Both the position numbers and the translations under genes were made by a program. Of a DNA stretch of 50,911 nt, positions 1-50,911 are shown piece after piece. Position 1 is the stretch's first letter; each line of letters begins with the position of its first letter. The DNA comes from Phoronis australis (lineage: Eukaryota; Animalia; Phoronida): contig NMRA01000239.1 of assembly GCA_002633005.1 (NCBI GenBank), positions 189,534 to 240,444 of the forward strand, written 5' to 3'. The notes beneath the pieces are model-generated. The model worked only from the letters and a program-made list of their open reading frames with translations. It was not told the DNA's origin and did not search any database.

Positions 1-203
1 GGGTAATGCGTCGTTGGAATCATGGACACCCTGGAATATTGGGAACCCATTTTGGACACCCTATGTTCGAAATCCTGGATGAAGCCCTGGATCGAGGTAA
101 CGACCACTGGAGATTTCGACCTAGATTTTGCAATTTTGACTTGGGAAATCTAGCGAGTCAAAACAAAAATTAATTTGATCTAAAATCAAACTCAGCCAAC
201 CAG

Positions 204-347
204 GCCTCCATTTCATGAAAGTATTTCGTCTTAACATAGATCGAAATAACAATGCAGTCATTCCATCACATCACGCTTGTTGAACAACTCTGCTGATGTC
301 ATGCCAACACTCAAACTTGAGGCTTAAACTTTCATGAAACGGATCCC
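204..347. mobile_element. Short MITE, Harbinger-like
   Basis: Imperfect TIRs (gcctccatttcatgaaag / ctttcatgaaacggatcc) flanked by cag and ctg. Confidence 0.55.
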
Positions 348-611
348 TGGATTCTGAGTAATTCGACCTGGGAAATGTGACCAGCTTACCGTTCTGTCAT
401 GGTGTAGCCTTCAAGCTGCATATAACCTTGTGCTGACTAATGAGTACAAGTTGTGTAAGACTCAATGTGGAAAACAACTCTGAAACAATGCATGCATCAT
501 TCAGTTAGCACAGAACCTTGCTGCGTTTGTCTGGACAGCCACGGGTGATATGAAGGAGAAACAGGGCTTTCTTTTGATGAATTGCACCTGAAACATTTTA
601 TATTTTTTCAG

Positions 612-648
612 CTGCATCGCTGCAAAACTCAAGGAAACGCCAAGAGTA
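612..648 (+). CDS. ERCC6L: Possible small upstream exon of ERCC6L (ASLQNSRKRQE)
   Basis: ttttttcag acceptor and gtaagc donor; open frame, phase-compatible with exon 1142; no recognisable conserved motif. Confidence 0.35.
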
Positions 649-1141
649 GTAAGCAGCTATTTTGAGTGTTAGTGTTGAATAGGACAAATTACGAGATCAC
701 TGTTGGGAGGATGTTTGCTTAAATCCGAATTCCTGTTTGATCGCCTCTCAAATAAGAAATTCACTCAGAAATTGAATCTTAAGATAATAAAACTGACAAT
801 AATCCAGATGAATTGCCTGTAGTGGTAACTTTGGGAACTGCTTTTTTACTTGGATTCCCTTGCTTTGTCCTGAAATTATGAATTTTGACCTGGAATTTTT
901 GGAAATTGAAATTGTTGACTGAGAATGTTGGTGAATGTTTCTCTCTGCCTGTTTATTTGTGTACTTCTGGTGTGACAACAGTTTAGTGGTCGAGAGGTTT
1001 ATTGTTTGTTTTCATTAGTGGAACATGCAGAATGTTACCCAAGGCATAATCAGTTGGGGTCCACCTGTATCCAAAAAAATCTGTCACAACTGCATATATA
1101 TAATCTCAGCAACACTAATTATAACCTTGTTATATTTGTAG

Positions 1142-1247
1142 CATGCCAACTATGTCTCGAAAGAATGATTTCATCATTTGGGTCTACCTGTCAGAGACCC
1201 AGCAGAAGATCTACCAAGATTTTTTGTCACTTGATGAAGTGAAAGAA
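1142..1247 (+). CDS. ERCC6L: ERCC6L/PICH exon, SNF2 inter-lobe region (MPTMSRKNDFIIWVYLSETQQKIYQDFLSLDEVKE)
   Basis: ttgtag acceptor, gtaagt donor; resembles the PICH segment MPSLSRKNDLIIW as I recall it. Confidence 0.92.
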
Positions 1248-1628
1248 GTAAGTCAACCAAAGTTTGTTGTAGTTACGAGAAAGATGTGTGCAGCCATGTT
1301 CTTACTGGCAAACTATTTCTCATGTAAGAAGAATACTGAATAAATTTTAGTGCATAAAAGTTCCACTAAAATGATGCAGGGTTTACTGGTGAGCCATTGT
1401 TTGTTGCATATGGGCTTAGTCACGATTTCCCTGTAACAGATGTACATCAGTTTTGAATGGCTAAAACAGTTGAACTGTGTGGCAGTTAGCAGCTAAGTCT
1501 CAGTCCTTGTCGCAGCTTGCAGTGGAGTGCTGGGAATAATTTCCTAAGCGTGAGTTCAGAAATCAATAAATGAGTTTGATACTTTCCTGTATCAGCCTAC
1601 ACATAAGAGTTTGTGACGTCTTCTTCAG

Positions 1629-1747
1629 TTGCTTATGACCAACAAGTCTCCTCTAGTGGCTCTCAATGTACTCAAGAAGGTCTGCGATCACCCACGTCTG
1701 TTGTCCACTCATGCTTGTGCCCAGCTGGGCTTGGACGGAGAACATGG
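1629..1747 (+). CDS. ERCC6L: ERCC6L exon (LLMTNKSPLVALNVLKKVCDHPRLL...)
   Basis: ttcttcag acceptor, gtaggc donor; SNF2 LKKxCxHP motif; phases fit both neighbours; absent from the ORF track. Confidence 0.93.
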
Positions 1748-1953
1748 GTAGGCATGCTGTAGTTTCTTAACATCGTTGTCAACATAACTGTCTTCAACTT
1801 CGTCGTCTTAAGGCTACGTATACCCCTGTTTCACAAAAATAACAAAAAATTTCGATGGCAACTATGAAAAATCCTAATTGGATAATTTTGACTGTACACA
1901 TTTGATATACAGTTTGACGTCGCCCCGTTTAATCAATCTCTTAATTGTTCCAG

Positions 1954-2167
1954 GATGTCTGGCACGGACATCAATGATGCAGCGGTGCACTTAGCTGCCG
2001 CCACAAGGGTAAATGAGATACCCGACGAGACGTTGATCCGTGAGTCTGGCAAGATGGTCTTCCTAGTAGAATTGCTGGACAACCTGAAGGCTGAGGGCCA
2101 CCGCTGTTTGGTATTCTCTCAGTCACGCAAGATGCTGGACATTATTCAGAAAGTCATTGAAAACAGA
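1954..2167 (+). CDS. ERCC6L: ERCC6L exon, start of helicase-C ([11 protein letters not shown]...[17 protein letters not shown])
   Basis: ttccag acceptor, gtatgt donor; SNF2 motif IV. Confidence 0.95.
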
Positions 2168-2905
2168 GTATGTTTCTACGAGTGATTTTATGTTGCCACT
2201 GTTTGTGCATCTCACCACTGGCATAGTAATTGCTGTGCAAGAGATTTTTACAAGTTTTCTTTTTTAAAAGAATTTTTAAGTCTGGTAGATGGTCCTGCAA
2301 TTTTCCTATTGAATATTTCTTAAAATATGCTGACAAATTTCCTGAAGATGTTTTTTTCAATGAAATCTCAAGGTTCTTAAACACAGGACCTACATAGAGT
2401 TGTGTGGTGCAACATACCTAGTACATCAAGCTAATGCACTGCCTCGTGCTGTAACTATGCTGGCCTACATGGCAATATGCAAATATAATGCTCACGACAG
2501 TGTCTTGGCTGAGCTTTTATGTGTTTGTGTAAACACATTGAAGGAGAGGGAGTGACGTGGTTTATGGTTTTGCTCAAAATTTTTCATGAACTTATTGTTC
2601 AAAGGTAATTGATTTTGATTATGGATGCGATTCTCACTACAATAGACACTGTCTCCAACATTGCAATGATTTTTACTTATAACTGTTGATTTTTTCAATG
2701 AATATATTAGATTTACCCACAAAATTGAAATATATGCAAAGTTTTTCATATGTATGACTTTTCTGATCACAATAAAAACAGGGGTGGTCTACAGTTACCA
2801 TGGTGACCCACCATGATAAAGGTCTAGTGAGAGTACTCTTGAATTTTGTTGAATTAACTCAAAGGTACTTGTTATTCTTCCTGACCTTTGACCCTAAAAT
2901 TTCAG

Positions 2906-3068
2906 GGTCACAAGGTCATCCGACTGGATGGCACCATCACTCATCTGTATGAGCGAGAACAACGCATTAATAAGTTTCAGGCTGACAAGAGTTATTCAGT
3001 GTTTTTGTTGACAACGCAAGTGGGTGGGGTTGGGCTGACTCTGACAGCTGCTGACAGGGTGGTGATTT
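2906..3068 (+). CDS. ERCC6L: ERCC6L exon (RLDG...FLLTTQVGGVGLTLTAADRVVI, motif V)
   Basis: tttcag acceptor, gtaagt donor; LLTTQVGGVGLTLT is characteristic of ERCC6L/PICH. Confidence 0.95.
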
Positions 3069-3249
3069 GTAAGTATCAATTGTTCGTTGTCAGGCTTTCT
3101 AAGACAGTAGCTGACAGGTTGGTAATATAAGTACTAAGTGGGTGGGATCTGGCTGTCTATCGCAGCTGATGCTGGGTTGGGGATTTGCAAATATCAAGTG
3201 GGTGGGGTCAGGCTTCTATGACAGCTGCTGACAGGATGGTGCTAGTAGT
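3017..3249 (+). repeat. About four degenerate 60-bp tandem units derived from the end of ERCC6L exon 2906-3068
   Basis: caagtgggtgggg..gacagctgctgacagg..ggtg recurs at about 3017, 3077, 3135 and 3195. Confidence 0.8.
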
Positions 3250-3277
3250 TCGGGACTCAGGTCTGTGCTTGACCAGT

Positions 3278-3350
3278 GGTCCTGATGGATCAGTGGCTAG
3301 AACATCTGCATGGTAAGCAGAGGTACTGGGTTCAAGTCTCTGACGGGGGC
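3278..3350 (+). mobile_element. tRNA-derived SINE head or tRNA-Thr(GGT)-like pseudogene
   Basis: A box tggatcagtgg, stem-loop tctgc-atggtaa-gcaga, B box gggttcaagtc; acceptor stem is imperfect. Confidence 0.6.
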
Positions 3351-3634
3351 AGAAATCTTTTCGGACTTATACTCATTAGGTCACGTGATGTGACCAAAAA
3401 GATGGTGGATTGAACGGGATTAACTGCTTGCTTCATATTTATAGACCTCTAAGTGGTGAGTTACCGTTACTTCACAGAATGCTTATTGATTACTTTTTAT
3501 AAAGTGTTCAGTGCATTTTTTTAATTACTGAACTTTTGAGGAAGTCGTCACAATTGCTGCAAAAAGTTGCAAGATAACCAGGATTAGCAGTTTAGATTTT
3601 ATTTACTATAGATATTGTTACTATTTTATAATAA

Positions 3635-3886
<252 letters not shown>

Positions 3887-4781
3887 TAGAAACATGAAGC
3901 ATGCATAATTATGTTCCACCCTTAGAAGTTGATTGTAAAAAGCATATGAACATGTTAATCTTAAACTGGCATATGGCAACCTACAGTAAATTAAGATTCT
4001 GAAGTTATTCCATCATATGCATAGCCCACCAACTTATGGGTGATATTTCCCCAGAACTAAGACCAACTGATGAGCTAGCAATAACAAACTGACTACCTAC
4101 TGCTGGCAGGCACAAAACTCCTGACTGCATGGGCATTGGCAATGTTAACTTGTGTTTGGAAACATGTGCAGTAGAGAGTCCAGTTGTATGTTAGAAAAGG
4201 ATAGCGACCTTCTACCAAATACATTTAACGGATCCCTAAAATGTGTACATGTTTACATCAATACGCTATTATAATATAAAATGTAAATCTTGAACGGGCG
4301 TGGAAATATAAATTTCAAACATTTTTAAGTCTGGTCAGCATGCCACCTGTTGGCCACATCATGTGACCTAATACAAGTCTGAAAATAAGGTCCTGGGCTC
4401 GAGTCACTGCTTCAGACTGGTGGCGTGCAGACCAGACTTAAAATGTTTGCGGTAAAAAGACATGTTCTCTTGCCTGATCGATGTTACCAGATTATTTGCC
4501 ATATATGTACCTGCGTATGAAGTTGTGCCCTTAAATATTATATATGTATACGCCTTTGTAGGAAACACTTCGTAAAAGTTACAAAGCACAAAGTTTTGGA
4601 TGTAGGAACATGAGCTCATAAGGATCCTAATTTGCACTATTGATATTATTACTCACCTGAAGGCAATAGTGAATATCGCAAATTATAAGGATTCATGACA
4701 AACGGGCACAATCTGAGATGGACTAACAAATGAACAAATGTGCTGTCTGGGTATAAATGTTGTGTAATCCCATATTCATAG

Positions 4782-4930
4782 GTACTTCACCAAGCAGGAC
4801 TTACATGAACTGTTTACCCTGGACAACCCGCGTCGCTCAAAGACCCAAGAACAGCTGCAGGCTATGCACAGCCACCAGCGTACCTCCGACACTAAACTGG
4901 ATGGACACATAGCCTTCTTACATAGCTTAG
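4782..4930 (+). CDS. ERCC6L: ERCC6L exon, PICH-family domain (YFTKQDLHELFTL...HIAFLHSL)
   Basis: ttcatag acceptor, gtaatg donor; continues KNPFR|YF in phase; absent from the ORF track. Confidence 0.92.
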
Positions 4931-5139
4931 GTAATGCTGTCAGTAGAAGTCAATCAACAGTTATTAAAAGAACAGAGACCTTCTCACTAACAGCAGTCGA
5001 TTTAATAAACACAGTTCGTTTCTGACAAACGTTGAATTTTCATGCTCTGAAATCAAACCAGTTACAGCACACAGACATTTTTTTATTCATCATACCAAGA
5101 ACCTGCTTTACTCAAGCTGTGATTCATGAGACAAAAATT

Positions 5140-5270
5140 ATGTTCATAAGACTGGGCTTGTAGTATGTTCATGAGAGTGGGATTGTAGTGTGTTATTAAG
5201 CAGGGGATTGTAGTGTGTTGAAGAGCAGGTGATTGTGGTGTGTTCATAAGAATGGGAGCTTGCAGCGTGT
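5140..5270 (+). repeat. Degenerate 25-bp minisatellite (tgtagtgtgttcataagagtgggat-like), about 5 units
   Basis: Visible periodicity in the intron. Confidence 0.6.
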
Positions 5271-5413
5271 ATGTGGCTGGGAGAAAGGTGCGCTGTTGGC
5301 AATGTAGGAAGGTGGCTTACATCTGGTGAAACTGAAAGTTTTGACATAATGTTCAAAGTACATGCGTACATAGAAAAGGACTTGTTCAAACAAATCTCAT
5401 TTTGTGATTTCAG

Positions 5414-5517
5414 AGATGTTTGGGATCAGTGACCATGACTTGATGTTCAGTCAAGAGGCAGCCCATGAAACACATGATGTTGATCATGACGCAGCTGAAG
5501 ACTACATACAGTCCAGA
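5414..5517 (+). CDS. ERCC6L: ERCC6L exon (EMFGISDHDLMFS...YIQSR)
   Basis: tttcag acceptor, gtaagt donor; GISDHDLM motif of PICH. Confidence 0.92.
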
Positions 5518-5657
5518 GTAAGTGACAACTATGGTGGTGGCACGTCTGGACGACTAATCTTCGCGAGATTCCTAAGTTTTATCTCCAGTCATAAACTTTG
5601 CGTCCTCCTAAGGCTACGCTTTTAAACATATTGAAGATTATATTGCTTCCTTTCCAG

Positions 5658-5793
5658 GTGCAGAAAGCTCAACACTTAATACACCTGGAGTCAACAGGTC
5701 AGACCACCTCACAGGTGAACGTCGGGAACGTACCTGTTGTCCCTGTGTTCAAGCCAGTACCTGATGCAAAGAGGCATCCTACCCGACCACCAG
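5658..5793 (+). CDS. ERCC6L: ERCC6L exon (VQKAQHLIHLES...)
   Basis: tttccag acceptor, gtactg donor; RVQKAQ motif spans the junction. Confidence 0.85.
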
Positions 5794-5899
5794 GTACTGT
5801 TGGGGCGTTATCTTTTATGTCTAATTGCTGCTGCTCGCAGATGTTGAGGAAAAACAATTTTGCCACTGATGATTCTGATAGATTAGTTGTGTATTAATT

Positions 5900-5994
5900 T
5901 GGGATTGTGTAATAATTGAATCCTGGGATTGTGTAATAATTGAATCCTGGGATTGTGTTATAATTGAATCCTGGGATTGTGTTATAATTGAATC
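5900..5994 (+). repeat. 24-bp tandem repeat x4 (gggattgtgtaataattgaatcct)
   Basis: Near-perfect direct copies. Confidence 0.9.
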
Positions 5995-6000
5995 ATTCTG

Positions 6001-6663
6001 TGGTCTGTTTCATGAAAAGTTGACTCAAGACGGAAATTTGGTCTTGCGCTTCAAAAAGTATTTCTGAAAAATAATTAAATCTCACATGCGCAAAAAGTGC
6101 AATGTCTCTGAGAATAAGCACATAACTGCGCGGTATGTAGATAATCTGTATACATTATTTCTAGACTGTGATGCACTCATAATTACTTGGCTTAACCTTT
6201 ATTCATCAGTGATAGTGTACAAAATTTCTGAAAAAAGTGGAACTTGCAGGCTAATTCCTTATCTCTGGGATTGCTTGGCCAAATTAGTTAGAAACTCAAC
6301 ATATAGCGATGATTTGAATATGAAGTAGATTGAAAATTGCCAAATGGTTTAAGAATTTTGCAGTGAAAATGATCCACCGCAAATCTCTGAACTGTGTCCA
6401 GTAAATATCGTGATGTGGTGTTGGGGAATAACACTGCATGATGAGGGCTGTGAGCCCGCGAAGTACGTCATTAGTGCAAAGGTCACTTATAGGCAGAATT
6501 TTTGTTTTCACATTTACAAGTTGTCAATGAATACAAATGCACTTTGGTTAGCACAGATTATGTTCAAATAGCATTGTTGTTTGGTTCTTGCTATACATTA
6601 GCATAGTTAGGAGTATGCAAGTACAACTTTAAGCCTTAAGTCACTTTGATAAAATGGACCCCT
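6001..6663 (+). mobile_element. About 660-bp non-autonomous DNA transposon (Harbinger-like TIRs)
   Basis: Ends ggtctgtttcatgaaaagttgactcaag and cttaagtcactttgataaaatggacccc; body matches 32300-33020 in reverse complement. Confidence 0.75.
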
Positions 6664-6814
6664 AGATTCTTGTATAAAAAAAAAACAGCAAGAAATTTAT
6701 ACATCAATGTTGGTTGCTTCTTTGGTCAATTTACATAATATTGAATTGCCTTTATTCATTTTACCGTGACTTTGCATAAAAGATAATTTATTCAACATCT
6801 TTTTTTCGCTCCAG

Positions 6815-7011
6815 GTGGTTTCAAGGAGCTCATCAAACCCTCACCCCATGTTGACCTTACCAATAGGGTGACAGGTGATGAGGTCAAGAGGGTGGAGCCA
6901 GAAGTCATCGACCTCACTAACTTGCATGTTGAAGACAAGGTCAAGGAACAAGAGGAGGACCTGAATAATACACTGGCCAACCTGACTCTAGAAGATGAAG
7001 AAACTCCAGAG
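6815..7011 (+). CDS. ERCC6L: ERCC6L exon, disordered region with SIM-like motifs (HVDLT, EVIDLT)
   Basis: ttttcgctccag acceptor, gtagcc donor; open frame, phase 1 to 0. Confidence 0.8.
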
Positions 7012-7215
7012 GTAGCCCTGGGGGTAGTAGCTAGGTAGACTAGTACCTGGGAACTAGAAGGCGGGAATCTATTACGATTGGTTGTAAAAATGAGGTTGAG
7101 TAACTTAGCATCAAAGGGTGGGCCTCCCAACAAAGGCAATGGTTGGGTCCCTTCATCGCTGTCGTCCAATTCTCTTAATTCTATGTTTATGTCTGCTCAG
7201 TAACTCCAAAATATT

Positions 7216-7420
7216 TATAAGCTCACACTATGTGTATACTGTGCTGGTGCTAGTTTGCAGTAAGTACTCAGGACTGATACACACCTTTTCCTACAGACAG
7301 TACAGTTGATGCCACTAGGTAGCAGCACCTGTATAAGCTCACAGTCTATGTATACTGTGCCGGTGCTAGTTTGCAGTAAATACTCAGCACTGATACATAC
7401 CTTATCCTACACACAGTACA
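7216..7420 (+). repeat. Two-copy direct duplication (about 88 bp shared, period about 116 bp)
   Basis: tataagctcaca..gtatactgtgc.ggtgctagtttgcagtaa.tactcag.actgatac..acagtaca occurs twice. Confidence 0.8.
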
Positions 7421-8198
7421 CTTATCTTCATGTTATACTCCTCATAGCGTACTTACAAAAATTCATCATACTACAGAGTATTACACAATAAGAATCAATT
7501 TGTGTTTTACGTAATATCCTCTACAGCCTTATTTTAAATGCAAAAGTAACGACACCTATTAGGCTAGTCTAATCACGTGACGTTTCAGGTAAGGAAGTTA
7601 TACAGTCAAGAACTTGTCTGACCGTATTTTCGACTTGCACTGAACTGATTGTGTACGGGAGGTCAGAACGAGGCTAGCTTGGGGAAGTGGAGATTTGAAG
7701 GTGTATTCTTTGCAGCGCAGAATTTAAGTAAACTATTGATTTGAGGGAGATACACTTCATTAGTTGACGCCAGAGTTGGAAACATTCAAGTTACATTTAG
7801 TAAGGCAACAATGTTGCAGAAAAATAAGTTATGAGTGCCTAAAATTTGGATTGTTTCTGAAACTAGAGTATTGTGTCTGTAACAGACCCAGATGGAAATT
7901 AATCTGTTTTGCTTAACAATAGTGTATATAGATAATTGAAGTGTTTGGCAGACCTATTTTAAATTATCTCCAGGAGATTACTTTGACAATTAAAATCTGT
8001 TGTATCGGTGAACTCTTTTATTTTGCTTCAGCTGGAAACCATTTTGATATTTAGTTCATTCTAAGAACGGAAAGCAAGGTAGCCCAGATGTTTAGTTGCA
8101 GTGAATATTGGTAAAAGGTTTTGATTCTACAGTTATTAGGGTGAAGTGTAACTATGTAACCTAACTCCCATGATAAAAGAATTGTCTTTCATCTGTAG

Positions 8199-9183
8199 TG
8201 TAAAGCTGAGGATCTTGGCTCACCACAGAATCCCATCATAATCAAGAGCGAGCCGTCGACGCCAGCCAAACAGTCTGCCATGCCAACCAAAACATCACCG
8301 CTACCAGTTGAACCCCCCACCACACCAAGCACAGTCATATCCACTGCTACACCATCCAAAACATCAATCACACCAGGCAAGCTTTCAACACCGGCCAGAC
8401 CCATTCGGACGATTGAAGAGGAACTGATTATCTCCCCTGATGCCAAATATCCCATCATCAATACTTCTCGTGTCCATGAACTCCAATCAAAGAGAATTGC
8501 CCACTCTCCATGTGTTAACCCCGACATCAAGAAACATAAAAGCATCCTTTATCTGAGTCCCGCGTCTCTTGGCAAGCCAATCCTGACCAGCGTCTCCGAA
8601 CTGCAGCAGGTGACAAAAGAATCGACCTCGTCAAACCTTGATGGAAGTATTAACCTGCCGTATCATGCATTTGTTGACAGTGTTCAGGAGCGGCCAAACT
8701 CAACCGTGTTACCTGGGCCCGGTGCGATCACGCCCGTATTTGTGTGCGAAACTCCAGATCTTCTGTCCGCGTCAAACTCGCCGTGCGTTGCTGAATCTCC
8801 ATCGAACGATCGTGTCTCTGGCATCGATGACAACCTTGACAACGGCAGTGATGACGTTGTTGTCTGTGAGTCGGACGTTGATGATGATGATGGTGGTGAT
8901 GAGGATGATGACACCCCAAAAGAAGACAGTATCAACAAAAGCATCACAATCCACGTTCCCAATAGTGATGGAGAAGACAATGAGTCGGATACCCAACCTG
9001 ATGACACGGACTTCAATACTGTGCTCGCTCAATCTGTTGGAGATAACGTAGGGAATGCTGACGCTCAGGGAAGCAGTCCAACAGCAAGTGAAGTGAATCA
9101 TGATAACGAGACAAGGGAAGTGTCTCCCTCTGTTGGTGACGACTCATTTCACAGTGCTATGGGAGAAGAGGAGCAGGCTAAAG
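8199..9183 (+). CDS. ERCC6L: ERCC6L large disordered exon (S/T/P-rich, then acidic)
   Basis: ctgtag acceptor, gtacgg donor; 985-nt open frame, same frame as ORF 8280..9278. Confidence 0.85.
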
Positions 9184-9577
9184 GTACGGGTACACATGTT
9201 GAGAGCATCAAAGCCTCTGTTTTAAGACTTCAGTACAACACTGAAGTAATAGGACTAAATACGGCTTTACTGTCATGATGGCTAATTCTGTTATCTAAAA
9301 AAATGTACGTACTGTCATGGATGAAAAATTGTAATTAGTCTGGCTTAGCCACCTCGCTGACTTTGCTGTTGATTTCCGCTTCCGCCCAGCCATCATGACA
9401 AAGAATTCTTCATCATTTTGCTGCGTACTTTACACCTGGATAACTGTTAATAGAGTTCCATTACAATGTTGACCTCAACTTGCAACAAATTATACAGTTG
9501 TGATAAGAAGGTGTTTTTTAAAAGCTAAACACGTTTTCCTATTAAAAAGTGACCGGCGTATTACTTTCCTGTTTCAG

Positions 9578-9730
9578 AAGTGATTGAGGCAGAGAGTGGC
9601 GCCAGTGAGGGGGAAGCAAAGAGTGATGACCTGAATATGTCGGGTGACGCGTCCGAGTATGATGATGATGATGATGATGATGACGAAGATCGAGATCTGA
9701 GTGACTTTGTTGTTCCAGACGATGATGAAG
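9578..9730 (+). CDS. ERCC6L: ERCC6L acidic exon (poly-D, DLSDFVVPDDDE)
   Basis: tttcag acceptor, gtatga donor; phase 1-1. Confidence 0.85.
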
Positions 9731-10230
9731 GTATGATCAAGCTTCTGAAAGTCGCTGTAACAATCCTTTATAAGAATTGAATCTTTCGTGATTCTGTGTT
9801 TGAACGGTCATGTCTGACAATTATTGTATAAATCCTTTGAAACCCTTATTGTGTTTATTTTGAGAGAGGTTAAAGCAAAACACTATTTTGATTTTTGCCT
9901 TGTTACCACTAACATGAACAATGGATCAATTTTGCCAAATTGATCCATTGTTCATGTTAATGGTTTATGTTCAAAGGTTTAAAATAGTCCCGCATTATGC
10001 AGTCTGAAGATGGTAGTTCCCACACGTGCTGGTTTCTGTTCGACCCATTTGCCAACCAACATTTGCATTGACCTACCTAACCCTCTTATGGTAGTTCTGG
10101 CCAAATATTTTGCTGTAAAAGCGATCTTGGTTTTTCATTGACTACAATCTTATGTCTTTTATTGTTTTTTTTTTCTCTTTTCATAAACCATACACATAAT
10201 GAGTGCATATTGCCATCATCTCGGCAATGA

Positions 10231-10329
10231 TCTGATATAATGTGCCCGTATTTTGAGAACCAGTTTGATGCCCATTGTTCAGTGGAGAAAAGTACTGTTT
10301 CTCAAAATTTGGGCACGTTATATCAGACC
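10231..10329. mobile_element. About 100-bp palindromic MITE; second copy at about 14519-14618
   Basis: tctgatataatgtgccc..ttttgagaaccag / gtttctcaaaatttgggcacgttatatcaga; an inverted relative lies at 14519-14618. Confidence 0.7.
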
Positions 10330-10339
10330 GTTAACATCA

Positions 10340-10980
10340 TCTCTGTCTGGGCATCCAGCGTCCGCTGCTGTATCTCCTAAAACTCAATGAGATTTGAAAG
10401 ATGTGTTCCCATGGAGCTGTTCGTTTTTATGCTTTCTTCTGTTTCATGGTAATTTTCTTCTTGGTGGATTTTCAGGAAATGCGGCAAATAGGTTTCTATT
10501 AAGGAGACAGCATCACCTTCCCACTTTTGGATACATTCAGCGTATTCTGCACCATCTAGTGGTCATTTTATTGTTTCGGTCTGCCTCTCTAGCTGTCAAA
10601 CTGCTTGAAGCATCGTTATGGAAATTGACAGATGTGTTCCTGCAGAACAGACATCAGAAGACGTTTATTTTTGGATGAGCACGACTAACTATTGTAGTTG
10701 CACCCTCTACTAGCAACTTCGTTTTTGTCTCTTTGGCAGTATCTCCTCAACCCCTTGCAGGATTTTTGTGAAATTTAGCAAGTGTATTCCCATATGAGCA
10801 TGGAAACAGATGACAATTAATTTCAGACAAATCCGACTACCACAGTGCATCCTATTGGCATTTACATTTTTCACGTTTGCCTCCGCATCTTTGGAGATCA
10901 TGAATGAATTTTCGTGAAATTTGGCAAATAGGTTTCTATTATTGATATGGCGAGGACCAAAAGGCAGTGTCTATGATAAT
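10340..10980 (-). mobile_element. Subrepeat-containing interspersed element (HINE/Pearl-like), related to 23170-24300
   Basis: Reverse complement shares the gctaaatttca..aatcc..aggg..gagata and aaaatgaccactag.tggtgcagaatac blocks with 23170-24300. Confidence 0.6.
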
Positions 10981-11101
10981 AAACACTCGTAGAAACATAC
11001 CATGTGCAGTGCAGTTGTGGACACATTTCCATGCTGTCTGCTGCTCTTGTTTCATAATTATCGCCATAAATTTCATACACATATCAATAAATTCCTGTTA
11101 G

Positions 11102-11243
11102 GTGAAGAAAGTGGGTCTGCAGAGTCAAGTAGTGAGGGGAGTCAAGTGGGTGATGAAGAAAGTGGGTCAGATGGAGAGAGTGAAGAGGACGAGTTGTCTG
11201 CTCAACAGAGGGAGCAGTTTGAACTACATAGGGAGACGGCTAG
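11102..11243 (+). CDS. ERCC6L: ERCC6L exon (acidic stretch into start of TPR helix)
   Basis: cctgttag acceptor, gtaagc donor; phase 1 to 2. Confidence 0.85.
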
Positions 11244-11883
11244 GTAAGCAGCACTCTGTAGCACACTATCTGTCTATGTGCAGCACTACTAATAAGGTAA
11301 TGCTCCACTTATTGCGCACAAAATTTGTCCAATTTCCCATTTTTCAAAGCCTGCCAGTGGTTAGGTTTCTGAAAATAATGGAAAATTTACCAAAAGTTGT
11401 TTTATGACATTTACAGAGTACAAACCTTGCAGGTAATAGACTAAAAAATTCTTGATTTTGACTTTTGTGGACAAATTTGACAAAATGGAATTCCACTTGT
11501 CGGCCATATTTTGTACTAAACAAGTGAAGAATTACCATACCATGTTTTGACAAGTAACCACATTGCTGCTGCCCTCGACCTTACTTTATAGCACAAATAA
11601 TAATTCGTCATGTTTGACTAAAAATGGTGCTCACAACCACTTTAATTAATTTATACTAAACCGTAAGTGTTCACAAGGCTTTGAGTTTTCCTCTTTTAAG
11701 GGAATTTTTTCATCATTATTTTGACTTTATTCATGCAAAAAAACGTTTCTTGCTGTTAAGTTTTACAACAGAAGAAATATTTGTACAACGCATGCCTATG
11801 TAGAATGATAAATCAACTAGAAAATTTTCCTCTTTTTTCGTTGGTCATTCCAAGCCTTGTTTACCTATGTTTTGTCCTTTCAG

Positions 11884-12010
11884 AACGCACTACAAACAAA
11901 AGGATTACAGGAGTGCTCTGCTTCACTTGTTGAAGGCCATCAAGATATATCCAGAGGAACACCTGCAGATCATGGCACTCAAGATAAAACAAAAGCTTGG
12001 GGAACAGTGA
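11884..12010 (+). CDS. ERCC6L: ERCC6L last coding exon, C-terminal TPR (HYKQKDYRSALLHLLKAIKIYPEE...GEQ*)
   Basis: ctttcag acceptor; TPR-like pattern as in the PICH C-terminus; TGA at 12008-12010. Confidence 0.88.
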
Positions 12011-13276
12011 CTGGTCCAACACCTTGACATAACGTTTCAGTGAAGGATTTATTCGTTAGAGTAGTTAGCAAATCATGGTGCTGAAGGTATAAGTGACAGA
12101 GAGGTTAAGAGAATGACTGGGATTGGTGGACTTGAGGGTGGGAGAGGTCAGGGCACTTGAGATGAAACTGAAACTTGAAGAACTCTGTTGATTGGTTGAT
12201 CAACCTGGAGGTCAAATATGTTGTTGGCCAATCATGACGTTTGATTGCAACACAACAGAGATGAAACAGCAATTAACATTTGTTGGAATATGTTGGTGCT
12301 CAAAATATTTACAAAACTGTTTGAATGAGTTGATAGGTGAGCTAAGCCATCAATATTGTCACATTAATTGATCAGGATGATGGTCAGATTCTCTGACAAT
12401 AGTACAGCAATTTGGATCACATACAAGTGGTTTTGGTTGCCATTAAGTTGTCATGTTTTTTCATATCAGTTTATGTCAAACGTTTCAATGAATTTGTATA
12501 AATGGTATATGAGATCAGTGGTTGACAAGAGCTCATATTAGTAATAATATAATTTGTCATATGAATATGTCAATCTCAATATAATTTGTCATGCAAGGTT
12601 TACCATCAATCCTGAATATTTTTATTTCTTGTCACTAAGCAATGATAAAATAGGTTTTCCATGAATTCCGCTATAAATTATGATCAGACTATGGCTACTC
12701 CTCATAAGCCCAGTATGAATTCATTTCAACCAAAACAAGGATGTAGTAAATAATCTTCAAACACTGTACATACGCAACTGTTTTTGTGATGATAATTTGA
12801 CAACTTGAAAAGTTATCAATACTACAAGCATATGTGAGGTTTATTCAAGTCCCACTCAGTGCTAATTAAGTAAAGCCAAAATCGCAAACTTAAGTGGTGA
12901 ATCTCTCTACTGAAGCAATCAATTAACTCTATTTGGACCGAGGCTTTATCGCGTGCAAGTTAGGAAAACTAAATCACCATCGTAAAAAAGGGTTATAACA
13001 TAGTTTCCAAGGTGGTGCGGCAGGTGGCATAGGTATGTGAAATTGCGATGGCATGGAGTGAATGTTGAGCACGTCATGAGCAGCAGGGGAGCATATGAAA
13101 TGTCTGGTTCATTGTTTTCAATTTATAATGATTCTACAAAGCTAAATCATTTGTAGATGCAGAGTTTGGAATCAATCTATGTAGTTTCTCATCTCAATTT
13201 AGGTTTCCTAACAGTAGCACTGGTCAAATATTGCCACAGGTTTTCTCGTACTTACCATCAGTATTTGGAAGTGATG

Positions 13277-13282
13277 AATAAA
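13277..13282 (+). promoter_or_regulatory. Candidate polyadenylation signal of ERCC6L
   Basis: AATAAA about 1.27 kb after the stop codon. Confidence 0.35.
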
Positions 13283-13740
13283 CTTACTTGACACAAGGTA
13301 TAGCATGGCTGATTATGTGAGCTATTACGATTATTGTGTGAATATAAAATTACTATCATTGTACAAAAATGTGTGATTTTGATGTAAAACTACTCTCCAC
13401 AACAAGTTTGGAAATTGGCAATCAGTCAGTACACATAAACACTGAACATCAAACTAAGGTTCAAGCACTTTGTTCAAATGAACAAAATTATCTATAAGAC
13501 ATCCGTTACAACTCCTGCATAATATAATATTTACTTCTCTCTACTATTCAGCAGTATTCACCACTTCGTGCGACTTGCTCAAAAAAATTTAGTAAATTTG
13601 CTAATTTTGTTTGTGTACAATATTGACAGCTTGATTACGAAGTTATTTAGAACTTGGGACTGTTGGTGAAATTGCTAGTGGACAACAATACATTCATTCA
13701 AAAGCTCAGACAAGTTTATTTGACTATTTACAATATCAGA

Positions 13741-14010
13741 GGTCAGTTTTATGAAAATTGTCTCGACTCCTGACAGAAATTTGGTCTTACAGTCCAGACC
13801 CACTTCACAATTGTTAAAAAGTTTAGCCAAGTAATTAAGAGTGCATCAGTCAAGGAATAATTTTAATATAGAAATCGTCTCAATAATTAGTTATGCGTAT
13901 ATCCTCAGAGACTAAAAATGAAATGTAATTACTTTTCTGAAATAGTTGTGTGAAGCACACGGCCAAATTTCTGACTTAAGTCTTGAGTCAATTTTCATAG
14001 AACAGAACCC
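13741..14010. mobile_element. About 270-bp MITE of the same TIR family as 6001-6663
   Basis: ggtcagttttatgaaaattg..gaaatttggtcttac / ggccaaatttctgacttaagtcttgagtcaattttcatagaacagaacc; matches 32740-33018. Confidence 0.7.
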
Positions 14011-14894
14011 AGGAGTTAACATGTATGACAACGAATAAAAATGTGTACAAATGGACGGACGCATCCACGTCAATATTCGTACAAAAATAAATAAAAACAT
14101 ATCAAGACCAACATAGCTCTTCGCGATAAATAACATCCCACTTATATCAGTTTAAAAAATTAAAAGCCACCAACTTGGACAAAAAACTGCAAATGTACAA
14201 TACAGGTCTTTATTGTGCATCCTACCTTCCACTTGTAACATCACAACAGTGTTAGACAGTGTGACATTCTTGTGTATTGGCCGTGAACTAGTAATTCAAC
14301 ACTTCACGGCCACTAGATAGCCTACTATTCCAAGGTTATATTGCAGAGGGTGGGTAGGTGCACTTTTAAAGTGGCAAAACAGGTTCATTTGGCTTGGTTC
14401 TAAGTTGCAGACAATTTGAATTTCTGTGAAGGAAGGCTTAGAAAATGTAAAGCATATGTTGAAAAACAATTCATCTTTTGTTTTTCTGTAACTATCGTAC
14501 TCCACCTTCAAACAGTAATAGTCGCATATAATGTGCCTGGGTTTTGAGAACCAGTTTTCTCCATTGAATAATAGGCATCAAACTGGTTCACAAAATGTTG
14601 GCACGTCATATATGACTATTGTCCTTATGAACTACATCAGCAGAGTTTCCACTAAAACTCTTTAGCTCAGATGCCGCCCAGTTGTGCTGCCTTTTGACGA
14701 CTAACAAATCTGGAATGTCCTTTCGTTTACACAGATCTAACCTAGAAACTGGTTCCTAGATCTAACAAAACATTTTACTAGGCAGTCCGAATACTAAAAA
14801 ATACACAAAGGTGAGAATATAATCAAGGATTTGTAGTTACTTTCAGTTGCTCAATGTCCTCAGATCTTTGACTGTATTTAATACAGTTCAGTGT

Positions 14895-15005
14895 TTACAT
14901 ATCCTCAGGAGGCAGCGTCTCAGTCAACTTCAATTCACAACACAGACAGTTGACAGTGTCACATTCGTTGGGAGGACAAGCACAGTTACAGTTACAGGCC
15001 CCACA
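14895..15005 (-). CDS. Cys-rich TM protein, last exon B (CGACNCNCACPPNECDTVNCLCCELKLTETLPPEDM*)
   Basis: tttttatttcag acceptor, phase 0; clear paralogue of the Cys block in exon A; ends in TAA; absent from the ORF track. Confidence 0.85.
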   Translation of the reverse strand, partial: CGACNCNCACPPNECDTVNCLCCELKLTETLPPEDM

Positions 15006-16560
15006 CTGAAATAAAAATACAGACATTTTTCCTCAAGTCTTGCCAAGTTAATAATTTCATACTGGTCCTTGTTAACTCCTAGGAGGCTCAAATTAGGAAC
15101 TCAAAAATCAGGTTGAGGTTGGCATTTACCCAAATGGTTAGGAAGAAGTAATTTTGATGAGTTCTAGTCTCGTATAGCTATGTATCAAGTTCGAGGTCAT
15201 TAAATTTTATGGAAAAACTTATTTTGCAAATTTAAGAATGCAGTATAATTTTGTTAACTAAATGTTACTAAACAGGATGTCACTATTACAACAAATTTTG
15301 AATGAGTGCAAACATGCCATCAAGTGCCGGCCAATATGCCCTCAGTACAAGTTAATATGAGGAGACGACTTACACGAACTTTTGCAAGTAATTAATAGAC
15401 TGATCTGCCTCTGCAGACAACACCACATTACGATTGGTTAACCATTGAAACTATTTTTTCACTAATTGCTAAAACGTTTTTCTACCAGTTAAAAAAGTGC
15501 AACCTTACAGTTAGTAGACATATCTACAACATTCTCCAAAAATATCCCATAATATACGCAAGTACGCCAACCAGAGTAAACTTAAAGCTATGCACAAGCC
15601 CTTCATGCAATGCTAACAGAGGCATGCAATGCACTGGCAGACGCCTACATTAAACAACTCATGGTGAACAAAGAACACAAAATATGGAGCCACTGTGGGA
15701 CAGAGCAAATCAACATTTTAACATTTAAAGAAACAAATAATCAATGACTTTGACTAGGCAGATATCATGCTTACTGGTAAAGACAAGTACAAATGTTTAA
15801 ATTTACCAATAAATTGCAGTCAGTGGCAGATTACAGACCAACCCTACATTCACATAAAAATCACGTAACGATCAAGAGATGCAATGATTCAATAAAAGAG
15901 AGGGGTGAAAGTTTGTCAGGAGTATGGACCAGAGTTGTAGCCAAATTCATCTCTGTTATCCCTGGATTTGTTTTATTTCAACGCTGACTAAAAAATAATT
16001 CTGACAATAATTTGGTAACTGGCGATGTTTTAAAAGTAAAAAGCAACATTTGCACTAAATATATAAAGGTTACAGTAAATATTTTCATCACCTATTACCT
16101 CTGTTATTGCTGCCAAAATGAGAAATCCAACATTTTGTAGGAATGGAGACACAGTCGTAATCAAACATCCTCATACAGGGTAATGCACCCACAATATACG
16201 TAGTAAAAATTTGAGATTACAAAAACTTTGAGGCTCTTACTTTCATTGTGTCCCACTTTGGCAAAGAAAGTTGTTAAAAATTTAGTTAACTAAAATGTTG
16301 AAAAGAATAAATTGAGCATGCACATCTATCAAAATGGGACAAGAATAATGAAATTAAGTTAAAAAAAGAAAAAGGTTACTGTCCGTCATCATCATTACTG
16401 ATGAGTGAATTTAAGGTGACCGTCTACCTTTGTTATCAAATATCAACTTCTCAACCATTAATAGTAAACCCATAAAACCATTTATACCACATCAGCCTCG
16501 AATGGCCAATACAATCGTGTAATAACTCATTTAGTTATCTCACTAGTGAAATAACATTTT

Positions 16561-16640
16561 GGCTGTAACCGAGGCCGGTTTCGAACCCGGGCCACAAGAG
16601 TTTCGGGTCGTCGACTTTACCACTCCACCACTAAGCGGCT
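16561..16640 (-). mobile_element. tRNA-like SINE head
   Basis: Minus strand tagtggtggagtggtaaag (A box) and ccgggttcgaaaccgg (B box, T stem-loop). Confidence 0.6.
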
Positions 16641-17183
16641 GACATCGTCGAACGTGAAAATAGAATACTTAAATGAGCACGCGCAAACAATCGCATGTTC
16701 AACACAGAGCATTGTACCGACATTTATACGCTATGAAAAATAAGACGCATAATTTCCATAAAAACGATATTTTAATTCAGTGAATTTTTTCTCTCGTGTT
16801 CTCTCACTTGTAAATCACCGATCTCCAATTTAAAGGCGGGTATCGTGTTGTCGGGATCCTTTGAATTGAGCATTATACTCAGTTACCAGTGGTAACCTTT
16901 AGCAGACGATATTTTCATGGTCGAAGCTTAGTGTGATAAAATGTGTAGTAAGCTATAATAGTTGCTAAACCTTAATTTATAGATTCACTTTATTTCTATT
17001 TTGTTTAAATTCTCATTTGGTTTTGAGTAAAAGCATTATTTAACAAAAATAGCTAGGCTTTTCTTAAAAGGTCACAACCTCCGACCCCAGGCCTCTGACA
17101 TAGAAAGTAGTTACAAAGCCAAGGCGAGTCGAGAAAGGTACATCGATTCATTGCAATGTTTCTCGTTCAGTATGTGGTATAAA

Positions 17184-17347
17184 TAGATTATTACATGTTC
17201 TCAGTTGTTATCCCCCTTATCTAGAGCCCTCGAGGATTTTGGAGCATTATCACTCTCGGGGCTAACACCCCACGGGTGATAATTCTCCAAAATCCACTCG
17301 GATTCTAGAATATGGGAGATATCAACATCGCCATGTAATAATCTGTC
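17184..17347. mobile_element. About 165-bp hairpin MITE
   Basis: tagattattacatg / catgtaataatctg termini, with internal inverted ggattttggag..ttatcac / gtgataa..ctccaaaatcc. Confidence 0.7.
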
Positions 17348-18307
17348 TATATTTTTAAAATCCTTGAGAATCAGAAAATCTCATTTTGTGCATGAAAACA
17401 ATGTTCACTGATTCATTATCAGTTGACTGCTTTTTTGTAAAAAAAATCACAATTTTTCACGGAGTTAGCCGTATTTTCCACAATTTATTTTTTATTCAAA
17501 ACTTTCAAATTCTGTTTCTTTGTTCTATTAGGTACAAAACAGAGTCTGGGATTTTCTTTTCAGGCCTTTGAGCCCGAGAAATTCCATGTCAAAAATCAAG
17601 ATTTCCGTTTTTTCAAAAAATATTGATGCATTAATTTTGACAGGAGATTTCTCGGGCAAACAGGCCTTCAAAGGGAATTCCAGACGCCGTTTTGTACCTA
17701 CTAGAAAAAAAGAAACAGAATTTTTAGGTTTTGAAAAATAGGGTCATCTCCATGAAAAATGCAATGTTAAAAGTCATGTGATCATGAACATCTGAACATT
17801 GTTTTCATGCACATAATAAGATTCTGTGATACCCAATGATTTTAAAAATACAAACATAGTTTTATACGTCTACTATTAATAGTTCAAAAATTTTTTAAAA
17901 AATCAAATCTTTGGTAATGTAGGTAGACAGTGATCTTAATCATACCATTGTGAAATAAGTTAAACTTCTCCTGAAAGTTACAAATAGAAGACAGACAAAT
18001 TATGGACAGCTACCTAGAATATGAAATAATATTAACAGAATGAAATTAATAAGAACAAGATGAAATATGAAGCCAAGTACAGAACAGATGGTGTTATTTA
18101 AAAATGTTTTCAAGCAGAAGTGTCAAAGGTTAACGTCAGCACAGTGAACTGAAAAAGAAGTCCGTGTTAAACTCAAGCCAAGGTGCCAAAGTGCAAATTC
18201 ATGCAGAGTCCTGTGAAAGGCTAAGTAGACCTACAGAGGAAATGAGACAACGGATACACAATCTGCAGTAAGTTGGTAGTAACAGAGTCACTCAACCTGA
18301 AATAACA

Positions 18308-18733
18308 TCAAGAGGGAGGTGCTCCTCTAGCCAGGAAAGCACTGTTGATGTTGCCCTGTCTCTCTGGTAGGGGGCGCCCACCAGCGCTGGGATAGCCACG
18401 ACCACCCCCACCCCCTGCGTTGCCAGAATACCCCCTCTGCTGAGGAGGGTAATCATGGCCGCCCCCTGCTCTGGCACTGCCAGGGTACCCTCTCTGCTGG
18501 GGAGGGTAATTGTAGCCCCCTCTACCCTCGCCCTCAGGGTACCCTCTCTGCGGGGGAGGGTAATTGTAGCCCCCTCTACCCTCACCCTCAGGGTACCCCC
18601 TCTGCTGAGAGGGGTAATTGTTATAGCGGGGGGTGGCAGGATTCATTGGCTGTTTGATCTGAATCTCGCAACAACAGCAGTTGATCGTGTCGCACTCCGG
18701 TGCCTGGCAGTTACAGTTGCAGCCTTCACAACA
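18308..18733 (-). CDS. Cys-rich TM protein, last exon A (CCEGCNCNCQAPECDTINCCCCEIQIK plus G/Y/P/Q/R repeat tail)
   Basis: cccatttcag acceptor, phase 0; 141 codons then TGA; same frame as ORF 18308..18799. Confidence 0.85.
   Translation of the reverse strand, partial: CCEGCNCNCQAPECDTINCCCCEIQIKQPMNPATPRYNNYPSQQRGYPEGEGRGGYNYPPPQRGYPEGEGRGGYNYPPQQRGYPGSARAGGGHDYPPQQRGYSGNAGGGGGRGYPSAGGRPLPERQGNINSAFLARGAPPS
18405..18625 (-). repeat. Coding 54-bp (18-aa) tandem repeat, about 4 units (YNYPPQQRGYPEGEGRGG)
   Basis: Repeats visible in both DNA and protein within last exon A. Confidence 0.9.
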
Positions 18734-19038
18734 CTGAAATGGGAGGAGATGTAGTGAAATCCTGGTCACATGACAGGGTTGAACGTGATGACCAACCATG
18801 TAGGAAATCGTTTAGAAGAGTTAATTTAATATCAATTCGTCAAACTATTGTAATGAACAAGAAGTTGCACCTGATGGAATATTGCCATTGTTTGAAACTA
18901 AAAATGTTGATTTGTTTGATTGTGTGTTTAAAAGCACACAATACAAGCAGTGGTTGAGTACTACTTGTTGTATGGGAGAAGAAAACAAATTCAAAAATGG
19001 CTAAAAAATATTTGCTACAATCTCGGGGTGTAACTTAC

Positions 19039-19119
19039 ATCACATCCATTCTCTCCACAGCAACTCTTGCAACACTCAGCACAACACTGGCACGCTACAA
19101 TGTCTCCGCAGTCATAGTG
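19039..19119 (-). CDS. Cys-rich TM protein exon (HYDCGDIVACQCCAECCKSCCGENGCD)
   Basis: ttccatttcag acceptor, gtaagt donor; 81 nt, phase 0-0; 9 Cys. Confidence 0.88.
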
Positions 19120-21138
19120 CTGAAATGGAACAAAAAAGTCTTAAAACTATTACGCATACAGACCAATGGATCAATTGCCGAGAAACAACCAGTTTAACCT
19201 TTTAGTCGTTACCGCTGATACACACATCATATATATACCAAATGTCAAAATTTGCCATATCCATTAGTTTCTGTCAATCATTCATTCATATTACCTAAAG
19301 AAAGTTGAACAGCTCACTTAGTATATTTGAGCAGTTGGAGACTTAAGTTAAGCAGCTGCGTTTCAACAGAACACAGGTAATATCTGTGGCAAAAGGTCAA
19401 TTTTAGAAAAAAAACTCCTCAAACATATGTACACACTTCGCAGTTAACTTAATCTGGAGCTAATACTGCCCCTTTGCCAATACTCTACACATGAATGCTG
19501 TAGAGCCTTGCAGTTATAACATTGTCGTGCTACTGTGACCATGGCAAACAGTTAAATCTGCACGAACTTGACATTTATACACACAAGTGAATATCATGCG
19601 CATGAGCATATATTCATGGGAAGATTGGGAATCGACCTAAGGAAATTAAAGGTTCCAAAATTTAGTGCGCAGACGACTTATTCTGAGTCTGTAATAAGTT
19701 TACAGCTATTCCCATCCAGTGTACATGCCATAAAACCTGCTCAATAAGCATGGACAAATGTTTAGACATTCAAATGGGTAAATGAAATTCAGTTAGACCA
19801 CTGCTGAACTATCATTTCCTTGTCTGATCTAAACAGTCAGGCTAACAGAGCTTCCTTTAACACAAATAGAAACAAGTAGAAACCATTCTTATTTGATTAG
19901 GTCAGTGACAGAGGTGAAGAAAACTATGCTACGCAACTGGGAGCGGAGAGTAGAGCAGGCAGGGTATGAGTAAAAAACATTTAAACACGATGGTCGAAAA
20001 AGTAGGTGTCCATGAAATTTCGTCAATGTATAATGAATGAACAACGTTTAAGTTGCAAGCAAAAAGGTGAAAATCTAACCTACCTAAATGTAAATATCAA
20101 AGATTGTTAGCAATGAAAGCATGTCTTTGAGTGTTGAAACATTATGAGCAGTTACAAGACTGCATTACTAAACAATGTGTTACAGGTAATACGTTCGCTC
20201 TTAAATTCAATGAATGCATTGAAAAATTCAGTGAATACATTGAAAAAGTCAGTGACTACATTAACAAAATTCAGTGGATTTGTTGCTCATACAAAAATTC
20301 AGCAAATACATTGCTCTTGCACAAAGTAGGTGTTTGCAACTTCAGCGCTTGAATCAACAGTCAGTTGAAAAAATTAAACAACATCATCAGACATACAATG
20401 ACTTCACTGAAAACACGACACAGCTTTGTTGCTTCCAAAACTCAGTGATACCTATCTTTAGTGATTGAAATTTCCTTTGACAATCACCTCGAAACAAAAC
20501 CATGCAACAACAAATTTACGTGTTTTCAATGAAATGAGTTAAAAGAGCTTAAGTGTGTCAGTACAATGGTTGAAAAGTGAAAAATAGTCACCAAATCTTG
20601 TCATTTAGTGCAGCCCATTTGAAATGTTTAACAGCAGACAGTTACATTCATTATGAAGCATACAATAATGCAATAGCTAAACAATAAAAAATAACTCCGT
20701 TCCACTTACAATCGTGCAAAAGCCACTTCGTCATCAAAAAATAAAAATTTCCATCATCAGCATGCAATGCATTACCATGTCAGAAAATGAACCAATGAAC
20801 TATGAAACGCTTCCGTTTCAAAAAAGAAATCAGAAATCTGAGAACCTTATCAAAACCAAAAAATGCATGTAAGGTACGTAGAAAATTCTGCTAACTTTTC
20901 ATTAGTTGCAGGGTTTACTTCCTAGCTTTATTACACTCATTGACTGCAAACATTTGTGAAGCTTCTCAGAGTGCATTGTTTTCACAAATTTGTCATAACT
21001 GTAATACATATTGAGAAGTATCAAACGACAACAAGATGTGTCGTAGTCCCCGCCCCCCACAACAATAGTGTACAACACTCCCATGACCAGGTAGTTATAG
21101 TCAAGCAAGGTGCAGGAGTCACTTAGTGTATACTGTAC

Positions 21139-21156
21139 CTGACAGCAGCCTCCCTT
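21139..21156 (-). CDS. Candidate 18-nt microexon (KGGCCQ) of the Cys-rich TM protein
   Basis: tttttccatccaacag acceptor, CAG|gtacag donor; frame-preserving and contains a CC pair. Confidence 0.5.
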
Positions 21157-22568
21157 CTGTTGGATGGAAAAATTACACAGACAAAACATGAATGAAACAG
21201 AGTGCAACAGTACAGGGAAATGGCTAATGACCAATGCTGTGGACATAAAGGGAAACATAAGACCTGGGGTGTTTGTCTAACATCAGGGGGGACAATTACA
21301 GATGATGGTTCTACCACGAGATGTATATTTTAACAGAGCAGCACAATTTTCGTTGAAGGTAACTCAGGCTTGTATAAAAGAAAACAAGTACGGTCGTTCT
21401 TAGAATATTATTTTTACCCTCACCAAATCCTCACTTCTCTGAGGTAGGCAGGACTGTTGCCAAAATGCCTCAGTTGTCCAGGTATTTTTCATTTTTACAC
21501 TCAAAATAGAATTCTTCAGTTAGGATGCAAATAAAATCTTTTGAGCTACGTATGGCAAGATGCACGAGGAAAACAAACTTTCAACTTAAAACTTCATTTA
21601 GCCCTCAGTGCTCAACACGGGCGAGAGTCTGCGCACGAAAACAGGAGTGACTCGCATTCCTGGATTTGTTTTAGTAAAAAGTTATGATAAAAAACCAAGA
21701 AAGAAAAACGCCAGATACCCGCACTCGTACAAGTGATACAAGTGAGGCCAATATTCCGCTCATATTTTACTTTTTCCACTCGCACTTTCGAACGTTTACT
21801 CGCTTATGTCGAGCCTTAGACCTATTAACCAATAACCAATTAACGCATTAACTCTGAATGGTTCATAAAATAATAAAATATAAAATCCATGAAATGCAAT
21901 GGCAATTTTACAATCCTAAATTCAACTTTTCTCAAAAAGATACCAACCAATATTTTTTCAACCTTTTTACTTTTGATGCATGAACTACTAAAAAGCTTAC
22001 AATTCCTGTTGACTACAAACACATTCGTGATTACTGGTGATTGAAATAACAAATGTTTTGTGGTGTCAAGAGAAACAGCTATATAACTCAGATAGTAGAT
22101 TTGTCATCAAAAATCTGGTCCAGTCTTATTCTTATTGGAATAAGAAAAGATTTCTCAGCATCAGGGGGTGAGCTAACGCTTTGTTAGTGCTTGAAACCAC
22201 GGTCAACGCACATATTGACCTGCTACGATAAGTCAACACTGAGCATGGCTTCAAACAAAAATGAATTGCCAGCTCATCCCAAGTCTCAAAACACACTTTA
22301 ATCTTAGTAAGGAAGAAATTGAGAACAGTTTTGTAACAGTGACTGTTCTGCTCAAGGGTATTTTTAACAAAGGCAGAATTGTAGCCATTTTAATACTCAA
22401 AAATAAACATCTTGATTCATTAAGTTCAAGACTGAAGATGTAAATAATAATTTGAAAAATATCATACACACATGTATGGATGTGAGTTTGGGTTTCTCCA
22501 TAATGAAAAAAAAAACAAGAGAGTGTACAAAACTAAAAATTTCACTGAAAAATCACACTTCAACATAC

Positions 22569-22718
22569 CCTTCTCTGTGGGCAGATAGAGTCCAAGCAGA
22601 CGGTAATGTTGGGCGACTGACAACAGTTGCATGACTCACAGCACGATATCCAACACTCACAGCAGTAGACCTCACCTTCCTGTCCACAGCAGGCTGCAGA
22701 GTGCCACATGTTACGTTT
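22569..22718 (-). CDS. Cys-rich TM protein exon (KRNMWHSAACCGQEGEVYCCECWISCCESCNCCQSPNITVCLDSICPQRR)
   Basis: tttgtag acceptor, gtatgt donor; 150 nt, phase 0-0; 12 Cys in 50 aa. Confidence 0.88.
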
Positions 22719-22880
22719 CTACAAACAACAAAACACTAGTAACAATGCTAGTACCAGTAATGGAAATAAACATAACAACAATGAAAATAGCACTTCATAC
22801 TTCACACTCAAGAGATTCGAGAAATGTCGGTCAAAGGCAAACGATTAAAAAACATTGTACAGGCATAGAAAGTGCTTGAT

Positions 22881-22995
22881 GCAGTGTGGCCTAGTGGGAT
22901 AAGTGTCCACTTCCTTTACTGAACGTCGTGTGTTCAAGTACCACTGGAACACACTGCTAGACCCTAGAGTGAGGTCTCTAGCTCCTCAGTTCGGT
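22881..22995 (+). mobile_element. Degenerate tRNA-derived SINE
   Basis: A box tggcctagtgg, B box gtgttcaagtacc, followed by a core-like gaccctagagtgagg..cctcagtt segment. Confidence 0.55.
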
Positions 22996-23169
22996 TTTAT
23001 CTATATCTGTATAATATTAATGGAGCATAACAGGAGCAACGCAGAACATTGAAATGCCCCTATGACTGCATCACAAATGGTGGAGTGTTTATTAGTATCA
23101 CAAAAATAGCCATTAGACACATCAAGGAACTCTGAAATTACAGACGCAAACATAAAACTATAATTGCCA

Positions 23170-24300
23170 CTACAGGGCACAGCTGTAGGTGGACTTATTT
23201 GAAACTTGTTGTCATATGTTGCCATCTCCATTGAAACACATCTGCTAAATTTCAAAGAGATCTTGCAAAGGGTGAACTTGATACAGTCGTGGATACAAAA
23301 ATGCAACTAAGGGGCACCAGAGTACACAAACACATCCATAAATCAACATTAGCCTCCATCTTCTCATCAAAAACACATCTCCCTATTTTAATTATGATCC
23401 TTCAAGCGGTTTGGTGGATGGAGAGGATGATGTCAAAACGTACTAAAAATGTTCAAAATGGCCACCGGGTGGCGCAGAATACACCAAATTTGTCCTCAAA
23501 TAAGAAGGCATTGTCCTCACTTTACTAAAACAAAATTTCACGATAATAAAAATGGACACTATACGTTGAATTTATCCAAAAACGAGAACCAATTTGTTAA
23601 ATTTCATAAAAATCCATCAAGGTGTTTCAAAGACACAGAAGACAATGGAAAAAGCTAAATTGCCACTAAGGGGGTTACAGCAGTAGTTGGATCCGTCCAA
23701 ATGTCGTCGCCATTCGTTGTCAACTTCATACAAATAAATTTGCCAAATTTAATAGAGATACTGCAGAGGGTTTAGAAGATACAGCCATAGATGCAAAAAA
23801 CGGCCAATACCAGGTGCCACTGACAATAGTTGGAGTCATCCAAACATCATCACCAGCCGTCCTCTTCACACTATAAACATACACGCCAATTTTCACAATC
23901 ATCCTCAGTGTGGTTTGGTTGATAGATGGGTGGATGACAAAAAACAACCCGAAAACACAAAAAATGACCACTAGGTGGTGCAAAATACCCGCAAATCCAT
24001 TCAAAAACAAGAAGGTAGCGTCATCTCACTAATAGATAGTAATTTGCTAAATTTTATGAAAATCCGTTAAGGACCTCTGAAGATAGAGTTAAACATAAAA
24101 AGCTAAAATTGCCATTAGGGACCAATCCATCCAAAAATTCGCTAACGGTGTACCATCCATGTGAGGATTAAAACACATCTGTAAAATTTCATGAACATGG
24201 AGATGGAGCAGCAGATGACAGACGCCGCACGGACGGACGGATGGACAGGTATGACGGCATAATTTATGTATAAAAATGATTCCAGGTGATCAGAGCAATG
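23170..24300 (+). mobile_element. About 1.1-kb element of diverged subrepeats ending in a (GACG)n microsatellite; HINE/Pearl-like
   Basis: Recurring aaattt(c/t)at.aaaatcc..caagg and aaaagctaaattgcca blocks; cggacggacggatggacag at about 24229-24248. Confidence 0.65.
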
Positions 24301-24901
24301 GGTCCATTTGAACGGGCTGCGAACGTCTGCTACAAAGTGTTGCAGGCCGTCTGCCATTATTACATTAGATCATATGCTCAACATGCTTTTTGTCAGCTTC
24401 ACCTTCTTCAAACTTCTCCAACAGAGGGAGAGACAACCACTTGAGCATTACAATCACTCGTCAGTCATGTGACCCGGCAGAGTTATAGTTATTTAAACCC
24501 ACATTAAGTGATGTTTGAGCCAATGCTCATGTTAGCTGAGCCCTCCAGACCATGGCTGCACCATCAACTTATCTAGGCTACACAAGTAGTCATACATAGG
24601 TGCAGACAGTAATCCCTTGTGAACATACATGCCTTTTCAACAGCACTTTCTGTGTCTTTTGTCCACTCTTTGTACTTTGATACATTAATATTCAAATGAA
24701 TACATGTCAATATCTAGCTCTGTGCGGCAGATAAGTCAAGCATGCAACTTATTCTAGATACAAGCACAGCTGCACACACAGGTACATGAGCCTAAATATG
24801 CACATGGGCCTGAATTTGCTCATAACACGGACCTAGATATGCACAAAAACACGCACCTAAATTATTCACATCACAGCAATTCTTACAAATAGCCAACTCA
24901 C

Positions 24902-25021
24902 CATCAAGCACTCCCTGATCATGAGAAGAATGACAATCAGCACAATGTAAGCGCCAATGCAGATGCACACAATGGCTGCTGTTGGCAGGCCTGGCGATGC
25001 GGGTGCTGCCGTCGTGAACAC
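24902..25021 (-). CDS. Cys-rich TM protein, transmembrane exon (VFTTAAPASPGLPTAAIVCICIGAYIVLIVILLMIRECLM)
   Basis: ttccacag acceptor, gtgagt donor; 120 nt, phase 0-0; hydrophobic helix followed by a basic residue. Confidence 0.85.
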
Positions 25022-25570
25022 CTGTGGAAACAAGTCTTAATGAACTGCACTAGCTTAACAGATCAAAAGAAACTTAACAGCAGATAATTAACATAATTTC
25101 AGTGAGGTGTCAAACTGAAACAACTGTCGCAATTGCTTTTGATCACTTAACGGTATTTGAATTCTTGAGCTGTTCACTCGAACAGATAAGGAAGGCAATA
25201 AATGACCTACAGTGGGAGGGAGTTCAAGGTGAGAGGGCACACTGACTACCCAGGCACACTAGTAGTGTGACTATTACGTTGGGACACAGGAAATTTTGTT
25301 TCAGTGGCAAGTCTTGATTTCTTTTAGTTTTGTGTTTGACAGAAAAATATAATCCAAATCTTAAAATAAGTAACCACTTCTAATAGATTAACTCAATTAT
25401 ACTATTAATATGTCCGAGATGGTACTCATCAGATATTACTTTTGATGAATCACACTTAATTTTAGTTTTAAAATTGGTGGTTCAGCAACTCTCCGAAACA
25501 AATGAGTTGTCTCAATATTATATTAATAACATGACTGTCTTACAATGTAAAATGATTAAATATACTTCAC

Positions 25571-25573
25571 CAT
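25571..25573 (-). CDS. Candidate start codon of the Cys-rich TM gene, at the end of a mostly untranslated exon (25571-25696)
   Basis: Minus strand: tttgtag acceptor, exon ends ACCATG|gtgaag; splicing gives ACCATGG (Kozak-like) in frame with VFTTAAP. The donor is weak. Confidence 0.5.
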
Positions 25574-26499
25574 GGTCAATAAATGTGGACAGATGCTTCA
25601 AACTACCAAATCAACGTCAGGATCCATAACTGCTGGACTATAAGTACAGTGTGTTCGCTATCACCACATAAGGTGAGCATATACTGTGTCACGAGCCTAC
25701 AAACAGAACAAACTGCAGGTAAAGATTAACGGTATCAACATTTCAAAAACAAATCTCATCCAAACAGTAGGTAATTAACAAATGTTCAGGTCACGGTCGC
25801 TAAAGAAAATATTAGAGAAGAACCTGTGTTGTTGAAACAAGTCAGGGCTTGGAATGACTTATGATGAAAAAAAGAGGAAAATTTTCCAGGTGACTTGTGC
25901 AATTGAAATATCTTTTGTGCAGTAAAATGTAACTGAAATAAACATTTTTGCATAAATTAAGTCAAAGTAATGATAAAAAATAGATGAAAAAAGAGGAAAC
26001 TGGAAATCAAATAAGAGGAAATTGAAACCAAAAATGAGGAAATCCTCTTAAATGAGGAAAATACGAAGTCCTAAACAAATGTACCAGTGCATGTACATCT
26101 ACTTCTGTTTTTATTTGACCACTGAGCATTCCCAATGAACTGCAGCAGTGCAGCACACACATAGTTATTTTCCTTTGATGCAAGGTTAGAGTGAGCACAT
26201 TTATTTTTGGCCAAAATATGAGTACAAACTTCAAAATCAGCGCATCTGTGAACAAAGACATTGTATTGATCGACATGAGCACACGTACTGGAGCAAACTC
26301 CATATTGGGCTTGTCTTTCGGTGACTGAGCTGTAGAATAGCCACTCTTGCGAAAGCCTTACTAGTGCAACCTGTGTCCACATCATTTTGGTGTTCTTTCA
26401 GTCTGTATCCTGTCTAAGATATGCTATGGCAACCTGTCTTCTTCCTGGACCATTTTTGTGCCAAGCATCCATCCTGCACTGTGGTATGAGCCTATGTGC

Positions 26500-27260
26500 C
26501 TGGTCATGTGGCGCCCAAGTGAATGAACAGGCAGATCACCTGGTTGGGGCATCTAACAAAAACGGTCCTCTCATTCTGTACGTCTCCGACATCAAGATTT
26601 TTGACTAGGCACTCTTCCACCGTCAACATCAAACAGAGATTGTCTACTTACGGCAACGGGACCTGCATTATGAACTCTGGAATTTTATTTGCGACTTGCA
26701 CCTCAAGCCAGTCCAGGGGCACAGAGATGAAAAACCAACAGATAACAGACAACATCAGTACTGGAAGTTAGTGCCTCCTGTTGTCAGGACGGAAGTGTGG
26801 CGAGACGATTAGTGCCACCGTACATTGTCTATAACCCTGTCTGCAACAGGTAACTTTGCAGGTATTTTCTGTATCCAAAATTGCAAGATGTTTCCCAATC
26901 TCCCAATCATGCTAAAGGAAGAAAATCTTTAACAGAATTCCATAAGTCAGCTACTACGGATCACGCCATTCAAAACAATGATGTCATCAACTGACCAGAG
27001 ACTAAAGCCTTAGATTCCAAGGAGAATGACTACTTTAAACGCATCAGAATCAGACAGACCAAAACATCTGATGAACAGCGCCGATGGGCGTACAAACTCA
27101 GCATACTGTATAATCCTACTTTGGCGTTCCAATTTCCCAACGACGCCTGTCGGGATACTGTCTCACGGACAAAGACCTCAGAGACGCAATATGGAGGTCG
27201 AAAGTTTCCGAGGTAAATATTCTTTACATTCCACGATTTTACGATGAAATCAGCAGCCAT
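26500..27260. mobile_element. Very decayed RTE-like LINE remnants
   Basis: Plus strand RQITWLGHL (RTE C-terminal WLGH motif); minus strand SWNVKNIY, CVSEV and GNWNAKVG (AP-endonuclease WNV, SE and GDWNAKVG motifs). Confidence 0.4.
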
Positions 27261-27823
27261 AAGTACTCAAAAACCCTCAATATTTTTAGAGAGTTTCTGT
27301 TACATTGCATTTAAATAGCATTGACAGTGCAGCACAAACATTTGTGACTAAACACAAAAGTAAAATGCGTGTAATACTGATTGATTTCAATCCCCCTGCT
27401 TGCTTTTCAAGGATTTGCTACCTGCGCCATCTATTATTAACAACAATAACCAATAGACTGCAGAGGGGAAGTCCCACAACAGTGAATGTGCAGCATACAT
27501 CTGAAATAACGTTGAAGCATAACTTATGGCAAAAGATAGCGACCTCGAATTGAGAGCTTTGTATATACGTTTTGGAAATCTTGTTGCCAAATCACCACTG
27601 TCGAGGACAATTTAGGGAAGATAACGCTTCGGAGCTTTATGTACCACCAGTCTGCAGGAGATACACTCGCATTTTATTAGGATCTCAGACTATTTACTTA
27701 TGGCCGGTCTTATATGGTAATGAATCATTGTGAGATTCCAGTGCCTGTAGGGCCTATGGATGTTTATTGTGAAATTCCAGAGCCTGTGGAGCCTGTGGGT
27801 GTTTCGATGTGGTTCATAATATG

Positions 27824-28145
27824 AGACTGCAACATCCTACATGTGTCTGTGATCTTCAAGAAGCGCCAACGGTTTGACCGTTCAAACTACATGGTCTATA
27901 ACCTTCATATCTATAGGTAGTAAGCTTGTGGAATACGTTATGGTCAGTAACATCATGTCTAAACTATTGGCCAACATTGTCAGAATCTCACAGCCTTCAA
28001 TGGTGTCAGTCATTTTTGTCAAGTTGTACATAGACAGTGGTCCCAGATGGAGAAAAATCTGATACCACACTACCACAGTATATCATCTGGAGTCCAACAG
28101 GGGTCAGTTTGCGGCCTATCTTTTCCTGGTTTATATCAACGGCAA
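27824..28145 (+). mobile_element. Degenerate LINE reverse transcriptase fragment (CR1/L2/Daphne-like)
   Basis: Frameshifted VIFKKRQRFDRSNY/SITFISIGSKLVEYVMVSNIM (compare PIFKKG..NYRPISLTS..KLLE) and SSGVQQGSV..LFLVYIN (compare SGVPQGSVLGP.LFLIYIND). Confidence 0.8.
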
Positions 28146-29924
28146 TGTTGAAACCCTGATATCCAATATTTGCTGCTGGATGGCTGGATGAATTCCATAC
28201 CAGAAAGTGCCATAAAAGACCTGTCAATTCCCATTTACCAACTTCGAGGTCAAACACTTGACAGAGTCACAGTTGCGTTGGCTCGGACAATCTAAGTACT
28301 ACGTCACATGTACACGTCAGATTTATCTTAAAACACATCCAGACAACATCACAGCAAAATTAAATACAAAGAAACTTGCAATTTTGTATGTGACTAACTC
28401 ACATGTCAATATAAATGCCTACAATTCTCCTGTAAGGCTGTAGTTGTAACTGTATCAGGCCTGTTTTTCAAGTGTTTTTGAATATTGTGCTTTACAATCC
28501 GACTCTAAAACCCGACTCTCTAAACGTACATACTTGGTGATGCTATTTTCTGAATCCTCTCCTTATGCCAAGTTTAAAACTGTGTTAATCATACCTATTA
28601 GCCCTTCTTATTCATACATTTAGTGTATTTTCCAAGGCGTTCACTTGTTAGTAAGCAGAAATAAACTGGCAGCCATTTTAAAAGTGCGACACCACTCAGC
28701 AGGAATGATAACTACAACGATTGCGCCGGAGTCGAACCGTTGTGTGCCGAACGGTGGTCGAACCGTTGAGTAGTCACTGCGTGCTAGTACATAGCGGGTG
28801 TACGAGGGAAACTTTCAGTTGAAGGTGGTAATAATCACTTAACGGAGTGTCTCTTCAAAACTTGTCCATCAGAAAAGAAGAGAGAATGCGTGACCTGTGC
28901 ATTCCATTATAAGCTAGTTTGCGGACCCCGAATTAGTCACTGAGCTGGGCCGCTTACATTGTGAACTCCCTCGGCTGTCTGCTCTCGCCGAGTGTTGTAG
29001 TTACCAAATTAAGGCTAATTTAATTGCTTCATTCTCATTCATTTTTTTTTTTCACTTTTGTTCATGAAGCGAGATTCATAGATGAGTTACGGTTCCACAC
29101 ACTCCTCGGGAAAATGTCTCGTCATTAGTCAATAAAACGACGTTTGAGTTTTTAAATTAATTGTTAAAACATTTTCTGTATACGCACCTACCTGTGACCC
29201 AGGGCTGGATGTCTGAAATTAGGGTCGTAGGAAGCAAAGATACACCTAAATACGAATGCCCCATCTCTCATGTTCCCCCATGCATGACGGTTACCTCTCA
29301 AAAATAGCATGCCTCACTGTCAACTGCATGATTGCTTATAAGACATTCCGTTTTGATAAACAAATTCGTTGGTTTGATTAACATATGTTTATGTATCTAG
29401 GAGATAGATAGATCCATAGATTATTTTTGCAATTAAAACCGTTTTAATCTAATCTTGTAAGAATTCGCGATGTTTCAGTGAATTTAGTTGCAGCCTGAAG
29501 TTGGAAAAATCTATATTATTAATCCTATACCCCGTAGTAAACTTTACATTTAGACGTCGGACGATTTTGCCTATCTAAAATAAATGTCAAAGACATTGAC
29601 GAAATTCGGACAGTTCCCAAAAATATGGTCACAATTCAAATGACAATAAATGCATTGCTTTTTGAATTAGTCACAAGATTTGTCATTTAAACTCACAAAC
29701 AGCAGGTCAAAAAGGAATCAAAAGCCAATAAATCAACGAAAACACATTGCTCATAGAATGATAGTTGGCTTCTGAGTTTACATGTTTATGTATCTACGTA
29801 AATCGACTGATTGGTAGATGACTTTTGAAAATTAGAAGCTAAAAGTGTAAGAAATGGCGATGCTTCACTGAACTTAGTTGCAAGCTGACATTGGGAAATT
29901 TCGATCCATCGGTCAGACCCTTAA

Positions 29925-30216
29925 AGTCATATGATCCGTTTGTAGACGTTTTAAAAACATCGTGAATCTGCATAAAAACCATTGAAACATACTCTCTGAC
30001 ACTTAATTAGAACTTTTCGTAAGTATGGGGTCGATCTGCTGCCTGTACATATTTTTTCTTTTATTTTTTATTTTCTTAAAATCTGCGTGATCAAAACAAA
30101 CGANAACTTTTTGCACAAGTTGAAAGTTAATAACTTTTTGAACTCCATGTCACATCAAAAAACCGGCTTAAACGGCGTTAAGAGTTTTTTTCTTCTATAA
30201 CTCGGACCATAGGCCT
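29925..30216. mobile_element. 292-bp Kolobok-like MITE with TTAA target duplication
   Basis: ttaa|agtcatatgatccg ... cggaccataggcct|ttaa. Confidence 0.75.
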
Positions 30217-32299
30217 TTAAGTAGCAAAGTACAGTAAACGATATTTGTCTACTATGAAAGATGTCTCAATGATACTGCTGAAAATGATTTATTTACTTTC
30301 GTAATCATATGTCATTGTAATCTTAACAACAGTTTTTTTTTAAATTTATGTATTTGTGTAAAATAATTGTATATAGATTACTTTGAACTTTTTTAACCCA
30401 GTTATAATGCCTCTTGGCGCTTTCTGGGTTTTGTATATTCATCGTATCGAAGATTTCGTATTAAACATTATAAAAAATGTCGGTCAGCTGTACAAAGTGT
30501 ACAAAAATGTTCTCACAATTCAAATGGCAATAAATTGTTTATTGACTTAGAAACTACATTAGTGGTTTAAATTCATAAACTGTTGATCGAAAAAAGAAGT
30601 TGAAGTCCTTCAATAAATAAAATTAATTTAAACTCATTGCTTACTAACTTGGAAAGGTAGTCTTTGCACTTCCTTGGTGTTTTTAGTTTCCAGTAGTTAC
30701 TGGGCAATGATTGTTTGTTCTTCAAAACTGACTCGTTGGTTTTCCATTGCCGTGCATACTGCATAGACGGAGCGCGTCATGAGTGACGCTATCACGTTAA
30801 AAATAATGTGTTACCATGCGGTAGGCCCGCGCAGAACCTAAGTGATCCACGGGACTGGATATGAGCTCCAAGCGTTGAAGTGTGTACATTTTGGGACGCA
30901 ATATGTATCATTCTCCACAGCTACCAGAAATTGGACTACCGGCAGTGTTTCAAAATTCCTTTTGAAACACGGCAATATGCTAGGGACCTGTGGGACTTTA
31001 CCTTTTCAAAAAAATCCTTCAAAGAATGACCATAATAAAACGAACTTTTCCCGAAACTGGATCATATTAAAAGGAATCTTAGCCTCAGAGGCAGCGCAGA
31101 CGGATAAGTAGGAGCTAAGATGCCTGTCTCAAGTGAATCATAGCTGAGCTGACCAGCGATTAGCCCAGTTCTCCGAATTTCGTTCTTTCACACTGTCAGA
31201 TCTCAGCTACAGTTACTTGAGGCAGCTACCAGTCAGTGCGCTGGCCCTAGGCCCATTCTTACTCTTCATGAAAATTTGCTGGTTCACACTTGTCTCGCTC
31301 TTGGCTGGTTGTCCCAGGAGTCCGGCGCCATCGCGCCACACCAGCAATATGTATTGGCACACAGCAAAATTGACGGCATGTTATCGTATACTGATGTAAA
31401 TTCCCACGCGACGTAGCCTATTTCCCGATAGACAAAAAGAAAACAAGGGATGTTTCATGGGTTTCGCGGCACCCACAATTTCCCATTTGACTAAAAAACA
31501 AAAAACGCGAAATCGCGTATGCGTAAACTTAGAATATAATACTCATTTAGGCAATCAGGTGAAATTTTTCTTCAGTGTAAAGAATTTTTGTAATTGCTGG
31601 CCTCATGATCACACATTTTCTGATTTAGCGTAACTTGTGCCAAAGAATCGGAGGAATTCGTGAATGTGAAATCAATTATTGTTTGGTGAATGAGATCGCC
31701 AATAGTTGAAAAAGGTTGGTTAAAATTTACGTTATTTTATTAACATTTAATTTGATTTAGTGCAGTGCAAATTTTTATCAACATGAATGAGATTATTTGA
31801 GTGAACTTGTCAAGTTTGCTCCTGTATTCCAAGTTCACGCATAAGCTATCTCGAGAGTAAGCAAGATTCCAAGTTCAGGCACGGCATCTCTACTCAAATG
31901 CATGGAACCTAGTACCTCTGCACCTACTGCCCACTTGGAAGCTCAGCTGAAACCCTACCCTGAAAAAGACAATTGCAACCTCTCCCTCATTCCTTCCAAT
32001 TGCTATGAACTTCTCTGACCAATAAACACAATGCTCAGAGTTATTGTATCTGTATTTTTTATCACGAAAAAGTAAATAAATATCGAATCTGGACTTTTTC
32101 CATAATTTAGTGGTTAGTCAAGTCTTCTCTTGACTGCTTTTACCAGACTTACAAGTCAACAATGTCTCACATTTCTGGTACAAGAGAAATAAAAATAATA
32201 CAATTTTTTAGTATTTTTTACTTTAAATACATTTATACATTAATACAATATAGAAGTGTGCTGTTGTTGGTGATAAACAAAGGTTACCTAAACTGTATT

Positions 32300-33018
32300 A
32301 AAGACGTATTTGCATGCTCCTAACTATGCTAATGAAAAGCAGGAACAAGACGACAATGCTATTTAAACATCATCTACACCTAAACAAAGTGCAGTTGTAT
32401 TCATTGACAACTTGTAAATGTGAAAACAAAGATTCTGCAAATAAGTGACTTTTAATGACGTATCTCGCGGGCTCACATAGCCCTCATCATGCAGTGTTAT
32501 TCCCCAACACCACATCACGATACTTACTGGACACAATTCAGACCATTTTCGCCACAAAACTCAGTCAATTTTCAACCTACTTCATATTCACATCATCACT
32601 ATACGTTGTGTTGCTAACTAATTTGACCCAGCAATCACAGAGATAAGGAATTAGTGTGCATGTTCCACTTTAGAACAAACTTTTCCAGTGACAAGTAGCA
32701 CTACACATTTAAATTGGATCAGGAAATGGTGGCACTTAAGGTCTGTTTCTCCAAAATCGACTTCAGACTAAAATTTGGTCTAAGGTTCCCATTTCACAAT
32801 TACGTAATAAAAATTTAACCAAGCAATTGTGATAGCATAACGGTGCGTAAATAATTTATAAAAAAGTATTTCAGTATCTACCAGTTATGTGTGTCTTCCC
32901 AAAGACTTTGGGCTTTTGTACAAGTGAGATTTAATTACTTTTTCTGAAATAGTTGTTGGAGCGTAAGACCAAATTTCTGAATTAAGTCTTCAGTTACTCG
33001 TCATAAAACAGGCGCCAG
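32300..33018 (-). mobile_element. Inverted copy of the 6001-6663 element, composite with the 13741-type MITE
   Basis: Long reverse-complement matches, for example gccctcatcatgcagtgttattccccaacaccacatcacgata. Confidence 0.8.
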
Positions 33019-34608
33019 GAAAACACCAAATCAATGATAACTGCAGCTAAGCCTGTTAAAATGGATAATACGGAATACAGAGACTGTTACAATTAAACCA
33101 CCAAATACAATACCAACAAAAAATGACACAAAATCAAAATATGTTCCAAAGACAATATAAGCAACTATTGTCGTTTTTTTGTATCATTAAGTGAAGACTT
33201 TTAAAATGCTGTTATGGAGTTTACCTATAGATGGCGTCTTAATATAGCGTAACCAATACAGTAACTCACGAGTAGCATAGCATCCTACATGTCTCAAGAG
33301 TTCTTTTCAGAGTAAGGTGCAATCTGACTTATCTGAAGGGCTGTGTGCATGAACAGTCGTATTGGAGAACTTTGTTTGAGTTAAGCAAAAGTCCAACATA
33401 TGCGTGTTTGACAATGACTAACTAAACTAAAGCACCGATGACCCTCAATCTTTGTGGTGGCCACGGGATGAAACAAATTTTGACGATGGGGCTACCCGAA
33501 AATTGTGGTGAACTCGGGAGCAAAAATCTTTGGCGACTAAAGAAAATTTTGCGTCAATCAGGATGAAATATAGCTTAAGGCTCAAAAAACTTTTAACCTT
33601 CCTGTATGCACAAGTAAATACTATAACAAGGACAACAAAACTGAATTAAGTTTTGTGAGTTATAAGGTGCGTTTTCAAATTACATTCCACTCACCCCGAT
33701 CACCGGCAGACAGCACATTACCACACACTCTGTGTTTCCCATGCAATAAACCTAATCAGATGGAAATTAATACAGGTGCATTACTTTCTAGCAAAGGGGC
33801 AGTTGAAATCCCCTTCCTGTCGCCAGAATTCCTTTAATGTTCTAGGAGACCGCGCAGGATTGAGCACCTCACCTAGCCTAGTCTCGGTGCAGCAAAGGTC
33901 TGTAAACACTATTCCCAAGTCATTTACAATATCAAAAGCATACATATGCAGGCCTGAAGCCTCTGGCAGGTCACAAGCAACATACAGCTCCACACAGTCC
34001 ATCTAATCCACAGTTCTATGCCTTTTTGTAGCTAAGATGGTTGAAGGTAAGAGATTGAATCCAGATACTTTGTTTTTTGAAAGAAACGAAACGAAACAAC
34101 ATAATGGCCGTCTTAGCTACTACTGGGTTCACGACCCTTGTTAAAAGGGCCCTGATTTGTGCGACTAAATGCATGACATGAGACACAAAGACACTCAGTA
34201 GCCATTCATAATATATAACTGGCAGACTGCTTGAGTTCAGCATTAGTTACAATGCACAAAGTAATATGAGCTGCCAATTAACACAATAATTGCAGAGCCT
34301 GAGTCCTCCACCAACACAAAAAAACATGGTAACTGGGAACTCGTGGATTTTTACAAATTATTGTTAAGGTTTGAAAAGACAAATTGAAAAATGACAGAAA
34401 GTCTAAAAAAATATTGTATGAAAATATTAAAGAGCTGAAATTCAAAACAATGAAGAAAGTTGTTTTGGATAGCATAACAAGGTCTATAGTGACGTTGACA
34501 CTTCAAAACTTGCTAATATGAGCAAGAGAATTGTGCATTTTAGACAGCATAGGCCCTAACCACCTGTGATACGAATGAATTACACAAAGGCCTTTCGAAC
34601 CAGCTTAC

Positions 34609-34771
34609 GGGTAACTCTCGCTGTTGAATAGAACTGGCGAACGATCTCCATATACTCTCCGACGGCGGACATACAAAATCATGGCGATAACCAGCACAGA
34701 CACAACAGCAACTGTTCCAAACACAATGCCCACAACACCTCCTGCCGAAAATTCCGAATTGTGAAAAATAT
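34609..34771 (-). CDS. Type I receptor, TM and cytoplasmic exon (FSAGGVVGIVFGTVAVVSVLVIAMILYVRRRR...)
   Basis: ttttacag acceptor; TM helix then RRRR stop-transfer; ends at a gtaagc donor, or at the overlapping TAA (34605-34607) if unspliced. Confidence 0.88.
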
Positions 34772-35668
34772 CTGTAAAATTCACAAATTCAGAGATGAAC
34801 AACGTAGGCTACATCATGAACTTCATCCATACCTCCACCGTTGTGAATGCCACCATGATTATCATTGTTGTGATCTGTTAAGTGGCTGTCACTAGCGCCA
34901 CCTATTGTTAATGTTATGAGTTAGTGGGTAATCTAGCTCCCCTGGACTGTGACCCAAGTTCATGAATTATCCACAATTCTGTGTGTTCTATTCCTGTCTC
35001 GTGTTATGGAGAATAAACATGGCTTCACAGTGATAATGGCTAATTTTCAAATTGTTTGTAACCAAGCACAGCCAATGATCGAATTGCACCTGGTTCTCGT
35101 GCAGCATGTAGCCGTATTTTCGAAAATCAGAGGATGTTCAAACCAGACTCGCATTCAGACTTGAGAAATGCAGAGTAGTAATCGTGACTTTGAAACTGGC
35201 ACGCTTTTGTGTATTCTTACGGAACACTGTTTGAGCTAAAACAGCAGAAAATAAGTCAGTCTGCCCCAAATTACATTATTTAATAGCAAATGCAAAGGGG
35301 GTCAAAATGAAACACCTAGGAAAATGTTCAATGGCATAATTTTTCGTGCAGGAGCTGAACCCCTAAAATTTGAGGAACTCAAAATGCAGAAAAACACAAC
35401 ATCAGAAAATCACTATGAATGAAAACAAAACTTTCCAGAATTTCATCTGCAAAATTAACTTAGCGTGAATTTCGGTCTTAACTTAGACAAATTCTTAGCC
35501 TGAAGTCACATTTCATGAAACTGGTTTGATGAAAAAAGTTTGAATAGTTTCAGTTAACATTCCTCATTTCTGATTACATTACGGACCAAGTGGGATTGAT
35601 AGGCTGTGTCCAGTGTAAACTTAATGCATTATTTTGATGGTGACCGTATCGCTTTAACCAGAATACGA

Positions 35669-35923
35669 CTTTCAAATGGCAAGAGTGCTGAAACAAGATT
35701 ATTTTACCAACAAACGTGTTTAAACAATCACAAGATTGTATTCCCTTAAAAAACAGGGTGGGTGAAAAAGAGGGTAGTTACGGTAATTTGAAAGCTTTCA
35801 AATGGCAAGAGTGCTGAAACAAGATTATTTAACCAACAAACGTGTTTAAACAATCACAAGATTGTATTCCCTTAAAATACAGGGTGCATGAAAAAGAGCG
35901 TAGTTACGGTAATTTGAAAGCTT
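35669..35923 (+). repeat. 126-bp near-perfect tandem duplication
   Basis: ctttcaaatggcaagagtgctg..cggtaatttgaaag at 35669 and 35795. Confidence 0.92.
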
Positions 35924-36142
35924 AACACTACACACAGGTCACAAAGATGCACCGGTTTTTAAACCACTATTAAACAAATTTTAATATTTACTGGCCAGAA
36001 TACACATGCTATACACACTCTCCACTTGTTTCAGATAACATGACGACAATAGTTCGTGGGTGCAAAGATTCGCTAATTTCACAACAAATCCATCTTTTCC
36101 ACACACCCTTTCCTCATCCAACATTTGATTTCTACAACTTAC

Positions 36143-36301
36143 TTGGTGGGAAACATTCAGATGATCCGGAGAACGAAGTGAATCCCTCCCTGCAACTGAG
36201 GCAGTGGTTCTCATTATTGGGCGATGGCTGATAAGTACCCATAGGGCACTCTGAGCAATGCTTCGTCTCACGGGATCGATAATGACCAGACGGACAGGAA
36301 G
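36143..36301 (-). CDS. Type I receptor, second ephrin-receptor-like repeat exon (SCPSGHYR...CSECPMGTYQP...CLSC..G.SEC)
   Basis: atttccag acceptor, gtaagt donor; phase 1-1; uses a different frame from the listed ORF 35981..36340. Confidence 0.9.
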
Positions 36302-36392
36302 CTGGAAATGAGAAATAAAACTCCGTTTGCTGGGGATCACACCTACAATGACTACTATCGGGGAACTCGTAGGTATTTCACTGGTGAGTCAG

Positions 36393-36589
36393 ACACCTTA
36401 TTCACGCAGTCGCCATTATAAAAGTGAGCCTCCTTTTAGGTTTTAGAAACGATGCATTCTGCGCTTAATCACAGTGCAAAGCATGATTTTTTCGCGTGCA
36501 TCATTATATTTATGTCTCAAATGCATTGTTTTTTAAATCTAAAAAGAGGCTCACTACTAAAATGGCGACTGACTGCATGAATGAGGTGT
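36393..36589. mobile_element. About 200-bp palindromic MITE
   Basis: acaccttattcacgcagtcgccatt..agtgagcctc / gaggctcact..aatggcgactg..tgcatgaatgaggtgt. Confidence 0.75.
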
Positions 36590-37489
36590 ATACTCCTCAA
36601 AAACAGAAAGCATTAAAATTTGAGTGGAAGAGTGCACCAGGGAAATCAAAGTGAATCAAAAATTGAGAAAGAAGGCTCAAAATCTGAGTCTGAGTTATCA
36701 AAAGCCTAGTGAGAACACTCTCACTACAGTATCTATGGTAACACTATTACCAAAAAAAAACATTACTATGAATATGTCAATCTCAATATGGCATAAAAAT
36801 ATGTTGCTAACATTTAAGTTGTGTCTGCACGCCATCTGTTGGCCACATCAGAAAACCAATACTGCAAGAATTAGAAATCTTACTCAATAAGATTTAATCC
36901 TACAAACTTCCAACCTGGTCTGATGTCACAGTAAGTAAAGAGGAAAATTTTTGTCACTTTCTATTCAACAAAGAACTTGCTTAAACTTGCTTTAGCGAGA
37001 TTGCATGCCATAATTTGATTTTTTTATCTTTGTAATTATTATATGAGTGAGATTTAACAATTTTAAGAGTTTTGATAACTGCCATCTTCACTAAAATCTC
37101 AACAATTTATGTCACAAAATGCACGAATGACATTTCACTATCTCGTTTTTTTCATTAACATGATTTGCCTAATATTGCGTTACCATCTTCAGGTTCTGTA
37201 ACCAAAGCCAATATCGGACAATATTTTGAAAAATTGTTGGCAGTCACGTCAATGTTAGATGCTTTCGGAGAACGCAATTATGGTGATAATTTTGTGTGTG
37301 AAATTGGAGGTATTTCACCTGCATTTAGAGTAAAGACCAAATAAGTGCAGTCTCACCTACATATTGTGTACTTTAACTTGAATGAGTGAAGGTAGCTGAA
37401 GGATGTTAGCTCGAGTCTCCGCTCAACAGTGCCAGCTCAGAGACAGCACTTTACGTTGTATTATTAGATTCACTTAATACAAAACTGAC

Positions 37490-37657
37490 CTGGACTTGAG
37501 GCAGAAGTGTAACAGGAGAATGCACCTGGATCAGCCTTGGCACCCTCCTCACAATCGAAGCACTCGTACTGACCCTTTAAATATTGATAGGTGTTAGCAG
37601 GGCATGCTACACACACACCAGTTTTGTTGGAGAGGAACGTCCCCTCGGGACATATGG
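37490..37657 (-). CDS. Type I receptor, ephrin-receptor-like (GCC2/GCC3) repeat exon (CPEGTF...CVACPANTYQ..GQYECFDC)
   Basis: tttccag acceptor, gtcagt donor; phase 1-1; typical CPxGTY..CxxCPxGTYQ..GQxxCxxC pattern. Confidence 0.9.
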
Positions 37658-38603
37658 CTGGAAACAGCAAATAGAGTCAACAGATGTCATCAAGACTCAT
37701 TGAAGAACAATGTACTCTGGGGGAAAGTAGTTAATGAATACCACAGACATGGGCATGAATGAAAGGCAAGCGAACAAAGTCCTGTAAACAAAGTACTGAA
37801 TAGTTATAAGATTAACACGAGTCTGACGGAGCTATCTTGTTGACTTGAAAAGACATGCACAGTTGATACAAATTGAACTCAAAAATATTTTTATTATTTT
37901 TATTATTTTCCGCTCTATTTTTGTGTTCTGTAGACCTCACCAGTCCTAACTAAACTCTTCACGCCAGTTAATGGACAACTGTAGAGAGAGGCCATGCATC
38001 TCAAACCAATAAGTCTATTTTGTGAAATTGTGAGGAGAGGTTTAGCTGAACGATGCTTTCATCTTTCTGGGGAGATACTAATTTCAAAATAGCAGGTGAT
38101 GGGAGCGCTTTTGGATAAAATCTTCGGAACATGATTAATAGACTCGCTTTCCAACACAAAAACTAAGTCTGCTAATTGTCATGAAACTGGTGTCAAATTC
38201 AATCCTCAGTCAAGAGCTGTGGGTTACTTATTGCACGTGACCATGCTTTGCGAATTGGTTTTTCATGGCGTGTCATTTTACGTACCTAGCATGGTCTCAA
38301 GGAACAGTCAACCGTCACTTCTCTGCAAGCACATAAATCGCTTCTCATTTGAGTAAGGAGCAAATTGAGACCAATTTTATAGTCACTATAGTCTAAATCA
38401 AAAGTCTGCTTCTTCGATGGAACAGGTTGGTATATGGACAAGTATATGTGTAATGTAGGATCCAATGCTGACAACACTTCAGAATATGAATGTTTACACT
38501 GGCAATTCAAAGAAAATGCATCAGGCTCAAGGCCTACAAATCCCAGCACAACGTAACACCAATACAAAATTACAGTCCCAAGTCATAGTAAAGAAATAGT
38601 TAC

Positions 38604-38791
38604 CACAAGCTCCACCCATTTTAATGTGTCCTGATGGACAGATCATGGAGGTGAGGATGCCTCGGGCACTAGTGGCCCGTACCCGATGTCTCTGTATGAC
38701 TATTCTCAAGGTCTGCAGATATTGCAACATCCTGGAACTCCAAAACTCCTTGACTTGCTCATAATCAAACATGATGTAATTTGCGATTTTT
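38604..38791 (-). CDS. Type I receptor exon ending ICPSGHIKMGGAC
   Basis: ttgttccag acceptor, gtaact donor; phase 2 to 1; CPxG leads into the Cys repeats. Confidence 0.82.
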
Positions 38792-39407
38792 CTGGAACAA
38801 ATGATTAATTATAGCTTTAATAATCTACTCGTGCGATCTAAATTCACAGGAGCACAGGACATTGTCTGCACAATTGCGTCCATTCTAAAAGGTGTTCCTG
38901 AACAATTCACTCTCATAACTGTCAGAATAAATATTGATTAAGTAATTAGTACAGATAATTCCATTTAAGTTGCCCAAAATTTGTGCATATGTACTTTTAA
39001 ACCATGGGGTCAAACTTGTTTACATGTATTTTGATGTCAAGATGTATTTTTAGATGATGCTAACTACTTCGGTTCTGAGGTCAATGCACTCTTAGACTAA
39101 AGATTCTAGAAATTTCTAAGAGCAAATCGTAACAGCTAGTGATATGATTAGATAAGATCACGTGGTTCTCATTAGCCAATCGTCAAGTAAGAACATTATT
39201 ATAATTTGGGCAGAAGTTTGCAAAATACTCCTGATAATACTTGTGCCAGTACACGATATTGCAGGAACAAGATTATTCACAAATGACTGGTACAGGCAAG
39301 GCGGATTTATATCCACTTTAAAGAAAGGTATTCAGACAAATATCATTGGATGTAATAAATGTGTAGAATGCATTAAACCATTAGTAGCAATTGAATGCCA
39401 TTCTTAC

Positions 39408-39666
39408 GAGAATGTAGCCTCGAACGTCATATGGATGGCAATGTCAGCGTCTCTTGCTGATGTCTGGGCCGGAGCACAATTGACTGACATGTTGCTGAGG
39501 TCACATGATGTAATATATGGTGCACCACACAAATTCTCAACTTGTTCATTTAGTGGACCAACAACCTGTTTCTCTAACTCGCTACTGAACTCATCTACTG
39601 GCTCCACACATTTTCCCGACAAGCTGATTTGTAAGGAATACGTTAAACTCTCCGGTAGTTGTGGAT
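39408..39666 (-). CDS. Type I receptor exon (post-Sushi domain, LTYSLQISLSGKC...SVNC...IHMTF)
   Basis: ttctag acceptor, gtaaga donor; open frame, phase 1 to 2. Confidence 0.82.
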
Positions 39667-39925
39667 CTAGAATAGAAGCAAAGTAAATCACGTCAAGTAT
39701 GAGAAGCATCAATAAGGAAAGAATGCGTATTATCACACGGTACAGAAATCCAAAGTGAAGGCAGGTATGGGGCCGAGTCCTTGCTTAATTCAAAATGTGA
39801 TCACAACAAATGGCTATATATAATCAAGTGACATGACCTTGACCCACATGCATACCATACTGGAAGTCAAACTGGCACTCCTGATGTTTTAAATGCATTA
39901 ACATGACACATTAACAAGAACTTAC

Positions 39926-40105
39926 TATAACAGGCCAACCCGCTAAAGCCATCTGGCAACTTTGGTGACCAGTCATTCACAGTACATGTATAATGTTGAC
40001 CAGGATACCTCGGACGGCTCAAACCGAGGCATTCCACAACACAGTTAGAGTTCGTGCAATTCCACCTTCCAGTGGGGATGTAGGGGTATTTCGGGCACAG
40101 TCGGC
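39926..40105 (-). CDS. Type I receptor, Sushi/CCP-like exon (LCPKYPYIPTGRWNC...CVVECL...YTCTVNDWSPKLP...AC)
   Basis: tttcacag acceptor, gtaagt donor; phase 1-1 module with the C-P..G..C..C..C..W..P..C pattern. Confidence 0.85.
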
Positions 40106-40883
40106 CTGTGAAATAGAGTAAAACACATAAATGTATTCTTCTAATCAGAAACACTGACGTGAGATGAATAAAACCTAAGCCCGCAGGGTTTTCCACGATA
40201 CAAAAGTAAAACTCAACGCTCATTGCTAAACTAAAGAAGTTCAAATGTCCATGTCCATACTGCATGATGTATGTATGAGTTTGTGAATGTGTGGTTTGAA
40301 CAGGTGCCCAAATTCAATTGATGCCTTCTTGTGCTAAAACAAATTCTTAAACTCCAACAAGATCAAACTCATTTCACTGTTCTCCAAACTTGAAGGACAG
40401 TCAAACATATCACAGCAAAATCCAAACTTTTTGCCGCGACAAGTCAAAACAAGGTCAGAAAGAAAACTAGCTGTTACACTCAATCCTTAGTGAATTGAAT
40501 ATTTGTGCAGACCACACATTACGGCGTTTTCCCGTTGCTCCCAAACTTGTTCGATTCTATAGCCCAACAACAAGTTGGGAAGTTTATGCCTGTAGCCAAT
40601 ATCTTACTCGACTGATTAACTCCATTCAGGCATTTATGGTTGGAGGGCTGGCTCTCTTTTGTTTGATAATTGCTCTAATCTTTGATCAGATAGTATCTAG
40701 CCTGACTGGGCTGTGCTGCTAAAAATGAAAGTTAAGTTATAACATATTTGAACATAAACCAATAGCATTTCTGAATTCCTTATCAAATGCTGATCATGTT
40801 TAGTTTTTGAATCACCAAAATCGCCCAACTACAACAGAAGTTAAGACAATCTATTCCGCCAGGTTTCAGTAACCCTTTGAAGC

Positions 40884-41038
40884 CTGGGAGATAATTGGCC
40901 TGCTTGTTGTCATAGGGGACAAAAGACTGAGCTGGGCAGTTAAAAAAGAAGCCAGATGTTATCGCAAATTCAGAACCCCTCACGTCTGGAAAAGTTGCTG
41001 AACGACAGAACGCTGTCATGTAAAAATCAGCGCTATCA
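40884..41038 (-). CDS. Type I receptor, probable exon (DSADFYMTAFCRSATFPDVRG...FFFNCPAQSFVPY); 3' end uncertain
   Basis: tttttgccag acceptor in phase 2 matching the previous exon; open frame; no canonical GT donor found in the required phase. Confidence 0.45.
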
Positions 41039-41654
41039 CTGGCAAAAAATTATGCACATTTTACCATTGTATCATGTCCAATAAATCGGGAAAGAAGGGA
41101 GTACAGCATAAGCTGCTAAATCGTTAACTATATAGCCGCTGGAAGACTATGTAATGGTGAGATTGTGAACCTCGCCGTAATGCGATACACGTGTCAATCA
41201 CTGTGACTGGCTGCTGCTTGATCTTAGATTGGGGGTCATTCATCAGTCTGATCCCGATCAAAGGTCAAGCAGAAATAATCACATTCACCAAGGAGGAGCG
41301 AGACTGTTATAACCCCGCCAGACTTCCAGTACAGTGGATATAAAGTCTATAACAATGTTATGATGTACGCTATACACCCTTCTTTACTTATAATGCATAA
41401 TTGGCAATTATGTCGCGTCCACACCAGGCAATAGTATACTCCCACAAAACATACAGGTAATTGTTTAAAATATGACGACAATGACTTAGACATATGATTT
41501 TGGTATCCTTCTATTCCTCGCAATGTTATCTTTCCAAATATACACAGAAATTTCTCCTACCCCGTTCCCTTAGTTTTTTGTCGTGAAATTTCTGCTCGCA
41601 CTATTTCCTGGTACTCGGTAGTAATACCACCATGTTGAATGGATAAGGAGTCAC

Positions 41655-41799
41655 CTGGTGGTCAAAAACTGAACTAATCTACCGACTTGCAGATCGTCGC
41701 TTTTCATAAGTTCAAATTGACCGGGACCCGTCAATCCACTGCCCGAGTTACGTAACCAAGGGTTCGAATTCGATCCTATGGTGACCCTGATATACGCAT
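41655..41799 (-). CDS. Type I receptor, probable N-terminal exon (AYIRVTIGSNSNPWLRNSGSG...LVQFLTT)
   Basis: ttgcttgcag acceptor, CAG|gtgact donor; open frame, phase 1 to 2, fits both neighbours; no recognisable domain. Confidence 0.55.
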
Positions 41800-42573
41800 C
41801 TGCAAGCAAGAATCTGCCAAAAAAGCGGAGGTTGTTTTTAAGGTCCAGATTTGTGAAAAAACTATCACTTCAGACAATTTCATGGAAAAATGGTCAAATG
41901 GTCACAATTCTAAAAAAATGGAAAACGTAAAATGCTTCTACTTGTGCATCCACCCGGGAACCAGGTTACATATTATGTCAGGAAAACTTTAGCAGGAATC
42001 TCGCGCGGGCATTCAGAATCAATGATGCTGTTTCATTCAATAACAATAGGTGTCGCTGTTATCTTGAGTTGAACTAACATGGCGTTGTCCAACGGGAAAT
42101 AGTGCTAACTGAAATTCGACGATAAAATATGAAGGAAACGCGGTAGGGGATCAATTCATATATTTTTGGAAAAGTGACGGCATGAGGAATCGAACGATAC
42201 CAAAATCATATGTGTAAGTTATTGTCGTCATATTGTAAACAATTACCAACATACACATTGAGTTATAATTAGACGGGTAAAAGACACAAGACAAGGGGAT
42301 CCCATAGACAACTACAGTCTCAACTGGCTGTAGTAGACAGTGGCCATAACATAGGTCTTCCATATGAAGGACGTAGGCAACACGTAGCCCCTTAGCTGGC
42401 TATGATGTAGCGGCTATGCTTGTAGCACAAACTGATGCCTGTGTTAAACTGATTTGATGCACATCAAATTGGCGGGGGTTGATGAGCCAAACAAATGCCT
42501 GTGACAAACTGAATACGTAAATTCCCAAATTATTGCCAGTGGTTTATAGGCTTTTACTCTTCCCACTCGAACA

Positions 42574-42709
42574 ATTCCAAGTTCACGCATACGCAATCTT
42601 GAGATCAAACACGATTCCAAGTTTACGCATACGCAATCTTGAGATCAAACACGATTCCAAGTTTACGCATACGCAATCTTGAGATCAAACACGATTCCAA
42701 GTTTACGCA
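42574..42709 (+). repeat. 40-bp tandem repeat x3.4; related 1.4 units at 31826-31882
   Basis: attccaagtt(c/t)acgcatacgcaatcttgagatcaaacacg repeated without spacers. Confidence 0.9.
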
Positions 42710-43610
42710 CAGTAGACAAGGCAAGCCATGATAATGATTGATGTTTATTATCTATAGACTATATAGTCCGGTTACCTATTGTCGTCAGGCTCCAAAGGTC
42801 GTCCGCCATCTTGTTTCGCGTGCAGCGCAACCACGCGGGACTTAGCGTTCCAATTTGGAGTGCTCGTCTTCACGTTAGGTACTAACTTATCGGAAGAGAC
42901 ACGTATCAAAGTAATGAGACAAAAATCGGTGAGTTTACCGATTGTTTTTTAAAACCACTTAAAAATCAGTAGATTTTACTAATACACTTTTTTGTGCGTT
43001 TTCAGAAGATGTTTTCGAATTTAAATTTTCTTCCGACGGGACACAAAACATGATCCAGGGTTTGTTTATGCAATGTATCTGTTTGTCCCAGGCACTAGTA
43101 GGATCTAGAAGGCCAAAGGAAAAATCCGCAGACAAATGCGATACGCTGGGTTCTTAACATTTTTGCCTCACGCATTCACCATTAAACTGCATTGAAATGT
43201 TGTCCAATTGGCTTTTATTGGAAACCACAGTGCAGAGCTCAACATCAAAGCTTCAAATCGAGTTTATGTCAATAAAAACAGGCTGTTGCAATTTTCATTA
43301 CTTCGTTGGCTTTTTTCTGCATGTTTCTCAGTTTTTACAAAAGGGGGCAGCATATGACGACTTTAGGTGTCACAATAAAATGGCTGCCGAAGGCAGTGCA
43401 CATTTGAAATAACTCGGCACAAATTAAAGAAAACTTCCGAATCGATGAATGCGGTATATCTGTGAGAGTTAAATCGAATCCTATTCAGATCATAACTTTG
43501 AAGTGGAATATTTCGGTGAGTACAACAGCAAGTCGGTTTTATGCTTAGGCGGACGACCATTGGGTTCCCGAGTATACGTTTTCAGCATCTACTCAACCCT
43601 GGCTACTTAC

Positions 43611-43686
43611 TTGTATTACATTCAATACGGAGTAGCGTTGAAAAAAACATCAAGAGTCCAACGGCATAATGAACGACAGTGGCCAT
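43611..43686 (-). CDS. Type I receptor, first coding exon, signal peptide (MATVVHYAVGLLMFFSTLLRIECNT)
   Basis: AAAATGG start context, hydrophobic core, phase-1 gtaagt donor; a ttgttcag acceptor near 43743 implies an upstream non-coding exon. Confidence 0.75.
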
Positions 43687-46184
43687 TTTTCAATGGGAGT
43701 CGGAAAATTTCACATGACGAGATCCAATGAAAAAAATCGTGCCTGAACAAATGAGAGGCCAATCTATTTTGCTCTTCGCCAAGAACAGGAACCGGAAATG
43801 GAAAAGTAAAAACAGAAGACACGTGACCTCTATAAGATCCGGGGGTTTCGTTCCGTGGTGCGAGATACGAATACGTACACGGTGTTGGCTTACGTAGTAA
43901 ATGCGAACAGAGTTTATTGGAGTCTGAACATATCTAAAATAACACCTATTTATTGATTGGCCAATAAAAAAGGTTATGTGGTGTATTTAAACTAGCTGAA
44001 CTTAAAAAGCATGCTTTTTTCAACCTTTTAACTCGAGTCGTATGTTATCTTCGCAGTAGTGGACTCTCGGAGTTCTCTTGCCAGTATATCGATCGGTAGG
44101 TTCACTGGCCACTAGGTAAATGTTTACCAGTAGGAAAGTAGAAGCGAAAAGATTCCAGGACTACTTTCAATTCAAGAATTAAAATATTTGAAGGACAAAA
44201 AACAGCACAAACTATTATGGTCGGGGGCCTATATCCCCATCCCCCGGCCGGTCCCGGCTGTGTGCACCGCCCATGCCCGACCGTGCAAATTGCAGCACTA
44301 AAAATGGGGGCTATAGCCGCACCACCCCCACCCCCCACTAAGCCCCGTATGGTGCGCCGCCCATGAATTAACCGTAGTGGCCGGCTGACTGACCGAGAGG
44401 CCGGGCACTAGGCGGGGGAGGACAACTATACCTATAGTATCATGAGTTCGAGAGGAGACACCTAGCTGACAAGGAAACGTGTAGAAACAGAGAAACTACG
44501 AGGGAACCTTTGTTAACTACCTAAGTCACGGTTTGATTTAACCTTTGTGGGCGGGCAAAAATGATTGGGATCGCTCTTATTAATTTTGCTCCCCACTACT
44601 AATGCACTGAAACATTCCTATACGTCGCCTGTGCATCATTTTGTGACATAAAACGCTACTTTTCAGTTTGCGGTGCTTAGTTATGATCATACCGTCATTT
44701 CTATTTTAACTAATTACTTATTTTTTCTTTTTAATTTTTGTTACTTGAATACGATGGGGTTGTTTTAATATTTGTTATTCAGTACTGTGCTATCATGATA
44801 GTCAGTGATATAGCCAGTGTCTATTGTTTTTTGTTTTCAAAACTGGCTGTAAAAGAAGTAATTAAACGAATCAAAGTAAAGAAATATAGATTGACAAGCC
44901 CACTGTTCACAATGTCACTGGAGCAAAAAACTTTATTTAGTATACTTGTGCTTCTATATTTGTGTCTCAAAAAGGTTATCCAAACACGAGCAGTATGCAT
45001 TTGATCGAATCATTGAGCAGCTCTTGAATAGCACTAAAATAATTAGTTGACTCCGAAAAATTGCAAAAATGAGGGAATTGAAATAATCTGAGCAAGTGGC
45101 CTTTTTGTTTTCGAGTTATCCAGACACCAAACCGGTAAGCTTCGACTAGAGACTTTAGGCCGCAAAGGTCGGATGGAAACGACGTTCCGCATACCCAACT
45201 ACAACCGCGAGGATGAGACTTCTTGACCATGTTGCATTTGCGCGTGTTTTTTAGCGAAAATCCCTTGATAACCTCAAGTCAAACACTTAGGCGCGCGAAA
45301 CGGCTCGTTCTAGATCTGTCACGGTTCACGCAGACCGGGCCGAGTAGCTCGAGATAAACGCCGCAGTTCAATGTTCAAGCCCGTTCGGCAACTTCGTAGG
45401 CTAAAGAGCCCTGGACGCAGAAAGTGCGAGGTTTTTCACCGCTTTGCGTACGAACGCCAGTCAGTGCATAACTAACAGGTTCTTTTTTCTTCTCGTTTCG
45501 CAACTGTACGCAGCCACGGTGTGAAACTCCTCCAGATAGTGAATCAAAACTTTCTTAAATAATGGAATTTCTAATGTTTATTAGAAATTTGATGGCGTAC
45601 ACAACACGATGATGGTGGACGTGAATGACACGAAACTTCTTTTTTTAGTAAACTAGGAGGAGAAAATTCGGTTAGCGAAAATACGTAAGAAACCATGTCA
45701 TTCTTCAAGGGCATCCGCGTTCCCATCGCAGAAACTAACTGAATTTAGTCCACTTAGGAAAGTTGTAATATTGATCTCAACTGATTCTGACGAGACGTTA
45801 TTTTTGTTTTTACTCAGATATGGCAGTATGTTATACCTCGAACGCGACACTCTCGACGAATAAATTGACACGCCGTGACAAGTCACGGACATTGCCTCAA
45901 CCAATGACGAATTCTTATTTATTTCCAAGTCCAGAAATAACACTTAAAGAACAGCAATTTAAAATCAATTTCATAATGGAAAGTGGTCAATACTAAAAGT
46001 TTTCTTTTTTGGGATGCTGATTTTTTTCTTGCTCTGTTTTTTACTTTCGTAAGTTAATTCCTAGATTTGGCTGTGTGCATTGTCACAGACGTTTTATATA
46101 CAGCAGAAAATGACCGGACTCGAGGGCGCTATTCCGTACGTACTGGGCTTGGGCAAAGTGCGTTTGTCGGAACTATAACTATCT

Positions 46185-46342
46185 CAGTAGCGGATCCAGG
46201 ATTTGGGGGGGGGGGGGGGGNGCAGAGTATTAGCCAGGATTTTGCCCCTCAGACGTTCGCACCCCCGAACGGCCAAATGGAATCTGGGAGAATTTTAGAG
46301 GGGCCATGGCCTCGTTGGCCCCCGTCTGTAAATCCGCCACTG
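46185..46342. mobile_element. hAT-like MITE with 5-bp flanking direct repeat; second copy at about 46633-46777
   Basis: tatct|cagtagcggatccagg ... aaatccgccactg|tatct; shares an internal ttttgccc.tcagac.ttcgcacccccgaac with the second copy. Confidence 0.8.
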
Positions 46343-46722
46343 TATCTAGTAAGCAAACTGAAATAGATCGCGAAAAACATGTACCTCGTGCAGAGGTAGA
46401 ATGCTTGCTTCCCAATTTAACGTGTTCTCTCAAAAGTTCACTAGAGATTTTGAACTTAAGTGCCTGTAGTTGTTCACAAGTGACACCAACGTTGCATCCC
46501 GCTATTCCGGGCATGTCCGGAGGTCGTAATAGCCCCAGTCTGCCAAGTACTAGTTAGCCTAATTTGAAAATGGCCATCAAGTTAAGTTCACTCATAAAAA
46601 ATCCGGGATAGACCTATATAGAAAAATGTACCGCGGATCCAGGATTTTGAGTTGGGGGGGGGGGCAAGGCAGTAGAATAATAGCTAGAATTTTGCCCGTC
46701 AGACATTCGCACCCCCGAACTG

Positions 46723-46753
46723 NNNNNNNNNNNNNNNNNNNNNNNNNNNNNNN
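46723..46753. other. Assembly gap (run of N)
   Basis: 31 consecutive n next to a poly-C tract. Confidence 0.98.
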
Positions 46754-48141
46754 CCCCCCCCCCTAAATCCGCCACTGGAACCGCGTCATGTGTCACTTCT
46801 TCAACAGATTTGTACATGGATCACGATAGACAGAATCCTTCGATATCAGGAACATTGATCTAGCTTATCTTGTATGGAGGAGGGCAATTATCGCATTAGC
46901 GATGACTTCAGCCGAGTGCAATAAAATACTAGTTGAAACAGTTTAAATTATCACGGATTAAAACTGGTGATTTATTTCGATATATTTGATTTCCTAAAAA
47001 ATTGAATTCCCCATAAAAAGTTCTGTTGGGGTCGTTTTTCTCAAGAAATAAGACAAATATTAGCCAAAACAACCGTTGCTGTTTTGTTGACCAAAGGACT
47101 CAGTGGTAACCGCTGGTTATCTCTTCCTGGTAATAGGTTTATGACTGGTTAGGTCTAACAAAAGATCGCGAGAACGCTACACAAAATGAATGGCTAGGTT
47201 GTTATCTGATGCTGGAAACCGCTTTCATCTGGAGTTGAATATTGTGCGGTTATGATTGTAATGGTCTTCACTGAGGCTCCCGGAGCCACAATAGCAGGCT
47301 TACTGAGTTTATTACGCATCGCCCCCCCCCCCCCCCCCCCCCNTAGCGCTTGACTTACTGATCGTAGTAGCCCCACAAGCAACCAGTTTTCAATAGTCGG
47401 AGCTAGTCAAGAAATGACTCCTTTTCCGATTAGATTCTCTAGATAAAGATTAACTTTAGAAACTGAACGGAACTCAACAAAAGTCTTCTTTTTCCAACTG
47501 CGCCAGAAAAGACGTGTTTCAATCGATAGTGGCACAATGAATCTCAAGGAACTTAGGGTTTACGTGCTAGCACAAACAATTCATGGCGAATTTTTCCTGG
47601 AAGCTCATTTGAAAGTGTCCGTTTTCGAGTCTTCTAATTCTATGGATGTTTCCTGACTTTCAGTATACTTCAAAAATATGGTGGCCAGTAGGCCTACCTT
47701 CTTGCACTAGTAGGGTGAAAAAGGAGATCATAGGAAATTTATTTTGCAAACCAGAATTGAAAATTTTTTGTTTTGATCTTTATTTTAATTTTTGTGTTGT
47801 ATAATAAGAGTTTTAAAATTTTCCGTCTTGGCTTTCCTTAGTGCAGTAGGCCAACCTCGGTCAAAACAACCAAGGACTGCCGGCGTCAACCCGTGCCAGC
47901 CGATCTCCAGTCACGTGATCTAGTTTGTACCGTTTACTTGCGTGTTGAGTATCTGCCGAAACACTTGCTCGAGTGTCTCGGCACTTGTGCGTGTGCCAAG
48001 CTTGTTGTGAGCTGGCGAAATCAGCGACTGTAGCTTAGACATTTGTGAGAAGCTTTCGTTTTATGTTGAAGTCATAAACGCTGCGTTTCGCCTTCTACGT
48101 CGAAACTAGGCTACATAGGGCCTACATTGATTTTTGTGAAA

Positions 48142-48202
48142 ATGGTCACAGACGTCGTTGGACTGCTGGTGTTCTTTTCAGTCGTACACCGTATTCAGTG
48201 TG
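48142..48202 (+). CDS. First coding exon (signal peptide MVTDVVGLLVFFSVVHRIQC) of a probable paralogue of the minus-strand receptor
   Basis: AAAATGG start, hydrophobic core, phase-1 gtaagt donor, downstream of a CpG-rich stretch; aligns with 43611-43686. No downstream exons identified in the window. Confidence 0.7.
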
Positions 48203-49246
48203 GTAAGTTTTAATGCCTTCACCTTGGGGTGAAATTCCATACCCGGCCTCTGTTAGTGACCTAATACTGTTGCTTATGATTCGTCTTCGCGTTAGTAGAA
48301 TACACATGGTTCCCAAACTGGCTAATTCCTGGCGTTGTCACACATGCCATGTGTGACAACGCCAGCGTCTGCTGTCCATCTCACATGGACAGTAGACTAG
48401 CCTACCACGTAGTGTGCAGTGAACTAGTCCAGCGCAGCTGTCACATATTGCTCGCAGCCACGGCTTGATCCATAGGCAATGACCATCGCCTCTGTTGGCC
48501 CGGGCCAACAGAGAAGATGATCATTGCCTACTTGTTCCAGTGAAACAACATTTTAGCCACTCACTTGACTTTAGAGTTTAGTAAGTGAACAATTTTGTTT
48601 TATTCTACATTGCATTCAAGGTTACAAACTTGACTTGAATTGAATTGAGTTAATAAATGTGTTTCTTGAAGAGTCTTTTGACTCAAAATAACTCTAGTCG
48701 ATGGTTTAGCCTGTTTCCCGAAATCCGGTTAAGGCAAAAATCAGAAAACCTGTCTTCAACTCGAAGCCAAAGGACAGAAGTAGGAAGCCTGCTGAGGAGT
48801 ATAGACAGTAGACAACCACCATATGAACTCAGAGCTGAACACAAAAAGGTGATTGCAGTGGCCATAGGAAAATGAAAATAAATTTTGAAAAACTTGTTTC
48901 AGAAACTTGATCTGCATTGGCTGAAAGTGAATTTTTATGATTTAATGCAAACTCCAATAATCAAAATTTTTTCGACATCAAAAGGTCACGTTATAATTGT
49001 GCATAAATGCAAAGTGACTGTAATGGAAGGGACTATGCCATCATTTTCTAATTAGCAGCTGATTTTTTTAAAAAGTAGTGCACCATGTATAACCTTATTT
49101 TGCAGTTGTGTCCTGTTATAGAGAAATTTTTTGAAATATTTTATCGCATCGAATATAAGCCGTGTCCAAATCCAAAATGTCCTCCGTTAAAGTAGGTGGG
49201 AAAACTTTATCCCCTTAAGTAATAAGTGGGGGTTAAACCCAGTGTA

Positions 49247-49489
49247 CAGTAAAATCTCACCAATTTAGGACACAATATGGCGGACAAGTCAAATTAATGT
49301 TTTCATTTTTTTAATAAAAGATAAGTAGCACCATATAGATGCTATACCAGTTTAAATGTCTATGCGATAGCTACCTTCAGACAATGTTTTCAGCAACTGT
49401 CGACATTCAAAACAAATTTAGAAGTATTTGAAAGTGAAAAAGACCAATTTTGGCAATTATTTTTGTCCGAAATTGGTGAGGCTTTACTG
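49247..49489. mobile_element. 243-bp Tc1/pogo (Tigger-like) MITE with TA target duplication
   Basis: ta|cagtaaaatctcaccaattt ... aaattggtgaggctttactg|ta. Confidence 0.8.
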
Positions 49490-49611
49490 TATTCTGTATT
49501 TGATGCCTTGACTTCTCTTAATCTACACAGTGTTAACAATAAAATAGGTATAAGAAATTTTCCTTTTTTACATTTATTTACTGAGTTAAAAACGTAATGG
49601 AGTGGTCAAGA

Positions 49612-49720
49612 TGTGATGGAGGAAAAAATTTGTAATGGAGGTGACAATTTTTAACGGAGAGGACGATTTGTAATGGAGAGGACAATTTGTAAAGCAGAGG
49701 ACAATTTGTATAGGAGGGAA
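49612..49720 (+). repeat. About 19-bp minisatellite (ggagaggacaatttgtaat), about 5 units
   Basis: Visible periodicity. Confidence 0.8.
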
Positions 49721-50872
49721 CAGTATGTAGACTTTTAGCGATTAGCGTAGAAGTGGCAATCAGCAATCTAAGTGTTTTTGGTCAAATACAAGTTCCTTTC
49801 AATGTGTCACCGCATCCTAAATGGTAAATCAAGAAGTTTACATTAGTAATTTGGATCTAGCTAGATAAAATACATATTGAAAACCTTAATATAAACTATT
49901 CAGAGGACTTGTTTTCATGTTTTTGTTTGAAGAGCAATTGCACTAAAATGTCCTGAAAATGTGTCGAGTGGTCACGGGTGAGAGGGTGGGTCACTCCACC
50001 ATTGATTGAGTGTGCGCCTGGGAAGTGAGAATCGTGATGATAAGAAACTACCCTTTTAGAGAGATAGCATGATGAAAAGGAGCCCATTGGCTGGGGCCAT
50101 CTATGAAAAGTTGACCTTTTGCAGAGGATTTTCCCATTGATTTTAAATGCAACAAATTGCTAATTATTGAGTTAACAGTTATTATTAAATAATCAGTTAG
50201 ACTATAGTTTTTAACTCAACAGACCTAAATTCTTTTTTAGAATTCTGGTGTTGCTATAACATGACCCTTTCATAGAGCTCTTAATCCACTGAGTGAACCT
50301 TTTCATATCTAGAAAATTGGTAAAGTCACCCTTCCAGTTGGGTATTTAGTTTTTTAATAACGATTTGAGTGACACATGCCACCTTTGAAAGTAACCTTGG
50401 TTATGTGAAACTTGACTTCATGGCACAGAAGTTTATTTTGCATCTAATTAATAATTATCATATGCATTGTGCAATGCATATAAATTAAATAATTGACCAA
50501 ACACCATAATGAGTTGTGCAAAGGAAAGAACGCTGAAGTATGAGAGGACAGAGGAACCTAAAAGATTGAGAAATGTCTGAATAAGATATCGAACAAAGTC
50601 AAGACTTTATTTCATAGACTAGTAATCCTAAAATGTTCTCAGCATTGACTAGGCAGTTCTTGTTTGATGTGTCTGAAGTCCCAACAAATAGGCAAAAAAC
50701 TTCTGGGAACTTTCCCGGGCCATCATTCTACTAGCGCTACCTGCTTGAGATTATGAAAATTTTTGTCTTATAACATAGTGCAGTTTATGTACACTGTTTT
50801 TTATTACGAGAATCACGTTTTATTACTTGGCGGAATTCTTCGAATTCCGTCAAGTATGTTGCTCTGACAGCA

Positions 50873-50874
<2 letters not shown>

Positions 50875-50911
<37 letters not shown>
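50875..50911. repeat. Poly-T tract cut off by the window end
   Basis: At least 37 T; may be the poly-A tail of a minus-strand retroelement. Confidence 0.85.

What the first reader, a model, noticed from the sequence alone, without database searches (positions are those of the whole stretch)
14895..18733. Duplicated, mutually exclusive last exons switch a low-complexity tail on or off
Seen: two phase-0 acceptor exons 3.7 kb apart encode homologous Cys blocks: A = CCEGCNCNCQAP-ECDTINCCCCEIQIK and B = CGACNCNCACPPNECDTVNCLCCELKLT. Each carries its own stop, so a protein can use only one. A continues for about 115 aa of G/Y/P/Q/R-rich sequence, while B ends after TETLPPEDM. Both keep their Cys spacing and acceptor despite clear DNA divergence. 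Inference: an old exon duplication kept under selection, giving an alternative-last-exon switch between a compact and a tailed isoform.
Basis: partly seen in the sequence, partly recalled or inferred. Interest (0 to 1): 0.8.

Follow-up and report, generated by a model that had tools for sequence, protein, structure and literature searches.

The report
Duplicated stop-exon switch, KRAS4A-style
In an animal gene for a small predicted membrane protein of unknown function, RNA reads show a duplicated exon with its own stop codon being included in one sample and mostly skipped in two others, which would swap a short cysteine-rich end for a copy carrying a 114-residue low-complexity tail; this is a new case of a known splicing design (as in KRAS 4A/4B).

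Summary
The two homologous exons are real and both are used, but A is not a last exon. RNA reads (runs X2/X3/X4) join exon 3 to A (6/6/40), exon 3 to B (53/54/5) and also A to B (4/8/27), from a donor 11 nt behind A's stop. A (18733-18297) is therefore a stop-bearing cassette; B is always the terminal exon and would be 3' UTR when A is in. This is the KRAS 4A/4B layout, not alternative polyadenylation. The gene belongs to the uncharacterised family of vertebrate LOC112694756 / si:ch211-198p11.6 (one predicted membrane helix, Cys-rich rest). Two alternative Cys ends also occur in gene models of two ribbon worms, an annelid and a tunicate, and the microexon in Lineus and Haliotis. Whether these share one duplication is unresolved. 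Tissue is unknown and X4 differs in genotype, so tissue control is inferred. Function of the tail is untested. Verdict: real, regulated, old; a new member of a known kind.

The parts
28595..28666 (-). first exon, 5' UTR; many molecules end at 28666-28667 (likely start region)
   Evidence: joint 25695-28594 in 55/44/52 reads and pile-up of ends
25571..25696 (-). second exon, 5' UTR, ending in the likely start codon (accATG at 25573-25571, then GT)
   Evidence: joint 25018-25568 (cut +3) in 30/33/23 reads; context
24902..25021 (-). coding exon with the predicted single transmembrane helix (residues about 16-36)
   Evidence: joint 22718-24902 in 46/53/27 reads; hydropathy 3.15; helix with pLDDT above 90 in a homolog's model
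22569..22718 (-). Cys-rich coding exon, 50 codons, phase 0
   Evidence: query that found the family
21139..21156 (-). 18-nt in-frame microexon (KGGCCQ), alternatively included; 65-nt AG-free zone upstream
   Evidence: inclusion 4/9/40 reads, skipping 78/61/0; borders; AG-free run
19039..19119 (-). constitutive Cys-rich exon 3 (27 codons); its donor goes to A or to B
18297..18733 (-). exon A: 437-nt cassette; Cys block, 114-aa G/P/R/Y/Q tail, TGA at 18310-18308, donor 11 nt later
   Evidence: joints 18733-19039 (6/6/40) and 15005-18297 (4/8/27)
18429..18621 (-). 54-bp tandem repeat x3.5 coding Y-P-P/S-x-Q-R-G-Y units in the tail
18289..18299 (-). donor of exon A, CAG|GTTGAGTG: off consensus in the standard register, predicted to pair with U1 with one bulged base
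   Evidence: duplex energy -9.2 kcal/mol, range -5.4 to -9.4 for the gene's other six donors
14895..15005 (-). exon B coding part: second Cys block plus 12 residues; translated only when A is skipped (inferred from frame)
   Evidence: joint 15005-19039 (53/54/5)
13707..14894 (-). shared 3' UTR of exon B; AATAAA at 13720
   Evidence: depth 40-55 in 13702-14302 falling to under 1 in 13101-13701 on this strand, contig ending at 13707; signal

Best explanation
Exon A is a duplicated, stop-bearing cassette exon that is spliced between exon 3 and the terminal exon B in some samples and skipped in others, so the gene is predicted to make either a 154-residue protein ending in B's Cys block or a 259- to 265-residue protein ending in A's Cys block plus a low-complexity tail, likely under tissue- or stage-specific control. 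Shown: all junctions, the stop 11 nt before A's donor, one shared 3' end, and the joint shift of A and the microexon in run X4. Inferred: (1) the A-form escapes nonsense-mediated decay because its stop lies far inside the 50-55 nt rule (rule recalled) and its 3' UTR is only 122 nt longer (1317 against 1195 nt); (2) a trans-acting splicing programme turns on A and the microexon together; (3) the protein is a single-pass membrane protein with the Cys-rich part in the cytoplasm, binding metal or carrying acyl chains, and both ends supply the same last Cys module; (4) the Tyr/Arg/Gly/Pro/Gln tail is a disordered binding or clustering segment that the switch adds without touching the core. Steps 3 and 4 are the weakest.
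For: Joints (X2/X3/X4): 3>A 6/6/40, 3>B 53/54/5, A>B 4/8/27, all with GT..AG ends; A>B from 21 different starts in X4. Depth on the gene's strand falls from 12.4 to 1.07 behind A's donor in X4 while B stays at 60.6 with only 5 direct 3>B reads. Inclusion of A 10/10/89%, microexon 5/13/100%; Fisher p 6e-22 and 3e-30 for X4 against X2+X3. Same design elsewhere: Lineus longissimus isoforms X1-X4 combine two Cys ends with a 6-aa insert at the same place; Tubulanus X1/X2 have a long and a short end; the Capitella model holds both blocks in the order tailed, then short; Haliotis rubra X1/X2 differ by a 7-aa insert ending in CCQ. KRAS 4A/4B is described with this layout (PMC5945503, passage).
Against: Three raw-read runs of one study, about 18-19% of each read, tissues unknown. 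X4 differs in genotype from X2 and X3 (19629, 19819, 20631), so tissue and genotype are confounded. The A>B joint has 9 letters that fit either side. No protein evidence; decay not tested. Reads were not phased across microexon and A, and Lineus models show all four combinations, so coupling is not obligatory. Other species' isoforms are predicted models whose DNA I could not see; 7 of 10 clusters looked up showed no pair of alternative Cys ends. A blocks do not group with A blocks convincingly. The fold outside the helix is low-confidence (mean pLDDT 59.8, pTM 0.33), with no Pfam or PDB match.
Confidence: 0.75

Rival explanations
1. The difference between runs is genetic: X4 carries cis variants that favour A and the microexon, and there is no tissue or stage programme.
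For: X4 has other alleles than X2/X3 in the intron above exon 3: 19629 7 of 7 against 0 of 11 and 0 of 5; 19819 0 of 4 against 7 of 7 and 9 of 9; 20631 9 of 10 against 0 of 8 and 0 of 8. Only three runs.
Against: X4 expresses two 3' UTR alleles (15 of 40, 19 of 41, 22 of 53) yet skips the microexon in 0 of 40 reads, so both haplotypes behave alike. Two exons 2.4 kb apart shift together, and both events recur in other phyla.
Confidence: 0.12
2. A is a poison exon: its stop sends the message to nonsense-mediated decay and the switch controls amount, not protein form.
For: The stop lies upstream of an exon junction; read depth over A's 3' part (12.4) is lower than over its 5' part (36.7) in X4.
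Against: The stop is 11 nt from the last junction; the A-form makes up 89% of transcripts in X4, whose upstream junction counts (27, 23, 52) are of the same order as in X2/X3 (46/53, 30/33, 55/44). A keeps a 141-codon frame with conserved Cys and saturated silent sites, and homologs have tailed ends. The depth dip covers a repeat and a bin that is partly intron.
Confidence: 0.06
3. One reading: A and B are alternative last exons chosen by polyadenylation; the A>B joint is a reverse-transcriptase template switch at the shared 9 letters.
For: 9-letter identity at both sides of the joint; the donor is off consensus. AATAAA occurs at 17496 and 17489. Homologous C-terminal swaps are described as usually arising by alternative poly(A) (PMC8373072, passages).
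Against: The joint has GT..AG ends at B's normal acceptor; its count follows A inclusion in all three runs (39 against 52, p = 0.21); the intron behind A has depth near 1; B is covered at 60 in X4 with 5 direct reads; the donor pairs with U1 at -9.2 kcal/mol in a bulged register. The AATAAA sites lie at the edge of a repeat-rich stretch.
Confidence: 0.05

Closest known systems
KRAS exons 4A/4B (PMC5945503 passage; PMC9882654 section 13)
   Same: Two homologous 3' coding exons; the upstream one has a stop near its end and, when included, is spliced to the downstream one, which is then untranslated; old and conserved.
   Different: KRAS swaps two short membrane-targeting ends of a GTPase. Here the swap repeats a Cys block and adds a 114-aa low-complexity tail to an uncharacterised membrane protein, together with a microexon. 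No homology to RAS.
Tandem exon duplication-derived substitutions, C-terminal class (77 of 236 human cases; PMC8373072 passages)
   Same: Tandem homologous exons giving alternative C-termini, with deep conservation.
   Different: That paper ascribes the C-terminal class to alternative poly(A); this case uses cassette splicing and one 3' end.
LOC112694756 homolog / si:ch211-198p11.6 family (names)
   Same: Short N-terminus, one hydrophobic helix, Cys-rich remainder ending in the same C-x-x-I/V-N-C-x-C block; found from octocorals to reptiles.
   Different: Vertebrate, hemichordate and sea-star proteins retrieved end 4-6 residues after the block; octocoral-type proteins have a G/Y/P/Q tail; this gene has both ends. 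The human gene is listed next to ALDOA at 16p11.2; that it is the ORF in the ALDOA 5' UTR is my inference.
eMIC (SRRM4-type) neural microexons (PMC8797185 passages)
   Same: 18-nt in-frame exon, switch-like inclusion, long AG-free zone.
   Different: No UGC close to the acceptor (nearest at -50); tissue unknown; exon A is far too long for this class.

Membership tests
Alternative last exons (alternative polyadenylation) | upstream exon ends in its own poly(A) site and is not spliced to the downstream exon | tested here: not met
   A>B joint 4/8/27 reads; depth near 1 behind A's donor
KRAS 4A/4B-type stop-bearing duplicated cassette | upstream exon homologous to the terminal exon | tested here: met
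   score 110 against shuffles 45 +/- 7
KRAS 4A/4B-type stop-bearing duplicated cassette | upstream exon holds the stop and is spliced onto the terminal exon; skipping joins the previous exon to the terminal exon in frame | tested here: met
KRAS 4A/4B-type stop-bearing duplicated cassette | inclusion form is stable and translated | tested here: inconclusive
   89% of transcripts in X4, stop 11 nt from the junction; no decay block or proteomics available
KRAS 4A/4B-type stop-bearing duplicated cassette | the two ends change where or with what the protein acts | not testable with these tools
   needs expression of the two forms
Tandem exon duplication-derived substitution | old duplication with both copies under selection | tested here: met
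   15 of 23 residues kept, 7 of 14 two-fold codons silently changed, introns unrelated
Tandem exon duplication-derived substitution | one duplication shared by the species that have two ends | tested here: inconclusive
   A-with-A plus B-with-B beats the crossed pairing in 6 of 6 species pairs but loses to within-species similarity in 3 of 6 (all with this window); AU p = 0.32 for an A clade; window A+B together at 63/76
LOC112694756 / si:ch211-198p11.6 family | sequence homology over helix, Cys-rich middle and terminal block | tested here: met
   exon query finds 9 full-family hits of 12; their profile finds 44 proteins including the named vertebrate ones; window exons align throughout
eMIC neural microexon | very short exon with long AG exclusion zone | tested here: met
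   18 nt; 65-nt AG-free run against 12-26 nt for the other five acceptors
eMIC neural microexon | UGC close to the 3' splice site | tested here: not met
   nearest UGC at -50
eMIC neural microexon | neuron-specific, eMIC-dependent inclusion | not testable with these tools
   runs carry no tissue label
Keratin-associated proteins / metallothioneins (automatic names on some homologs) | match to the family profile, no membrane helix | tested here: not met
   no such Pfam hit for 5 window exons or 9 homologs; strong hydrophobic helix
ALG-2 type 1 ligands / WW-domain ligands | PPYP(x)nYP or PPxY motif in the tail | tested here: not met
   no PPxY; no PPYP in the translation; motif wording from the abstract start of PMC4346919

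The most novel reading that the evidence does not exclude
One splicing switch older than the split of ribbon worms, annelids, molluscs and this lineage toggles an uncharacterised membrane protein between the two forms that other phyla have fixed: the tailed form seen in octocorals and the compact form seen in vertebrates. A cell-type programme (possibly neural) adds both the Cys-Cys microexon and a Tyr/Arg-Gly tail that clusters the protein, which would give the first functional handle on the family of the human 16p11.2 gene LOC112694756.
Probability: 0.2. Interest if true: 0.62.

Novelty: new member of a known kind. Interest (0 to 1): 0.42.

Why it matters
It is a read-verified, switch-like, apparently very old two-part splicing event in a pan-animal protein family for which my searches found no functional paper. 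Isoform ends kept for so long mark the parts of the protein that matter (terminal Cys block, tail, Cys-Cys insert) and suggest a direct comparison of two natural forms. It also adds an invertebrate case showing that homologous C-terminal swaps need not come from alternative polyadenylation. The splicing design itself is known, so a specialist would find it neat rather than surprising.

Tried and rejected
No whole genome is held, so paralogs and a separate gene for B elsewhere were not searched; B's link to this gene is shown by reads instead. No RNA holder was listed by index; the raw-read runs came by species label. A single-exon word search found nothing; the Atlas gave no usable hit for that exon and, for the coelacanth homolog, only the family's own clusters, with structure hits all under TM 0.5. 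Pfam: nothing for window exons, one sub-threshold ECSCR hit for 1 of 9 homologs. PDB by sequence: 0. The AlphaFold model of homolog P0016 was confident only for the helix, so no fold search was run. The metagenome scan gave one 1.4-kb locus with a single exon, no use for exon order. Three of 12 hits (P0004, P0008, P0012; long, many short matches) were dropped unread as likely Cys-repeat matches. The block tree had a wrong Capitella B slice and was redone. The family tree put the window nearest Lingula without firm support (90/35), so the phylum is not settled. An internal donor in A at 18585 was considered; no such joint is among the 15 of 18 shown. Splicing-factor motifs are leads only: YCAY 8 per 200 nt above the microexon (6 of 81 windows reach 8) and one TGCATG 92 nt below A's donor among 9 in the gene. 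Three look-ups of earlier findings returned nothing.

Full report
Observation. The window is animal DNA; the finding lies on the - strand. Exon A begins at 18733 and exon B at 15005, each behind a pyrimidine-rich AG, in phase 0 after the 81-nt exon 19119-19039. A codes a 27-residue Cys block and a 114-residue tail rich in G, P, R, Y, Q and N, built partly of a 54-bp repeat; B codes a Cys block and 12 further residues. The blocks score 110 against 45 +/- 7 for 2000 shuffles. Of 23 ungapped codons 15 keep the residue, and 7 of 14 two-fold codons among them differ silently; the neighbouring introns are unrelated. So the duplication is real, old and constrained at the protein level.

Gene structure from RNA. 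Four public runs were laid on 12500-30500 (15 of 79 joints shown) and the three raw-read runs on 14750-22800 (15 of 18 joints shown); about 18-19% of each run was read, all three from one study, tissues not given. They define two 5' UTR exons, a start codon at the end of the second, a helix exon, a Cys-rich exon, exon 3, and a terminal exon B whose UTR ends near 13710. Counts for X2/X3/X4: exon 3 to A 6/6/40; exon 3 to B 53/54/5; and A (18297) to B 4/8/27. A's donor lies 11 nt behind its stop. Reads leaving A (39) match reads entering it (52; p = 0.21), depth falls to about 1 behind the donor, and B is covered at 60.6 in X4 with only 5 direct reads. A is therefore a 437-nt cassette and B the only last exon. 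The joint has 9 letters that fit both sides, and the donor (CAG|GTTGAG) is off consensus, so a template-switch artefact was weighed; the GT..AG ends, the proportional counts, the empty intron and a U1 pairing of -9.2 kcal/mol with one bulged base (bulge registers described in PMC4856993, passages) argue against it.

A second switch. Reads between exon 2 and exon 3 carry extra letters that match 21156-21139, an in-frame 18-nt exon (KGGCCQ): included 4/9/40, skipped 78/61/0. Inclusion is 5/13/100% against 10/10/89% for A (Fisher p 3e-30 and 6e-22, X4 against X2+X3). The predicted main products are 154 aa (X2, X3) and 265 aa (X4). X4 is of another genotype than X2/X3, so tissue, stage, sex and genotype cannot be separated; both X4 alleles are expressed and neither skips the microexon, which speaks against a simple heterozygous variant. 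The microexon has a 65-nt AG-free zone but no close UGC, so it fits the eMIC neural code (PMC8797185, passages) only in part.

Family. The Cys-rich exon found 12 representatives, 9 of them single-helix Cys-rich proteins from Lingula, a chiton, two annelids, a hemichordate and unnamed sources; 3 long repeat proteins were dropped. Profiles reached 44 and 24 proteins, from an octocoral to reptiles, named LOC112694756 homolog, si:ch211-198p11.6, 'keratin-associated-like' or uncharacterised. No Pfam family, no PDB relative, and only the helix folds with confidence. The window's nearest row is Lingula without firm support. Literature: 9 papers name LOC112694756 (search listing only; in the one I opened it is an item in a 16p11.2 gene list), none names ch211-198p11.6; a conserved CDS in the ALDOA 5' UTR is mentioned in PMC6886504 (passage), and equating the two is my inference. 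Searches showed no description of this splicing event; subscription journals and supplements were not searched.

Conservation of the switch. Of 10 clusters opened, 3 hold isoforms of one gene with alternative Cys ends: Lineus longissimus (four forms: two ends times a 6-aa insert at the microexon's place), Tubulanus polymorphus (47- and 11-residue ends) and the tunicate Clavelina (two ends, neither tailed); Haliotis rubra has the insert alone, ending in CCQ as here. The Capitella model carries both blocks, tailed first. The other 7 clusters show no such pair, which may reflect annotation. Octocoral-type proteins have a G/Y/P/Q tail after the block; vertebrate and hemichordate ones stop 4 residues after it. 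These are predicted models and I could not see their DNA. Whether one duplication underlies all cases is open: like-with-like beats crossed pairing in 6 of 6 species pairs, but the window's A and B are closer to each other than that in its 3 pairs; an A clade is not rejected (AU p = 0.32) and not shown (8 rows, 32 columns).

How it likely works. Default splicing skips A and the microexon and gives the compact protein. A trans-acting programme in some cells includes both; translation then stops in A, B becomes UTR, and the message would escape decay because the stop is 11 nt from the last junction (50-55 nt rule, recalled) and the UTR grows by only 122 nt. Both forms keep the terminal Cys module, so the core is preserved while a disordered Tyr/Arg-Gly/Pro segment (5 YP[P/S], 8 RG; no PPxY) is added, most plausibly for binding or clustering on the cytoplasmic side. 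That last step, and metal binding versus acylation of the cysteines, rest on general knowledge and are untested.

Comparison and verdict. The layout is that of KRAS 4A/4B, where exon 4B is present in both mRNAs and untranslated when 4A is in (PMC5945503, passage; age and CDC42 parallel in PMC9882654, section 13), and belongs to the tandem-duplication substitutions catalogued in PMC8373072 (passages). NMD-resistant alternative C-termini from non-triplet cassettes are a recognised class (PMC13247117, passages). The case is real, read-verified and probably ancient, in a family nobody seems to have studied; the design is known. New member of a known kind; interest 0.42.

Noticed in passing
window 14841-15005 (-): In run X3, 4 reads from 4 starts jump back from 14841 to B's acceptor at 15005; 14840 begins GTAACT. 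Possible 165-nt back-splice (circular RNA) within exon B, with a weak donor (-3.2 kcal/mol).
   Followed up: partly
window 28595-28666 and 25571-25696 (-): The 5' UTR holds five upstream ATGs with short frames of 2 to 25 codons, and the main ATG is the last codon of its exon.
   Followed up: no
window about 1900-11400 (+): Exons of an SNF2-type helicase gene (Helicase_C, E 6e-9) with long acidic and S/T/P-rich parts; resembles ERCC6L/PICH (name recalled, not tested). It converges on the 3' end of the gene studied.
   Followed up: partly
window about 34500-40300 (-): Exons of another gene with an Ephrin_rec_like Cys repeat (36135-36377, E 3e-5) and a hydrophobic stretch near 34650-34800.
   Followed up: partly
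window 14542-14596, 16400-17400, 23200-24300, 25800-26050: Interspersed repeats: reads on both strands with many loose ends; one short element sits inside the shared 3' UTR.
   Followed up: no
proteins P0025/P0056, P0026/P0058, P0030/P0032/P0065: Sea stars and a crinoid have other alternative Cys-rich exons in the same gene (a 14-15-residue cassette before the terminal block; skipped or truncated forms), so the Cys count of this family seems to be tuned by splicing in several phyla.
   Followed up: no
protein P0033: A Bugula neritina member of this family is named ALDOA in the databases though it shows no aldolase sequence; likely a name carried over from the human read-through locus (inference).
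   Followed up: no
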